Virus record (IMG/VR): IMGVR_UViG_3300027754_000091
Span: 1-62,795 of that record
Reading direction: 5' to 3' (one strand)
From: a virus
Lineage: Duplodnaviria; Caudoviricetes
Length of the DNA stretch: 62,795 bases
Part shown: in pieces, positions 1 to 62,795 of the stretch
How the letters are laid out: each line of letters begins with the position of its first letter
Numbering within the stretch: the first letter of the stretch is position 1
Translations under genes and position numbers: made by a program
The notes under the pieces: generated by a model
Databases searched by the model: none
Told to the model about the DNA's origin: nothing
What the model saw: the letters and a program-made list of their open reading frames with translations, nothing else

Positions 1-1
1 T

Positions 2-523
2 TCGGGAGAATATATATTTGTTTGGGAGGATGACGATATTTATCTTCCTTGGAAGATATCTTTGTCTATTAAAAGATTAAATGAAAATGGTATTTTTCAT
101 ACTGGAAATGCTTTTTTTAACACAGATAAAGATAAATTATCAATTTGTTCTAATTTACATCATTCAAGTCTTTGCATGAGTTCTAAATGTTGGCAGTCTA
201 TAGGAAATTACACTGTGTTACAAACAGACACATGTGATTTAGACATAGTTCTTTTTGATAAAATTTATAAAATGTATAAAAATGTTAGTCAATTTGTTGA
301 ACCAGAAGATATTTTTTACATATATAGATTTGGTTCTACTCAAGACTATCATTCATCTATGTTTCCTGCTGCTTCTAAAACAAATGTTTCAGATCAAGCA
401 AAACTGCATGTTGAAAACAAGGTTAAAAAAAACAAAGAACCTATTGGAAAAATATTTCTAAACCCCAATTGGAAATACGATTATTTAAAATCTAGGGATA
501 AATGTTTAACCGTTAAGGGTTAA
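2..523 (+). CDS. GT-A fold (GT2-like) glycosyltransferase, 5' truncated by window edge
   Basis: Frame is open from base 2: SGEYIFVWEDDDIYLPWKIS, the typical GT2 'gey i..wDdDD.y.p.ri' DxD region. Confidence 0.7.
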   Translation, partial: SGEYIFVWEDDDIYLPWKISLSIKRLNENGIFHTGNAFFNTDKDKLSICSNLHHSSLCMSSKCWQSIGNYTVLQTDTCDLDIVLFDKIYKMYKNVSQFVEPEDIFYIYRFGSTQDYHSSMFPAASKTNVSDQAKLHVENKVKKNKEPIGKIFLNPNWKYDYLKSRDKCLTVKG

Positions 524-525
524 GA

Positions 526-1431
526 ATGAAAATTGTTAAAGCAACATATGGAACCAATGATGTTTTTGAAGATGTCACAGAAGATATTCAAAAATTTTTT
601 ATAAATAAACAATTAACTATCCTTGTTTCCAACAAAGTATTTAAAGACCCAAAAATTGGTTTTTTAAAAAATTTAAATGTTGAATTTGAAAATGGTTTAA
701 AAATATCTCAAAAAGAAGGAAATTACTTACTTTATCCAGAATTTAATGAAAGAGTTGGAATTTTTTACACAAATAATTATGAGTCAAATTCAATAAGAAA
801 AAAGTCTTTAAATGCTAGCTTAGAAAGTTTAAAGTTGTTATCAAAAAAAAATGTTCGCATAGTTACATCAGTATGGAACACAGTACCGAATAATCCATTC
901 ATTGAATTATTTTCTCCAATTAAAGTTTCATGTCATTTAAATCAAGTTTTGCAAATATTGCAATGTCTCTATTTTATAAGAAAAAATTCAGATAAGGTTA
1001 AATATGTTAGTTTTTTAGAACATGATTGCATTTATCCAAAAGATTATTTTGATTACGATGATTTTGAATGTGACTCTATAACAAATACAAATCACATTGG
1101 GTTATCAAAAAATGGTTGGCAACCAAAAAATGATGGCATAAGACCAACATCTAATGTTGTTATGAAGTTTGATAGATCTATTGAGCACTTTGAAAACATA
1201 TTGCCACACGCACTATTGAACAATAGCGGAAGCTTAGAGCCTTGGTATTCAAAAAAAGAAGGAACAAATTCTTTGAATTGGAAAAACAAAGATTGGGAAT
1301 GCAAAAATCCATCGTTCCATATTAATCACGGTCATCATTTTACACAACATTTTACAACTTTTAAAAAAGTTTTTTCTCAATCAAATGAATACTGGGGCGA
1401 TTATTCAGAATATGCCTATCTTTTTTCTTAA
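526..1431 (+). CDS. SUEL/DUF3395-like lectin domain fused to a GT-A-like domain
   Basis: N-terminal IVKATYG...DVT...VSNKVFKDPKIGFLKNL pattern; YVSFLEHDCIYP (ExD in the DxD position). Confidence 0.5.
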   Translation: MKIVKATYGTNDVFEDVTEDIQKFFINKQLTILVSNKVFKDPKIGFLKNLNVEFENGLKISQKEGNYLLYPEFNERVGIFYTNNYESNSIRKKSLNASLESLKLLSKKNVRIVTSVWNTVPNNPFIELFSPIKVSCHLNQVLQILQCLYFIRKNSDKVKYVSFLEHDCIYPKDYFDYDDFECDSITNTNHIGLSKNGWQPKNDGIRPTSNVVMKFDRSIEHFENILPHALLNNSGSLEPWYSKKEGTNSLNWKNKDWECKNPSFHINHGHHFTQHFTTFKKVFSQSNEYWGDYSEYAYLFS

Positions 1432-1473
1432 TTTTTCTATAAAAAACATTTCATTAAAAGTCATAAAATAGTC

Positions 1474-1501
1474 TTGCCACAATAAAAAAAATAAGTAAGA
1501 T
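1474..1501 (+). promoter_or_regulatory. Sigma70-like promoter upstream of nrdJ
   Basis: TTGCCA (1474-1479), 16-nt spacer, TAAGAT (1496-1501), A-rich upstream sequence, in a 185-nt intergenic gap. Confidence 0.45.
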
Positions 1502-1542
1502 TTTGATCTGTCTTACCTACAATCATGGGTGTATTTATTTTC

Positions 1543-1616
1543 GCTGGTAATCGCCAGTATTACATACCTTTAGAGTTCCGCTTATCCTTGCGATAGCAGG
1601 GCAGATGGAGTTTTTC
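1543..1616 (+). promoter_or_regulatory. Structured 5' leader of nrdJ; long hairpin pairs with the GGAG ribosome-binding site
   Basis: Hairpin GCTGGT-AATC-GCCAGT (1543-1558). GAGTTCCG (1573-1580) pairs with TGGAGTTT (1606-1613) around an inner CCTTGC-GATA-GCAGGG stem; a T run overlaps the 3' end. Confidence 0.45.
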
Positions 1617-3908
1617 ATGTCTATTAAAGAATTGCAAAAATATACGGCTGTTTCCAAATACGCTAGATGGATCGAATCTGAAAAAAGAAGGGAAACTTGG
1701 GATGAAAGCGTACAAAGAATAAAAGATATGATGATAGAAGTTCATCCATCCTTGCGTAAAGATATTGAAGAACATTATGAAATGATCAGGGATCAAAAGA
1801 TATTGGGTTCACAAAGAGCATTACAGTTTGGTGGTAAGCCAATTATTAAGCATAATGCAAGAATATTTAATTGTTCTGCCAGTTATTGTGATAGGTTGCG
1901 ATTTTTTCAAGAATGTTTCTACTTATTGCTTTGTGGTTCTGGAACTGGCTTTAGTGTACAAAAACATCATGTTGAGTTATTGCCAAAGTTTTCATCCACT
2001 AGATTAAATCCAGAAGCATGTTGTTATGAGCACCATATTTATAGGGTTGAAGATTCAATTGAAGGTTGGTCAAATGCTCTAGGTGTTCTTCTTTCTTCAT
2101 ATTTTGAAACCCCTATAAAAGAATTTAAAAGATATAAAGATATAGCAGTTGGATTTAGTTATGAAGACATAAGAGAAAAGGGTGCTCCTTTGGGTTGTGG
2201 TATAGGTAATGCTCCAGGCTATCAACCACTAGAAAAAGCATTAGAAAAGACTAGGGATTTACTCGATAGATGTATTGCAAACGGACAAACAGAATTACGA
2301 ACAGTGGATGCATTCGATATAGTTATGTTTGCTGCTGATGCTGTTATATCTGGAGGTGTTCGTAGGTCTGCAACCATAGCTTTATTTTCTGCTGATGATG
2401 AATTGATGATTAATGCAAAAACTGGAGATTGGTATTTTACTAATCCTCAAAGGGCTAGGGCAAACATCTCTGCATTACTCCACAGGAAAGATACCTCCAA
2501 AGAAGTATTTGAAAATCTCTTTAAGGCAACTAAAGAGTTTGGTGAGCCAGGATTTTTCTTTGCTGATTATTATGATGTCTTATGCAATCCATGTTGTGAA
2601 ATATCATGGATAACAAAACATTTTTACAAGAAAGATGATCCAGAATTAGCCAAAGCTTTGTCATTCTATGAAGGACCAATAACGACAAAAGAGTCCTGCA
2701 AAGACGATATGCCAGAAGACGAAGTTGGTCTTTCTGGTTGGGGATTCTGTAACCTATCAACAATTAATGGGAAAACGATTACATCGGAACAAGACTTCTA
2801 TGAAAGATGTGCTGCTGCTGCGTTTATTGGCACATTACAAGCATCTTTTACCAATTTCCCATACTTGGGCCATGTTACAGAACTTATTGCTCGTAAAGAG
2901 GCATTATTGGGCGTTTCAATTAATGGTATGCAACATCATCCTAAAATATTACTAAACTCAACAATTCAACAAAATGGGGCGAAAATAGTTAAAGACACAA
3001 ACAAAAAGTATGCAGAAATACTAAACATAAGTCCTGCTGCAAGAACGACTTGCGTAAAACCAGAAGGTAATTCGGCTGCTTTGTTAGGTTCCGCTTCTGG
3101 CATTCATCCAGATCATTCTAAAAGATATTTTCGTATTGTTCAAGCTAACCAGATGGAATCTCCTTATCAGCACTTTAAAAGCATTAATCCTCAAGCATGT
3201 GAAGAGTCAGTGTGGTCATCAAATAAAACAGATGATTGCATACGCTTTTGTGTACAAAGTCAAGATGGAACAGTACTTAAGGAAAACATAGATGCTATAT
3301 CTATGCTTGACGATGTTCTATCAACCTATAAAAATTGGGTCGTTTCTGGAAAAAACGAACATCTTTGCATTAGAAAAGAACTAAATCATAATGTGTCTAA
3401 TACGGTACATGTAAAAGATAATGAGTGGGATAAAGTAAAAGAATACATTTATAATCATCGCACAGAGCTTGCTGGAATATCTCTTATAGCTTCAACTGGA
3501 GATAAAGATTATAATCAAGCTCCATTTACAGCAGTTTATTCAATTGAAGAACAAATGGCTAATTGGGGTTATGAAGCCACATCTAAAGCATATGAAACTT
3601 ATCCAAAATTTTCTGAATATAATTTTAATTCTTTGTGGGATGCTTGTTCATGTGTTCTTGGTTATTTTGAACCAAAAGATGAAAAGCAAAAAGCTTGGAA
3701 AATCATGATGCAAAAATATGCAGATGAATGTTTTTCTTCTGATGTTAAGTACGCTACTTATGCACTTAAAGATGCTTATAATTTAGATTTATGGAACAAA
3801 CTAATAAATAATTATTCTGATGTTGATTATTTAAATGCTGTTGAAATTAATTCTACAATAGACATTCAAGGAGAACTTGCTTGTGCTGGTGGAGCTTGTT
3901 TAATATAA
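1617..3908 (+). CDS. nrdJ: Class II (adenosylcobalamin-dependent) ribonucleotide reductase, monomeric RTPR type
   Basis: FNCS, GGVRRSATI, NPCCEI (thiyl radical Cys), TTCVKPEGN, C-terminal CAGGAC redox pair; no nrdB nearby. Start moved from 1605 to ATG 1617, which has GGAG 6 nt upstream. Confidence 0.9.
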   Translation: MSIKELQKYTAVSKYARWIESEKRRETWDESVQRIKDMMIEVHPSLRKDIEEHYEMIRDQKILGSQRALQFGGKPIIKHNARIFNCSASYCDRLRFFQECFYLLLCGSGTGFSVQKHHVELLPKFSSTRLNPEACCYEHHIYRVEDSIEGWSNALGVLLSSYFETPIKEFKRYKDIAVGFSYEDIREKGAPLGCGIGNAPGYQPLEKALEKTRDLLDRCIANGQTELRTVDAFDIVMFAADAVISGGVRRSATIALFSADDELMINAKTGDWYFTNPQRARANISALLHRKDTSKEVFENLFKATKEFGEPGFFFADYYDVLCNPCCEISWITKHFYKKDDPELAKALSFYEGPITTKESCKDDMPEDEVGLSGWGFCNLSTINGKTITSEQDFYERCAAAAFIGTLQASFTNFPYLGHVTELIARKEALLGVSINGMQHHPKILLNSTIQQNGAKIVKDTNKKYAEILNISPAARTTCVKPEGNSAALLGSASGIHPDHSKRYFRIVQANQMESPYQHFKSINPQACEESVWSSNKTDDCIRFCVQSQDGTVLKENIDAISMLDDVLSTYKNWVVSGKNEHLCIRKELNHNVSNTVHVKDNEWDKVKEYIYNHRTELAGISLIASTGDKDYNQAPFTAVYSIEEQMANWGYEATSKAYETYPKFSEYNFNSLWDACSCVLGYFEPKDEKQKAWKIMMQKYADECFSSDVKYATYALKDAYNLDLWNKLINNYSDVDYLNAVEINSTIDIQGELACAGGACLI

Positions 3909-4009
3909 TGTCAAAAAGAATTGCAAAGATTTCAAAAACCAAAAAAGAAAAATTGGTGAAAAAAAATGCCAAAAAAGGGAAAAGTAAAAGGCATAGGTTC
4001 CCCTTTTAA
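3908..4009 (+). CDS. Possible 33-aa Lys-rich microprotein (MSKRIAKISKTKKEKLVKKNAKKGKSKRHRFPF)
   Basis: ATG overlaps the nrdJ stop (TAATG coupling); below the ORF-track cutoff; overlaps the next gene in another frame. Confidence 0.3.
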   Translation: MSKRIAKISKTKKEKLVKKNAKKGKSKRHRFPF

Positions 4010-4829
4010 TCTTAATTTTTCAAGTTGCTCAAACAACAAACCAAATCTTTTTGATTGGTCTAATGAAGATTCAGATTTTTCTGTTCTTATGGATTATTCA
4101 ATTCTTGATTGTTATAAATACCCAAAAATTAAAAACATTCCTAAATTTGGGTGGTTGTGCGAATCAATAACAATATTTCAAAATTTGTACGATAAAATAA
4201 AATACGATTATAAAAAAATATTTAATGACATAGATTACATATTTACCTCTGATGAACACTTGCTTTCTTTAGATTCAAGATTTAAATTTTGTTATTCATG
4301 CAGCAATATTCCTTGGTCAAAAAAAGAAAATTGGAGCATTCATAAAAAAACAAAAAAGTGTTCAATGATATGTTCAAATAAACTAAGTTGCAATCTTCAT
4401 GCTCTCAGGCAAAAAATAGCAAGGAACAATACTGAAAAATTTGATTTGTTTGGTGGCTTTTTAAATTCTCCTTACACTGGTGAAAAATTAGATGATTTTT
4501 ACAACAAGGACAATGCTTTAAAAGATTATATGTTTACAGTTGTTATTCAAAATAATAATCAACCTTATTTTTTTGCTGAAATGTTGACAGATTGTTTTTC
4601 ATTCGGAACGATACCAATTTATTTGGGCAATCCTAAAATAGACTTGTTTTTTGATTCAAATGCAATAATATCTATAAATTCAGAGGAAGATTTTAACAAT
4701 ATTGTTCTTAGTGAAGATTTATATCAATCTAAGTTTGATGGCATAAAAAACAATTTTGAAAGATTGCATACGATGGAAATGAGTGATGACTATCTTTATC
4801 AGCAGTGTTTAAAGCTTATGGAGGTTTAA
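3966..4829 (+). CDS. GT10 (fucosyltransferase)-like protein with altered motif
   Basis: KDNALKDYMFTVVIQN...YFFAEMLTDCFSFGTIPIYLG resembles GT10 'YkF.iafENs...Y.TEK..da...gtiPiY.G'. Confidence 0.6.
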   Translation: MPKKGKVKGIGSPFNLNFSSCSNNKPNLFDWSNEDSDFSVLMDYSILDCYKYPKIKNIPKFGWLCESITIFQNLYDKIKYDYKKIFNDIDYIFTSDEHLLSLDSRFKFCYSCSNIPWSKKENWSIHKKTKKCSMICSNKLSCNLHALRQKIARNNTEKFDLFGGFLNSPYTGEKLDDFYNKDNALKDYMFTVVIQNNNQPYFFAEMLTDCFSFGTIPIYLGNPKIDLFFDSNAIISINSEEDFNNIVLSEDLYQSKFDGIKNNFERLHTMEMSDDYLYQQCLKLMEV

Positions 4830-4830
4830 A

Positions 4831-5067
4831 ATGTCTCTATTTAATATTGGTGATATAGTCGCTTTGAAGTCTGGTGGAATGCCAATGACAGTTGTGGCTT
4901 TTGGCGAAGAAACAAAAGAGGTTTTAGTTGTTTATTTTGATTTAGATGCTAATGTTATGCGAGATGGTTTTCCAGCAGAATCATTAGAGTTTACAGAAAA
5001 TAGATGGAAAATGAAATATTGTGTTGATATAAACGAAGAAGATTATACAGATGATGAGGAATTTTAA
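4831..5067 (+). CDS. YodC/DUF2158 family small protein
   Basis: FNIGDIVALKSGGMPMTV signature. Confidence 0.75.
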   Translation: MSLFNIGDIVALKSGGMPMTVVAFGEETKEVLVVYFDLDANVMRDGFPAESLEFTENRWKMKYCVDINEEDYTDDEEF

Positions 5068-5429
5068 TGCCATACTATGAATTTTCCTGTGAGTCATGCG
5101 AATACAATTTTGAAGTTAAACTTTCTTTTTCTGAAAGCCATCCTAAAGATTGCCCAAAATGCAAAAAGGGAAAAGTAAATCAAGTTTATGATGGAAACAC
5201 TATTGTCTGCATGAAAGGTGGAGATACAATAGGGCAAGTAGGGGAAGCTAATTATAAGAAGGCTGGTGGTAAAATTAAAGAACATATGGCTAAAAAACAA
5301 GAGTTGCAAGATTCAAAATTGCCTTGGTGGAGATCTGGAAAAGTTAATGGATTAAGCAAAAAGGATAAACCTTTGAACTTGTCTAAAATTAAAGATGTCA
5401 AAAATTATATAGAAACAGGAGAAGAATAA
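5067..5429 (+). CDS. FmdB-family zinc ribbon protein
   Basis: MPYYEFSCESC...CPKCKK. Confidence 0.8.
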   Translation: MPYYEFSCESCEYNFEVKLSFSESHPKDCPKCKKGKVNQVYDGNTIVCMKGGDTIGQVGEANYKKAGGKIKEHMAKKQELQDSKLPWWRSGKVNGLSKKDKPLNLSKIKDVKNYIETGEE

Positions 5430-5677
5430 TGAATTTGATTCCTAAGTCTGGAGAAAGCTCACCACATACAGCAATAGTTAGAATACATTGGGAGGTTCTT
5501 CCAATAAGTTCTGATGGTTCATATGGATTAAATCAACCAGTTGATATTGGTTTACTGTTGTTTAGAGCAGATGGTTTATCATTTGAAGAAGCCAAAAATA
5601 AATTAGAGAATTTTTTATCTAATGCTGTTGATGACAAAAATTTTGCACATATTTGGAAAAGAGGACAGTCAATATGA
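5429..5677 (+). CDS. Hypothetical protein
   Basis: 82-aa ORF, start/stop coupled to both neighbours. Confidence 0.6.
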   Translation: MNLIPKSGESSPHTAIVRIHWEVLPISSDGSYGLNQPVDIGLLLFRADGLSFEEAKNKLENFLSNAVDDKNFAHIWKRGQSI

Positions 5678-5967
5678 AAATTGAAGATCATGGAAATCTT
5701 ATCATAAGTTGCAGCAATTGTAATAAGCCACTCGTTGATTTATTTATAACCAATACAGATGCGGACATTCATTGGAAATGTGTTGCGGAATGCTGTTATT
5801 GTGGAGATAAGAGCTTTGTAAAAGATGTTAAAGGAATTTTTAGACCCGGTGGATGCATTACAGTAGATAGGGAAAATCCAAATCATTTTACACAAGATAC
5901 TCTTTTAACAGATATTCTTACTGAAGACAATAAAGTGGTATTTAAAACACAGAAAGGAAAAAAATAA
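5674..5967 (+). CDS. Hypothetical zinc-binding protein
   Basis: CSNC...CCYC; ATG 5674 overlaps the upstream TGA (ATGA). Confidence 0.6.
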   Translation: MKIEDHGNLIISCSNCNKPLVDLFITNTDADIHWKCVAECCYCGDKSFVKDVKGIFRPGGCITVDRENPNHFTQDTLLTDILTEDNKVVFKTQKGKK

Positions 5968-6287
5968 TGTTTTCTGTAATTGGATTTGATAAAAACGCAA
6001 AAGAATGCGATCATGAAAACTTCTTATCCCTTGCAAAAAAAAGCACTGATTCAGATTTGAATAGTGAAAAATTTTGGGTTAAGGTCTGTACTAATGGAAT
6101 AGATTCTGGCAAACTTTTTGACCCTTCTTCAAATTTGTTAGAAGACTTAAAGCGTTTTGATAATCATACAGATAAGTATAGGTATTCATATAAAAGTGTA
6201 AATAAGGAATGTTTTAATTTTTACATTTCATATCTGTCAACTAACAATTCTTCGTTTTTAAAAAATGCTGAAAGGAATATATCATGA
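5967..6287 (+). CDS. Hypothetical phage protein
   Basis: 106-aa coupled ORF. Confidence 0.6.
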   Translation: MFSVIGFDKNAKECDHENFLSLAKKSTDSDLNSEKFWVKVCTNGIDSGKLFDPSSNLLEDLKRFDNHTDKYRYSYKSVNKECFNFYISYLSTNNSSFLKNAERNIS

Positions 6288-6574
6288 CCAAAAAAGCCAA
6301 AGATTCTCCTTTAAATGAAGTTGAAATATATTTTATTGAAGGAAATTGTTCGTCTATGCCTTTGGGAGATATTGCACAAAAAATTAATAGAGATATTGAA
6401 TTTATTAAAGATGTTTATGATAAAGCTAGAGTAAAAAAGTCTTTAACATTTCAAACAAAACTTGGAAGCGTATCTATGACAGCAGCACAATCTAGTAAGG
6501 GCGATGATATTGTTAAACCAAGTGAAAATGCTGCTTATATGAAAAAATTTAAAAATAGTATTCATAAAATATGA
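6284..6574 (+). CDS. Hypothetical protein, possible HTH
   Basis: PLGDIAQKINRDIEFIK resembles a helix-turn-helix; coupled ORF. Confidence 0.5.
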   Translation: MTKKAKDSPLNEVEIYFIEGNCSSMPLGDIAQKINRDIEFIKDVYDKARVKKSLTFQTKLGSVSMTAAQSSKGDDIVKPSENAAYMKKFKNSIHKI

Positions 6575-7026
6575 TTTGTAAGATATATGATAAAGAATAT
6601 TTTGAAGATAAGACTTGTTGGGTGGTAGAACTATCCAATGGTGAAACTGTTTATCAAAACGATGGCTTTGATCAGGCTGTTGAGTTTTCTGCTTGGATTA
6701 GACTTAAAGAATACTTGCATGAAAACAATTTAAAAATAGAAAAAATGTATGTAAGATTTAGATCAAATATTTTTTATCCTTTAGAAGATTATTGTGAAGG
6801 GTATTTTTTCTCTATGGGTATCATTGGTATGATGTCTTCTACAGAAAACATAAATTTTTACATATTGGGTTCTATCAAGAAAGATACTGTTAATATAAAA
6901 AAGATAAAAGTTCCAGAACTAATAGTTTTTGATGAAGAAGAAAGAAACATTTCTGATTGTACTGAGCAACAAGTAATTTTAAATATGAAAGAAAATTATG
7001 GCAAAAGAAAGATCTTCAAACAGTAG
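6571..7026 (+). CDS. Hypothetical phage protein
   Basis: 151-aa coupled ORF (WVVELSNGETVYQND...SAWIRLKEY). Confidence 0.6.
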   Translation: MICKIYDKEYFEDKTCWVVELSNGETVYQNDGFDQAVEFSAWIRLKEYLHENNLKIEKMYVRFRSNIFYPLEDYCEGYFFSMGIIGMMSSTENINFYILGSIKKDTVNIKKIKVPELIVFDEEERNISDCTEQQVILNMKENYGKRKIFKQ

Positions 7027-7426
7027 ATATGAATCTAGGCATGGTGGTGGTTGGATAACTCCAGCACAATTTTTAGCTGAGTTAATGTGTGAGCGTTTTG
7101 CTAAACAAAATCGTCAAGACATACCTCCAAAATTTTGGGATAAACAACCTTGGAAAAAAGAGTTTTTCAAACAGCTTTCTTTAGCAAATAAGCTTTTAGA
7201 AAAATATGATCCAGCATTAGTTTCTAAAGCTTTAAGATCACAAGAAGGTAAAAAAATATTCTCTTTAGGTGCTCCTTGGTTAATAAAACTTATAGAGTAT
7301 GAGGAATACAAATTTAAGGAAGCAGATAAGAATAAGGTTGAGGAAGTAGAATCTCTTCCAGTTAAAAAGCCTTTTGTTTTAAAAAAATCAACACTAAGTA
7401 AGTTAAAGGATATTGAAAATGAGTGA
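6998..7426 (+). CDS. Hypothetical phage protein
   Basis: 142-aa ORF overlapping both neighbours, directly upstream of recA. Confidence 0.6.
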   Translation: MAKERSSNSRYESRHGGGWITPAQFLAELMCERFAKQNRQDIPPKFWDKQPWKKEFFKQLSLANKLLEKYDPALVSKALRSQEGKKIFSLGAPWLIKLIEYEEYKFKEADKNKVEEVESLPVKKPFVLKKSTLSKLKDIENE

Positions 7427-9404
7427 TGAAGTAGAAAAAATAATCAAAGAAGTATCAAAACAATATGGTGCTGGTATTGCAATAAATGCAAGCGATTTGT
7501 TGGATGAAGAAAAGCATGTAATACCGCTTTCTCCAGCTTTAAACCTTGGTTTGCATGGAGGTATACCAGAAGGTTCTTGGGTTACATGTTCTGGTCATCC
7601 AAAAAGTGGAAAAGAACAACCCATATCTGCCCTTGTTTACACGCCAAATGGACCTAAGCCAATTGGTGAATTAATGTTGGGTGAACATGTATGCACACAT
7701 GATGGTAATTCAGCAGAAATTCTTGCTATCTATCCACAAGGCATTAAAGATGTTTATCGAATAAGTTTTTCTGATGGAACATTTGCAGAATGCGGATTAG
7801 ATCATCTTTGGTCAATTAAAACAAAGGACCACAAAGATTTTGTTGTTAGACAACTTAAAGATTTTATAAATGACATTTACTACAAATCTGGAAAAGTTGC
7901 AAAATACTCTATACCAATTTCTACCCCTGCATTATTTAATGAAACAACTAAAGAAATTTCTCCATACATCATGGGCATCTTTCTTGGTGCTGGAATTTTT
8001 GGAAAAAATTCAACATATGTAACTCTTGAAAAAGATTTAGGGATTGTTGATCAGATGTCTGATAGCGATAAAAAATACATAATTTATGATAACGACTCAA
8101 AAAAAGTTTCCGTTAAAAATTGCAATCCTTTTATAAAGCTTGGACTTTTTAATATTGCTAATAATGAAAAATTTATTCCTTCAAAATATTTATTTGATGG
8201 GGTTTATAATCGAACAAGGCTAATAACTGGCATTTTAAAAGTAGCTGGTTACTTAACCAAAGATAAAAGTTTAACCATCACGGTATCGAGCCAAAGACTT
8301 GCAGAAGATATTGTCACATTGGTTCAATCTTTAGGTGGAATAGGAAACTATTCTGTGCATAAGAACAAAGATTCAAAAAGATATGTGTGCATATTAAAGC
8401 TTAACATTTTACAAAAAAGAAAAAATAAATTTGAAAGAAAAATAATATCTATAAAAAAAGTAAGAAAAGAAGAGTGTGTTTGTATTACCATAAACACGAA
8501 AGATGGCTTGTATTTAACTAATAGCTTTATAGTTACACACAATACTTTAACCTCGCTTTCTTTTGCTGCACAATGTCAAAAACCAGAGAATGGTGGTAGA
8601 CATGTGTATTATCTAAACATTGAAGGTCGATTAAAGCCTATGAATCTAAGGGGCATAGCTGGCTTAAATTTGGACAAGATGACAATCTATAGGTCTACTC
8701 AAGATAAGATTCTTTCCGCAAAGGACTACCTAAATCTGGCCTTTAAAGCTATTAATACACACCCAGGTAGTTTAATCATAATAGATAGTGTTTCTGCTCT
8801 ATGTGATGAAAAAGAGATGGATGAGGGCATTGGGTATGAAAATAGAGGGGCTGGTAATAAGCTTTTTGCTGGTTTTTGCAGACAAGCAGCTAATATAGTA
8901 CCAGTACAAAACTGTATTGTTTGGGCTATTATGCACTTAACTCAATCTCAAGGTATGTATGGTGGTTATACAGAAAAAGGCTCTAGAACATTGCAGTATC
9001 AAGCAGATGTTCAAATGAGAGTTAAATTTGATAAAGCTTGGAATGTTGGCATAGAAGGCAAAGAAAAACAAATTGGCCAGCAAGTTCATTGGTTGATTGA
9101 ATCTTGTGCTTTAGGTTCGCCAGGAATGGAAATTGATAGCTACATTCGTTATGGGGTTGGTATTGATAATACATATGAAGCCATAAATCTTGGTTGTCAG
9201 CTTGGCCTTATACTTAAAGCTGGTGCTTGGATGACACTTGATTTTATGCAAAGACATTTAAAATTGTTAGAGTCAAAAGAATGGGATGATGCAACAATAA
9301 GAAAAGTTAAAACTCAAGGTGCAGAAAAACTTTATAGACTATTGCTTGATAATCCTGCATGGGTAAAGATTCTTGAACAAGAAATAAAAGGTCTTTTATC
9401 ATGA
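7419..9404 (+). CDS. recA: RecA/UvsX-like recombinase containing an intein
   Basis: SPALNLGLHGGIPEG; Walker A GHPKSGK|T restored after intein removal; YLNIEGR; Walker B IIIDSVSAL; TLQYQADVQM. Confidence 0.88.
   Translation: MSDEVEKIIKEVSKQYGAGIAINASDLLDEEKHVIPLSPALNLGLHGGIPEGSWVTCSGHPKSGKEQPISALVYTPNGPKPIGELMLGEHVCTHDGNSAEILAIYPQGIKDVYRISFSDGTFAECGLDHLWSIKTKDHKDFVVRQLKDFINDIYYKSGKVAKYSIPISTPALFNETTKEISPYIMGIFLGAGIFGKNSTYVTLEKDLGIVDQMSDSDKKYIIYDNDSKKVSVKNCNPFIKLGLFNIANNEKFIPSKYLFDGVYNRTRLITGILKVAGYLTKDKSLTITVSSQRLAEDIVTLVQSLGGIGNYSVHKNKDSKRYVCILKLNILQKRKNKFERKIISIKKVRKEECVCITINTKDGLYLTNSFIVTHNTLTSLSFAAQCQKPENGGRHVYYLNIEGRLKPMNLRGIAGLNLDKMTIYRSTQDKILSAKDYLNLAFKAINTHPGSLIIIDSVSALCDEKEMDEGIGYENRGAGNKLFAGFCRQAANIVPVQNCIVWAIMHLTQSQGMYGGYTEKGSRTLQYQADVQMRVKFDKAWNVGIEGKEKQIGQQVHWLIESCALGSPGMEIDSYIRYGVGIDNTYEAINLGCQLGLILKAGAWMTLDFMQRHLKLLESKEWDDATIRKVKTQGAEKLYRLLLDNPAWVKILEQEIKGLLS
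7614..8543 (+). mobile_element. Class 3 intein (310 aa) in the RecA P-loop, with degenerate LAGLIDADG domain
   Basis: Starts EQPISALVYTPNG; block B ECGLDHLW; block F CVCITI; ends FIVTHN followed by Thr+1; W-C-T triad present. Confidence 0.88.
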
Positions 9405-9805
9405 AAATAAGAGGATTAGATGGAAGAGTGCATTCTTGGTCATTTTATGGTCAAATGCCAGACATAAGCGATGAAAGAAAAAGATCAGAGTTGCACATAA
9501 GAACTAGGGGCTTGCTTAAATCTTTGTATCCAGTAGATAGAATACTTGAAGAAGTTCATTTGCCTGGATCTGGAAATTTATACGCAGATTTTTGGTTGCC
9601 ACTAAGGAATAAGATGGTAGAAGTTCATGGAGAACAGCATTATAAGTTTGTTCCTTTCTTTCATGGAACACAGCTAAACTTTTTGGCATCAAAAGCGAAT
9701 GACAATAAGAAGAGAGAATGGTGTTTAATTAACGGAATAGTTCTTGTGGAGTTACCATTTAATGAATCAACCGAGCAATGGCAATCAAGAATTGAACTTG
9801 ACTGA
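9401..9805 (+). CDS. Vsr/DUF559-like PD-(D/E)xK endonuclease
   Basis: YADFWLPLRNKMVEVHGEQHY...DNKKREWC. Confidence 0.7.
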   Translation: MKIRGLDGRVHSWSFYGQMPDISDERKRSELHIRTRGLLKSLYPVDRILEEVHLPGSGNLYADFWLPLRNKMVEVHGEQHYKFVPFFHGTQLNFLASKANDNKKREWCLINGIVLVELPFNESTEQWQSRIELD

Positions 9806-10271
9806 AGAACAGAAAATTGATCTTGCTTTAGAGAAGTACGAATTAACTATTGGATTAACACCAATTCCTTCTGATAAGGAGTTTACATGCATAAAGTACT
9901 TATACTTATCACAAGATGATTTATCAAAAATGAGTAGTGAACAATGCTCAGAGTCATGTGTTTTACTTAATAGTTTTTCTTTTCATATAAGCAGAGTCAT
10001 AAACAAAGAAAAAACAAAGTTAAGATGGTGCAATGAGAAGATTTTAAGTGTTATAGCGAATAATCTTTCAGACTACAGATATTTTTCAGCAGAAGAAAGA
10101 ATGGCTTTATGTATAAAAGACAATGATTATGCAAAAAAAATAAAAAAGCTTTCTGCTTTAATACAAGCAAGAATAGATAGGATTGAATATTTGCCGATTA
10201 GACTTGAAAAAGTTGCTGAATCTTTGTCAAATTTAGCTTACTCAAAAAGGAGAAATAATGAACCTCGTTAA
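9762..10271 (+). CDS. Helical hypothetical protein, possibly UvsY-like recombination mediator
   Basis: Coiled-coil C-terminal half and position between recA and dnaB; function is inference only. Confidence 0.35.
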   Translation: MNQPSNGNQELNLTEEQKIDLALEKYELTIGLTPIPSDKEFTCIKYLYLSQDDLSKMSSEQCSESCVLLNSFSFHISRVINKEKTKLRWCNEKILSVIANNLSDYRYFSAEERMALCIKDNDYAKKIKKLSALIQARIDRIEYLPIRLEKVAESLSNLAYSKRRNNEPR

Positions 10272-10686
10272 CATGTTGAAAACAGCAGTTGGAAAAAAGG
10301 ATTGGGGGCTAGTGTCAAAAGCATTAAACATTTTAAATGGCGATGAAGAATTTCTTGTTTTAACACATCAACCATCTACTCCAGCCAAACAAGTTGATTT
10401 TTTATCTAACAAGGCTTCTGTCGGCACTAAGTCTTTAATTGCACCAACAGCGAACAAGTTTGTTGATGATTTGACACTTGAGTCGGGATTTATAGAAAAG
10501 GGGCAAAAGGCATCAAATAAAAGTTATAGACAACCATTTAAAGAAGGCGATAATTTTTGTGATGTAAAATGTTCAAAATGTGGAGGCAATATGAAAATTA
10601 CAAAAGAAGAATATAAGTTTAGAACAATTGATTCTGAATCAGCACCATTCACATGCATTAAATGCATTAGAAATTCGAGTAGATAA
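10258..10686 (+). CDS. Hypothetical protein with C-terminal zinc ribbon
   Basis: CSKC...CIKC. Confidence 0.55.
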   Translation: MNLVNMLKTAVGKKDWGLVSKALNILNGDEEFLVLTHQPSTPAKQVDFLSNKASVGTKSLIAPTANKFVDDLTLESGFIEKGQKASNKSYRQPFKEGDNFCDVKCSKCGGNMKITKEEYKFRTIDSESAPFTCIKCIRNSSR

Positions 10687-12149
10687 TGAACGATGTTGCA
10701 TCTGAAAGGGTTATATTAGCTGCTCTTTTTCAAAAAGGCTATGATTGTTATATTGAAATTTGCGATATTGTTGATGAAAATAGCTTTAGCTCTGATGAAA
10801 CGGCTGCAATATATAAATGTTTAGTAAAAATAGTAAATGAAAAAGATTCAAAAGCCGATATACCATCGATTATAGCTGTAGCAAACTCTTTAAAAATACA
10901 GCAGTTTTTTCAAAAAGATGATCAAGCTAAGTATCTTAGATCTTTAACATTGTTACCAGTTGAAATAGTTAACGCTAAAAAAGCAGCAGCAAAATTAAAA
11001 AAGATGCAAATTGCTAAGACTTTGGCGTACAACTTGTCTAATTGTGCAAGTGAGTTATTGAATATGACAGGCGATGAGCCTATTTCACAAATAGTTTCTC
11101 TTGCAGAAGCAACTGTGTTAGATCAAACTTTTAAAATTTCAAATGCAGAAGACCCAAGCCCTAAAGAAATATCTGAAGGTTTGGATGATTATGTAAAGTT
11201 TCTAGAAGATAATCCAATATCTCAACTTGGCATTTCATCAGGCTTTAAAGTTTACGATAGGGCTATTGGGGGCGGTCTTAGGCCAGGAACAGTTAATTTG
11301 ATTGGTGCAAGAATGAAAACAGGAAAATCATTTTTTGCAGACAATGTTGCGATGAATGTTTCTAAACAGGGCATACCTGTGTTAATGTTTGATACTGAAA
11401 TGACAGCTAAAGATCATTGGCATAGACTATTGGCTTGTATTGGAAATATTAAAATTGAAGAGATTGAGAATGGGTCTTTTTCAAAGGATTCATCAAAAAA
11501 GAAAAGGGTTTATGATGCATCAAAAGCATTAAAAGATATGCCTTTTAAGTACAAGTCTATTGCTGGAAAAAGCTTTGATGAGGTTTTAAGCCTTGCTAGA
11601 AGGTGGGTTATAAAAGATGTTGGTCTAGATGATTTTGGTAAAGCTAAACCATGTTTAATAATATTAGATTATATAAAATTAATGGATGATGGAGCAATAT
11701 CAAAAAATATTGCCGAGTATCAAGCATTAGGTTTTTTAATGTCAAGCTTACATAATTTCATGGTTCAATATGGTGTTGCTTGTTTAGCCTTTACTCAATT
11801 AAATAGAGATGGCATAACAAGAGAGGATACAGATGTTGCATCAGGATCTGACAGAATCTTGTGGCTATGCAGCAATTTTTCAATATATAAGCGTAAAACA
11901 GAAGAGGAAATGGCAGATGAAAGCGTTTCAGAAAATAATATTTCATACAACTTAAAACTAATACCGATTGTTGCAAGACATGGTAAAGGTATTGATGCTG
12001 GTGATTACATCAACATATCTGGAAATTATGAATATGGAAGAATAACAGAAGGTCCAACTAGGAATGAATTTTACAAACTTAGATCAACAAGAATTAATAA
12101 TGGCTTTCAAATAGAGGAACTATCAGATGAAATCTCAGGAACAAATTGA
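10686..12149 (+). CDS. dnaB: Replicative DnaB-like helicase
   Basis: SERVILAAL, GISSGF, Walker A GARMKTGKS, FDTEM, ILDYIKLM, TQLNR, ARHG. Confidence 0.93.
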   Translation: MNDVASERVILAALFQKGYDCYIEICDIVDENSFSSDETAAIYKCLVKIVNEKDSKADIPSIIAVANSLKIQQFFQKDDQAKYLRSLTLLPVEIVNAKKAAAKLKKMQIAKTLAYNLSNCASELLNMTGDEPISQIVSLAEATVLDQTFKISNAEDPSPKEISEGLDDYVKFLEDNPISQLGISSGFKVYDRAIGGGLRPGTVNLIGARMKTGKSFFADNVAMNVSKQGIPVLMFDTEMTAKDHWHRLLACIGNIKIEEIENGSFSKDSSKKKRVYDASKALKDMPFKYKSIAGKSFDEVLSLARRWVIKDVGLDDFGKAKPCLIILDYIKLMDDGAISKNIAEYQALGFLMSSLHNFMVQYGVACLAFTQLNRDGITREDTDVASGSDRILWLCSNFSIYKRKTEEEMADESVSENNISYNLKLIPIVARHGKGIDAGDYINISGNYEYGRITEGPTRNEFYKLRSTRINNGFQIEELSDEISGTN

Positions 12150-13242
12150 TTTTAAATCAGCAAATAAAATAATTTCAAAAAATATAGATGTTGTTTTAAA
12201 TCACTTCGATATTGAATTAAATTATACGGATGCTTATCTTTCTGGTCCATGCCCAATACATGGTGGAGATAATAAGACTGCATTTAATATTTTTACATCT
12301 GGTAATACGCATGTTGGAAATTGGATATGTTACACGCACCATTGTGAAAAAAGTTTTATAAATAATACAATTGGTTTTATTAGAGGTTTGATAAGTCATA
12401 GTAAATATAATTGGTCAAAGTCTGGAGATAAAATAGCATCATTTGCAGAAACATTGTACTTAATAAAAAGCTTGTACGACTTTTCAATTGATGATACTTT
12501 ATCTACAAATAAACCTAAAAATATATTAGAATCTTCTGCATTTACAAAAACCACAAAAGAAAAACAAGATAAGTGGAGTAAGACTTCTGTAAGATCAAGC
12601 TTGTCAATACCATCTAAGTATTATCTTTCTAGGGGTTACACTGAAGAATGTTTAAATAATTATGACATAGGAGAGTCTAATTCCTCTATTGGAATATTTA
12701 AAGATAGGGTAGTTGTTCCAGTGTATGACACAGATGGAAAATTTATAGTTGGTTTCACAGGAAGAACAAGGTACAAAAAATGTGAAGCATGTAAACATTA
12801 TCATGAACAAGAAGCTAGTTGCAATGGTTATGTTCATATGTCTAAGTGGTGTCACAATAAGGGTTTTTCTAAAAAAGATTACTTATACAATTATAATTTT
12901 GCAATTGATTCTATTAAAAAAACTGGCGTTGCCATATTGGTGGAAGGACCAGGAGATGTTTGGAGAATTGCTGAATCTGGAATTAAAAATTCATTGGCTG
13001 TATTTGGATCTTCTTTAACAGATGCACAACAGATTTTATTAGAGTCATCTGGAGCTTTGCACTTAATACTACTATTTGATTCAGATGAGGCTGGTTTAAA
13101 GGCTGGCAATAGCATAGAATCTTCTCTTGGTAGAATGTTCAAAATAATTAAGCCAAAATTGCCGAATGGTTTTAAAGATATTGGTGAGATGAGTGTGGAT
13201 GATGTTAAAAGTTTTTTACTCCCTATTATGGAAAAGCTGTGA
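12127..13242 (+). CDS. dnaG: DnaG-type primase (CHC2 zinc finger plus TOPRIM)
   Basis: CPIHGGDN...CYTHHC; FKDRVVVP; GFTGR; ILVEGPGD; LFDSDEAG; KDIGE. Confidence 0.92.
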   Translation: MKSQEQIDFKSANKIISKNIDVVLNHFDIELNYTDAYLSGPCPIHGGDNKTAFNIFTSGNTHVGNWICYTHHCEKSFINNTIGFIRGLISHSKYNWSKSGDKIASFAETLYLIKSLYDFSIDDTLSTNKPKNILESSAFTKTTKEKQDKWSKTSVRSSLSIPSKYYLSRGYTEECLNNYDIGESNSSIGIFKDRVVVPVYDTDGKFIVGFTGRTRYKKCEACKHYHEQEASCNGYVHMSKWCHNKGFSKKDYLYNYNFAIDSIKKTGVAILVEGPGDVWRIAESGIKNSLAVFGSSLTDAQQILLESSGALHLILLFDSDEAGLKAGNSIESSLGRMFKIIKPKLPNGFKDIGEMSVDDVKSFLLPIMEKL

Positions 13243-13886
13243 TACAAAAAATAATTGGGTTTTCTGGAAAAAAGGGTTCTGGCAAAGATACTATTGCTGG
13301 ATTTCTTTCATTCAATTCTGTAGCCCTTTTTGGTTGTAGATCATCCATTTATTCTTTTGCACAACCAATGAAAAAAATGGCTATTAACTTTTTTGGATTA
13401 AAGCACAAACAAGTTTTTGGATCATTTGAAGATAAAAAAACTTTAACAAATTATTTATGGGAAGATCTTCCGCACTATGAAGAAATTAAAATTAGAAAAG
13501 AAGTGGCCCCAACTGGCAAAATGACAGCTAGGGAATTTTTGCAGGAATTTGGAACTGGTATAGCTAGAAGAATGTGTAAAGAAATACATATAAATGCTTG
13601 TTTTAATGAAATAAGAAATGGTCATTACCCATTGAATTTCATTACTGATGCTAGATTTGATAATGAAATAGACAGTATTAAAGAAAAAGGTGGAATTGTC
13701 ATAAGGTTAACAAAAAGCACTGAAGACGATTATCACATAAGCGAAAATGAATTGGACAATAGTGAAAAATTTGATATTGTTTTAGACAATCAAAAAATGA
13801 CAAAAGAAGAACAAAAAATAGAAATTTTAAAAATTCTTAAGAAATTAGATTGGATAAAGAGTGATTATAACTTACTTAAGATCTAG
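13239..13886 (+). CDS. Deoxynucleoside monophosphate kinase
   Basis: IIGFSGKKGSGKDT, SFAQPMK, TAREFLQEFGT, ITDARFDNE, HISE (T4 gp1-like). Confidence 0.88.
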   Translation: MIQKIIGFSGKKGSGKDTIAGFLSFNSVALFGCRSSIYSFAQPMKKMAINFFGLKHKQVFGSFEDKKTLTNYLWEDLPHYEEIKIRKEVAPTGKMTAREFLQEFGTGIARRMCKEIHINACFNEIRNGHYPLNFITDARFDNEIDSIKEKGGIVIRLTKSTEDDYHISENELDNSEKFDIVLDNQKMTKEEQKIEILKILKKLDWIKSDYNLLKI

Positions 13887-14880
13887 TTCTGTATCATCAT
13901 ACTCTTGGTGTCAGCACAAGTATTGGTTAACCTATAATCTTGGCTTTAAAGATGATTCCAATAAAAAGGCAGAAAAAGGTAATGTTGTACATAAAGGTTT
14001 AGAATTGTTGGCAAATAAAAAGCTTTGCCTACAAAATGGAACAATTTCATTCTCTGATTCTGAATTAGGGATGGAATTTATAACATCAGAAATGTCACCA
14101 GAAACAGCAATATTGGCTGGTTTTAATCATTACAAAAACAAAAGTACGCATGAGTGGACAGATGTTGATTTTAAAGAATGTACTAAGTGGTTGTGGGATG
14201 TTCTATTATTTAACAATGGCATGTTTTCACCATTAACTAGAAATATTGTCATGCCAGAACAGTATTTTGACATTGAAATTGATAAGCCTTGGGCAAATTA
14301 TGATTATTTTCTTCCAGATGGGCAAATAATTTCTGGAAAGTTACGAATAAAAGGAACTATGGACTTAATAACAAGAGTTGATTCAAAAACAGTAGAATAT
14401 GTTGATTGGAAAACAGGAGAAAGAAAGAATTGGTCAACAGGAAAAGAGAAAGGCTACGATGATTTATACAATGATTTTCAACTTAGATTATACCATTATG
14501 CTTTAAATGAACTATATCCAAATGAAAATATGATAATTATGACCATATTTTTTGTTAAAGCTGGTGGACCATTTTCTTTGTGTTTTCAAAAAGAAGACAT
14601 AAAAACAACTGAAGAAATGATAAAAAAAGAATTTGAAAAAATTAAGAATTGCAATAAGCCATCAAGGATAATAGACTATGGAAAAGATAAGTGGAAATGC
14701 ATTAGGCTTTGTAGTTTTTATAAAGAAAAACACAAGGATTCTGAAAATGAATCAATATGTGATCATATGCATCAAGAATTAATACAACTTGGTATTAATA
14801 ATGCGTATGTTAAACACGCCAAAAAAGATACTGTAAAATCTTATGGCGATGGTGGTGGTCAATCTAATAGGGAGAAATAA
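13861..14880 (+). CDS. Cas4/AddB-like PD-(D/E)xK exonuclease with probable Fe-S cluster
   Basis: N-terminal WCQHKY Cys; GTMDLI...VDWKTG; QLRLY; C-terminal CIRLC...C. Confidence 0.8.
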   Translation: MIITYLRSSSVSSYSWCQHKYWLTYNLGFKDDSNKKAEKGNVVHKGLELLANKKLCLQNGTISFSDSELGMEFITSEMSPETAILAGFNHYKNKSTHEWTDVDFKECTKWLWDVLLFNNGMFSPLTRNIVMPEQYFDIEIDKPWANYDYFLPDGQIISGKLRIKGTMDLITRVDSKTVEYVDWKTGERKNWSTGKEKGYDDLYNDFQLRLYHYALNELYPNENMIIMTIFFVKAGGPFSLCFQKEDIKTTEEMIKKEFEKIKNCNKPSRIIDYGKDKWKCIRLCSFYKEKHKDSENESICDHMHQELIQLGINNAYVKHAKKDTVKSYGDGGGQSNREK

Positions 14881-14881
14881 C

Positions 14882-15577
14882 ATGGTTGATTGGAGATGGG
14901 AAGATATTGTTTTTACCAACAAAAAAGAAGAAGTTGCAACAACAACTACTGAACCAGAAATTATCAAATATGAACCTAAATATAATGGTGAACAGGTTCT
15001 TGTTATTAAAAACGACTTATTAAAAGATGATTCCTTTCAAGGATTTATTACTGGAAATGTAGCAAAAAATTTGCGAGATAAAATTCTTTCAACAGAAAAC
15101 ATGTTTTATATTGATCGTGATATTGCAGAAAATGATAAATCTTATAAACAGATTATACCATACTGTTTAATCAATCGTGGAGAATCAACATTTTGCTATC
15201 AAAGATCTAAAGCAGGGTCTGAAAACAGATTGCATGATTTGTGGTCGTTAGGCGTTGGTGGGCATGTTAATCCATGCGATGGATTGAGTGCTGAAACTAT
15301 TACTAATGCATGTAAGAGAGAAATTGAAGAAGAAGTTGAGTTTTCAAATTTAAAAAATGCACATTTTATAGGTTTGATAAACGATGATTCAAATGATGTA
15401 AGCTCTGTTCATTTTGGAGTTGTTTATAGTGTAAATCTTCAAGAGCATTCAACCTTTAAGGTTAAAGAAGAAGCACTAGCAGAAGGATCTTTTGTTATAA
15501 AAGAAATCGTTAAAGTTGAAGAAAAGAATTGGGAAAATTGGTCGGCTTTAATTGTAAATGAATATTTAAGAAAGTAA
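14882..15577 (+). CDS. NUDIX-family phosphoesterase
   Basis: AENDKSYKQIIPY, SLGVGGHVN, CKREIEEEV, GLINDD, VHFG. Confidence 0.82.
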   Translation: MVDWRWEDIVFTNKKEEVATTTTEPEIIKYEPKYNGEQVLVIKNDLLKDDSFQGFITGNVAKNLRDKILSTENMFYIDRDIAENDKSYKQIIPYCLINRGESTFCYQRSKAGSENRLHDLWSLGVGGHVNPCDGLSAETITNACKREIEEEVEFSNLKNAHFIGLINDDSNDVSSVHFGVVYSVNLQEHSTFKVKEEALAEGSFVIKEIVKVEEKNWENWSALIVNEYLRK

Positions 15578-15594
15578 AATTTTAGGAACAGCAC

Positions 15595-17508
15595 ATGAAT
15601 AATTGGACAGCACTACATTGTCATTCTCACTATAGTCTTTTAGATGGTTTAACAAAGCCAGAATCTATGGCAAAAAGAGCAAAAAGTCTTGGGCACAAGT
15701 CTATAGCTCTTACTGATCATGGAACTATTTCTGGCTCTATTTCTTTTAATAAGGCATGTGTCGCAGAAGAAATAAAACCAATAATAGGGTGTGAGTTTTA
15801 CATATGTGGTCAAAGTGCTTTGATTCATGACAAAACTAATTCTAAAAATTCTCACCTATGTGTCCTTGCTAAAAATATTTCTGGCTGGTCTGAGCTTATA
15901 AAACTTTCGTCTTTATCAAACAATAAAGATTATTTTTATTATAAGCCTAGACTAAGCTTAGAAGATTTTGCACTACATTCAAAAAACCTAATAGCGTTCT
16001 CTGGACACCCAGGAACACAATTGGCCAGATGTATTTTTCCAGATGAGGCGTACAAGTGTGCTAGTCCAGAAGAAGCAAGAGCTTTAATTAAAGACGATTG
16101 GTTTGAAGAATGTAAGAAGTTATGTTCTAAACACCAAGATATTTTTGGCAAAGAAAACTTTTTTATTGAGATACAGCTTTTTGATAAAGACAACTTACAT
16201 TGTTCTGTAGTCCTTGCTGAATGTCTTAGAAAACTATCCAAGGAAACTGGTATTAAGGCAATAGCTACTCCTGATGCTCATTACGCTAAACAAGAGGATG
16301 CTTCTGATCAAAGAATAATCTTATGTGCATCTATGGAAACAACTCTTTCTAAAGTAAGATCGTCTTTAGACAAACATGAAGACTTTGGATTGTCTAGCTT
16401 TTTTAAATCAAACAGGTATTACATTCCATCTACTGAAGAAATTTTAGCTCTTCATGAACCAGAAGAGTTAAAAAATTGTTTGTTGATTGAAGAGATGTGC
16501 GAAAATTATTCTTTAACAAAAAAATCTGTTTTGCCAAGTTTTGAGTGTCCAGAAAGCAAAAATGAACATGATTACTTAAGAGAACTTTGTAGAAATGGGT
16601 GGAAAGAAAAGTTTTCAGATTTAGAAAAAGATTCATCAAAGTTTGAAAATTATGTTGGAAGAATTAAAAATGAGCTTTCGGTTATAGGCGATGCTGGTCT
16701 TGAAGGTTACTTTTTAATTGTTCAAGACTATTGCAATTGGGCTAGAAAACAAGGTTGGTTAACAGGAAGAGGGCGTGGGTCAGGTGCTGGTTGTATGATT
16801 TCTTATTTGCTTGGAATAACTCAAGTAGATCCAATCGAGCACAATTTAGTTTTTGAGCGTTTTTACAATGCTGGAAGAAATGTTCCAGGTCATGTAAGTC
16901 TTCCTGATATAGATTGTGACTTTCCAATTACTAAAAGAGACAAGGTTATTGATTACATTAAAGCAAAGTATAACGAAGAAAATGTTTCGCAGATGATAAC
17001 ATATAGCAGAATGCAGGGTAGGGGTGCTTTAAAAGATGTTTTAAGGGCACATGGATTTTCTTTTGATGAAAGCAATGCCATTACAAAAAACATACCTGAT
17101 GAATCTGAAATATCTGAACAACTTCAAGAAATGAAGGAAGATGGTGGAGAATCATCAATTATTGGTTGGGCATTAGAAAATATCCCTTCAAAGCTTAAAG
17201 ATTATTGCGAGATAGACGAACATGGTAATATAACAGGAAAGTTGTCAAAAGAGTTTTCACAAGCGATTAGACTTGAAGGAACTAAGCGTAGCCAAGGAAA
17301 ACATGCTGCTGGAATTGTTATAAGCCATACGCCTTTAAAAGATATATGCCCTATGATCTATGATAAGAAAAATAAGCAAATGATTGCTGGTCTTGAAATG
17401 TCAGATCTAGAATCAATTGGTTTGGTTAAGTTTGATATTTTGGGGGTTGCAGTTTTAGATAAAATAATGGGATGCATAAATTTATTGAAAGGAAAAGAAA
17501 ATGAATGA
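15595..17508 (+). CDS. dnaE: DNA polymerase III alpha, N-terminal part (PHP plus palm/thumb)
   Basis: LHCHSHYSLLDG, LTDHG, DAHY, GRGSGAG, FERF, PDIDCDF, HAAGIVI, GLVKFDILG, then a stop 20 codons later. Confidence 0.92.
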   Translation: MNNWTALHCHSHYSLLDGLTKPESMAKRAKSLGHKSIALTDHGTISGSISFNKACVAEEIKPIIGCEFYICGQSALIHDKTNSKNSHLCVLAKNISGWSELIKLSSLSNNKDYFYYKPRLSLEDFALHSKNLIAFSGHPGTQLARCIFPDEAYKCASPEEARALIKDDWFEECKKLCSKHQDIFGKENFFIEIQLFDKDNLHCSVVLAECLRKLSKETGIKAIATPDAHYAKQEDASDQRIILCASMETTLSKVRSSLDKHEDFGLSSFFKSNRYYIPSTEEILALHEPEELKNCLLIEEMCENYSLTKKSVLPSFECPESKNEHDYLRELCRNGWKEKFSDLEKDSSKFENYVGRIKNELSVIGDAGLEGYFLIVQDYCNWARKQGWLTGRGRGSGAGCMISYLLGITQVDPIEHNLVFERFYNAGRNVPGHVSLPDIDCDFPITKRDKVIDYIKAKYNEENVSQMITYSRMQGRGALKDVLRAHGFSFDESNAITKNIPDESEISEQLQEMKEDGGESSIIGWALENIPSKLKDYCEIDEHGNITGKLSKEFSQAIRLEGTKRSQGKHAAGIVISHTPLKDICPMIYDKKNKQMIAGLEMSDLESIGLVKFDILGVAVLDKIMGCINLLKGKENE

Positions 17509-17770
17509 AAAAGAAGAGGTTGAATTAATAGCAAAACTAGTATCTCAACAAATGGGATTAGTTCAAGCTCTTTCAGAATGTCAAAATTCAAAAAATCAAC
17601 TTTCTTTGCAGTTTATAAAAATACTTAAAGCCATTGTGTTAAAAAATAATGGTGACTTTGTTATAGAAAAAGAATTTTTTGATTCTGCTGATGACAATGA
17701 CTTTAAATTAGATATCACAACTGATGATGAAGAATCAATCGTTTTACAATTTTTAGAGAATGAGGAATAA
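17501..17770 (+). CDS. Small acidic hypothetical protein inside the polymerase cassette
   Basis: 89 aa, helical N-terminus, D/E-rich C-terminus; overlaps the end of dnaE-N. Confidence 0.55.
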   Translation: MNEKEEVELIAKLVSQQMGLVQALSECQNSKNQLSLQFIKILKAIVLKNNGDFVIEKEFFDSADDNDFKLDITTDDEESIVLQFLENEE

Positions 17771-18409
17771 ATGTATAGTAATACTATTATGGTTTTTGAT
17801 TTTGAAACAGGTTCTTTAGATATAAATAAGTGCGAAGTAATTCAAGTTGCAGCTATGGCAATAAATAGAAAGACTCTTGAACCAATTAAAGATGGTGTTT
17901 TTGAAACACTAATAAAACCAAGAGATTTCAACAATCTTCAAGATGAAGCTCTTGCAATAAATAAAAAAACAAGGGAAGAACTTAAGCTTGCACCAAGTAT
18001 TGATGCTGTTTGGAAAAAGCTTGCAGATTTTATTTCAATGTTCAACAACGGCAAAGGAAATATTTCTGCACCAATTCCAGCAGGGAAAAACATAAGGCAT
18101 TTTGATATGCCTATTTTTCAAAGGGTTTGCTCAGAACTTGGTTATGTAGATAAGAATGGAAATCAGACTTTGTTGAATAGAAGGAACATGTATGACCTTG
18201 ATGAAATAATGATGTTGTGGTTTGACAATACTACAGTGGTTCCAAATTATAAAATGGACACATTAAGAGATTTTTTTGGGTTATCCAAGGCTAATGCTCA
18301 TGATGCACTAACTGATGTTCTACAGACTTCTGATATTATTTTGCATTTTTTAAAGTTGCATAGAAGCATTTTTCCAAAAATTAAATTTAAAGATGCATTC
18401 AGAAAGTAA
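17771..18409 (+). CDS. DEDDh 3'-5' exonuclease (DnaQ/epsilon-like)
   Basis: ExoI VFDFETG, ExoII NIRHFD, ExoIII AHDALTDV. Confidence 0.88.
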   Translation: MYSNTIMVFDFETGSLDINKCEVIQVAAMAINRKTLEPIKDGVFETLIKPRDFNNLQDEALAINKKTREELKLAPSIDAVWKKLADFISMFNNGKGNISAPIPAGKNIRHFDMPIFQRVCSELGYVDKNGNQTLLNRRNMYDLDEIMMLWFDNTTVVPNYKMDTLRDFFGLSKANAHDALTDVLQTSDIILHFLKLHRSIFPKIKFKDAFRK

Positions 18410-18411
18410 TT

Positions 18412-20034
18412 ATGAAATATTATAAGTTTGAATGTGGCTGTTCTTGGCCAATAATTGAACAATCTAAAATAGAAGGTGCTTTACCATTAATGGAAGTTGA
18501 TCCATTAAAATTGCCGTATTGCCAGTCAACTTGGGATTTATTTGCAAGAGGCGATACAAAGGGTGTGTTTCAGCTTGAATCAGACCTTGGTAAACAATGG
18601 AGCAAGCGATTAAGGCCAAAGAACGCAGAACACTTATCTGCGATTGGTGCATTGATAAGGCCAGGAACACTTCGTGCATTAGATGAAAACGGCATTAGTA
18701 TGACCACCCATTATTGCAAAAGAGCTAATTTTGAAGAACCTGTTGAGTCATACCACCCTGTTGTTGATGAAATTTTAAAATCAACCTATGGATCATTGGT
18801 GTTTCAAGAACAGGCTATGGAGTTATCTAAGTCTGTTGCTGGCTTTACCCTGCAAGAAGCTGATAAGCTAAGAAAAGCTATGGGCAAAAAACTTGCTAGT
18901 GAGATGGCAAAATGTAAAAAAATATTTATTGAAGGTGCTAAAAAAGTTGAAATTGTAAGCGAAAAACAGGCCGAAGAAATATTTGGTTGGATTGAACAAA
19001 GTCAAAGGTATTCGTTTAACAAAAGTCACAGTTGTTGTTATGGTTTAACTGGATATGATACTGCTTATTTGAAAAGTCATTTTCCAGTCCAATTTTATTG
19101 CAGTTGGTTATATTACGCAAAGGATAAGCTTGATTCTCAACTTGAGATAATGGATCTTGTTGAAGATGCAAGAAAGTTTAACATAGATGTTTTAGCACCA
19201 GATGCTTTTAAATTGAACAAAAATTTTGCAACTGATGGCTTAAATATATGGTTTGGTATTACCGATATTAAAGGGGTTGGTGAATCACAATTCAATAAGC
19301 TTAAAGCATCTATGGAAAAGAACAAAGATAAGCTAAATAATTGGGAAAACTTTGTAGTATTTTGTTCGGATGAAATACCAAGTTCTACTATAATAAAACT
19401 AATATCTGTTGGTGGATTCAAAAGATATAATACATGTAGACAAAAACTTTTAGCAGAATATAATTCTTGGGTACAGTTAACAGATAAAGAAAGAGAATGG
19501 ATTAAAATTAATTTTACAGAATCTACTATAGCTGAATTAATATCTTCAGCAGCAAAACCAAAAAAGGAAAATGGTGGTTGCTCTAATCAGAACAGGGTTT
19601 TGTTTTTAAAGGACTTGGCCAATTTGCTCATTAATCCACCATCCCCGCACATTGACCTTCCTCAATGGCTAATTTGGTCAGAAAAGGATGCTTTGGGCAT
19701 TTCTTTGACTTGTAATGCAATTGATTCATGCGATACAGCACAAGCTAATACCACATGTAAAGAATTTTTAAATGGAAAAACTGGCTTTATGATTTTTGGA
19801 GTGGAAATACGAAGATGTAAAGAAGTTATAACAAAAGCTGGTAAATCTCCAGGATCTAAAATGGCATTTATGTCTATATCAGATTCAACTGGAAAAATAG
19901 ATGATGTAATATGTTTTCCAGATTCGTACAAAGATAGTTGGTCTTTGTTAAAAGAGGGCAACACTGTTTTAATTCATGGTGAAAAAAGCAGAGGTAGCGA
20001 TTCTCTTTTAGTTAAAAAAGTTTTTCAAATTTAG
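18412..20034 (+). CDS. dnaE: DNA polymerase III alpha, C-terminal part (fingers, HhH, OB)
   Basis: GDTKGVFQLES, ALIRPG, TYGSLVFQEQ, ADKLRKAMGKK, YSFNKSHS, IKGVG, MAFMSISDSTG. Confidence 0.92.
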   Translation: MKYYKFECGCSWPIIEQSKIEGALPLMEVDPLKLPYCQSTWDLFARGDTKGVFQLESDLGKQWSKRLRPKNAEHLSAIGALIRPGTLRALDENGISMTTHYCKRANFEEPVESYHPVVDEILKSTYGSLVFQEQAMELSKSVAGFTLQEADKLRKAMGKKLASEMAKCKKIFIEGAKKVEIVSEKQAEEIFGWIEQSQRYSFNKSHSCCYGLTGYDTAYLKSHFPVQFYCSWLYYAKDKLDSQLEIMDLVEDARKFNIDVLAPDAFKLNKNFATDGLNIWFGITDIKGVGESQFNKLKASMEKNKDKLNNWENFVVFCSDEIPSSTIIKLISVGGFKRYNTCRQKLLAEYNSWVQLTDKEREWIKINFTESTIAELISSAAKPKKENGGCSNQNRVLFLKDLANLLINPPSPHIDLPQWLIWSEKDALGISLTCNAIDSCDTAQANTTCKEFLNGKTGFMIFGVEIRRCKEVITKAGKSPGSKMAFMSISDSTGKIDDVICFPDSYKDSWSLLKEGNTVLIHGEKSRGSDSLLVKKVFQI

Positions 20035-20042
20035 GAGCAGAA

Positions 20043-20414
20043 ATGAATATTTGTAGCTTTATGGGTCGTTTAACTAGAGAACCAGAATATGTACAATTGC
20101 AAAACGGAAAAAATGTAATAAATTTTTCTATGGCTGTTAGAAACCCAAACACTAGCAATAAAGATAAACCAGATACAACATTTATTGATTGTGTTGCTTG
20201 GGAAGCAACTGCTGATTTAATAAACAAATATTTTAAAAAAGGCTCTAGAATATTAGTACACACATCTGCAAAAACAGATAATTGGATTGATAAAGACACT
20301 GGTAAAAACAGGTATAAGATTAAGTTTCTTGTCCAAAAATTTTGGTATGTAGATCAAAAACAAGAAGATGCATATTCAAATATTGAAGATGTTGATGTAG
20401 AAGAAGTGATTTAA
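20043..20414 (+). CDS. ssb: Single-stranded DNA-binding protein
   Basis: MNICSFMGRLTREPE, TTFIDCVAW, YFKKGS, acidic tail. Confidence 0.92.
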   Translation: MNICSFMGRLTREPEYVQLQNGKNVINFSMAVRNPNTSNKDKPDTTFIDCVAWEATADLINKYFKKGSRILVHTSAKTDNWIDKDTGKNRYKIKFLVQKFWYVDQKQEDAYSNIEDVDVEEVI

Positions 20415-20415
20415 T

Positions 20416-21915
20416 ATGAAAAAAAGAAAAGTCCTTCTTGTTGGTGAAGCCTCCTATCTTAATTCTGGATATGCCAATTATGGTTTTCAGATAATGAAAA
20501 GGTTTTACGACACTAAGGACTTTGATCTTGCTGAAATAAGTTGTCATGGGAGTGATAAAAGATCAGATGAGATACCTTGGAAAAGTTATGTTGTTCCCAA
20601 AAAATCAAATATCTTTGGCGAAGACATATTCAATGATGTTTTAATTGATTTTAAACCAGATATTGTTTGGTCATTTAGAGATCCTTGGGTAGATGAATTT
20701 ATTGGTGACTCTGTATTAAGAAATAATTTTAAATGGGTTTACATGCCAACTGTTGATGCTTTGCCCTTAGATATTGATTGGGTTGATACCATAAGCAGAG
20801 CAGACCATATTTTGACATATTCTGATTGGGCAGCAAAAGAACTTACGAGTTTATATCCTAGTATAAACATTTTAGGTTCAGCATCTCCTGGTTTTGATAC
20901 CAACTTTAAGCCTGTCGAAGATAAAATTAAATTTAAAAAACAAAATGGCATAAATGAAGATTCGTTAATTATTGGCTCTGTAATGAGGAATCAAAAAAGA
21001 AAACTTATTCCAGACCTACTTGATGCATTTTCTGAGTTTCTAGATAAAGCATCAAAAGAAATTTCTGAAAAATGTTTTTTATATCTTCATACAACTTATC
21101 CAGATGTTGGTTGGAATATACCTAGACTTATTGCGGAGAGGCCAAAAATATCAAACAAGGTTCTTTTTTCTTATAATTGCAACAATTGTTTTAAACTTTC
21201 AATCTCTTCTTTCTGTGGTGCAATTATACAATGCAATAGCTGCAAACAGGTTAATTGCACATTTCCTAGAGTGTCAAAAGGCTCAAAAAGAGATGATATG
21301 GTTATGGTGTATAACCTTATGGATCTATATGTGCAATACTCTTGTGCAGAAGGTTTTGGTATGCCACTAGTTGAAGCAGCATCATGCGGTGTACCAGTTT
21401 GTGCTGTAGACTATAGTGCAATGACTGATATAGTTAAAAAATTAGAAGGTTATCCAATAAAAGTACAAAGATATACATATGAGGTTGAGACAAACAGAAA
21501 GTTTGCTTTGCCAGACAATTCTAGCTTTAGCGATATTTGCATAGATTTTTTTAAGAAACCATACCCTATAAGAAAAGCAATATCTAAAAAAACAAGAGAT
21601 TTAGTTGTTAAAAATTACACATATGAAAAAACATTTGAAAAAATTAAAAACATTTTTTATTCAATAGAACAAGAAAACAAATGGGATTCGCCTTCAAAAT
21701 TTGTTGAAATGCCAAAAGATTTTAAAGACTGCAATTCTAACAACGACATTATTGAAAAGATTTTTAAAAAAATGCCAATAAATATGGGTCATATTAAGCA
21801 GAAATGTTTATTTAAATTAAACAATAGAATGCACGATAAGCAAAAGGTTTTAAAAGAACTGGCTTCAATATTTGATTCTTATAACCACTATGAGTCTTTA
21901 AGGGTAAAAAAATGA
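20416..21915 (+). CDS. GT-B (GT4-like) glycosyltransferase with zinc-ribbon insertion
   Basis: RNQKRK, EGFGMPLVEAASCG (EX7E); inserted CNNC...CNSC. Confidence 0.85.
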   Translation: MKKRKVLLVGEASYLNSGYANYGFQIMKRFYDTKDFDLAEISCHGSDKRSDEIPWKSYVVPKKSNIFGEDIFNDVLIDFKPDIVWSFRDPWVDEFIGDSVLRNNFKWVYMPTVDALPLDIDWVDTISRADHILTYSDWAAKELTSLYPSINILGSASPGFDTNFKPVEDKIKFKKQNGINEDSLIIGSVMRNQKRKLIPDLLDAFSEFLDKASKEISEKCFLYLHTTYPDVGWNIPRLIAERPKISNKVLFSYNCNNCFKLSISSFCGAIIQCNSCKQVNCTFPRVSKGSKRDDMVMVYNLMDLYVQYSCAEGFGMPLVEAASCGVPVCAVDYSAMTDIVKKLEGYPIKVQRYTYEVETNRKFALPDNSSFSDICIDFFKKPYPIRKAISKKTRDLVVKNYTYEKTFEKIKNIFYSIEQENKWDSPSKFVEMPKDFKDCNSNNDIIEKIFKKMPINMGHIKQKCLFKLNNRMHDKQKVLKELASIFDSYNHYESLRVKK

Positions 21916-23045
21916 AGGTTCTTTACATAGGCGTTTATCGTGACGGAACAGGCTATGGTCAGGCAGCAGAAGATTACATTCTTTCTTTGGATTCTGTTGG
22001 CGTTGATGTTGTTTGTAGACCCTTAAAACTTAATGATGTCGATTATGCTCCTAATCCAATAGTGTCTAAGCTTGAATCTAAAAGCTCAAAAAATTGTGAT
22101 GTTGTTATTCAACATATGTTGCCAATCCATATGCAGTACAATGGCGATTTTAATTATAATATTGGTCTTTTTGCTTATGAAACCAGCAATTTTAAAATGT
22201 CTGGATGGAAAAATTATTTAAATTTGATGGATGCTAATGTTGTAATAAATAAGCAAATGATTAATTCTTGTTTAAATAGCGGAGTAAATACGCCATTACA
22301 TGTAGTTCCTCATGCTAGAGATTTTTCTAGGTATGTTGAAAAATATGAAAAGCTTGAAACAATAACATCTCAAGTTTCAGATTCTGATTTTATATTCTAC
22401 ACAATAGGCGAAATGACAAAAAGAAAAAACTTTTCTGCATTGTTAAAGGCTTACTTTACAGAATTTTCCGAATCTGAATCTGTTTGTCTTTTAATTAAAA
22501 CCAATAAGTCATCTTATGAATTTTACGATTATTGTGGAAAAATTCTCGATGGCCTTTGCATAAAAAATCCACCAAGAGTTATTGCTGTTACAGAAAGAAT
22601 GTCAAATGAAGACATTAATAGGCTTCATTATACATGTGATGCTTTTGTTCAACCGTCTTACGGTGAAGCTTGGAGCATACCAGCTTTTGATGCAATGGGT
22701 TTTGGTAAAACGCCAATTGTTACTAATTGCACTGGGTATGTTGAATACATAGATGAGTCTGTTGGTTGGCTGGTTAACGGTTTTGAGGAACCAGTATTTG
22801 CTGCTGATAAACAAACAGATGATATATACACATCTGGTGAAAATTGGTTTTCAGTAGATATACTGGATTTAAAAAGAAAGATGAGGCAATGTTATAAAGA
22901 AGAAGGAATTAGGAGGTCAAAAGCTGAAAATGCTTTAGATCGTGCTTACGAATTCTCCCATGAAAAAGTGGGTTCAATCTTTCTTGAGGTATTAAAAAAT
23001 GTCACAAAAGAAAAGAAAACAGAATTGGTTAGAAGAAGCTACTAA
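21912..23045 (+). CDS. GT-B (GT4-like) glycosyltransferase
   Basis: TGYGQAA, KRKN, FVQPSYGEAWSIPAFDAMGFG. Confidence 0.85.
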   Translation: MKVLYIGVYRDGTGYGQAAEDYILSLDSVGVDVVCRPLKLNDVDYAPNPIVSKLESKSSKNCDVVIQHMLPIHMQYNGDFNYNIGLFAYETSNFKMSGWKNYLNLMDANVVINKQMINSCLNSGVNTPLHVVPHARDFSRYVEKYEKLETITSQVSDSDFIFYTIGEMTKRKNFSALLKAYFTEFSESESVCLLIKTNKSSYEFYDYCGKILDGLCIKNPPRVIAVTERMSNEDINRLHYTCDAFVQPSYGEAWSIPAFDAMGFGKTPIVTNCTGYVEYIDESVGWLVNGFEEPVFAADKQTDDIYTSGENWFSVDILDLKRKMRQCYKEEGIRRSKAENALDRAYEFSHEKVGSIFLEVLKNVTKEKKTELVRRSY

Positions 23046-23745
23046 GGTAGAAGTAGAAAAAACCATTTCTTGGAGAGATGAAAGAGATAAAGCTGCTGAT
23101 GAGCAAAAAGAAAATGCCAATAGCAATAAGTTAAAAGCAAAAACAAAAAATCAAGAAATATATATAAATTCTGTATACACTAAAACTGTAACAATATGTT
23201 CTGGTGTTGCTGGAACAGGTAAAACATATATAGCCTGTGGAATAGCAGCAGAAATGCTTATTGATTTGAAAATAGAAAAAATAATTATTGCTAGACCTTT
23301 AGTTGAATGCGGTCAAAGACTTGGTGCGTTCCCTGGAGATTTAAAAGAAAAAACAGAACCATTTATGACAGCTATGCTTGAAGTTTTTAGTAAATTTATG
23401 ACTAAAACAAAAATGCGTAAAATAAAAACAGATGAAGTTTTAGAAATATGTCCATTGGAAATAATGAGAGGAAGAACATTTCATAATTCTGTAATTATTT
23501 TAGATGAAGCACAAAATGCCACTAGAAGACAATTAAAAATGTTTCTAACTAGATTTGGGCAAGAATCAAAAGTTATTATCTGTGGAGATCATACGCAAAC
23601 AGATTTACCGCACTCAGAAGGAAATACAATGAATTGGTTGCTTGATAGACTTGACCACGATGATATCGGTAAGGTATTCTTGACATCTGAAGATGTTCAA
23701 AGACATGGCCTTATTCGATATATAATAGAACAGCTTGGTGAATAA
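22999..23745 (+). CDS. phoH: PhoH-like ATPase
   Basis: GVAGTGKT, ARPLVE, LGAFPGDLKEK, MRGRTF, ILDEAQN, LTRFG, GDHTQTD. Confidence 0.93.
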   Translation: MSQKKRKQNWLEEATKVEVEKTISWRDERDKAADEQKENANSNKLKAKTKNQEIYINSVYTKTVTICSGVAGTGKTYIACGIAAEMLIDLKIEKIIIARPLVECGQRLGAFPGDLKEKTEPFMTAMLEVFSKFMTKTKMRKIKTDEVLEICPLEIMRGRTFHNSVIILDEAQNATRRQLKMFLTRFGQESKVIICGDHTQTDLPHSEGNTMNWLLDRLDHDDIGKVFLTSEDVQRHGLIRYIIEQLGE

Positions 23746-24725
23746 TGCACCATAATGTCAGCAACATATTACGGTCTTCGACTAGAAAATCTAATCAAAG
23801 ACTTAATATTTTAACCTTTTCTACTCATGAAAGATATCAGTCTAATATGGCTGATGTTAATGCAAATTTTTGGGTTATTAATAATCCTAAAATTAAAGCT
23901 TGGAATTTAAATTTTTCAGACATTCCTAAAAATCATACTATGTTAAACAATATTTCACTTTTAAGTGATATACCAACATATATAGATTTTGATTTAATAA
24001 TTTCTCAAAGCAAATTTGTACAATTTAATTTAGCTGTTGAAATAGCGAACTGCTTAAATATTCCACTTGTTTGTATTGAGCATACTGAGATGTTTGAAGA
24101 TAGGAAAAAATTTAAACACATGATTGGTGATACAAACATATTTATATCTGATTATTCTGCCAAAACATGGGAGGCAGATTATGCGTACTATGTTATTGAT
24201 CATGGAATAAATAGTTCTTTGTTTCACAACAAAAATATAAAAAGAGAAAATCAAGTATTAAGCATTGTAAACGATTGGATAAATAGGGATTACGAATGCG
24301 GTTTTACACTTTGGAAAGAGGTTACAGAAGATTTCCCAGTTTATGTGGCTGGAGATACGCCCAACTTTTCTAAACCAGCTAAAAATACAGAAGAACTTAT
24401 TGACATCTATAACAGAAACTCTATATTTTTAAATACCTCGATACATAGTCCAGTTCCAACCACCTTGCTCGAAGCTATGTCTTGTGGCTGTTGTGTTGTT
24501 ACAACTAAAAATGAAATGATAGAGTCATTTATAGAAAATGGCAAAAATGGTTTTATTTCAAACGACAAAGATGAAATTAGAAAAAATTTAGAAGTTTGTT
24601 TGAATAATCCAGAAATGTGTAGAGAAATTGGAAAAAATGCTAGGCAAACAATCATTGACAAGTTTTCTTTGAATGTATTTACACAAAAATGGGATTATGT
24701 TTTAAATAGATCTTTAGGTAAATAA
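23745..24725 (+). CDS. GT-B (GT4-like) glycosyltransferase
   Basis: FLNTSIHSPVPTTLLEAMSCG, IENGKNGF, IGKNARQTI. Confidence 0.82.
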   Translation: MHHNVSNILRSSTRKSNQRLNILTFSTHERYQSNMADVNANFWVINNPKIKAWNLNFSDIPKNHTMLNNISLLSDIPTYIDFDLIISQSKFVQFNLAVEIANCLNIPLVCIEHTEMFEDRKKFKHMIGDTNIFISDYSAKTWEADYAYYVIDHGINSSLFHNKNIKRENQVLSIVNDWINRDYECGFTLWKEVTEDFPVYVAGDTPNFSKPAKNTEELIDIYNRNSIFLNTSIHSPVPTTLLEAMSCGCCVVTTKNEMIESFIENGKNGFISNDKDEIRKNLEVCLNNPEMCREIGKNARQTIIDKFSLNVFTQKWDYVLNRSLGK

Positions 24726-24726
24726 A

Positions 24727-25197
24727 ATGAAAATAAACATTTGTTTTGGAAACTCAAACGAATATTTGAATGGATATATTAATACTAATTTTGTTAAAAA
24801 CAACAATTTTGAAAATTGCCATCCTGAGAATTTAGATTCAATTATAGATGATGGTGAGGCAGATGAAATATTGGCTATCAATGTTTTAAATTATATTGAA
24901 TTTAAGAAAACAAAAGATGTTTTGATTAATTGGTATAAAAAATTAAAATACGATGGTACAATCGTCATATCTTTTTTTGATTTTGCAGAGGTGTGTAGGG
25001 CTTTAACCTCTGGACAATTAGATGTTTTAGATGCAAAGAAACTTATTTATGGCGAGCAAAATGAAGGTTGGCAATTTTTTAAATCTGGATCTTCATTGAT
25101 TGAATTAAAGAAGTTTTTTTTGTCCATTGGTTCTAAGATAGAATATTGTAAAATAGACGGTTTTATTTCACATATTAAAATCAGGAGAGTTAAGTGA
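24727..25197 (+). CDS. Class I SAM-methyltransferase-like protein, divergent
   Basis: KINICFG...LNGYIN, ADEILAINVLNY, WYKKLKYDGTIVI resemble the small methyltransferases of glycan loci; the GCG motif is altered. Confidence 0.55.
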   Translation: MKINICFGNSNEYLNGYINTNFVKNNNFENCHPENLDSIIDDGEADEILAINVLNYIEFKKTKDVLINWYKKLKYDGTIVISFFDFAEVCRALTSGQLDVLDAKKLIYGEQNEGWQFFKSGSSLIELKKFFLSIGSKIEYCKIDGFISHIKIRRVK

Positions 25198-26021
25198 GCA
25201 ATTTACATACAAGCTGTAGAGATTGTTTTTATGCAATTTATGAAGAGTCTGAAAAAACTCAAATAGGTTGTCATTTTAATAAACTGGAAAAAATTAAAGA
25301 AAACGGTATTACAATAACCGAATCTTTTGATGAAGAAAAAGAATTTTTTGTTTTAGAGAAACATGCTTGCATGGCCTATAGAACTAAATCATCTATGATT
25401 GCTGCTAATCAAGATGTTCAAGAAAGTATGACATTAACTAGAAAACAAATGTCGCCCAAAATTGCTGCTGTTATAAATGTATTTAGTAAAGATGAGGAAG
25501 ACTTAAAGAAAACAATTCAGCAAATATCTGATCAAGATGTTCAATTTTACGAAGTTATTTTTTGTGTTTCATCAGATATAAAACCATCAGAAATCATATC
25601 TTTGATGCATAAGTTAAATTGTACATTTAAATGGAATATAAAACAAATAATAGATGAGTACTGGTTAGGTTCTAGGGCTATAAATGTATCTGTTCAAAAT
25701 AGTAAGTCTACATATTTTGCACTTTTTAATTCTGGATTTAATATACCTAAAGCTTTTGTCAAAGAAATTGATGAGGCTATTTGTGATCAGATGAAAAGGT
25801 TTATTGTGCTTCATGGGGTCGATGAACAAGGGAATGGCTCTGTTTATCAAACATATGCATTTAATGCACTTAGGGGCAACGAGGATGCTTTTATCGAACA
25901 AGAAAATGATAAGCCAGCACACACTTTTTTAGAAAAGCTTAATTATCTTGCAGCCCAAAGTGATTTAATGCACCTACTTAAGAAATGTGAAGAAGTATGT
26001 CCTTGCATGAAAAACCAATAG
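25194..26021 (+). CDS. Hypothetical protein with Cys-rich N-terminus and possible degenerate GT-A domain
   Basis: TSCRDCFY...GC...C; later STYFALFNSG where a DxD would sit. Confidence 0.45.
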   Translation: MSNLHTSCRDCFYAIYEESEKTQIGCHFNKLEKIKENGITITESFDEEKEFFVLEKHACMAYRTKSSMIAANQDVQESMTLTRKQMSPKIAAVINVFSKDEEDLKKTIQQISDQDVQFYEVIFCVSSDIKPSEIISLMHKLNCTFKWNIKQIIDEYWLGSRAINVSVQNSKSTYFALFNSGFNIPKAFVKEIDEAICDQMKRFIVLHGVDEQGNGSVYQTYAFNALRGNEDAFIEQENDKPAHTFLEKLNYLAAQSDLMHLLKKCEEVCPCMKNQ

Positions 26022-26767
26022 TATCGATAGTGATACCAAATTATAATTATGGTAAATGGATAGAAGATGCTATAGATAGTGTTGTTAATGATGATTACTC
26101 TAATAAGAGAATAATTGTTGTAGACGATGGATCTACGGATGGCTCTGCTAAAAAAGTATATGGTCTTTTATCAGATGCAAAAGGTTCTGAATCATCTGGA
26201 ATTTCTGGAATAACAGGCAAGTACAAAGAAACAGATGTTGAAACAACATTAATAGCTTGTAATCAATCTAGAGGGCCATCTGCTGCAAGAAATATAGGGA
26301 TAAAGTTTTATTGGGAAAATACTGATGTTTATTCGTTTTTAGATTCCGATGATATGCACATAAATGGAAAAATAAAAGAAAGTTTGTCAGCTTTAATAGT
26401 TGGATGGGGTTCAATTGGTGCTGTATATTGCGATTATACAAACTTTGATTACGAAAATAATATAAGTTTTAAACAGCATAAAGAAGCTTTTTGTTCTGAA
26501 AGAATATTAGAAGAATGTATAATGCCATCATGTAACTTAGTTCCAAAATATGTTTTTGAAAAAATAGGTCTTTTTGATGAGACTATGCGTGTTGCAGAAG
26601 ATTGGGATCTTTGGATAAGAATGTCTAAGCATTTTATTGCTTATCATATTCCAAAAAATCTCAGTATTATCAGGACAGGAAGCTATAATTCTACAAATAC
26701 CGTTTCTGAGGAAGTGTGGTCTAAAAACTGGCAAAGAATACTAGAAAAAATAAAAAATGACAAGTGA
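25997..26767 (+). CDS. GT2 family glycosyltransferase
   Basis: VSIVIPNYN, VVDDGSTD, GPSAARNIG, FLDSDD, FDETMRVAEDWDLW. Confidence 0.92.
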   Translation: MSLHEKPIVSIVIPNYNYGKWIEDAIDSVVNDDYSNKRIIVVDDGSTDGSAKKVYGLLSDAKGSESSGISGITGKYKETDVETTLIACNQSRGPSAARNIGIKFYWENTDVYSFLDSDDMHINGKIKESLSALIVGWGSIGAVYCDYTNFDYENNISFKQHKEAFCSERILEECIMPSCNLVPKYVFEKIGLFDETMRVAEDWDLWIRMSKHFIAYHIPKNLSIIRTGSYNSTNTVSEEVWSKNWQRILEKIKNDK

Positions 26768-27443
26768 CATGTGCATCATTATTCCAGTTGCTGGTCTTGG
26801 CAAAAGAATGAAGGCATATGGCCCCAAGGCATCAATACGAATTGATAAAGATGAAACAGTATTAAGTAGACAAATTAAAATTTTAAGAAACTTCTTTCCA
26901 AAATCAAAAATAATTGTTGTTTGCGGTTTTCAAAAAGAAAAAATATTTGAAATAATTGACGAAGATATTGTTTGTGTTGAAAATAAAAAATATAAAAATT
27001 CCAATGTTTGTCTTTCAATTAAAATAGCACTAGATAAATGTCATTGCAAAAAGATTCTAATAGTTAATGGTGATTTGGTTTTTACTGGTGAAATATTTAA
27101 CACAATGCCAAAAAACACATCTTGGATTGCTATTGACACTAACATAAATCAAAGATCATCTGAGGTTGGCGTTAACATAGTGGAAGGCCAGATAACCAAT
27201 TTCTGCTATGGGTTAAATCCTAAATGGGGCCAGATAGTTTGTTTAATAGGAAAAGAAATGGATTTCTTTAAAAAAATAGTTATTCTAGAAAGGTCTGAAA
27301 AAAAATTCTCTTTTGAAATATTAAATGATGTTATAGATATGGGCGGTATTATAAAGCCACAAATAAACAAGAAGTGGAAGCTTGTTGAAATAGATACATC
27401 TAAAGATATAGCCAGAGCTAAAAAGCTTGTAAGGAAGGTTTAA
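26757..27443 (+). CDS. Sugar/choline-phosphate nucleotidyltransferase (LicC-like NTP transferase)
   Basis: IIPVAGLGKRM...PKA, VNGDLVF, EIDTSKD. Confidence 0.8.
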   Translation: MTSDMCIIIPVAGLGKRMKAYGPKASIRIDKDETVLSRQIKILRNFFPKSKIIVVCGFQKEKIFEIIDEDIVCVENKKYKNSNVCLSIKIALDKCHCKKILIVNGDLVFTGEIFNTMPKNTSWIAIDTNINQRSSEVGVNIVEGQITNFCYGLNPKWGQIVCLIGKEMDFFKKIVILERSEKKFSFEILNDVIDMGGIIKPQINKKWKLVEIDTSKDIARAKKLVRKV

Positions 27444-28322
27444 ATGAATGTTCTATGCGACATGGAATATCCATTAGATGAAAAAGAAATGTTTGGATGG
27501 GGCAAAGCGTTTTCCTCAATAGATTATGATTTCTTTTTTTTAAACAGGAAAGAAAAAGCAATAATTGATGCTTTTGAAGAAAAAAAACCCTCTATATTTA
27601 TAACTCATGCAGCATTATTAAATAGGGCATCATGCAAAGCCATTATTAAAAACGAATATTGTAAAGCATTTGTTTTTATTGATTCAGAAGAAGATAAAGA
27701 AAAACTAAAAGATAAACCAAATGTTTTTTACATTTCAAAAAATAAAAATTTAAATTGTATGTTCGTAGAAGAATCTTGTGATCTTTACTTATGTTTAAAA
27801 CCAAAAACAAATATTCATATGATATCTGACATATGTTACATAGGTGATTATGTAAAAGAACACATTCTTTCAAAGTGCTTTCCTATGTTTAGAGTTAAGT
27901 GTTGGGGAAATACAAAGTGGCCTTTCACAACATATTTAGGCAAAATTAAGCCAGACAAAATAAAAGATGCAATATGTTCTTCAACAACATCTTTGTATTT
28001 AGATGATTTAAACAATAGAAGCTGGCCACTCTATACATACATGTGCAATAGGCCGATACTATCCTATAATAGCACATGGTTAAAAAATATTTTAAAAGAC
28101 AAATCTTTATGTTTTTCAGATGAAGAATGTTTTTTTGAAAATCTTTTAAACATAATTAGAAATCCAGAAATTGCATACGAAAACATAAAAATCAATTCGC
28201 AAATTATAAAAAATAATCATTTGTCACATCATAGAGTTTCAGCTATACTAGACACTATAGGACTTAAGGAGGATTCAATAAGATGTACGAATGTTGCGAT
28301 GGATCTAACAAAGAAGTATTAA
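27444..28322 (+). CDS. Divergent GT-B-like protein (CgeB/DUF3880-like)
   Basis: DICYIG, VKCWG, C-terminal HLSHHRV resembling HTyxhR; context. Confidence 0.4.
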   Translation: MNVLCDMEYPLDEKEMFGWGKAFSSIDYDFFFLNRKEKAIIDAFEEKKPSIFITHAALLNRASCKAIIKNEYCKAFVFIDSEEDKEKLKDKPNVFYISKNKNLNCMFVEESCDLYLCLKPKTNIHMISDICYIGDYVKEHILSKCFPMFRVKCWGNTKWPFTTYLGKIKPDKIKDAICSSTTSLYLDDLNNRSWPLYTYMCNRPILSYNSTWLKNILKDKSLCFSDEECFFENLLNIIRNPEIAYENIKINSQIIKNNHLSHHRVSAILDTIGLKEDSIRCTNVAMDLTKKY

Positions 28323-28972
28323 GTATTCTATTAGGGTATGGCCAATCTCCAGAGGTTATTAAAAAGTCCTTATGGTGGATATCCGAAGAACTAAATAACA
28401 ACGAATACAATGTGATAGCCATAGACGATGGTAAATGTGGTGACATATCAAAAGAAATGTACAATTATGTTGCAAGGATATGCCCAAAAATAATAAAGAT
28501 AAATAATGCTGCACTTTTAGAACACTATAAAATAGACTCTATAAGAAAAAGCAAAAAACTTGCTTACGCAATTTGTGAAAAATTTTCTTCTAATAAAAGA
28601 GTTTATGTAAGCCCAAGATCAATATGTTATGGCAAATCTTTTAAATCATTTTGTGATGAAGTACAAAACGATAAAGTTATGCAGATGAGATCGTACTTAG
28701 TGCCGTTATATGTTCAAGAGGCAATAAGTGAATACTCTTCAAATTTTTGTAATTTTTTAGTCAATGAATGCAAAAAACACCCAATATATACTGAAAACTA
28801 TCCTGAGAAAAGCATAGATTATATAACTCAATCAACAGTTGATTTATTAGAGGGTAAAGATACTATATTCTCAGAACACGAATGTTTTTATTTAGAGCCA
28901 AAAGAGCCTGACCCAAAAGAACATCTTGAAACAATAGATTTAGAATTAATAGATAAAATCTTGGAAAATTAA
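28283..28972 (+). CDS. Hypothetical protein, possible degenerate GT-A fold
   Basis: YNVIAIDDG motif; context. Confidence 0.4.
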   Translation: MYECCDGSNKEVLSILLGYGQSPEVIKKSLWWISEELNNNEYNVIAIDDGKCGDISKEMYNYVARICPKIIKINNAALLEHYKIDSIRKSKKLAYAICEKFSSNKRVYVSPRSICYGKSFKSFCDEVQNDKVMQMRSYLVPLYVQEAISEYSSNFCNFLVNECKKHPIYTENYPEKSIDYITQSTVDLLEGKDTIFSEHECFYLEPKEPDPKEHLETIDLELIDKILEN

Positions 28973-29706
28973 TGATAATATACAAAGTACCAAAACCAAT
29001 CTCTATAATTGGAGAGTGTTCAACAAAGTGCATGATTTTTTCATCGTGCAACTTTAGTTATTTGAGCAAATTTGGTAATGTTAAATCTTTCTTTATAGAC
29101 AAAAAAACAAAAGACTTTTACAAAAGATGTTTTAAAAATTATAGCACAGTAAAATCAAAGTTGTTAAATTTAGTAGAACTTGATGATTTCCCCTCTTGCT
29201 ACACATCTATATTTGGAAAATTTAACTATATAAATAAAACTTCAACAGCATGGAATAATATTCAAGTAGATAACTCTAGCAATTTTTTTGACAATCTTTT
29301 AATTTTTCACATAAGAAGAAAATATTTTAAATACAGTATGATAAAACCAATAGAAAATTTTAATATTGGAATTATTCACAAAATGGTAGACGATGCTTAT
29401 AATGCATATATAGATAACGACTTTAAATTTATGGGAAAGCTAATAGATTCTTATTGGAGAATGAAAACTCAGCTAGATCCAAATTCTGCAAATGAATTTG
29501 TTTATAAGATTTACTCTGATTGTAGACTGTCTGGTGCTTGGGGTGGAAAGATGGATGAGAATACAATGATTATTTTAGCACCAAAAGAAAAACATGAAGA
29601 CATATGTGCGATAATGAAGGACCATATAAGACTGAACTCTTCTGTTAACACAACAGGAATAGTAAGAGAGGAACTGTTTAGTGGAAATAGCAATTGCTGT
29701 AAATAA
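28972..29706 (+). CDS. GHMP sugar kinase-like (HddA-like) protein lacking catalytic Gly loops
   Basis: N-terminal KVPKPISIIGE and C-terminal GKLIDSYWRMK...GAWGGK; no PxGxGLGSS and no GAGGGG. Confidence 0.55.
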   Translation: MIIYKVPKPISIIGECSTKCMIFSSCNFSYLSKFGNVKSFFIDKKTKDFYKRCFKNYSTVKSKLLNLVELDDFPSCYTSIFGKFNYINKTSTAWNNIQVDNSSNFFDNLLIFHIRRKYFKYSMIKPIENFNIGIIHKMVDDAYNAYIDNDFKFMGKLIDSYWRMKTQLDPNSANEFVYKIYSDCRLSGAWGGKMDENTMIILAPKEKHEDICAIMKDHIRLNSSVNTTGIVREELFSGNSNCCK

Positions 29707-30133
29707 GATTAAAAGAGATCAGCTTCTTTTTGATATAAGAAATCAATGTTCAAAACACAACATTGTCGTATATTCAAATAAGGAAATGTTTCTCAATAAA
29801 AGTTTTGGTTTTAGTGTTCTTACATATTACGATATGTGGTATTCAAATGCTGATTATCATGTAGCCACATGCCTATACTCTGCTAAAAACATGTTGTTAA
29901 ATCCAAAAATTAAAACCGTATATTTTTATGTGTGGGATTTAGAGTGGGTTTATGGTGTGCATGAGTACGAAGATATTAAAAATATTTATACAAATAATAG
30001 AATAGAGCTTATTGCAAGAAGTGAAGATCATAGTAAATCGATATATGATTCATGGAACATTAAAGCTAGAATAGCTTATAACTTTGACTTGGACAACATA
30101 GTAGGGAAAAAGCATGAAAAAGTTAACATATGA
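29681..30133 (+). CDS. Hypothetical protein resembling a GT-B N-terminal fragment
   Basis: VATCLYSA, YFYVWDLEW, LIARSEDH. Confidence 0.45.
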   Translation: MEIAIAVNKIKRDQLLFDIRNQCSKHNIVVYSNKEMFLNKSFGFSVLTYYDMWYSNADYHVATCLYSAKNMLLNPKIKTVYFYVWDLEWVYGVHEYEDIKNIYTNNRIELIARSEDHSKSIYDSWNIKARIAYNFDLDNIVGKKHEKVNI

Positions 30134-30878
30134 ATTTCTGCATAAACAATATGTTGAATTACAAAAATCAACTTATGAAATAGCTGAAGTTTCAGAGACT
30201 TACCCTAATAAAGTAAGAAGGGCACTAGTTTCATTCGGCATACCGTTAAGAGATAAATCAGAAGCTCAAGCAAAGGCTTTAGCCACAGGTAGATGCTTTC
30301 ATCCAACCAAAGGCAAAAAGCTAACAGAAGAAACTAAAATAAAGATAAGTGACTCTATGGCCAATTCTTGGGAATTGATGGATAAGACTGAAAGAGAAAG
30401 AAGATCAATTGTTTCTAAGAAAAATTGGGAAGCTATGCCTTTAAGCAAAATTGAAGAAATGCAAAAAAAAGCAGCGGAATCAGTTAGAGAAGCTGCTGAA
30501 AATGGTTCTAAGCTTGAAAAGTTTTTAATTAACGGAATAAGAAAAAGTAAAATTAAAGCAGATTTCCATAAAGAATTCTATGTGATAGGCGAAAGACAAC
30601 ATATAGACATTTATATTCCCGAATACAAAGTGGGGATAGAAGTTGATGGCCCAACACACTTTAAGGCTATTTGGGGAACGGAAAAATATGAAAAGCAATT
30701 GAAAAGTGACACTAAAAAAACTGGATTGCTATTGAATTCTGGAATGAAGTTGATAAGAATAAAAAACATAAGCGGTAACAGTTCTGGATTTTATATGAGA
30801 ACTATCTTGAAAAAACTTCTTGATACGCTAGAATTAATAAAAGAAGGATCACTAGAAGGATTGTACGAACTGGAGTAA
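30114..30878 (+). CDS. NUMOD3 plus Vsr/DUF559-like endonuclease (free-standing homing endonuclease-like)
   Basis: HTH-like STYEIAE...VRRAL; NUMOD3 KGKKLTEETKIKIS; IDIYIPEYKVGIEVDGPTH. Confidence 0.75.
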   Translation: MKKLTYEFLHKQYVELQKSTYEIAEVSETYPNKVRRALVSFGIPLRDKSEAQAKALATGRCFHPTKGKKLTEETKIKISDSMANSWELMDKTERERRSIVSKKNWEAMPLSKIEEMQKKAAESVREAAENGSKLEKFLINGIRKSKIKADFHKEFYVIGERQHIDIYIPEYKVGIEVDGPTHFKAIWGTEKYEKQLKSDTKKTGLLLNSGMKLIRIKNISGNSSGFYMRTILKKLLDTLELIKEGSLEGLYELE

Positions 30879-30880
30879 AA

Positions 30881-31573
30881 ATGGTTAAGAAAGCAGCAGA
30901 AGAATTGCAAGTTGTAGAAGAAAAAATTAACAGCAACAGCCCCGAATGGAACGAACATGTTCTTTCGCATTTTCAGCAAGATGAGCTAGTTGATGGAAAT
31001 CCAACTGTGGATGGATTAAGGCGTGTTGCTGAACTTTTAATTGGTCCAATCACCTCTGGAAAAGCAAATGTTGTTCAATCACCCAATCCAGATAATGATG
31101 GGCGATGTGTAGTATCATACACTGTAATAGTTAAATCCTTAAATGGCTCTGACTTAATATTTGAGCAAACAAGCATAGCAGATTGTTTTGCTGGAAATTG
31201 TGATCCAAGGTTTGCAGTCTTTGCATCAGCAGTTGCAGAAACTAGGGCAGAAGGAAGAGCATTAAGAAAATTGCTTAGACTACGAAAAATAATTGCAGCA
31301 GAAGAAGCTGGCCTTGTTCCAGCCGAAGAAAACGGGTCTAACGGAAAAATAACGGCTACTCAAATGAGTTTTATCGAAACTCTGTGTAACAGGAATGATA
31401 TAAATGTTCCTGTTTATTTGGGTGACTCAAAAAGCTTCAGCTTTAGTGGTAGGTTGGAGGAAGTTCCTTATAGGTCAGCAGTGGCTATTATAGCCCATCT
31501 ATCTGAGCTTCAGCGTAATAATGCATCGATTAACCCTAAGTATAAGGGTTATAACCCCAATTGGAGGAAGTAA
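30881..31573 (+). CDS. Rad52/Sak-like single-strand annealing protein (putative)
   Basis: PTVDGLRRVA, AVAETRAEGRALRK, C-terminal ITATQMSFI helix. Confidence 0.5.
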   Translation: MVKKAAEELQVVEEKINSNSPEWNEHVLSHFQQDELVDGNPTVDGLRRVAELLIGPITSGKANVVQSPNPDNDGRCVVSYTVIVKSLNGSDLIFEQTSIADCFAGNCDPRFAVFASAVAETRAEGRALRKLLRLRKIIAAEEAGLVPAEENGSNGKITATQMSFIETLCNRNDINVPVYLGDSKSFSFSGRLEEVPYRSAVAIIAHLSELQRNNASINPKYKGYNPNWRK

Positions 31574-31947
31574 TGAAAGCTATTGTACCTTTTAGTATTT
31601 GCACTGTAGAAATTGAATGCGAGTCTGTAAAAGATCTTTTTAGAGAAATCGCAACTCTTGCTGAAGTACTCAACGAGCAAAAGTGTGGTGTCTGTGGTGA
31701 AGAAGATGTTGTACCTAAGACAAGAAATGTAGAAAAAAATAAAAAGGTCTACGAATACTTTGAAATGAGTTGTTCTAATCCAAAATGTAGGGCAAGGTTA
31801 AACTTTGGTCAAAAGCAAGATGGTTCTGGAATTTTCCCAGTTCGCAAGCTTGATGCCAATGGCAAACCAGACCGTGAAAATGGCTCATACGGCTCACATA
31901 ATGGTTGGTCTAAGTACAAGGGCGGTAATGTAGATGAAGTGCCTTAA
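31573..31947 (+). CDS. Zinc-binding hypothetical protein
   Basis: CGVC...CSNPKC; ATG 31573 overlaps the upstream TAA. Confidence 0.6.
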   Translation: MKAIVPFSICTVEIECESVKDLFREIATLAEVLNEQKCGVCGEEDVVPKTRNVEKNKKVYEYFEMSCSNPKCRARLNFGQKQDGSGIFPVRKLDANGKPDRENGSYGSHNGWSKYKGGNVDEVP

Positions 31948-32101
31948 TATCGAATCTATGACAATAGATGATATAAAAGAAGAACTCCTTTGGCTGAAGG
32001 GCTTTGATGCCGATTGGTCAAAGGAGCTTTGTATTTTACTTAAAAAAGAACTATCTGTTAGAGATATTCAAGCTCAATCCAAAGAGCGTACTGAGTCTTA
32101 G
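31934..32101 (+). CDS. Possible 55-aa protein (MKCLNIESMTIDDIKEELLWLKG...), last gene of the plus arm
   Basis: Open frame from ATG 31934 to TAG 32101 spans the whole gap between the arms; amphipathic helical sequence; below the ORF-track cutoff. Confidence 0.35.
   Translation: MKCLNIESMTIDDIKEELLWLKGFDADWSKELCILLKKELSVRDIQAQSKERTES
31985..32026. terminator. Hairpin at the convergence of the two arms, possible bidirectional terminator
   Basis: CTCCTTTGGCT / GGTCAAAGGAG stem with inner GGC/GCC; T-rich 3' flank, A-rich 5' flank. Confidence 0.45.
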
Positions 32102-32669
32102 ATCCAATCGTATCTGGACTAGCGGAAAGTGCTAAATACCAATCGTGTCTGCTATCAATAGTATTAGAACCACTTGGGCTTAATCCTGACATACCAGGAG
32201 AATCCGCAAGGGTCATATAGCCAGTTCCTGCTGGTGTTGACCAAGTATTGCTTCCAGATCCAATCAAACTTTCATTTGATGCTGGATGAATAAGTTCTGC
32301 AACTTTGGTAGTAACACCGCTTGCTTCATTAGATATGCTTGTCCTGTCATAAATTCTAAGCTTTGTATTCTGAGTTTTAACCCCAGTAGAATGGGTAAAT
32401 CTAACATTTAAAGTGGCAAGACCATTTGCTATTGTTCGTAAGTGCCTTGCAGCACTACCGTTAGGATAACCAGATGCAGTATTGTAATACTTTACATTTT
32501 TGGCTTTACCGCCATTTGTTGCACCTTGACTATCAGTTATATAGGTATCATCTTGATATTGCCCAACAGCAACAGATGATCCAAAACCGCTAGACCCATA
32601 AAAACCTATACCGCTAGATATAATGTTTTCAAAGGAAGCATCGCCCGCAAAAAAACTAATTGTAGCCAT
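32058..32669 (-). CDS. Virion structural protein (beta-rich, Gly/Ser-rich)
   Basis: 203 aa, strong AGGAG RBS, end of tail module. Confidence 0.55.
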   Translation of the reverse strand: MATISFFAGDASFENIISSGIGFYGSSGFGSSVAVGQYQDDTYITDSQGATNGGKAKNVKYYNTASGYPNGSAARHLRTIANGLATLNVRFTHSTGVKTQNTKLRIYDRTSISNEASGVTTKVAELIHPASNESLIGSGSNTWSTPAGTGYMTLADSPGMSGLSPSGSNTIDSRHDWYLALSASPDTIGSKTQYALWIELEYL

Positions 32670-32690
32670 ATTTTTTCTCCTATGTACATA

Positions 32691-32702
32691 ATATTATACA
32701 CC
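32691..32702 (-). promoter_or_regulatory. GGTGTATAATAT motif, putative promoter
   Basis: Ends 21 nt upstream of the start codon; contains a perfect TATAAT; shares GGTGTAT with 62095-62101 (-) and 1528-1534 (+). Confidence 0.4.
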
Positions 32703-33893
32703 AGTCACAGTCACAGTTCCAGCTTTGTATATTTCATTTGGGGAACTTCTTGACATTTGTGTCGCACAGTCATACTCTGAGAAGTATGTAGTTGGGGCAT
32801 TATTCCAATAACCATTAAAGACTGCTGTTTTTTCATCTATTAAATGCCTATTGTGTGGATCATCGTAATAAGTACAAAATGGACTAATTTGATGTAGTGG
32901 TCCACAAAATATTGTACCATCAGGATTTCTTCTGTATCCCCCCAAGATGTTTCCACAACAGTTCAGATTATCAGGATCATTAGCACACCAAGATGGGGGG
33001 GCATCGCCACACATGTTCCCATATAATCCAGTAAAACCCATTGTAAACGGATATAAATAGCCACATTGTGGATTAATCATCACAAGTATCTTTGTAGCTT
33101 TATTATTTACTGTTTCGGAAACATATCGATTATCACAATTTTTATAAATAAAACTTACAGTTCCATCATATGATCCGTATGATATACAATTTATTAGAGG
33201 TATAGGAAATTGTATTATTGATCTAGTGACCCAATCTGCCTGTCCAGACACAACATATGTTCCAGGCGTTATACTGCATGGGTCCACACAAAAAAATCTT
33301 AGTTCTACACTATCTGGTCCACTAAATCGTTCACCAGGTATTGAAACAATTGTTTCTGGTCCAGCAGGAATATCCCATTTAACAAAATGGAGCAATTCTA
33401 ACTCAGACCAAGGCCCATCTTCCCAAACATTCATAGTTGAATTGTAACTCCACTTTTTAAATTTAACCCATAGCTGACATTCCCTTTTGACAAGATCTTG
33501 TTTTTCTTCAAGGGCAAAAACTGTTAAATTGGGAATAGGTGCATTAGTTCTGCCCATGTAAGTTGCTGAATTATTGCCGTCATAATCTTCAACTACATAG
33601 CCTCCAAAGAAAGAACTAATATATGCTGGCATACCTCTTCTGCTATAGTTACTAATATCACCATAAAAATCTAATGGGTTAGATGGATTAGTCAGCACTG
33701 CATCTGCGTTACTTGCAACATATCTGTTTAGATCTTCACGCCAAGTTGCCTCAAAAATTGGCTCTGGATATCTTCTATGTATCCAAGGAAGCGTTTTATA
33801 GGTAAAATTATATGTAAAGCTATAAACTACAGCATTTTCAGCATTAGAAAGTTTGCATTTACAACCACCTGGTGTGCAACAATTACATGCCAT
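32694..33893 (-). CDS. Cys-rich tail-associated protein
   Basis: Begins MACNCCTPGGCKC; many Cys; follows the large tail-tip gene. Confidence 0.5.
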   Translation of the reverse strand: MACNCCTPGGCKCKLSNAENAVVYSFTYNFTYKTLPWIHRRYPEPIFEATWREDLNRYVASNADAVLTNPSNPLDFYGDISNYSRRGMPAYISSFFGGYVVEDYDGNNSATYMGRTNAPIPNLTVFALEEKQDLVKRECQLWVKFKKWSYNSTMNVWEDGPWSELELLHFVKWDIPAGPETIVSIPGERFSGPDSVELRFFCVDPCSITPGTYVVSGQADWVTRSIIQFPIPLINCISYGSYDGTVSFIYKNCDNRYVSETVNNKATKILVMINPQCGYLYPFTMGFTGLYGNMCGDAPPSWCANDPDNLNCCGNILGGYRRNPDGTIFCGPLHQISPFCTYYDDPHNRHLIDEKTAVFNGYWNNAPTTYFSEYDCATQMSRSSPNEIYKAGTVTVTGV

Positions 33894-33894
33894 G

Positions 33895-36800
33895 TTAAAA
33901 CACCTTTATGTCATTTTTTTCAAGAGTGGCAACCAATTGAACAAACTTTTTAGTTAAAGCTTTAAGCTCTGCTCTTAGCAGTTTAACTTCTAGGTTTGGA
34001 AGGCCACCAAAAACTGCTTGAACAGGAGCACAACCCTTAACATCAACCGTTTTTATCCATATGTCGCCACCACCAGATGCATAGCCATTGCCAGGACTAT
34101 TTGGCTGACACTTAACATCTTCAACAACTGTTACACATGGGGCAACGGTAGTAGTGGTAGTGGTAGTTGTAGAAGTAGTTGTAGAAGTAGTAGTTGTTGT
34201 TGTTGTACATATCGGAACACATTGAGAATTTTTCAAATCTGCTTCTAGTATACAATCGTCATAATTTGTATACTCCCCTGATTCACCAATTTCACAACTT
34301 CTACATGTAAAACAAGTACTTTGATCACAAGCACCAGTAATCTTATAGCAACCTTGGCAATTTACTGAAGAAGCATCTGCTAATACTCTTGCAGCTTCAC
34401 AACCATTTTCACAAACCCCACCAACAAGTGTTCCAGGATATATTCCAGTGTTACCCTGTTCTGATTGTGAGCAATAATGACAATAAGTGTCTGGATTTTG
34501 ATGTAAGTAATATGTTGGGCAAGGAGTGGTTGTGGTGGTGGTGGTTGTTACACATGGGTATCCTAAACCATCATTGTAAACTTTCGCTGCTGCTTCACAA
34601 TCTGCCAGTTTATTTGGTCCAGTAAATTCTCCAGTAGCAGAATAGTAACATGCCCAACATGGATTATCAAAATTTAAATGTACAGCACAATTGGCATTAA
34701 GTCCTGGTAAATACGATTCGCATTCAGCTTTTGGGTATGGTCCTTGTAAAAAGAATTGGCTTTCACAATACTGAGTACAATTAAAGCATTGTGTTCCTAA
34801 ACCTGTTTCGACAACACAATATCCTGGTGCGGGGGTGGTAGTAGTGGTAGTAGTGGTAGTAGTGGTAGTAGTACTAGTATCAGGATCTTCATGCCCATCA
34901 CATTCATCTCCTGGCTCTGGATAAATAATCTCTTTTGCAAGACCATGCCAAAACCACAGCGTATTTATGATTGGAACTATTGCTCCATCTGGACATAGAG
35001 TCAACCCAATTACATATGGCACACCAGCATTCATACCATGTGTTCGCACAATGTCTACAACTTTATGCTCTGGACAAAGCGTTGTTTCTCCATTGTCCTT
35101 TAATCTTGCAACTGTATAAATGTCTGTTGTTTGTTCTGTTATGTCAAAATCCGCATAGTATTTAAATGAACTTTTCTCATTGCCAGTTGTAATATTATAA
35201 TCGCAAATTGGTGGAGGGGGTGCTGGATTAGGACCAATAGTATTACATATTGAAGCATATATTTGTGCTTGTAATTTTAAATCATTGTATCTAGGGATAG
35301 CACCTTCGCCCTTTATGTACCACCTATTGTCATAAACAGAATAGTGTGCAAGAGTTTGAGTTGCTGGATATTGTGGTTTGCTTGAAAGATTGTACACTTC
35401 AACTAACTGATTGCTTAGTAGGTCATTAGCATACATTCGCACAAATGCTTTTGAAAGCCTTTCAGATTCATTGCATGTAAAATTGCTTCCATAAACAGTT
35501 GCCGATGGTTGCACTCTAACAACATCATGAGAAGTCCACACGCCTCTTGCTGAATCCCATATGAGATCAACTGGGCCAGTCATTTTATTTTCTGCTGCTT
35601 CCCAAGGAGCATTTGCCTTAACAAAAGGATCTCTAGCAAACTGATTTGTTAAACCATAATCGATGCTTGGTATAACATCACCTGTCCAAAGATCAATACC
35701 CCATCCAGAAACCATCAATGGTCCACGAAGAGCAATAGCGTTAACATCTATGGGTTGAGAACCAGCACCTACAGATCCTGCGATTAAGTCATATTCTGTT
35801 GGTCTATTGTGATTATCCCAATAATCTCGTTTATAATCCATCAATGTATCAAAATGACAAAATCTTTTAAAAGGATTATATGTTATACATGTTGGAACTT
35901 TACCCTGTCTCACATCAACTAATTTATCACCTCTTTCATATTGTGGATCTCTATAATTTGTAAACTTTTGACTCACTAAAGTATTTGGTGTTACTGGCCA
36001 CAAATGTGGCAAGTATCCAGATGATGGCCTCCATGTATCAGGGGCAGAACCAATATTATTTCTAAAAGGAACATAAAGCGTATCCATCGATGCTGCTGCT
36101 TTAGAATTTATTTGCATCCAATCAATTAACTTATCACCAACATCTTTCACTGCTTCAGTTTGTTTATATGATGCACCAAGAGTTTTTGTTCTTGTGTACA
36201 TACCAAGACCAAAATATGCACCGGGACCAGCATCAGCAAGACCTATACCCATAACTATTAAAGCATGTGGACTCATTCTGTCGTGTCTTCGACCTAAAAA
36301 GTCTAAGAAGAAAGACCTTATCTTACTGCCCATTTCTGCACGATTTGAAGACTGTTGTCGTGCAATTGTATCCATATAGGCTTTTAAAATATTTCTTCTG
36401 TCTTCATTTTGTTTTAAGACTTGTTGTTTTATTCTATTTATTACAACCTCTGATGTTACGCCAAACCTTGGTGTAAATGTCCTAAAAGAATATTGACTTG
36501 TTACTCCATTAGGCCCATAACTTGCACTAATAGATGTTACAATAGCACCATTTGCAACTAGCTCATCTCCAAGTTGATGTTCTGGAGCATTAACCATTGT
36601 CAAGCTTCCAGTTTCAAACTTATCAATTGGCTGTATGTCTTTTAGCTTTGCTGAAAAAACTTGCCCTAAGTTTGCACCCGAACCAAATTCCCAAGGCGTA
36701 AGGCTTGAGTCGTTTTCAACTTTAGTAAGACCACCTTTCCCACTATTCATATACCAAGGACCATAAGCATCATTGGTTGTAGCAACAAAACCTATAGCCA

Positions 36801-38679
36801 TTAATCTTGGTGTAATTGGAATAAAACCCACTTTGAAAAGTTCAGATGAACCAATCTGAGTTACCCCACCAAATATTCCAAAAAGAAATCTCGATAAAGT
36901 ATCTTGTCCAAGCTCTGATCTTTCTTTTTCTGGCCCTAAAGCTAATACTGATTGTGGCAAAGATACATGAACATGTTCTACACCATTTACCATTACATAC
37001 TTATCAGACACATTTAATTTTATATAATTGTAAACTCCTAATTTATAAGCATCTGGACTTGTGTCATCTAAGCTACCTTGTCCTGGAATTTCTTGTATTA
37101 CTGCCCAATTTTGCAGTTTTCCTTTAGGGTCTTTAAACTGTCCATCAAATATTTCTTTTGGAATGCTTGCAAATGGACTAGAAGCAACTTGAGTTGGGTC
37201 CATCCACCCGCTTTGAGATGGGAGAATGTTGTATGTTCCCTTTTGGTCATCTGTTAATGGGTCTTGTGCTGCTTTTTTTTCTAACTTATTTCTTACTGTT
37301 AAACCGCCAGTTACGCTAGTTTCACCATCAGGACCGATGTTGTTGAATTTTCCTTTAAGATTAGAACCAAGCCCACTATTTACTTGAACCAAATATTGTT
37401 TTCCCCAATATGTTTCACAATAACTTTTTAAATACGCAAATAATCTTGCTGCTCTTCTTACGCCAATATCGTTTTCTTTTTCTGAAAAACTTCTTTTTAA
37501 TTGAAATGAACCAGCACCTCCAAAGCGACTCCAATAAAGCCTATCAGCATCCCAATCTCTAGGTGCTCTTAAAAATATGTTTTGATATCTTGCCCCCTGA
37601 TAAAGCTCAAGATAAAATTCCCAAGCTTCTTGAGAACCCATAACGCATTGTAGTTCTGTAGAATTTGTTAAATAAATATTTCCACCTTCTATATCTTCAA
37701 TACCGATAGCTGGAATTGGTATATTTAACATTTTGTCATAAAAATAAAATTCACCCAATAAATTGTAATCTGTTGTTGGCTCGTAGTTGATTGTGTACTG
37801 GGCGTTTCCATTAATGTCTGTTCCCCAATACTGTTTAATAACTGCATTCATTGGATCAAAATTAGTGCCTGATCCTTTGTCAAACAATATGGTTTGTTCT
37901 TTTGCCCCACCCCACACAACAAAATTAGAAGTTATTCCAGTTGTTGCTTCATTTCCAGCATCCCAAGATATGCATTTTTTATTTAATGCCATTGTCTTTA
38001 TGGTGTCTACAACTTTTTGATTAGCTGCATCTTGTGCAAGAGATTGGATTTTTACCCTAAAAGTTTTTCCTTCTAAAACTAATCTCCACATATGACCAGT
38101 GGCTTCACATATTTGTGAAATAACATCTAGTAATCCAACTTTTGGCCCAGGTATTCTATAATAATCAGGAAGACCTGTTAATATTGCAGATATATCAACG
38201 CTATAAGTTTCCGCACCATTTTTAACTCCACATAGACCAGACATTGCTGCAACACCCGCAACAAATACATTGGCACTCATTCCAGATGAATTAGAATTTG
38301 CTTTTCCGTAACCACTTGATTCATAATATCTAAAAATATTAAAATAATTATCAACTAAACAAATTTTGTCATCTTTGTTACCATACAAATTTCCAACGAT
38401 ACATTGAACATTTCTTAAAATTTCTTTACCTTCGCTCAATGTTGCTTCATAAGTAATACCACTACTACTGTGTCTTTCTACAACCCTGTCTAAAAAACCA
38501 ACAAAATTAAACGATTTAAATGAAAAATCTTTAACCTCGCCAATTGTATAAGCCCCTATAGACTCACCATCTTCGGGAGCCATCTTTATCGTTAGAGTTG
38601 AACCAGCATCATTCCATCCAACACTAGATGAAAAATCTATAACTTTAAGATTAAGAAAAGGCTGTATACTAAACGGCAT
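33895..38679 (-). CDS. Large tail tip/hub or central fibre protein with C-terminal Cys-rich repeats and Thr tracts
   Basis: Hub-like N-terminus (FSSSVGWNDAGSTLTIKM, ITSISASYGPNGVTSQYSFRTF); downstream of TMP; start MPFSIQ at 38679 avoids overlap with the upstream gene. Confidence 0.6.
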   Translation of the reverse strand: MPFSIQPFLNLKVIDFSSSVGWNDAGSTLTIKMAPEDGESIGAYTIGEVKDFSFKSFNFVGFLDRVVERHSSSGITYEATLSEGKEILRNVQCIVGNLYGNKDDKICLVDNYFNIFRYYESSGYGKANSNSSGMSANVFVAGVAAMSGLCGVKNGAETYSVDISAILTGLPDYYRIPGPKVGLLDVISQICEATGHMWRLVLEGKTFRVKIQSLAQDAANQKVVDTIKTMALNKKCISWDAGNEATTGITSNFVVWGGAKEQTILFDKGSGTNFDPMNAVIKQYWGTDINGNAQYTINYEPTTDYNLLGEFYFYDKMLNIPIPAIGIEDIEGGNIYLTNSTELQCVMGSQEAWEFYLELYQGARYQNIFLRAPRDWDADRLYWSRFGGAGSFQLKRSFSEKENDIGVRRAARLFAYLKSYCETYWGKQYLVQVNSGLGSNLKGKFNNIGPDGETSVTGGLTVRNKLEKKAAQDPLTDDQKGTYNILPSQSGWMDPTQVASSPFASIPKEIFDGQFKDPKGKLQNWAVIQEIPGQGSLDDTSPDAYKLGVYNYIKLNVSDKYVMVNGVEHVHVSLPQSVLALGPEKERSELGQDTLSRFLFGIFGGVTQIGSSELFKVGFIPITPRLMAIGFVATTNDAYGPWYMNSGKGGLTKVENDSSLTPWEFGSGANLGQVFSAKLKDIQPIDKFETGSLTMVNAPEHQLGDELVANGAIVTSISASYGPNGVTSQYSFRTFTPRFGVTSEVVINRIKQQVLKQNEDRRNILKAYMDTIARQQSSNRAEMGSKIRSFFLDFLGRRHDRMSPHALIVMGIGLADAGPGAYFGLGMYTRTKTLGASYKQTEAVKDVGDKLIDWMQINSKAAASMDTLYVPFRNNIGSAPDTWRPSSGYLPHLWPVTPNTLVSQKFTNYRDPQYERGDKLVDVRQGKVPTCITYNPFKRFCHFDTLMDYKRDYWDNHNRPTEYDLIAGSVGAGSQPIDVNAIALRGPLMVSGWGIDLWTGDVIPSIDYGLTNQFARDPFVKANAPWEAAENKMTGPVDLIWDSARGVWTSHDVVRVQPSATVYGSNFTCNESERLSKAFVRMYANDLLSNQLVEVYNLSSKPQYPATQTLAHYSVYDNRWYIKGEGAIPRYNDLKLQAQIYASICNTIGPNPAPPPPICDYNITTGNEKSSFKYYADFDITEQTTDIYTVARLKDNGETTLCPEHKVVDIVRTHGMNAGVPYVIGLTLCPDGAIVPIINTLWFWHGLAKEIIYPEPGDECDGHEDPDTSTTTTTTTTTTTTTPAPGYCVVETGLGTQCFNCTQYCESQFFLQGPYPKAECESYLPGLNANCAVHLNFDNPCWACYYSATGEFTGPNKLADCEAAAKVYNDGLGYPCVTTTTTTTTPCPTYYLHQNPDTYCHYCSQSEQGNTGIYPGTLVGGVCENGCEAARVLADASSVNCQGCYKITGACDQSTCFTCRSCEIGESGEYTNYDDCILEADLKNSQCVPICTTTTTTTSTTTSTTTTTTTTVAPCVTVVEDVKCQPNSPGNGYASGGGDIWIKTVDVKGCAPVQAVFGGLPNLEVKLLRAELKALTKKFVQLVATLEKNDIKVF
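34835..34870. repeat. (GTGGTAGTA)x4 tandem repeat encoding poly-Thr
   Basis: Four perfect 9-mers; further Thr-coding tracts at about 34525-34550 and 34145-34207. Confidence 0.9.
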
Positions 38680-38705
38680 TTTTTGACCCGCCAATAAAAT
38701 TGTTT

Positions 38706-39950
38706 TTAAACAAAATCCCCGCCATAAGTCCAAGTAACACTTCTGGTAACTTTTCCAGATCTTTCATCATAAGTTTTTTCATCTTTATCAACAAAAGAAT
38801 TTCCTGCTGGCTTATACTTGGCGACCGATGGTTCACCATTACCACCATTCTTATATATTACCGTAATATTTACAGATAAACTACCCTGTTTTTTAGTTCC
38901 AAATCTTTGTAAAATTGGCCCATCTGATTTTCCAATAGCAGCAATAGAAGCATAAAATTCTGTTGGCACATTATCAGTCACATCTACAGTCCTATAAATT
39001 TCACCAGCCTCTTCAATTCCACCAGAAGCATCCATGTTTATCGTTATAGTTCCACTTATGATATTCCTTGCAACAGATATAGACTTTATTTTATCAGTGG
39101 TAGAACCATCATAGCCATCTCCAATTTCTGGAATTGTTATTGTTCCAAGATAAGCATTTGCATTTGCGTACTTATTTCCACCTCCTGGACCAGCAAGACC
39201 TTTTATACTTATTTGTTTTGAAAAACTTTTAAAAATTGAATCAGCAGATTCTTTTATAGAATATGTTTCCTCAACTAAGGCACTTGTGCCACATATAGTC
39301 CAACTTTCTGTGCATTCAACTGAATTTTTTTCAGTATTAACTGTATAGTTAGTGGTTTTATTATAAGCTGAACCTGTTGTGGTTGGCAAATAACTTGCAC
39401 CATCATCAACACTAGATGAAGCTGGTAATTTTGCTATAGCCAATTGATAAGTTGCAGTTTCAGAACTGTTTAATGTAATACTTCTAGATCTTGTCACTTT
39501 TACAAATCTGTTATATTCGTCTGCTGGATCTAAAGACCAATTTTCATCAACTTCTTGTGATTCAAATAAAACCTTTTCAAAAACTATTGTGTAATCAGCA
39601 AAAACACTACTTGGATCGGCCTGATAAGATTTTGATTTTAATTTTACCTTGCCAGAAAGAAAAGGGGCACTCATTGTACCAGTAACAAACAAATTATTTA
39701 CGGAATGAACAACTAGTCCTTCTATTGCTGAATATGCTGCATTTATTATCCCAAGTCTTCCAACTTCATTATCTTGTGCAAGATCTACAACATTTCCGTC
39801 ATTGTCTTTTGCAAGAGAAAGGGCTTTTCCTTTTAAGGTTACCACTAATGTACTTTTTTTTACTTTTCCGTTTTCTTTAAATTCATTTTCTGTTTGTGCT
39901 GTTACAAGGGGTGTTGGAATTATAGTTGTTCCGTTAAGAGTGATTGCCAT
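38706..39950 (-). CDS. Tail tip/distal tail protein, paralog B
   Basis: Beta-rich; colinear motifs shared with 39954-41240. Confidence 0.55.
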   Translation of the reverse strand: MAITLNGTTIIPTPLVTAQTENEFKENGKVKKSTLVVTLKGKALSLAKDNDGNVVDLAQDNEVGRLGIINAAYSAIEGLVVHSVNNLFVTGTMSAPFLSGKVKLKSKSYQADPSSVFADYTIVFEKVLFESQEVDENWSLDPADEYNRFVKVTRSRSITLNSSETATYQLAIAKLPASSSVDDGASYLPTTTGSAYNKTTNYTVNTEKNSVECTESWTICGTSALVEETYSIKESADSIFKSFSKQISIKGLAGPGGGNKYANANAYLGTITIPEIGDGYDGSTTDKIKSISVARNIISGTITINMDASGGIEEAGEIYRTVDVTDNVPTEFYASIAAIGKSDGPILQRFGTKKQGSLSVNITVIYKNGGNGEPSVAKYKPAGNSFVDKDEKTYDERSGKVTRSVTWTYGGDFV

Positions 39951-39953
39951 TTA

Positions 39954-41240
39954 TTACTCCCATATAAAAACTGTAGTTCTTGTTGTTTTTCCAGCAGCAA
40001 GATTTTTTTGTATATTATCAGATTCAATTATGTAATCATCAACACTTGGAGCATATTCTTCTGTGTCTAATGTAGGCTCAGTAAGAGAAACAGCTTCTAT
40101 GGTTACTGTTTTTGTATGAACCTTTTTTATACCAATGTCTTGAAACAATGGTCCTCCACCACCATAAATTGTTTGATGTGTGACATATGTATCTGGTGGA
40201 GCAGCTAATGGACCCATTTCTGTTATATTTACCTTTTTACTTTTTGAACCATCTGTTGGTTTAGGATAATCTTCTACTTGATAATCGTAATTAATTATTC
40301 CTTTAACTTCATCATGGCTTTCTGATGTTGACACAATTGTAATATCTTCGTAAGTTGTAATTAATGCAGCCTTAACAGTTTCCCATAAAACAGATGCTGG
40401 ACCATATCTATCATTGCTTCCACCGTTTAAACCCGATATGGTTCCGCTAATTGAAGTTGTTCCCCTAAAAGAATTAGAATCATGTTTTTGCGTTATTGTT
40501 TGCTCATGAGTAGCTAATGCAGCTTCGCCACTAGCTGGATTATGATATGACAATTCAATATCGGCAGAAACTTCGCCAGTTGATATGTTTACCCTATAAG
40601 ATATTTTTTTATTGTGAGAGTTACTAAATGTTCCATCAGTAGCACTACTTATATCATTTGGTATTGTAGAAGCTATATTTGCATCAACTTTTGCTTTAGC
40701 CTTTTTCCATCCTGATTCCCATATACCGCCAACATTTATATCTTTGCATTTTGAAGAGATTTTGTGAGATACTTTTGTGAATCTGTTATCTTCATCATTT
40801 ACTTCTACGGTCCAAGATTCATCAAAATTTAGATTTATCTGATTTGCTGCTGGAACTTTTACCCCATTGTATACAAATGAATCCGCTTCCATTTCGATGG
40901 TATAATCTGAATAATCAACCCAAATGCCTTCATCAAAAGAAACTGATTTTATCCTACCGCTACAAGAAAATGTTCCAGTTCCATTTCTAGATGTAAATGA
41001 AAAATCCTTTTTTTCGTCATCTGAACTATATTTACATGTAGAATTTATAGCTTGTTGTTGTGCAAGTATATATGCGTGTTTTGTAGCAGTTTTTGCACTT
41101 TGAGAAGCTACTATTTTTCCTTTTACAGATATGTTAAAAAGATATTCTGACAGCTTTCCACTTGTCAAAAATTGTGTTTGTTGAGATACGCTTACTGATT
41201 GTATTGGGTTTAATTGTAAACCATTAAAAATTGCTGGCAT
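39954..41240 (-). CDS. Tail tip/distal tail protein, paralog A
   Basis: Beta-rich; colinear motifs shared with 38706-39950. Confidence 0.55.
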   Translation of the reverse strand: MPAIFNGLQLNPIQSVSVSQQTQFLTSGKLSEYLFNISVKGKIVASQSAKTATKHAYILAQQQAINSTCKYSSDDEKKDFSFTSRNGTGTFSCSGRIKSVSFDEGIWVDYSDYTIEMEADSFVYNGVKVPAANQINLNFDESWTVEVNDEDNRFTKVSHKISSKCKDINVGGIWESGWKKAKAKVDANIASTIPNDISSATDGTFSNSHNKKISYRVNISTGEVSADIELSYHNPASGEAALATHEQTITQKHDSNSFRGTTSISGTISGLNGGSNDRYGPASVLWETVKAALITTYEDITIVSTSESHDEVKGIINYDYQVEDYPKPTDGSKSKKVNITEMGPLAAPPDTYVTHQTIYGGGGPLFQDIGIKKVHTKTVTIEAVSLTEPTLDTEEYAPSVDDYIIESDNIQKNLAAGKTTRTTVFIWE

Positions 41241-41241
41241 T

Positions 41242-43221
41242 TTATACCTCGCTTACTTTTATGAACATGTTCATATCAGCAAAATGGTTTGTGTAAAAAT
41301 TAAGTCCATGCATATGTAAATATAGTTTATTATCTACCCCTACTACAACATTTGGAATGCTTAAATTAACAGAGGAATTTAAATTGTCGTGTCCTTTTTG
41401 AAATAAGTCTACATAATTATTTGAAGGTGCTTTACCTTTTACAAATAAATTCATAATATTTGCATAGTGTTCATTATCTCTAGAAACAAATAAGTCCATT
41501 TGCCCATTATTTGGCAGATAACCTTGAGATGTTCCAGTTCCTTCTATGTAAAGTGTTTTCTGTATGGTTTCACCCAAAGTGTCATTAAACAATGTTAAAT
41601 TTAAATAGTTTTGAATATTTTCTTTAATTGTTAAAGACTCTGTGTATAAACTCATTCCACCAGAAAGATCCCCTATTAATGGAACTTCCATGTATAAATT
41701 AAAACTTTGATGCTCACAGCTTCTAATGAAAAGGTCTATGCCTCTATAGAATATTCTTATTGCCTCATCTCCCTGCATATAAAGGTTTGTTTTACCATCA
41801 AAAGCTATTCTATTTGGACCACTAATATAAAGTGGCAATATTTTTTGAGGGTCTTGTTTTAAAAATAATTGTATTTTTTCATCAACTATGCATTTTACAA
41901 ACATAGTTAAATTTGATTGTATATTTGAAAGTGTGAACAATGAGATTGAATTTTCTGGAAACGATTTTACAAATAATCTTCTAAGTCTTGCACTTTTTCC
42001 AGCACCGTCTATAAACAATGTTGCAGTATTTGAATAAGCACCTCTGATATACAGATTTTTTAAAGATGTGTTTTTAGCGTTTGATTTAACGAATAAGTTT
42101 AATGCAGATGTGGGATCTGCTTTTAAAAACATCATCATGATTTTAATAAAGTCTTTATTACCATGAGTAAATAAGTTTAAATCATTTTCTTCTGCGTTTT
42201 TAATAAATAGTGAGACATTAGGTATTCCAACATCTATTGAATCTAAAAAATAAATTAAAGAAAAACTGTTACTTATGGCAGGGGTTACACAAGGATTTGT
42301 AAACCTTAAGGTAAAATCTCCACCAGGATATATTTTTAAATTTGAAAATGTTGCTATACCATCTACAGCTTGCACCATAGTTGTACCGATAAATGTTCCA
42401 GTTCCAGTATATATTTCTGCTGTGACTCGTAAGTTAGAAGAGGTTACTACTTGATTATAAGCATCTCTAACCTCTATAACCGTATTACCTAAAGTAACAT
42501 TGGTGTAAGTGCCTGTTGGCTGAGTAGTTATGACCAATTGTGTTTCATCAGTTATCTCGTTACAGTAAATAGTTTGTATAAGGTCTATTTCTGTAGAATC
42601 AATTACTTCATCATATATTCTTAAGTCATCTAACTGATAACCGTTAGAGGTATTGGTTATAAAAAATATGTTTGTATTATCAACTATCCCTTCTGTGCTA
42701 AAAGGTATTGAATAATCTAATGTGTTTGGACTTGGTGTTGTACCGTCAAAAAAAAGCTCTTGTTGTGTTCCATTTAACCACAACGATAATGGTTCAGTCG
42801 GACTTTTATAAGCAATTATTATGTTTGTGAACTGTTGATTAAAATCATTTACGCCCAATTTTATTAAAGCTACTCCAGAATCAAAACCATTATTAAATCC
42901 AACGCTTAAGCTGTCTGTCGATGTTTTTATTGAAATATAAAATCTTGTATCTCCACCACCATAAATCTGAAAAATAATATCTTCTTCAACACTTTTTACC
43001 CAAAAAGATATTGTCCAAGGTGCATCTACCGTTGATGGCAATGGGTTTGATTGTGTAAATACGCCACTGGTTAATGGTCCATGATAGCCATCTTGAAAGT
43101 TTAAACACTTTTGAACTAAGCCATCAACAAATGTGACAAGACCTCTAGTATTGGAAAAATCTAAGTTTCCTATACTGTCAGTCAAGTCGTTGTTGAATTT
43201 CCATTGATGCGTTAATGGCAT
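41242..43221 (-). CDS. Tail fibre/adhesin: LamG-like domain, Ig-like domain, C-terminal beta-strand repeats
   Basis: HQWKFNNDLTDSIG, WTISFWVK, LDDLRIYD (LamG); LVITTQP...GIATFSNLKI (Ig-like); about 22 xL[FY][IVM]x[GS]-like repeats. Confidence 0.65.
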   Translation of the reverse strand: MPLTHQWKFNNDLTDSIGNLDFSNTRGLVTFVDGLVQKCLNFQDGYHGPLTSGVFTQSNPLPSTVDAPWTISFWVKSVEEDIIFQIYGGGDTRFYISIKTSTDSLSVGFNNGFDSGVALIKLGVNDFNQQFTNIIIAYKSPTEPLSLWLNGTQQELFFDGTTPSPNTLDYSIPFSTEGIVDNTNIFFITNTSNGYQLDDLRIYDEVIDSTEIDLIQTIYCNEITDETQLVITTQPTGTYTNVTLGNTVIEVRDAYNQVVTSSNLRVTAEIYTGTGTFIGTTMVQAVDGIATFSNLKIYPGGDFTLRFTNPCVTPAISNSFSLIYFLDSIDVGIPNVSLFIKNAEENDLNLFTHGNKDFIKIMMMFLKADPTSALNLFVKSNAKNTSLKNLYIRGAYSNTATLFIDGAGKSARLRRLFVKSFPENSISLFTLSNIQSNLTMFVKCIVDEKIQLFLKQDPQKILPLYISGPNRIAFDGKTNLYMQGDEAIRIFYRGIDLFIRSCEHQSFNLYMEVPLIGDLSGGMSLYTESLTIKENIQNYLNLTLFNDTLGETIQKTLYIEGTGTSQGYLPNNGQMDLFVSRDNEHYANIMNLFVKGKAPSNNYVDLFQKGHDNLNSSVNLSIPNVVVGVDNKLYLHMHGLNFYTNHFADMNMFIKVSEV

Positions 43222-43222
43222 T

Positions 43223-46200
43223 TTATGCCCTCATTTGATCGTTATTGTTGCCCCTAATGGCTGAATCAATCATTCCTGCAACATTAGTTGTTATACCAGA
43301 TAGCGATTGCTGTATTGCTGTCAATACACTTGGAGTATTAAAATTTACATTTAATGATAATGGTGCAATAGCCAAAGTTATTGTTTTTGGTATAAGGCTT
43401 AGTGCAGATGTTAGATTGTTGACTGCTCTTTCAAAAGCAAGACTGCTAGAGTACATGCTTGCTGATGAGCTATTCATCATTGCTGCAACCTTATCAATTA
43501 GCGATATTGATGATGTTATTGTACCAGCAGTTTGTGCAAGATTTGATCCTAATAATGATGCACCAGAAGCCACAGAAGCTGCTACATCTTGTATACTTGC
43601 GAATCCAGCTTTAAGCGTTGTAAGATCAAGGTTAGCACTAGAACTGCCACCGCCACTACCTCCAGTACCATCTTGATAATAGCCAACTTTTCCACCCTTG
43701 GCATAATTATTAACCTTATCTAAAAATGCAGTTCCAACTCTATCTACTGCTGGCTTACTTACAACAAACTCACCCGGTGTTAACATAGCTGGTTGAGTGT
43801 CAGTGCTTGAACCACCGTTGGCAAAACCTCTAAAATAACTAGGCCCAGAACCAAAGACTGAATTTCCTTGTACTCTATTTCTTTGCACATTTGCTAATTG
43901 ATAATAAGGGTTAGGGGTTGGTCGGGGTGGATTAATTTGTTGATACGGTTGATTGTTCTGCGACATTCTTGCATTTTTAATAGTGTCTAAAGCTTTAGTT
44001 GCTGCCACATCTGTATTATTTACTGATAAACTTCCTAGCCCATCTTTTTGCAACTTAGATATTGCCTGTTGAGCTATACTTACATTGCTTCCTGGGGCAT
44101 CTGCAAGGGTTCCAGAAGCTAATGCTTTGTTTGCACTAACGCCTTGGAATGATTGATTTCCAGCTTTGCTAAAGCCAAGCTCATTTATGTAGTCTTTAAG
44201 ACTAACCTTATCATAGTTTTGACCATTGTCGCCATGATTTGGTGGACCACCAATTAATCCAGATATATAACGACTTCCAACAGCCGATGTTCTATATCCA
44301 GTTATTGGTGCTCTAGAAATTTCTTTGTTGTTTAAGATGTCATTAAAAGCTGCATCTTCCTCTGCGAATTTTGCAGCACCAGCCATTTTTGCTGAACCAT
44401 ATGGCGAATCAGATAATGCATTTAATCCACCAACATAATCGGGGATTGGGCTTCTACTGCTAAAAGAAGTGTAACCAGATCCAGATCCACCAAATTCTTT
44501 CGAATGCTTTGGTCCATATTCAGTAGCGTAAGTGTAGCTTCTATATTTTTTATTTAAAAATCCTGATCGATCTGCCCTATAGTTAGCCAAATTACCAAGA
44601 GTGTTTGCATTGACTCTAGGGTTAAAGACTCTAGAAGCTAAATAACCCTCTGTTCCTATGTCAAAATCTGTCCTTTGTCTTTCATATCTGGTAGGTCTAT
44701 ATCGACCACCACTAGCAGGGTCATAATACCCAGTTCCTTGATCAGCCCTTTGATCCATTGGATTGTCATACATTGGTCCAGAGCTTATATATCCCCTGCC
44801 TGGAGATTGTCTAGAATATGCAGCATAAAATGGGTTTATAGCTGTAAGATTACCACCACGGTATAAGTACTTTACCGCCCCACCACTGTTAAGATTTTGC
44901 AAGAGAGGGAGATTAGCGGAAGTTGCCCTAGCATTAACTACATACTCACCAGGAGATAGTATTGCTGGTACAGTATCACTACCCTTTGCCTTAAAGAAGG
45001 ATGGGTCAGGGTTTGGAGCACTGCTTGGAACAATACCGCCAGAGGCGAGAGCAAGAGGTTGTTTTTGACCATTCCAAGAATAGCCTATGTCCTTATTTTT
45101 TGAAAAATATTCAAGTATGTCTTTAGATGAAAGCTCAGATAGTTTTGGTAAGTTTAATTCTTTCCTTATTTTATTGCCGTCAAAGTTATAAAAATCTGTT
45201 TCGTCTAAGACATCGCCTTCAAAGCCTTTATTTATATAGCTTAAAATGTCTTGATCTTTATTATCAAATAGTTTGTTTCCATAAAAAGCTTGAACAATTT
45301 CTTTATTTCTGCCAGAATTTGCTAAAGACTTATTTATGTTTTTAAAATCTATTCTGTTAGTATTTTTTATTCTTTGAGGAATTATACCTTCGTAATTAGA
45401 TATTGGTCTTCCTTCAGCATTTGAAAAACCACTGTTGCTATCTTGATAAAATAATTCCTTGTTTGCGACTATCATTAAATCAATATAAGACTTAAGATCT
45501 TCCACTGTTGTTCGTTCTTTATACACACCGCCAAATAAATCTGTTTCCATTTCTTCTTTTAATTTTTTTATGTATTCCTGATTTTCATTTTCATTTTTAT
45601 TTTTGTTAATATCTTGCGTTGTACTTGTATTACTAAGCTCTTTATACGATGGTGGTATTTCAAACTTTTTACCAATTAAATCATATTCATTTTTTAACTT
45701 TGAAACTTGATTGCTTTTAGTATTTATGTATTCTGGACTTCTATATTTTTGAACAAAACCATTTTCTACTTTAAGAGACTTAAGAATTTCTACAATTTTT
45801 TCTTGTTCTAACATTCCAAGTTTTTCATTTATGCGTGTTCTATTGTCGGCTTCATTTAAATTTATTTTTTCATTTTCTATTTCATATTGTTCTTTAAGAA
45901 TTCCAAAATCATATTCAGACAGTTCTTTTTCTGGAACTATGCCTAATCTTGATGCTATTTCAGCAATCCTGCTTTCATTCTTTCTGTCGTTTAAAATTTT
46001 ATCTTTCAAAGATGATACATTTGTATCTTTGTTAATAAATAATTTAGAAAACACATCTGCTTTATCAGAATCTAAAACGCTTTCGTTTTTTGTTTTGCCA
46101 TCAAGAAATGCTGTACTATAGTTAGCACTATATCTGTCTCTTACTGCTTGTAAAGACTTTTGATCTGCTGTGCCTTTTTGCAACTCAGATATTTCTGACA

Positions 46201-49200
46201 TAAAGGCTTCTATAGAACCTTTCTTATCTGATTCTAATTTTTCAGCCAAGACAGCATCTGGAACTGCTGAAAAAGGATATTGGTTTAAATACTTGTTGCT
46301 TTTTAAATTTTTAAAATCAGGATCAGAGTAAATTCCATAAGATTCAATTTCATCAGAAAAATTATTAAAATAAGTTTGTGGTTTATTTAAAGCAAAATTA
46401 ACATAATCTTTACTATCGTACTTGTCAAAAAAATCAGGGCTAAAGTTTCCTTGACCTCTTTTGTCATATCTTCCTTGTAGATTTTTTCTAAGATCTCTTA
46501 CTTTTTGCATTTCTGCTTTTTTGAAACTTGCAGCTTGTGCATTTTGATAAATTTTATAACTAGCAATTAACAAACCAGCAGTTGCTCCAATAGCTATACC
46601 CGGCAAACCAAATGCTGCACCAGCACCAGCACCAGCAGCAGTTGTTCCAACTACATTTGTAATATCTCCTGCTAATGTAGTGTCTGCCTTTCCATTAAGT
46701 CCATCTACTGCTTGTTTATCGAATAATTGTTGAACGCCAGGAAAAACGCCACCGTATTTTGCGATAACTTTTTCTTGTTTTCCAGCAGATGATTTATCAG
46801 AGCTAAAGGCATCTCCTAAATCTTGTAATGCGTTACTGGTATCTCCTAAAAATGTAATTCCAACACCAGCAGCAAGAAGTGGTGAAGCAGAACTAGCAGC
46901 CATAATTGCTGCCATCATAGGCAACGATTCGCCAATACCTGTTGCGGTTTCTCCAAGGCCACTTTTTATTTCTGCAATACTATAGTCATTCATATAGTTG
47001 CTTATTGGATCAACTAAAAACGGCAAACTCATTTCAGCAAGATTTGTAATACTTGCAAATTTATGAGCAGCACGACTTGGTTTTCCAGCAGAAACCTTTT
47101 TTATCTGAGATGCATTATTGAGCCATCTTTTTACTTGTTTAGCAACTTCTTCAACTTTGTCTAAATCTAAATAACCTCCCTCATCTTTAGCAAAAGCTTT
47201 AATTCTCTCGCTAAGAGTTGAACTTTCTTTAACTGTTTTTGTTCTAATAATAGATCTAATGTCATTAACACTTTTTAATTTACTAAGCTCTGGATTAATT
47301 TCTATGTATTTGTCAAAAGCGTTTAACGGATCACTAAATTTAGGATTTTCACCAATGGTTGAACCAATTATAGACTTTAATAATGGTGCATCCTTTTCAG
47401 CAGGTATTTTTGTAGGATTAATAGATCTTTTATACATATTTGCTATTTCATCATATATTGCATTATCAACTGTTTTATCGCCAGGTTTTTTTCCTTTAGA
47501 TAATTCTACAATATTGTCAAGCCTAGTTTTAAAATCAGCAAGTCCATCTTTTGTTGTACCTTGAGTTGATGCTGATACAGTTGGTACAACTTTTTGAGTA
47601 TTTAGTCTGTTTTTAATAAAATTATCTTGCTCCACTTTACTAAGATCGTCATATAATATTTGTTCGGATCTAGTAAGACTTGAAAGGATTTCCTTAATTT
47701 TTGCTGATGGATCAATAGTTTCTGGTGGTTTTTGCCTTATCCCTCTTTGAATTAAAAAATTGTTTCTTCCATCTGCATCCAAAGATGTATATTTTTCAAG
47801 CTGTTTTTTGTTTAGGGTCGCTGTTTCTATTTCTTCTGAAGGGGTAAGAGTGTTTTTTCCTTGAAGTGCCTCTTTCATTTCTCCTGGAATATTTGTTATA
47901 TCTATTCCTCCACCAATCATTTTATTAATTTTTTCAAAAAAACCAGCTTTCTTAGGGGCATCACCAACAATTTTTTTAGGGTCTTCAATAACACCAGTTT
48001 TCTTAGGATCTTCAACACCAACTTCGCCATCTTTCTTTTGCCCAAAAAGGCTATTATAACCCTTTTGAAGACCAATGGTTGTCAATCCACCCACTGTCGC
48101 TAGACCAAGACCAGCTAATACATATGTTAGAGTTTGTCCAGCATCCATATCCTTAGTGGGTTGTGGTGTATTTTTACCAATCGGTTTTTCTTCAGCGTTT
48201 ACATTTCCACCGAATAAAGATGATGCTATTCCCAATCCTATTCCTAAAGCACTAGCCTTTTTACCTCTAAGTTTTTGATAGGCAAGAGTACCAGCAACAC
48301 CAACACCAGCAGCAGCTAAAAGAGCAGTTCCTGTGTATGTTGTGGCTTGTCCAGCATCAATTTCCTTAGTGGGTTCTGGTGTACGACCAAGGTCTATATC
48401 TGCGTTTGCATTTCCAGCAGATAGTGATGCTGCAAGTCCTGCAAGTCCTCCAAGTCCTACCGTTTTTAAGAATGCTTTTCCAAGTCCTGGTTTTGACTTT
48501 GGTTTAGGTTCAAATTGGAATTTTTCTTGTGCAGTTCTAGCTATAGCTTCTTTAGTCCAAGGCTCATATAATTGAGAAATTTTTGCTTTTGGTTGTGGTC
48601 CAAACATATCTAATTCAGCAATTTTATTTTTTCCTATTTCTGGATCATTAGGATAAGTTCTCATTATAAATTCTTCAAGCAATGCTTGCTCGTAGCCCTT
48701 ATTGGCAAATTCTGGTTTACCAAAAATGCTATTTAATTCAATTGGTTTTTTACCACTAATAGCACTTGCAACATCTCGATGATATGAACTATTATAGGTT
48801 TCTGCCAAACCAAAATCTTTAGCATGATCAAGAACACTTAATGTTGAAGTTGATGGTGGTCTTTTTAAAGTATCTCCTGGTGATGGAGCTTTACCGTTAA
48901 TAAGCTTAGGATTTGCTGAGAAGCCTCTTTCTAAATCATTTGATTGCAGTTCAGCAAGCATGGTATCTACACCATAGCCTTGACCATACCTAGACATATC
49001 TATAGCACCAAAAAGTGAATTATGTATAGGAGATAATGGATTTTGAGCAGCAGATTGAACCCTATGACCAAATTCATGAAATCCTGTTTCAACTTCACCA
49101 GTTCTGCTATTTGATCTACGAGAATAAGTAGTTGCTAAATTTGGAAATTCATTAGCATCACCAAAAGTATTAATCTGTGTCTGTTGACTTATTACTTTAT

Positions 49201-52200
49201 CTTTAAATGCAGCAATAGCATTTGCTATTCTTTTATTGCTTGGTTGCTCAGACAATCTTTTTTCTAGTTTTATTATATCTTCACTATACTGATTGTTTTG
49301 AACCTCTTGATACCCAGTTTCAAAAGTAGTTAATATAGTTTCTTTTGGACCAGTGTCACCTTTAAGTGGTGGTCCTTGCATTGGCCCTCTTATTTTTCTA
49401 CGGTTTTGTACTTCCAACTCTTCTATGAGGTTGGCATCACCTAATCTATCTTGCAGATTAAGATATCTTTCAAATCGTTTTGCTTTTCTAGTTCCAAGGT
49501 ACTTTTCTGATTCTGCAAGGAAAAAATTTCTATTTTCATATGGATCATAGTTTTGTTTAGTTAAAAAAGCCTTTTGTGATACCATTGGATCAAAATCAAC
49601 ATTATTCTTATTATACTTATCCATAAAAGGGGTTGGATCTCCCGCTTTCAGAGTAGGTTCTTTAAACCTAAGAGTTCCAGTATTTTGCAATGCCTCTTTT
49701 AAAGCTGGATAACCCGGATTAAATGTATTATCTAAAAATTTCTGAATTTTTACTTGTTCTTGTTGAGCTTCGGAAAATCGATGAGTTGGTTTTTCATCCT
49801 TTTTAAGAGCACCCCAAAGATGATCTTCGTCACCATAAAGTGGCCTGTCTAATAAACTTGGCCTATCTTTCTGAATTATGCCTTTGTCAGTAGAAGTTTG
49901 TTGATTAGCAGAAAGCGATTTTTGTAATATGCTTGTTGTTTTAGGTTGATACTCAGATGCCCTTCTTTGAGCTTCATTAAGAAGATCCATTTCTCTTCCT
50001 TGACCAGCATATTCAAGAATACCAGAAACTGGAAGTGGTTTATCATCCTTAATTGCTAGAGCAATATTTCTATGAGCTTCACTTTGATAATTTTTTGCTT
50101 CTTTTGAAGAAGAAGAAAATTCAGTAAGCCTTTTTAATTTATCTGCTGGATCACTGCCCATCCCATAAACTGCTGATGCTTCATAACCAAAAGTTGTTTT
50201 ACCCTTATCTGTTAGATCAAGATATTTGTCTGTATTCAAAGATCCAAAAATTGAATTATTAAGAGGCGATTTTGATGATTGACTATTATTTGTTACTGCA
50301 TGAAAACGCTCATGTTTTGCAACGGCAATATTTTCTATTGGGTCTGGACCTGGGAAAGTTGCTGCCACATTATCTAATGGTGAATAACTACCACTGGCTC
50401 CTGTTCCTGTTTTATTTTCCTTAAAACCCCTATTGTACATTCTTGGGAATAATTCAATTTCACTTCCTAATCTAATGTTCTGTGGTTCATTTAAAAGATT
50501 TTTAATCTTTATTTTTTCTTCGTTGTTTGGAGATCCAACTATTTGTGAATCAGCAAGCCTAGATAATTCTTCAAGCCTTTTTTGATATTCAAGATATCTT
50601 TGAAATTGATTTGATTTTCTTTCCCCAAGATATTTTGCTGTCTTATCTTTAAAACTAAGTTCTGGTAAACTTGGATCTTCACGCTGAGGTTCAAGTAAGA
50701 ATTTAAGTTCTCCAGTATGCCTTAATGTTCTTTTTAATTTTTCAACACCAGGATTAAAACTGTTTCTAATAAAATCATCTGGTTCACCGCCCAAGTTCAA
50801 ATAACTAACCTTGCCCCCACTATTCATATAATCTAAAAGACCTTTATTCTTTTTGGCCTTGTCAGCACCAATAATAAATTCTCCAGACTGAACCATAGCT
50901 GGAGTTTTACGGTCAGCTTGACCCCCCTTAGAAAAACCCATCACTTTAATGTTTTTTACATCTTTTAAACCATAAACTCTTTCAAAATAACCCCCCCCAA
51001 TAGTAGTAATGTCTGGTGGACTTCCAGCCATTAACAAATCTTCAAAATATGGTTTTAAATTTGCTCTTCTTTCGTAATACGCTCTGCTGTTACCATCATT
51101 ATCAACAGGATCAATTGCTTGTGCTCCTTGCAACATTGCATTACGATTAGCCCTTAAATAATCTTCTGTAGCATCTAATATTTGTTGGTAAGGAACTTGC
51201 TTTATAGCTAATGGCATTGCATAAATTTGACCACCGATAGCCATTCTATTAATTTTATCTAGTTTTTGTGGATTAAGATTTTGTATATTTAAACCAGTAT
51301 CACTTATGTTTGTTATCATAGACCAAGGAGCAATGTTTTGTTTTGAAACCACTGCACTAATCGGCAAAGACCCATCACGATAAGGAATATTTGTAAGATT
51401 ATCATCGCCCTGCATTATTCTTAAAGAGTTGTTTAAAGCATTTCTTCTCCAAGAACCTCTAAGATTTCCAAACTTTGTTAACACTGCAATAGCAATATTT
51501 TGCTCCCTTTGCATTTTTGCAATTCTTTGTGCTTCTATCCGATTAACATTTAGTGGGGCAGCAAGAGCAGCAGCAGGATCAACAAAAGCACCGTCAGCTA
51601 AATATTTAACAGCACCGCCAGCATTCATTGCTTTTGTAGGCTTAACTGTTCCACCGCCATTTAAAGCTTGTAGCAAAGGAAGATTTTCAGATGTTGCTTT
51701 TGCGTTAACCACATATTCGCCATGATTTAACATGGTGGGTATTGTATCTGGACCTATTGGTTTGAATACAGTTGGATCTGCACCAACCATTGCAGAAGCA
51801 TGGGTTACCATACCGCCAGTGCTTTTCCCACCAGCCCTTGGAGCAAGTGGATTAACTGGAGCAACTAAGTTTCTTGGGGCATTTAAAAGATTTAACTGGA
51901 CATTTAAATTTTGTACAGTATCTGCTGCAATATTTGATTGTGCTTGAAGATCTCGAATTTGTTGAAGAAATGCACTTCCAATAAAACCGCCCAGTCTTTG
52001 TATATCATCTACAGCTTTTGAAAAAACTGATGAGGTAACATTTTGTTGAAGTAAATCTTTAACAAAACTTCCTAAGTTTATTTGATCTCCTTGAGCATTT
52101 GGATTGTTTTCAAAACTAAAACCATTTTTATCACTTCTTCTAATTAAACCTAATTTATCAGATAGTCCAACTTGAGTTTGAACTTCTTTAGATTGCATAG

Positions 52201-55200
52201 GGATAAATTGTTGTTCAACAGCATAATCTATGGCTTGTACAAGTCTTCCAGGCTTAAATTTACCACTTGCATCGCCATATGATTGAACTTTTGCAGCAAT
52301 AGCATTAATGTCTAAACCAGCAAGGTTTTTATTTTGAGCAAGTTGATTAAGTAAACGACCAACATTTAGAGAATCATCTTGATTTACAGAGTTAGCAGCA
52401 ATAACATTTGCTTGATAATTACCTTGTTCATCTTTAGTCTTTGCAAAATCTGTGGCTTTTGCTTCTAAGTTTTTTTGTTTTTCAACAGAGCTTAAAAATG
52501 TAGTAATATCTTTACTATTTGGTGCTACATATTTAGTATAACTTTCTTGTGTTACAAAATTAGCCATACCTTTAGCAGATGGGGCTATTGATTGTAAGTC
52601 TTTTATTTTTGCATCATTAGTTCTAATTGATTGTTCTTGTTGAGCTATTTGTGTTCTTGATAGCTCTGCGGATAACCTTGTAAAAAATTGTTCATTCTGC
52701 AATGTTAGTTGTGCAAAAAATTGGCCTTGTAAAGTTTGTTGATCTTGTATTATTAATAATTGTGCTTGTTCTCTTACTGCCATAACAGCAAAAAGTTGTG
52801 CGTTTAACTGAAGTAATTGTGGTCCATATTTATCTTGGGCTTTTGTTTCTGGTTTAGATACAAATCCACTTGCTTGTAAAAATTCAGATTTTAATTTTTT
52901 ACCTTCTTCTCCAGAAAAATCTAAGTATTCAAAAATTGCTTTTCTTTGCTCAACATTAAATCTTAAAAGATTTCCACCAAGTTCTTTAGCAATACTAGTC
53001 AATTGACTACCAGCTTGAAGTCTTTGCAATTGTTCTGGCGATGATGTTAAAAGTTTTTCACCCTTATTTTCTGTTTCAGATTGTTTTCTTGCATTATCCT
53101 GTTCTTCATTTGCTATTTCTTGTCTTATCTTTCCAACCCTTTGTTCAATTGCAGACACTTCTTCAGTTGAATCAGCAAGATTTCTCATTGCCTGATTAAG
53201 AAGTGAGGCTTCTACCTTCAATCTTCCTAACTCATTTGTCGCATCAGTATCTTGGCCCCTTCCATTGGCTCCCGCTGTAAATCTAGCATTTTTTCTTTTT
53301 GCTTCTGCTGCTTCTGTATTAATTCTATTCTGATTGATTCTATCTTGTATTTGTTGAGGATCTAATTGATTACCATTATTAAGACCAGTAAGCCTAGCCT
53401 GTTGTTCTGCAAATGCTTTTGTCTGATCAGATATGTTGGTCATATCAAGACCTATCTGACCTTCTTTTATTTCACCAAATCTTGCCCCTAATGGATTCGC
53501 CTTTTTTTGTTTATTTATTTCTTTTTCAATATCGATATTTTTTGAAAAAGTTCTTGTTTGTTGTTGAATTTTTGAAAGTTTATCAAATTCTTGTACAGTT
53601 TTTATTGTTTCTTGAGCCAGCTTGTTTATTCCAGCCACATATGTATCTGAGGCTTTTTCTAAATCCTCTGCAATTTTTTGATAAGCTTTTAAGAATGGTT
53701 CTGAAACACCAGACATTATTTTTTTTGCAAATTCACCGTAATCTCCACCAGACTCATTAAGCATTTTGTTGAAGTCTTCACCCATTTTTCCAACAATTGA
53801 ATTAACATATGCTATTGTTTGCGATGGGTCAAATCCTCTATTTTTTAATTCTTGTGTTAAAACACCCCTTAAAACAGTTTGTGGGTCTTTACCACCTTTA
53901 ATATCATTTGGGTTTATATTCGCAAGTATATCTGGAAGTAATGAAGATATATTTGCAACTATGTTTCCAGATTTTTGAAAATTAGCCCCACTTGAACCAA
54001 GCCCGCTTGAAACATCTTTTAAGTTTTCTGCAAATGCACTTGGGTTTAAAAACGATGATTGAACATCAGTAGATATTTTTCTCTTTTGACCTATAGAAAA
54101 ATTTGAAGATAATGCATCCGTTATTGTTTGAAATGCTGGACTTAAATTATTTAATGTTGAAGCAGCATTAGATGAAGCATTTGCCAAAAGTGAAAATGCT
54201 ATATTAAGTTGTTCTGTACTTTTAATTGCTAAAGTTTGATTTTTAATAGAAATTTGTTGTTTTTCAAAATCTTTTGCAAATGTTTCAAATTGTTTTTTTA
54301 ATTTTTCTATTGGTTGATCTAAACCAATTGACAATTTAGCAAGTTGTGATGAATTGGCCGAGTCTTCAAAAAATTTATTTAAATCAAATTTTTGATCATC
54401 TTGTGCTTTAAAAGTATTAGTTTTTACATCAAGTGTTATAGTTGGTTTTATTTCTTCTTCAATTTGCTTTGATAAAAGAGAATTTATTCCAGATGCTTGT
54501 CCTGCATATTGTGTTCTTCTTTCTGCTTTACCAAAAGTGGCTTGTTGTTCAGCCCTACTAGTAAATGAAAAAAATGAAGAACTTGATTTAACCTTTTCGT
54601 CTATTGAAGCATCAATTTTATCTTGTAAATCTGTAACTTCTTTTAAATTTGTAGCCGATATTTTATTGAATGATGTAGCTGCAACAGCAAAAGCATTCTT
54701 TAATTGAGTTCCAGCTTGTTCCAATTTTATATCTGCAATTTGTTTTGCAGCATCTCTAAGACCAGTTGAAAGACCAGTCAACCCGCCAATAACAAATCCA
54801 GCAGCTATTCCCAACGGACCTAAAAAGCTACCAACAGCAGCACCAGCAGCAGCACCAGTAAGAGCACCAGAAGTTGCAGCCCCTGCCTTATATGAACCTT
54901 CATTTTTATTAGCAACAGCCTCTTTTGCTTTAGCATCACTTAAATCAAATGAGCCTCCAATCATGCCAAGGCCAGTACTAGCAGCAAAAATATTGTTCTG
55001 TAAATTATCTCTGGAAAAAGTGTTTTTTAGAAAATCTGATCCTTTTCTAAATAATCCTTTTTTTCCTGTGTCTGAATAACCTTCTTTTTGTAATCTTTTA
55101 GCTAAAACTGGATCATAAAATTCGCCCTTGTCTGAAACTTCAAACTTCCTTCTTCCAGCAACAGTTTCTCTAGCCATTTGTTGAGCTTGCTTATTTGCAA

Positions 55201-58200
55201 ACTTTTCATCGAATTCTAAACCTTTTGCTTCAGAAAAAGATTTTATTTGATTAAAATAACCAGCCTTCAATCTTTGAGCAGTATTTTCTCTAATTTCTTT
55301 ACGAGTGCCCCCAGTTGCCTCTTCTCCATAAAGTGCTTTATAGTTAGCAAGTTCTTTTCTTATTTCTTTTTTATAACCATCACCATAAGTTGATGTTATT
55401 ACCTTTCCATCTTTTGTAATATTTCCATCTGGATTATCTTTGTATTTGTTCTTTAATGCATTAATTTCTGATCCTGTTTTTTCCAGATCTTTTTGTGCCT
55501 GATTAACGAATGCTTTATTTCTAGCAGCACTTTGATTTACTTGTTTTAAATTATCGACACTTTGACCAACATTTTTTTGTGCTTCTGCTGTTGTTGAAGC
55601 AGCAGCATCAATACTTGCTTGTTTATTGGCTGCTAAGTTTTCATAGTTTGTTTTAACTCTTGTTGCAGATTGTATTTTTTTATCAATTGCTTTTTCTTCT
55701 CTACTTCCAACAGCAACGCCTCTTTTTTGAGTTTCAAGACCTCTAATTTCTTGCTCTTTAGCTTTAGCGTTTGATATGTGTCTAGATTGAATATCTCTTT
55801 CTTCTTGTTCTTTTGCTTTAACATCTTTTAATATGCCCTTTCTTTCTTCCATTGTTTTTAAAATGTCTGCTCTTCTAGCATTTATGTTTTCCTCATTTTT
55901 TTGACCTTGAGCAACCTTATTTGCTTGCTGTTTATAAAGAGGTTCAAGTGCTTTTACTTGTTTGCTTGTATTAGTAATATCTTCCGCAACAGCTATTGCT
56001 TCTTGTCTATTCTGTCTTTTTTCTGCTTTATTTGTTGGTATTCTAAGTTGTCTTTCAACTTGTTTTGCATTTACTATTTCTTCTCTTGTTAAAGTTCCAT
56101 AACCACCACTAGCAAATTTCTTTCTACCAGTCGTATTCATATGGTCTAAATTAGAAACGCCAATCTGCTTTGTTTCATCTGGATTATAGATGTATTCACC
56201 TGGCATAACTAATGATGGAATAACCCCACCACTAGCTCTTCCAAGTCGAGATAAGTTTGAAGCACCTATGCTGTTAACTGAAGATTTTTTAATTACATAA
56301 GAACCAATCGGCAAGTCTAATGGAACACTGTCAGTGTTGCCAACGCCTGGAACTAAACCGCCAAGAGCTTTTGGTTTTCTTAAAGCATCATTAGCTTTTT
56401 TATTTAATTTTGATTCTTGATTTTCAAGATTAGCAAGTTTTGGATCGCCTTGTGCATAATTATTAGCTTTTACAATTTTTTCATATTCGCCTTCTTTAAA
56501 CTTTGCAGTATTGTAAACAACTCCAATATCGCCAAGATTTATAGTGTCGGACTCTATGGTATTTGAAAATGATTTTTTGTTTCCAATTCGCATTTTATAT
56601 CTGGCTAACTTGTCTACTAATTCAGCATCTGAAACTGCTTCTCCTACATTTTTTACTTCATATGGAAAATTGCCTTTTCCAATTAGATCAACAGGATAAC
56701 CAGGTTTTGTTCTTGGAGCACCCAATTGTTGGGCTGCAAATGATTCAAAAGAATTTCCTTGAGCAGCAATACCTTTTAAACTTGCCGATTTTTTGTCTTC
56801 TAATGGAAAACTAATTATGTTGTAATTAATTTTATCGGTTGGATTAATTAGATTACCAGACCTATAATCACTATCCTTGGGCGTTTTTGATGAATCAAAT
56901 AGTTTTAAAAGTAATTCTTTTGATATAAATTGTGTGGCTTCAATAGAACCACCACTACCAAAACGACTTCTTGGAATAACCAACTCACCAGGTTCTAACA
57001 ATGCAGGAACCTTATCGCCCCTACCAACTCCTGGTACAACTCCACCCTTCGCCATTTTAATTATCCCACCAGAAGCCCTTCTTGTTCCAGTTGGCAAAAA
57101 TGGAGAAAATGTACTTGGTTGATTTGCTGGTGCAGGAGCAAAAGCCGTACTACCAAACCCCTTTGCAAAACCAGTCAAGCTTTGAACCGTCTTTACTGCT
57201 GCAATTGCAGTTATAACTGGCAAAACTCCTTTTAAAGAATCGGCAAGTGCAATACCAGCAGAAGCAGCACCGAGAAGTAAATCTATTAGTGATTTAAAAG
57301 AAGATGTGTTAGTAAGATTTCTAATAAAGTCTGCAAATTCTTCTTTAACCTTTTGTATTTTTACGCCAAAAGCCTCTTGTGCTTGTGCAGCATTTAGAGC
57401 AAGAGAAGCACCACCTATTTGGGCGACACCTAAAGCTTTCTGTGCAACACCAAATTCTTGAATAAGTGGTATAACCTTGGAGATCTGCCTATATCCACCA
57501 AGTTCTTCGATAATGGCACTAAACCTTGGATCAGTAGATCTAAGCTCATTAAGAGCACCAGAAAGCCTTTTAACAGCCTCGTATGGCCCAACAAACTGGT
57601 TTGCAAGACCTAGATCACCAGCAGCTTTAGCTTCATCTGCTGTATACCTTAGTTGTACGCCAATATCCTTAAGTGCTTCAACAGTTTCATTACGCTGTAC
57701 CCTAGTAAATATAGTTCTAAGTCCAGTTCCAATACTTTCTGCACTTTCTCTAGTTGTTTGCCTAATCGATGTGAATAATGCTAAAAATTCATTTAAGTCA
57801 CCACCAGCAGCTTTAAAAGCACCACCAGCCTTACGAACACCTTCAATTAAGTCTTGAGCTTCAACAGCAAATTCAGCAGCAACAGCGTTAATTGAACCAA
57901 GGGCGTTACCCAAGTCTTTTGCACTTATGCCAAACTGATTCATAACCGCAATAGCACCTTCTGTGGTATCTTTGAGGTTATCAAAGCTTGGGGCTAATGC
58001 AGCTTGAGCCAATGCTTCAAGTGCAACCTTAGTGTCTGCTAAACTTAAGTTAGCTTGTTTTAATGTCACTGCCGTTGTAAGTAGGTCTTTGCTAGAAACA
58101 CCATAATTTTTTGATAGCCTAGTTACTTCATTACCAACAGCACCAACTTGTCCAACACTGTCTGTAGAAACCTGAGTTAATCTAATCATTTCACGATCAA

Positions 58201-58504
58201 AATCTACAGCAGCAGTTAATGCTTGCTTTAGAGAAGATGTAAAAGTGATGATAGCTCCAGCAGTAAGTGTAAAAGCGACAAATCTTTTAGCAGCTAAACC
58301 TGACTGTCTACCAAATTGTTCCATAGCAGTACTAGCTTCTGCTGCTTGCACTTTAATATATCTTAAATTATCTGCATCATTTTTTGGTATACCCAAAGAT
58401 ACTGCACCAACATCTTTCAATTGACTATTGATAGTGTTAGCAGCATTTTTTAAAGATGCCGTATTTAATGCTACACTCAACTGTGCCGTTAAATTAAAAG
58501 CCAT
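43223..58504 (-). CDS. Giant tape measure protein (5093 aa) with TP901-type core and embedded cargo domains
   Basis: N-terminal AVDFDREMIRL...YGVSSKDL...ESAESIGTGLRTIFTR core; long Ala/Gln/Lys helical tracts; glycine-zipper hydrophobic segments; position downstream of the tube and chaperone genes. Confidence 0.9.
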   Translation of the reverse strand: MAFNLTAQLSVALNTASLKNAANTINSQLKDVGAVSLGIPKNDADNLRYIKVQAAEASTAMEQFGRQSGLAAKRFVAFTLTAGAIITFTSSLKQALTAAVDFDREMIRLTQVSTDSVGQVGAVGNEVTRLSKNYGVSSKDLLTTAVTLKQANLSLADTKVALEALAQAALAPSFDNLKDTTEGAIAVMNQFGISAKDLGNALGSINAVAAEFAVEAQDLIEGVRKAGGAFKAAGGDLNEFLALFTSIRQTTRESAESIGTGLRTIFTRVQRNETVEALKDIGVQLRYTADEAKAAGDLGLANQFVGPYEAVKRLSGALNELRSTDPRFSAIIEELGGYRQISKVIPLIQEFGVAQKALGVAQIGGASLALNAAQAQEAFGVKIQKVKEEFADFIRNLTNTSSFKSLIDLLLGAASAGIALADSLKGVLPVITAIAAVKTVQSLTGFAKGFGSTAFAPAPANQPSTFSPFLPTGTRRASGGIIKMAKGGVVPGVGRGDKVPALLEPGELVIPRSRFGSGGSIEATQFISKELLLKLFDSSKTPKDSDYRSGNLINPTDKINYNIISFPLEDKKSASLKGIAAQGNSFESFAAQQLGAPRTKPGYPVDLIGKGNFPYEVKNVGEAVSDAELVDKLARYKMRIGNKKSFSNTIESDTINLGDIGVVYNTAKFKEGEYEKIVKANNYAQGDPKLANLENQESKLNKKANDALRKPKALGGLVPGVGNTDSVPLDLPIGSYVIKKSSVNSIGASNLSRLGRASGGVIPSLVMPGEYIYNPDETKQIGVSNLDHMNTTGRKKFASGGYGTLTREEIVNAKQVERQLRIPTNKAEKRQNRQEAIAVAEDITNTSKQVKALEPLYKQQANKVAQGQKNEENINARRADILKTMEERKGILKDVKAKEQEERDIQSRHISNAKAKEQEIRGLETQKRGVAVGSREEKAIDKKIQSATRVKTNYENLAANKQASIDAAASTTAEAQKNVGQSVDNLKQVNQSAARNKAFVNQAQKDLEKTGSEINALKNKYKDNPDGNITKDGKVITSTYGDGYKKEIRKELANYKALYGEEATGGTRKEIRENTAQRLKAGYFNQIKSFSEAKGLEFDEKFANKQAQQMARETVAGRRKFEVSDKGEFYDPVLAKRLQKEGYSDTGKKGLFRKGSDFLKNTFSRDNLQNNIFAASTGLGMIGGSFDLSDAKAKEAVANKNEGSYKAGAATSGALTGAAAGAAVGSFLGPLGIAAGFVIGGLTGLSTGLRDAAKQIADIKLEQAGTQLKNAFAVAATSFNKISATNLKEVTDLQDKIDASIDEKVKSSSSFFSFTSRAEQQATFGKAERRTQYAGQASGINSLLSKQIEEEIKPTITLDVKTNTFKAQDDQKFDLNKFFEDSANSSQLAKLSIGLDQPIEKLKKQFETFAKDFEKQQISIKNQTLAIKSTEQLNIAFSLLANASSNAASTLNNLSPAFQTITDALSSNFSIGQKRKISTDVQSSFLNPSAFAENLKDVSSGLGSSGANFQKSGNIVANISSLLPDILANINPNDIKGGKDPQTVLRGVLTQELKNRGFDPSQTIAYVNSIVGKMGEDFNKMLNESGGDYGEFAKKIMSGVSEPFLKAYQKIAEDLEKASDTYVAGINKLAQETIKTVQEFDKLSKIQQQTRTFSKNIDIEKEINKQKKANPLGARFGEIKEGQIGLDMTNISDQTKAFAEQQARLTGLNNGNQLDPQQIQDRINQNRINTEAAEAKRKNARFTAGANGRGQDTDATNELGRLKVEASLLNQAMRNLADSTEEVSAIEQRVGKIRQEIANEEQDNARKQSETENKGEKLLTSSPEQLQRLQAGSQLTSIAKELGGNLLRFNVEQRKAIFEYLDFSGEEGKKLKSEFLQASGFVSKPETKAQDKYGPQLLQLNAQLFAVMAVREQAQLLIIQDQQTLQGQFFAQLTLQNEQFFTRLSAELSRTQIAQQEQSIRTNDAKIKDLQSIAPSAKGMANFVTQESYTKYVAPNSKDITTFLSSVEKQKNLEAKATDFAKTKDEQGNYQANVIAANSVNQDDSLNVGRLLNQLAQNKNLAGLDINAIAAKVQSYGDASGKFKPGRLVQAIDYAVEQQFIPMQSKEVQTQVGLSDKLGLIRRSDKNGFSFENNPNAQGDQINLGSFVKDLLQQNVTSSVFSKAVDDIQRLGGFIGSAFLQQIRDLQAQSNIAADTVQNLNVQLNLLNAPRNLVAPVNPLAPRAGGKSTGGMVTHASAMVGADPTVFKPIGPDTIPTMLNHGEYVVNAKATSENLPLLQALNGGGTVKPTKAMNAGGAVKYLADGAFVDPAAALAAPLNVNRIEAQRIAKMQREQNIAIAVLTKFGNLRGSWRRNALNNSLRIMQGDDNLTNIPYRDGSLPISAVVSKQNIAPWSMITNISDTGLNIQNLNPQKLDKINRMAIGGQIYAMPLAIKQVPYQQILDATEDYLRANRNAMLQGAQAIDPVDNDGNSRAYYERRANLKPYFEDLLMAGSPPDITTIGGGYFERVYGLKDVKNIKVMGFSKGGQADRKTPAMVQSGEFIIGADKAKKNKGLLDYMNSGGKVSYLNLGGEPDDFIRNSFNPGVEKLKRTLRHTGELKFLLEPQREDPSLPELSFKDKTAKYLGERKSNQFQRYLEYQKRLEELSRLADSQIVGSPNNEEKIKIKNLLNEPQNIRLGSEIELFPRMYNRGFKENKTGTGASGSYSPLDNVAATFPGPDPIENIAVAKHERFHAVTNNSQSSKSPLNNSIFGSLNTDKYLDLTDKGKTTFGYEASAVYGMGSDPADKLKRLTEFSSSSKEAKNYQSEAHRNIALAIKDDKPLPVSGILEYAGQGREMDLLNEAQRRASEYQPKTTSILQKSLSANQQTSTDKGIIQKDRPSLLDRPLYGDEDHLWGALKKDEKPTHRFSEAQQEQVKIQKFLDNTFNPGYPALKEALQNTGTLRFKEPTLKAGDPTPFMDKYNKNNVDFDPMVSQKAFLTKQNYDPYENRNFFLAESEKYLGTRKAKRFERYLNLQDRLGDANLIEELEVQNRRKIRGPMQGPPLKGDTGPKETILTTFETGYQEVQNNQYSEDIIKLEKRLSEQPSNKRIANAIAAFKDKVISQQTQINTFGDANEFPNLATTYSRRSNSRTGEVETGFHEFGHRVQSAAQNPLSPIHNSLFGAIDMSRYGQGYGVDTMLAELQSNDLERGFSANPKLINGKAPSPGDTLKRPPSTSTLSVLDHAKDFGLAETYNSSYHRDVASAISGKKPIELNSIFGKPEFANKGYEQALLEEFIMRTYPNDPEIGKNKIAELDMFGPQPKAKISQLYEPWTKEAIARTAQEKFQFEPKPKSKPGLGKAFLKTVGLGGLAGLAASLSAGNANADIDLGRTPEPTKEIDAGQATTYTGTALLAAAGVGVAGTLAYQKLRGKKASALGIGLGIASSLFGGNVNAEEKPIGKNTPQPTKDMDAGQTLTYVLAGLGLATVGGLTTIGLQKGYNSLFGQKKDGEVGVEDPKKTGVIEDPKKIVGDAPKKAGFFEKINKMIGGGIDITNIPGEMKEALQGKNTLTPSEEIETATLNKKQLEKYTSLDADGRNNFLIQRGIRQKPPETIDPSAKIKEILSSLTRSEQILYDDLSKVEQDNFIKNRLNTQKVVPTVSASTQGTTKDGLADFKTRLDNIVELSKGKKPGDKTVDNAIYDEIANMYKRSINPTKIPAEKDAPLLKSIIGSTIGENPKFSDPLNAFDKYIEINPELSKLKSVNDIRSIIRTKTVKESSTLSERIKAFAKDEGGYLDLDKVEEVAKQVKRWLNNASQIKKVSAGKPSRAAHKFASITNLAEMSLPFLVDPISNYMNDYSIAEIKSGLGETATGIGESLPMMAAIMAASSASPLLAAGVGITFLGDTSNALQDLGDAFSSDKSSAGKQEKVIAKYGGVFPGVQQLFDKQAVDGLNGKADTTLAGDITNVVGTTAAGAGAGAAFGLPGIAIGATAGLLIASYKIYQNAQAASFKKAEMQKVRDLRKNLQGRYDKRGQGNFSPDFFDKYDSKDYVNFALNKPQTYFNNFSDEIESYGIYSDPDFKNLKSNKYLNQYPFSAVPDAVLAEKLESDKKGSIEAFMSEISELQKGTADQKSLQAVRDRYSANYSTAFLDGKTKNESVLDSDKADVFSKLFINKDTNVSSLKDKILNDRKNESRIAEIASRLGIVPEKELSEYDFGILKEQYEIENEKINLNEADNRTRINEKLGMLEQEKIVEILKSLKVENGFVQKYRSPEYINTKSNQVSKLKNEYDLIGKKFEIPPSYKELSNTSTTQDINKNKNENENQEYIKKLKEEMETDLFGGVYKERTTVEDLKSYIDLMIVANKELFYQDSNSGFSNAEGRPISNYEGIIPQRIKNTNRIDFKNINKSLANSGRNKEIVQAFYGNKLFDNKDQDILSYINKGFEGDVLDETDFYNFDGNKIRKELNLPKLSELSSKDILEYFSKNKDIGYSWNGQKQPLALASGGIVPSSAPNPDPSFFKAKGSDTVPAILSPGEYVVNARATSANLPLLQNLNSGGAVKYLYRGGNLTAINPFYAAYSRQSPGRGYISSGPMYDNPMDQRADQGTGYYDPASGGRYRPTRYERQRTDFDIGTEGYLASRVFNPRVNANTLGNLANYRADRSGFLNKKYRSYTYATEYGPKHSKEFGGSGSGYTSFSSRSPIPDYVGGLNALSDSPYGSAKMAGAAKFAEEDAAFNDILNNKEISRAPITGYRTSAVGSRYISGLIGGPPNHGDNGQNYDKVSLKDYINELGFSKAGNQSFQGVSANKALASGTLADAPGSNVSIAQQAISKLQKDGLGSLSVNNTDVAATKALDTIKNARMSQNNQPYQQINPPRPTPNPYYQLANVQRNRVQGNSVFGSGPSYFRGFANGGSSTDTQPAMLTPGEFVVSKPAVDRVGTAFLDKVNNYAKGGKVGYYQDGTGGSGGGSSSANLDLTTLKAGFASIQDVAASVASGASLLGSNLAQTAGTITSSISLIDKVAAMMNSSSASMYSSSLAFERAVNNLTSALSLIPKTITLAIAPLSLNVNFNTPSVLTAIQQSLSGITTNVAGMIDSAIRGNNNDQMRA

Positions 58505-58518
58505 TTTTTCACCCCAAT

Positions 58519-58564
58519 AAAAAAGGGCAGGGAATAAGCGTAAATGTACGATTACTCACTACCC
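58519..58564 (-). terminator. Long hairpin plus U6 directly upstream of the TMP start
   Basis: Minus strand GGGTAG.GAGTAA.CGTA-CATT-TACG.TTATTC.CTGCCC followed by TTTTTT. Confidence 0.7.
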
Positions 58565-58587
58565 ATCTTTGAAGATACTGTCCGTTA

Positions 58588-59463
58588 TTACTTACTTTCG
58601 ACAGGCTCAACTGTTTGAACCTTTTCAACTGTCTCGACTTTTTCGACTTTCTCAACTTTTTCGGCAAGTGGCTTGCCTTCGTCATCCAAGAATGGAGTAA
58701 ATTCAACAATATACTCCCCTTTTTCATCAACCAGATTGCCATGAATATCAATTAGTTCATCTTTTTCATTGATATATCTGCCATCTTTGTTGACTAATCT
58801 TCCTTCGGAATCAACCCTGTGGCCACTTTTATTAACAAAATTCAAGTCTTGATCTACAAACTTATACTTCTTAAGAAATTCATTCTCTGGAAGCTTTTTT
58901 TCATAGTCTGGATCAAGGTTATACAGCATCAACGCTAGGTTACTTGCTGCTGGATTAGTTACTGGGTCATCATCCCTATTTAGATAATCTTCATAATTAG
59001 CATAATAAGTTTTACCCGTATCTGAATACACCGTACAAGCACTAACCCAGTAGTTGAATTGAGCATTATCTGCTTGACCTTCAGCAGTATTTGAATCTAA
59101 CGAAGAACGCTCAGATGTAAGCGACCTAAGTTCAGCCCTGTCCTTCTTCATTTGGAGTGCTAAGTCCTTTGCCTCAGACAGTTTAATACCGCCAGACTTG
59201 ATCTTTCTTTCATTAGAATTAATTTTTTCAACTAGTTTTTTATACTGAGCTTCCTTACTATCATCCCACAAGTTCTGCTCTCGCATAACATTGTTGACTT
59301 TAGCACGAAGGATAGCACCTGATTCGACTGCATCCCGAAATGCCTTATTGTATGTCTTCTGCCCCTCTTGTCGTTGTTTGACATTAGGGCGAATTACGCA
59401 CAATTCCATCTCTTTGCTATCAAGAGTTACCTTAAAAACCTTCTTGTTATCGTTGACACTCAT
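58588..59463 (-). CDS. Probable tail assembly chaperone
   Basis: Helical charged protein immediately before TMP; short DxxG-like repeats and a KVE repeat tail. Confidence 0.45.
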   Translation of the reverse strand: MSVNDNKKVFKVTLDSKEMELCVIRPNVKQRQEGQKTYNKAFRDAVESGAILRAKVNNVMREQNLWDDSKEAQYKKLVEKINSNERKIKSGGIKLSEAKDLALQMKKDRAELRSLTSERSSLDSNTAEGQADNAQFNYWVSACTVYSDTGKTYYANYEDYLNRDDDPVTNPAASNLALMLYNLDPDYEKKLPENEFLKKYKFVDQDLNFVNKSGHRVDSEGRLVNKDGRYINEKDELIDIHGNLVDEKGEYIVEFTPFLDDEGKPLAEKVEKVEKVETVEKVQTVEPVESK

Positions 59464-59830
59464 CTTTGTCCTCCTTTGTTTTTAGAAAAGTCTGGTGTCT
59501 ATTCCAAGAAATCAAATACTGGCCCATCTCATTTTCTACTGCTCTTATTTGATGATTGCCGTTATTGAGTACTGCCGTTCTACATTCTTCCCATAATTGC
59601 TTCCATTCTAACTGTTCATCTGTCAGTTCACTTTCTGACAAACGATGCCCCCAAAGCTCTCCAAAATTTTGCTCAAAAGAAGATAACGCACCAATAAAGG
59701 CAGTCCTAACTTTTGTGCTAGTGATTTTGAAAAGTCTAGCCCTTGAATCTGATTGATATTTTTTTTTGCCCTTTTCATTTTCCTCCTGACTTAATCTTAA
59801 CGCATCCTGCATTTGCTTTTCAAGATCCAT
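59447..59830 (-). CDS. Hypothetical protein in tail module
   Basis: 127-aa helical coupled ORF. Confidence 0.55.
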   Translation of the reverse strand: MDLEKQMQDALRLSQEENEKGKKKYQSDSRARLFKITSTKVRTAFIGALSSFEQNFGELWGHRLSESELTDEQLEWKQLWEECRTAVLNNGNHQIRAVENEMGQYLISWNRHQTFLKTKEDKDECQR

Positions 59831-59832
59831 TT

Positions 59833-60879
59833 TTATCTCCTTAATTTATTAGATTGCATCTGTAAATCAAGTTTTGTATCTGGCATGTCTGCTTCGTTTA
59901 TAAAACCCTTTTGTTGAATCATTTTCAATCTTTGCCTTTTTATATTTTTTGCATTATCGTCATTCAATGAATCAATTCTTTCCCGATCACTTTTCGATTG
60001 CCCTATAACAAAAACTTCCCCGCTATTCTTAATCTTATCATTAGATATCAGGTCTTCTACTTGTAATTTTGTTTGACTTTTCTGTCTTTCTTTTCTTTGC
60101 ACAATCATCCACCCATCTATCAAGTCATCATCGTCAACTATTTCTTGCTGTGGACAATTTGGGTGTTCATAAATATTATCATACATACTGGACCAAATCA
60201 CCAAAGATTTTTGATCTTCTGTTAAATCTACGGTTGGAACGCCAAAAACTTCTCGTTCACACTTCTTGCAAGACCAAGTAGATCTCCAAGGCTCTGTTCT
60301 AGCCATCTCTCTAAATTCTTCTTCGTTTATTCTACTGTCTATAAAAATTGTTGTGACTTCTTCTAGTAGAGGTTCTACATTTTTCCAAAAGTCTTCATTT
60401 TCCCAAACCCTAGTGCCATCTTCGTGATATAGGCTTTTACCAACCAGATAACGAATCCTCATCATTGAAGCTGTTCCAGAACATGATAAATGATTGTATG
60501 AATTCTTTTGTTGCAATAACTCAGAGAGTTTTTCTTTTGCCATAATTAGGAATTTTCTAAGCACTTTTCTTTCTTCAGATTTGAAAGCTGCTTGAAAAAG
60601 TTTTACCTTATAATCTTCTATATCTTGTTGGACTTGTTTTAAATCGTTTTCTTTTTCTTCAGACCAAATTGAGTTTTCATATAAAAATTCTTTTATTTCT
60701 TTGTCATTATATAATCCATCTAATTCAGCATCCCTCAATGCTTCTAAAAATATCTCTTGTGCGATATGTCTTGTGTGACGATCTGGTTGTTTTATTAGAT
60801 AAACTTTTTCGTTTACTTTGCAACGAAAAAATCCAGAAATGATTCTACTAATGTAGAGTTCCTTTATTGCCTGTTCCAT
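59833..60879 (-). CDS. Probable tail assembly chaperone
   Basis: Helical acidic protein between tube and TMP (ARTEPWRSTW, YDNIYEHPNCP, DDDLIDGW). Confidence 0.45.
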   Translation of the reverse strand: MEQAIKELYISRIISGFFRCKVNEKVYLIKQPDRHTRHIAQEIFLEALRDAELDGLYNDKEIKEFLYENSIWSEEKENDLKQVQQDIEDYKVKLFQAAFKSEERKVLRKFLIMAKEKLSELLQQKNSYNHLSCSGTASMMRIRYLVGKSLYHEDGTRVWENEDFWKNVEPLLEEVTTIFIDSRINEEEFREMARTEPWRSTWSCKKCEREVFGVPTVDLTEDQKSLVIWSSMYDNIYEHPNCPQQEIVDDDDLIDGWMIVQRKERQKSQTKLQVEDLISNDKIKNSGEVFVIGQSKSDRERIDSLNDDNAKNIKRQRLKMIQQKGFINEADMPDTKLDLQMQSNKLRR

Positions 60880-60900
60880 CCAATGTTCCTAAATTTAAAG

Positions 60901-60925
60901 GAGTCGCAAGGGTTAGTTGCGACTC
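60901..60925 (-). terminator. Hairpin after the tail tube gene
   Basis: Perfect 9-bp inverted repeat GAGTCGCAA-N7-TTGCGACTC, followed on the minus strand by CTTTAAATTT. Confidence 0.65.
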
Positions 60926-60950
60926 GTTTATTAAAATCAAAAAACCATTT

Positions 60951-62039
60951 TTATGGTCTAAGAGCAGCATTAGGATCTTGACTATGTTGCACATTAAAAT
61001 CATTAAAGGTCTGGAAGCTATAAGTAGTAGTAGCGTTACCACCGTCAGTTCCACCACCTTGATAATTTGCAGATTGCAACTTGTTCTTAGTACCAAGATT
61101 AATAATTGTACCTTCGGTTAAAACCAATTTAATGGTTTCATTACTAAGATTGTTACCATTTCCAAGAGTTCCTGCTTCAGTTGCACCAATTTGATCGCCA
61201 TTCTTAGTTAGAACTGCCAATTCGCAAGTAACTGCTACTGGAAATTTAACATAACGGAAATATGGTGCTTTTCGACCAAGTTCAAGAATCTGTTCACGAC
61301 CAAGATTAGCAGAGGTCGAAAAAGATTGGAAAGATGTTTTATAACAGTTGAGAACAGTATCCAAAGTATTTTTACCTGATCCATTAATACCATCGATACA
61401 CTTTGGAAATATTGATTCAACCATATCGACATGCTGTCTGCGAGCAATACCAGAGGCAATTTGACCAGCATTAGCAGTATCTAGATATGGATCAGCATCC
61501 CAAGTACTGCCTGGATTAGCACCTGTTCCAGGAACATCTTGTGGTTGGAAATCAGCGGTCCAAGTAGTGCCAGTTGACCAAGTTTTATTATTAGCAACCA
61601 AAGTTACTGATTCAGTAGCATTTCCATCTACTGCGACCTTGTAGCTAACTTGGCTAACAAAACAACCAGAGATAAAGCAAGTTGTGTTTGGTGTTCCAGA
61701 AGCAGCTTCAAAAGTATCATTAACAATAGAAAGTGCTAGGCCAGCTTTTGCATTAGATCTACCAACAAGGGTAGAAGTGCTAGAACCACCACTAGTAGCA
61801 AGATGATAAATCAGTGGGAAACCATCGAGAACTTTTTCAAGAGTTACTTCGACATCTGGAATATTTTCGATGTTTTCATAAATTGAAATCATACCAATTT
61901 CAAAAACCTGTTCAAGATTAAAGGTGGTATTAATACCAACACTTTGTAAACCACGAATTTCAGTAACATCAGCAACTGCAACACCGTCATTACCAATGCC
62001 TACAGCTTGGCAAGCATAAAAAATTCTTCTATTTGACAT
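60951..62039 (-). CDS. Major tail tube protein, internally duplicated
   Basis: Start MSNRRIFY with AGGAG RBS; two tube-like motifs LEQVFEIG and REQILELG; flanked by a putative promoter and a hairpin; canonical position. Confidence 0.7.
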   Translation of the reverse strand: MSNRRIFYACQAVGIGNDGVAVADVTEIRGLQSVGINTTFNLEQVFEIGMISIYENIENIPDVEVTLEKVLDGFPLIYHLATSGGSSTSTLVGRSNAKAGLALSIVNDTFEAASGTPNTTCFISGCFVSQVSYKVAVDGNATESVTLVANNKTWSTGTTWTADFQPQDVPGTGANPGSTWDADPYLDTANAGQIASGIARRQHVDMVESIFPKCIDGINGSGKNTLDTVLNCYKTSFQSFSTSANLGREQILELGRKAPYFRYVKFPVAVTCELAVLTKNGDQIGATEAGTLGNGNNLSNETIKLVLTEGTIINLGTKNKLQSANYQGGGTDGGNATTTYSFQTFNDFNVQHSQDPNAALRP

Positions 62040-62094
62040 TTCTTTTCTCCTAAGTATATTGTCTATCCAAACAAGACTGCCCCTCACCTAAGAA

Positions 62095-62101
62095 ATACAC
62101 C
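62095..62101 (-). promoter_or_regulatory. GGTGTAT motif upstream of the tail tube gene
   Basis: Intergenic TTGGTGTATTTCTTAG, 55 nt before the start codon. Confidence 0.35.
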
Positions 62102-62105
62102 AAAA

Positions 62106-62795
62106 TCATAAAGAATCTATTGAGAAAGTAACTCTAATGGTCGCTGCAAACATTGGTGGAGCAGTAATTTGCTCCTGAGATCTGATTTTATCCCAAGAAA
62201 CAGGCTGTAAACTGTATCCAGTAGTCAACATTTGATCATATGTTATGCCAGAAGGTGCTATATTGCCCTCAAAATTAAGAGGATATTTATTATCTGACAA
62301 CAATTTTTTCTTATTTATTAAAGATATTCTTTTTTGATACTGATTTACAATTATGTCATGTATCTGTTTTCTATCCCAAGGTGTTTCCGCTATAACATGC
62401 ATGAAAACATCTTGATAATGAGTCCTATTTATAGATCCAAGTTCATATGGCTTCATATTTACTGCTGGTAATGACTCTAAAACAACCGCAGGAAGCTGAA
62501 CCCTATTCATTGCCAATATATCCCAAGTTCCAGAACCCTTTTGAGAAAATTGAACATCATCTCCACGAAAAGTATTGAATTGTACAGACTGAAACCAATT
62601 GGTGTCTGATGATGCAACCCTAACATTTCTATATGAATGAGCACATTTAACAACTGAAGTTGCTGGTAATGCTGTATTAAAAACTATTTTACCTTCTGGA
62701 TAATTTATTTTAAAACCAGATGGGCCAGTAGTAGTGTTTGAATAAAAGTTGTTCCCTACAAAAACACCACTAATAGATATTGGCTGAGTTGTATA
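62106..62795 (-). CDS. Tail terminator/completion-like protein, 5' truncated by window edge
   Basis: Frame is open to base 62795; RVQLPAVVLE...YELGS...QDVFMHVIAE pattern; upstream of the tube gene. Confidence 0.55.
   Translation of the reverse strand, partial: YTTQPISISGVFVGNNFYSNTTTGPSGFKINYPEGKIVFNTALPATSVVKCAHSYRNVRVASSDTNWFQSVQFNTFRGDDVQFSQKGSGTWDILAMNRVQLPAVVLESLPAVNMKPYELGSINRTHYQDVFMHVIAETPWDRKQIHDIIVNQYQKRISLINKKKLLSDNKYPLNFEGNIAPSGITYDQMLTTGYSLQPVSWDKIRSQEQITAPPMFAATIRVTFSIDSL

Follow-up and report, generated by a model that had tools for sequence, protein, structure and literature searches.

Does a tape measure protein of 5,093 amino acids act as a ruler for the phage tail along its entire chain, or may it also carry extra enzymes into the host? 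The question is raised by P0001, an open reading frame on the minus strand of the 62,795 nt window (the whole stretch of DNA analyzed, from IMG/VR record IMGVR_UViG_3300027754_000091). The frame is open for 5,093 codons, i.e. 15,279 bases without a stop codon. The initial annotation had described an open reading frame of this size with seven copies of a repeated module, and these are present at the positions it gave, to within a few bases. The parts of P0001 are as follows, in order from the N-terminal end.

43223..58504, minus strand: whole open reading frame, tape measure protein P0001, 5,093 aa (open frame and 110 homologues of the full-length class)
57083..58504, minus strand: N-terminal tape-measure domain, aa 1–474, segment family F0 (Pfam, PHROG; F0 is present in 111 of 111 homologues)
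56960..57082, minus strand: module 1, aa 475–515, N-terminal half of the module only (profile; similarity to P0002 stops just past its core)
56372..56959, minus strand: slot 1 cassette, aa 516–711, PD-(D/E)xK nuclease-like (AlphaFold2, VIA-align, alignment A2)
56225..56371, minus strand: module 2, aa 712–760, degenerate core (profile)
56102..56242, minus strand: module 3, aa 755–801, in tandem with module 2 (profile)
51827..56101, minus strand: long conserved segment, aa 802–2226, family F2 (family census, composition)
51587..51826, minus strand: module 4, aa 2227–2306 (profile)
50942..51586, minus strand: segment D, aa 2307–2521, family F7, without a recognized domain (Pfam, segment families)
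50786..50941, minus strand: module 5, aa 2522–2573 (profile)
49925..50719, minus strand: HExxH-type copy 1, aa 2596–2860, HERFH at aa 2731 (motif, duplication)
48635..49576, minus strand: HExxH-type copy 2, aa 2977–3290, HEFGH at aa 3143 (tandem duplicate of copy 1)
45047..48634, minus strand: rest of the large variable segment, aa 3291–4486, without a recognized domain (Pfam, PHROG)
44852..45046, minus strand: module 6, aa 4487–4551, the best-scoring copy (profile)
43847..44851, minus strand: Gly/Ser/Asn/Tyr/Pro-rich block, aa 4552–4886, family F6 (G+P+N+S+Y 44%)
43664..43846, minus strand: module 7, aa 4887–4947 (profile; covered by phrog_13338 and phrog_35029)
43226..43663, minus strand: C-terminal Ser/Ala/Leu-rich tail, aa 4948–5093, family F4 (segment families, composition)

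Family matches show P0001 to be a tape measure protein of the PF10145 (PhageMin_Tail/TP901) type. In a Pfam search of the protein, PF10145 matches aa positions 126–337 (nt 57494–58129) with 85.9 bits, where the cut-off is 33.2, and a six-frame search gives 93 bits. Nine PHROG tape-measure families also match, with E-values of 4e-26 to 3e-7. The N-terminal domain contains a hydrophobic stretch at aa positions 403–437, and its closest match in an isolated phage is the YomI region of SPbeta (28% identity). For the C-terminal 2,493 aa no match was found by tblastn in 50,697 phage records, and the two halves of P0001 gave 0 hits at E <= 1 against PDB sequences. The gene lies in a block of large open reading frames that are all in the same orientation. 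Its 9–10 neighbor genes show no PHROG match and only sub-threshold Pfam hits, and a sheath or tail-tube gene was not identified among them. The phage is uncultured and its genome is about 145–150 kb.

A frame of this size could be the product of a chimeric contig or of genes fused by sequencing errors, as P0001 is from a single metagenomic contig with neighbors that have no family match. However 110 homologues of the full-length class (2,857–7,872 aa) are found on independent contigs from several sources and have the architecture in common; three of them are collinear with P0001 over the full length at 77–84% identity. There are also 23 related loci in IMG/VR, and no stops occur in the open frame. 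The probability of an artifact is practically negligible.

The module is about 60 aa in length and was defined with a profile built on the seven P0001 copies and then iterated on homologues. Its consensus is A-x-G-G-h-V...G-x-x-D-T-V-P-A-M-L-x-P-G-E-F-V-V...L...N-x-G-G, in which A-x-G-G, D-x-V-P and P-G-E are nearly invariant. Module 2 reads IGSYVI in its core where the others have PGE[YF]V; the envelopes of modules 2 and 3 overlap, and most homologues have the tandem pair at this location. The motifs FASGG, MNAGG, YAKGG and LNLGG, which had been listed as extra xxGG motifs, do occur, yet they are the C-terminal Gly-Gly of the module itself (profile positions 49–50 and 57–58) and are not additional. 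The AlphaFold2 pLDDT of the modules is below 50 and thus gives no structural clue to their role. A trimer prediction with three module copies scored 0.03, where the mark is 0.42, and counts neither way. At the DNA level the module cores are only 65–74% identical over 34 nt, and recombination between the modules of a single gene was discarded on these grounds.

The module profile finds 594 copies in all 111 giant homologues, 2–10 in each (median 6); after residue shuffling of these 111 proteins it finds 0. From 1.84 billion sequence representatives the profile retrieves 15,790 proteins at E <= 0.001, and 710 of them pass E <= 1e-30; the top 150 are all 2,122–7,872 aa in length and display 4–11 copies each. 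One module used as a tblastn query is matched by 756 isolated-phage records at E <= 1. The module is not confined to giant proteins, which agrees with the earlier statement that ordinary tape measures carry it: it is found in lambda gpH (positions 734–783 of 853), in the Cheetobro tape measure (874–924 of 1,390), twice in Douge gp16 (E = 8.6e-9, at 966 and 1413 of 1,699 aa) and in mycobacteriophage tape measures. Lambda gpH (8iyk_H) was detected with the seven-copy profile among 177,635 PDB sequences at E = 0.007, and with the iterated profile it scores 21 bits. These matches show the module to be homologous to the gpH element 734–783. No lysin domain was found beside the module of the Cheetobro tape measure, and no module copy was found in P23-45 gp96, the one giant tape measure with proven cargo.

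Comparison of close relatives shows that sequence exchanges start and stop exactly at modules. Between P0001 and P0002, identity is 99% from the N-terminus up to module 1, 19% in slot 1 (~200 aa) and 81–94% in later segments; it ends past the module 1 core and resumes at module 2. The pair P0014 and P0016 behaves likewise. Similarity of P0001 to P0005, P0007, P0011, P0013, P0014 and P0015 stops at aa positions 2568–2584 (module 5), and similarity to P0010, P0011 and P0012 resumes at aa positions 4481–4483 (module 6). In BLAST matches at least 200 aa long, 11,986 of 33,588 internal ends fall within a module +/-15 aa, where 3,325 are expected from the share of length; this count is subject to the non-independence of the pairs and to the tendency of alignments to end in conserved modules. 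In addition, the HExxH-type cassette is located after module 5 in 10 proteins and after module 1 in 10 others. The proposal that the module is a recombination unit for cargo cassettes therefore stands in part, i.e. exchange ends at modules and the same cassette is found in different slots.

No relation is seen between the individual inter-module segments, which differ in this from repeated ruler units. A total of 620 such segments were sorted into 153 families, 33 of them in slot 1 alone. Conserved modules flank variable inserts across the 111 homologous tape measures, the kind of pattern that the profile check proposed in the initial annotation was meant to reveal. However 101 of the 153 families are singletons and precomputed Pfam domains beyond PF10145 are present in few of the 111 proteins, so many of the “cassettes” could be fast-evolving ruler sequence. 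Where domains are recognized, some are enzyme-like: slot 1 of P0041 has an ART-PolyVal domain (PF18760, aa positions 529–724, 65 bits), which is also precomputed in the shorter relatives P0247–P0249, and an ADPrib_exo_Tox domain is found in P0081, P0045 and P0076. PF28597 is precomputed for 10 relatives, P0002 among them. Protein length rises with module number, by about 545 aa per module (Spearman 0.74, n = 204). These comparisons support the module as a family-wide joint that has conserved scaffold on one side and variable inserts on the other, and the family, judged from its sequences, would be one of polyvalent, module-jointed tape measures.

The slot 1 insert of P0001 is predicted to fold like a PD-(D/E)xK nuclease and has the catalytic signature intact. 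The confident part of the AlphaFold2 model, aa ~555–709, is a compact alpha/beta fold, with a block pLDDT of 74–91 in the core. The leading VIA-align matches are the FAN1 VRR-NUC domain, Hjc, NucC and restriction enzymes (Z 5.5–4), all with Z values below the tool's trust mark of 8. FAN1 has Z 5.5 (rmsd 4.3, 84 aligned residues) and Hjc (1gef_A) has Z 5.4 (rmsd 3.5, 89 of 120 residues), with further Hjc matches at 5.3 and 5.1. Of the 50 matches listed by VIA-align, at least 40 are PD-(D/E)xK-type nucleases by their titles. Foldseek found nothing at E <= 0.001 for this model against the PDB. Residues E587, D606, E616 and K618, i.e. E, D and ExK, do not vary among the 10 sequences of alignment A2, and these sites are located on a helix at model residues 115–130 and on or beside a strand at 150–154. 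The fold matches and the invariant residues bear out the nuclease-like block that had been noted from the sequence; together with the ADP-ribosyltransferase-type domains of relatives, they also agree with the view that some inserts are enzyme-like cargo. An ESM Atlas search with this domain gave ~170 aa viral clusters (0.93–0.95) and weak leads to Eco47II (0.85) and SmaI (0.84). A word-based search for free-standing homologues (94–301 aa) found none. P0002 and P0016 have unrelated cassettes in place of this domain.

The two HExxH-type copies have 27% identity to each other (E = 3e-15). The residues H, E and H are shared by all 12 aligned sequences, as are a downstream E, Y and H, and the motif spacing among relatives is HExxH in some and HExxxH in others. 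The model of the domain has a mean pLDDT of 58, and what VIA-align matches in it (Z <= 6.9) is no more than a generic helical hairpin at model residues 25–108. No Pfam peptidase family matches P0001 at E <= 0.1, a scan of IMG/VR with the domain found no relative, and an hhalign comparison of the HExxH alignment with P23-45 gp96 gave a probability of 0.05%. The two metallopeptidase-like domains suggested earlier are present as a tandem duplicate with invariant H, E and H residues, and a zincin fold is a putative reading of them. The domains are best termed putative hydrolases, with the motifs being what the metallopeptidase reading rests on.

The long segment at aa positions 802–2226 has a composition like that of the N-terminal domain and displays a Gly-zipper hydrophobic stretch at positions 1220–1249. 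F2 or F1 is found in 94 of 111 homologues; the F2 length has a CV of 0.11 and identity across the family is 23–26%. The sequence at aa positions 3291–4486 is diverged or missing in close relatives. It has hydrophobic stretches at positions 3459–3479, 3861–3885 and 3961–3983, and its locus has a 64 nt internal repeat (nt 48107–48170 and 48320–48383). Six hydrophobic stretches are counted, and these, with the 44% G+P+N+S+Y content of aa positions 4552–4886, confirm the membrane segments and the low-complexity block that had been placed between modules. The C-terminal tail (aa 4948–5093) would dock in the tail tip, by analogy with the resolved C-termini of lambda gpH (818–849) and Douge gp16 (1658–1699).

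The explanation we lean towards, which we regard as somewhat probable, is that P0001 is a polyvalent tape measure, i.e. a conserved scaffold with module joints and exchangeable delivered cassettes. The scaffold would consist of the N-terminal PF10145 domain, the ~1,400 aa segment with its glycine-zipper membrane stretch and the short C-terminal tail, and it would act as template for the tail tube, dock in the tip, be ejected first and aid in channel formation. The modules would interrupt this scaffold as fixed joints. The slots would hold the PD-(D/E)xK nuclease-like domain, the two putative HExxH hydrolase copies, the membrane segments and the low-complexity block in P0001, and ADP-ribosyltransferases and many cassettes without known identity in relatives. 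As the whole protein would be in the tail lumen, the contents of the slots would enter the host before the DNA. We infer from the analogous cases of T5 pb2C and P23-45 gp96 that the cassettes are delivered as active enzymes.

The length of a tape measure sets the length of the tail, at about 0.15 nm per residue. It is conceivable, although rather unlikely, that all 5,093 residues of P0001 are extended and length-setting, with a tail of ~750 nm and modules that are structural punctuation. Removal of a 114 aa hydrolase motif from the TM4 tape measure shortens the tail from 200 to 180 nm (PMC1796659), and in the accounts of TM4 and P23-45 embedded domains or giant tape measures go with proportionally long tails. 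Most P0001 segments are without a recognizable domain, and the three unrelated slot 1 cassettes of the closest subfamily are nearly equal in length (196–204 aa), as expected if total length is selected. However relatives with 45–70% identical N-terminal domains span about 1,600 to 7,872 aa on contigs of ~140–190 kb, which as rulers would give five-fold differences in tail length within one lineage. The variable remainder has a length CV of 0.45 versus 0.20 for the scaffold; relatives hold ART domains in the same slot; and the nuclease-like and HExxH-type cassettes retain invariant catalytic-type residues that a pure spacer would lose. The ruler and the polyvalent tape measure overlap, because cargo can also count as length, and a tail of ~750 nm, as in P23-45, is compatible with cargo delivery.

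The modules might instead bind the tail chaperone, the tube wall or the hub, or oligomerize, with the giant proteins being tape-measure units joined end to end. The exchange boundaries at modules would then be a by-product of modules being the only conserved DNA. The lambda module is in the C-terminal part of gpH that touches the tail-tip region, C-terminal parts of tape measures are trimeric at the hub, and minimal members of the family consist of N-terminal domain, module, slot, module, long segment, module and C-terminus, all of which would fit such docking. Units joined end to end are however difficult to reconcile with inter-module segments that are mutually unrelated, and the Cheetobro module (466 aa from the C-terminus) and both Douge copies are far from the hub-bound tip; moreover, modules are not resolved in any of the solved structures. 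We consider this docking role to be very unlikely.

A further point is whether P0001 is cut at its modules. In lambda, gpH is reported to be cut after tail assembly within a Gly-rich region (PMC12617516), and the gpH module is directly downstream of this cleavage zone. The published masses of ~78 and ~14 kDa compare with calculated values of 77.7 and 14.6 kDa if gpH is cut near residue 710, some 24 residues N-terminal to the module, and of 79.8 and 12.5 kDa for a cut at 733/734; the cut near 710 fits slightly better. In T5, pb2 is described as cut after R1127 during tail morphogenesis, which separates a C-terminal muralytic motif; the pb2C fragment stays in the tail and is let go at infection (PMC10038345). 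The T5 cut directly precedes a module-like sequence, R|AEGGMM (AEGGMMYPGV...GE...), with a profile match that is not significant (-1.9 bits). On the strength of the module location in lambda gpH, cleavage of P0001 at its modules is possible but doubtful; the lack of a module in P23-45 gp96 speaks against it. Still less likely is an extended form of this idea, in which the module would be a portable processing signal that lambda gpH also has and that T5 pb2 has as a degenerate copy. Each module would be cut after closure of the tube, by itself or by a tail-tip protease, and the 560-kDa polyprotein would become a train of seven or eight proteins in the lumen, fired in fixed order ahead of the DNA and re-equipped by cassette swaps. 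The members of such a train would be a nuclease, hydrolases, membrane pieces and channel formers.

Several known systems share properties with P0001. Lambda gpH, as far as its published description goes, has one copy of the module after the cleaved Gly-rich region, hydrophobic segments and a C-terminal tip that docks in the tail tip; unlike P0001 it is 853 aa in length with a single module and no enzymatic insert, and module and cleavage are linked in it by position only. T5 pb2 is by its published description a cleaved tape measure with cargo, and its post-cut sequence resembles the start of the module; however it has one cut, one cargo and an N-terminal domain of another family. The gp96 protein of P23-45 and P74-26 is a tape measure of 5,002 aa to which a virion RNA polymerase is fused; this enzyme works within the host, and metallopeptidase and membrane domains have been noted in gp96 (PMC10770324). 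Its size is comparable to that of P0001 and it has enzyme cargo, but it is without the module, its cargo is N-terminal and no cassette system is described for it. Motifs of cell-wall hydrolases embedded in the tape measures of TM4 (gp17), SPbeta (YomI) and TP901-1 are reported to aid infection (PMC1796659). These are one or two wall-directed motifs, unlike P0001, and have neither its variety of intracellular-type enzymes nor multiple slots bounded by modules.

The polyvalent proteins (Iyer et al. 2017) are described as giant virion-delivered chains of unrelated enzymes, with peptidase domains proposed to separate them. The ART-PolyVal domain, which was defined there, is the one in slot 1 of P0041. 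According to that description these proteins are head- or DNA-associated, and the word “tape” is absent from the main text, whereas the carrier in P0001 is a tape measure with repeated modules as joints. None of the signature Pfam domains of polyvalent proteins (ART-PolyVal, the family metallopeptidase) is found in P0001 at E <= 0.1. The Sle1-type effectors of actinobacterial contractile injection systems are presented as a modular platform derived from a tape measure, with interchangeable domains and a tail-like tube (PMC13277306). Unlike P0001 they belong to bacterial injection systems and not to a phage, and in the account given it is the C-terminal domain that is swapped.

Tape measures with one embedded enzyme were known before, and in 2024 an RNA polymerase was shown to be fused to a giant one. 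P0001 points to a larger class, of at least 710 sequence clusters that match the module profile at E <= 1e-30, where the tape measure would serve as a framework in which standard joints separate exchangeable inserts. Among the inserts are some that resemble enzyme types of phage-host conflict, i.e. nuclease and ADP-ribosyltransferase. The location of the module beside the lambda gpH cleavage zone bears on a forty-year-old point, namely where and how gpH is cut. If the inserts do arrive active, these proteins would be a large and so far unexplored source of phage effectors that act early in infection, and the module profile would be a simple means to find and delimit such effectors in metagenomes.

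Pfam analysis of P0001, the giant tape measure protein of the window, gives PF10145 (PhageMin_Tail) as the sole match, at aa positions 126–337 (85.9 bits, cut-off 33.2). Nine PHROG tape-measure families cover aa positions ~8–480, and phrog_28 reaches position 976. Searched against 50,697 records of isolated phages, the first 3,000 aa match nothing but the tape-measure region of SPbeta YomI type, with ~28% identity to positions 179–393, and the last 2,493 aa of P0001 have no match. The features of the locus discussed here are as follows.

Features of P0001 and its gene (aa, position on the protein)
43223..58504, minus strand: giant tape-measure open reading frame, open over 5,093 codons
aa 475–515, minus strand: module 1, profile match
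aa 712–760, minus strand: module 2, profile match
aa 755–801, minus strand: module 3, profile match
aa 2227–2306, minus strand: module 4, profile match
aa 2522–2573, minus strand: module 5, profile match
aa 4487–4551, minus strand: module 6, profile match
aa 4887–4947, minus strand: module 7, profile match
aa 2596–2860 and 2977–3290, minus strand: HExxH-type domain as a tandem duplicate (27% identity, E 3e-15)
aa 521 and 709: similarity to homologue P0016 ends and resumes
aa 2568–2584: similarity to P0005, P0007, P0011, P0013, P0014 and P0015 ends, at the end of module 5
aa 4481–4483: similarity to P0010, P0011 and P0012 resumes, at the start of module 6

The initial annotation had placed seven copies of a repeated module in this protein; all seven are found, at coordinates that it gave correctly to a few bases. 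A profile made from the window copies and then iterated on homologues detects 594 modules in 111 of 111 giant proteins, with 2–10 to a protein (median 6); after residue shuffling these 111 sequences give no match. Across these 594 copies the N-terminal part of the consensus reads A-x-G(98%)-G(99%)-h-V ... G(81)-x-x-D(84)-T-V-P(92)-A(83)-M-L(88)-x-P(70)-G(98)-E(86)-F-V(83)-V, and the C-terminal part is L(94) ... N(58)-x-G(73)-G(78)-x-V-x-Y-L-x-G-G(100). The xxGG motifs previously listed as extra are real, but they are the two C-terminal Gly-Gly positions of the module itself. A direct repeat of 64 nt (48107–48170 and 48320–48383, 78% identical, 213 nt apart) also lies within the open reading frame; it doubles a short unit that has a hydrophobic stretch and reads TP.PTK..DAGQ, then a Gly/Ala/Leu-rich segment.

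When P0001 is compared with its relatives, similarity is interrupted time and again at the edges of modules. The N-terminal domains of P0001 and P0002 are 99% identical and their later segments 81–94%, whereas slot 1, the stretch after module 1, is unrelated (19%). The alignment shows identity through the module-1 core (...EPGELVIPRSRF), then noise for ~200 aa, and identity is picked up again at GG[LI]VPGVGNTDSVPLDL of module 2. P0014 and P0016 display the same stop at module 1 and restart at module 2. In an all-against-all Blast search of the 111 proteins, 11,986 of the 33,588 internal ends of matches of at least 200 aa (35.7%) fall inside a module ±15 aa, where the length share gives an expectation of 3,325 (9.9%), the pairs being non-independent. 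The HExxH-type cassette is located behind module 5 in 10 proteins and behind module 1 in 10 others, the outcome that the initial annotation had named as support for variable cargo between conserved modules. Within the window gene the DNA identity of module cores is only 65–74% over 34 nt, so that the exchange takes place between genomes and not inside one gene.

A word-indexed search confined to proteins of 2,801–8,913 aa gives 110 homologues of P0001, with chain lengths of 2,857–7,872 aa that reflect the lengths searched and not the true range of the family. Three are collinear with P0001 at 77–84% identity; in most, similarity is limited to the first ~500 aa. Cutting the 111 proteins at modules yields 620 segments of at least 60 aa, which form 153 similarity families, 101 of them singletons. 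All 111 proteins have the N-terminal domain, and 94 of the 111 have a long segment of family F1 or F2 behind a tandem module pair, F2 having a median of 1,454 aa (CV 0.11). Slot 1 holds 33 different segment families of 153–2,593 aa. The scaffold, i.e. N-terminus plus long segment, has a median length of 1,923 aa (CV 0.20), and the remainder spans 636 to 6,116 aa (CV 0.45). A search with the N-terminal domain for shorter relatives yields 1,705 at E ≤ 0.001, of which many are incomplete. The 93 among them with at least 1,500 aa have 0–5 modules, mostly 2–3, in the order N-terminus, module, slot of ~250–350 aa, module, long segment, module, C-terminus. Protein length increases with module number (Spearman 0.74, ~545 aa per module), a descriptive relation as the 204 proteins are related.

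The slot-1 insert of P0001 is, with moderate confidence, a predicted PD-(D/E)xK nuclease domain. The region at aa positions 516–711 was modelled from A2, a 10-sequence alignment; the core at ~555–709 has block pLDDT values of 74–91, and flanking modules 1–3 are below 50. Foldseek gives no match at E ≤ 0.001. In the exhaustive VIA-align search the best-ranked match is the nuclease domain of FAN1 (Z 5.5); archaeal Hjc resolvases come next (Z 5.4, 5.3, 5.1), ahead of NucC, SgrAI, CdiA-CT nuclease toxins and numerous restriction enzymes, every Z value being below the trust mark of 8. At least 40 of the 50 matches listed are nucleases of this fold class, judged by their titles. All 10 A2 sequences share E587, D606, E616 and K618, residues that lie on the expected helix and strands of the model. 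These matches and residues are in line with the nuclease-like block that had been noted from the sequence.

The two metallopeptidase-like domains of the initial annotation are present as two copies with invariant H, E and H, but the model (mean pLDDT 58) is poor and matches only helical hairpins. All 12 aligned sequences keep the H, E and H together with an E, a Y and an H further downstream; the spacing varies, HExxH in some and HExxxH in others. It is these motifs that point to a putative hydrolase. Among the relatives, ART-PolyVal is found in slot 1 of P0041 (aa 529–724, 65 bits, between modules at 460–502 and 981–1018) and ADPrib_exo_Tox in P0081 (aa 1538–1653). Precomputed Pfam lists give ADPrib_exo_Tox in P0045 and P0076, SNase in P0066, EF-hands in three proteins and PF28597 in ten; this last label is on three of the four proteins carrying the F20 cassette. 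The majority of cassettes have no domain assignment.

The module is also found outside the giant proteins. The seven-copy profile matches 15,790 of 1.84 billion representative proteins at E ≤ 0.001 (3,734 at E ≤ 1e-10, 710 at E ≤ 1e-30), and the best 150 of the 15,790 are each 2,122–7,872 aa with 4–11 copies. Among PDB sequences it matches the mycobacteriophage Douge tape measure twice (966–1011 and 1413–1459 of 1,699, E 8.6e-9), lambda gpH (E 0.007) and, weakly, a third tape measure, 8vjh_Q (E 0.58). With one module as tblastn query, 756 records of isolated phages match at E ≤ 1, and Mycobacterium and Gordonia phages make up most of them. Among the 40 matches listed, the feature is a tape measure in 34, a "minor tail protein" in one and an "endolysin" in five, which are RefSeq copies of the same tape-measure genes. 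The Cheetobro tape measure has one module (874–924 of 1,390, 34 bits); the profile finds none in P23-45 gp96.

Lambda gpH is described as cut after tail assembly in a Gly-rich stretch close to its C-terminal end, giving gpH* (~78 kDa) and gpHC (~14 kDa), which is kept at the tip; residues ~690–817 are not seen in the structure (PMC12617516). The module at 734–783 (21 bits with the iterated profile) directly follows the Gly-rich stretch 697–722 and is the conserved element of this unseen region. A cut at 710 would give computed masses of 77.7/14.6 kDa and one at 733/734 would give 79.8/12.5 kDa, so that the published masses fit a site ~24 residues upstream of the module slightly better, within gel error. 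T5 pb2 is reported to be cut after R1127, between a hydrophobic stretch and a muralytic motif, with pb2C remaining in the tail (PMC10038345). At the cut the sequence reads R|AEGGMMYPGV...GE..., with the module start aligned by the profile to 1127–1137 at a non-significant score of −1.9 bits. In 380 distinct module contexts the residue preceding A-x-G-G is F in 30%, K in 23%, L in 12% and R in 11%, K and R amounting to 34% against a background of 12.9%. The lambda, T5 and K/R-context observations are hints of module processing, not evidence of cleavage.

At 62,795 bases, the linear IMG/VR virus record that makes up the window has an estimated completeness of 42%. L017 and L027 hold the two ends of a relative's tape-measure gene and are on one 145,196-bp IMG/VR contig; the gene extends past this contig at either end, which points to a genome of ~145 kb assembled as a circle, and this size agrees with the completeness estimate. 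The plus strand at 1–32 kb carries a replication module with ribonucleotide reductase, helicase, primase, exonuclease and a split DNA polymerase. The polymerase open reading frames are 15595–17508 (+; phrog_405 positions 41–616) and 18412–20034 (+; positions 632–1073), and the 212-aa frame between them at 17771–18409 (+) is possibly an intron or homing-endonuclease insertion. Three frames that match the phage glycosyltransferase family phrog_2170 (20416–21915, 21912–23045 and 23745–24725, all +) are in the same block, a 248-aa frame separating the second from the third.

The frames flanking the giant gene match no PHROG family and all their Pfam matches are sub-threshold; further upstream, in a 95%-identical relative, there is likewise no annotated PHROG match and only sub-threshold Pfam. 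None of the structural-side frames at 33895–43221 and 58588–62795 (−) matches an annotated PHROG family; one is of 1,612 aa and another of 659 aa has a sub-threshold Laminin_G_3. Positions 1–10000 of the related locus L008 show just two weak matches, both to PHROG families without known function. The virion module of this lineage essentially lacks annotation. P0240 (615 aa, partial), 68% identical to P0001 aa 1–450, is labelled in one source [quoted passage not shown]; the label and the window G+C of about 29–39% jointly give a weak hint of the host group. Source labels of other relatives are Gemmataceae and Thermoleophilia.

The whole protein may measure tail length, as three observations suggest, and at 0.15 nm per residue 5,093 aa would give a tail of ~760 nm. 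P23-45 gp96 (5,002 aa) is said to define an extraordinarily long tail, and its N-terminal part is a virion RNA polymerase acting in the host (PMC10770324). When the TM4 tape measure lost a hydrolase motif of 114 aa, the tail is reported to have shortened from 200 to 180 nm (PMC1796659); embedded domains can therefore count as ruler. Three unrelated slot-1 cassettes in the closest subfamily (P0002 aa ~532–735, and families F20 and F52 in relatives) are of near-equal length, 196–204 aa, which looks like a length constraint. However, relatives with similar N-terminal domains on similar-sized contigs have tape measures of about 1,600 to 7,872 aa. Cargo delivery and ruler function are compatible in one protein.

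Tape measures with single embedded wall hydrolases were known before, as were cleavage of the lambda and T5 tape measures and a single case of a giant tape measure to which a polymerase is fused. Delivery by polyvalent proteins is a known strategy, in an account whose main text does not contain the word "tape" (PMC5512222), and bacterial injection systems are described as having tape-measure-derived modular effectors (PMC13277306). No description of tape measures with multiple modules and cassettes was found within a limited literature search, outside most subscription journals.
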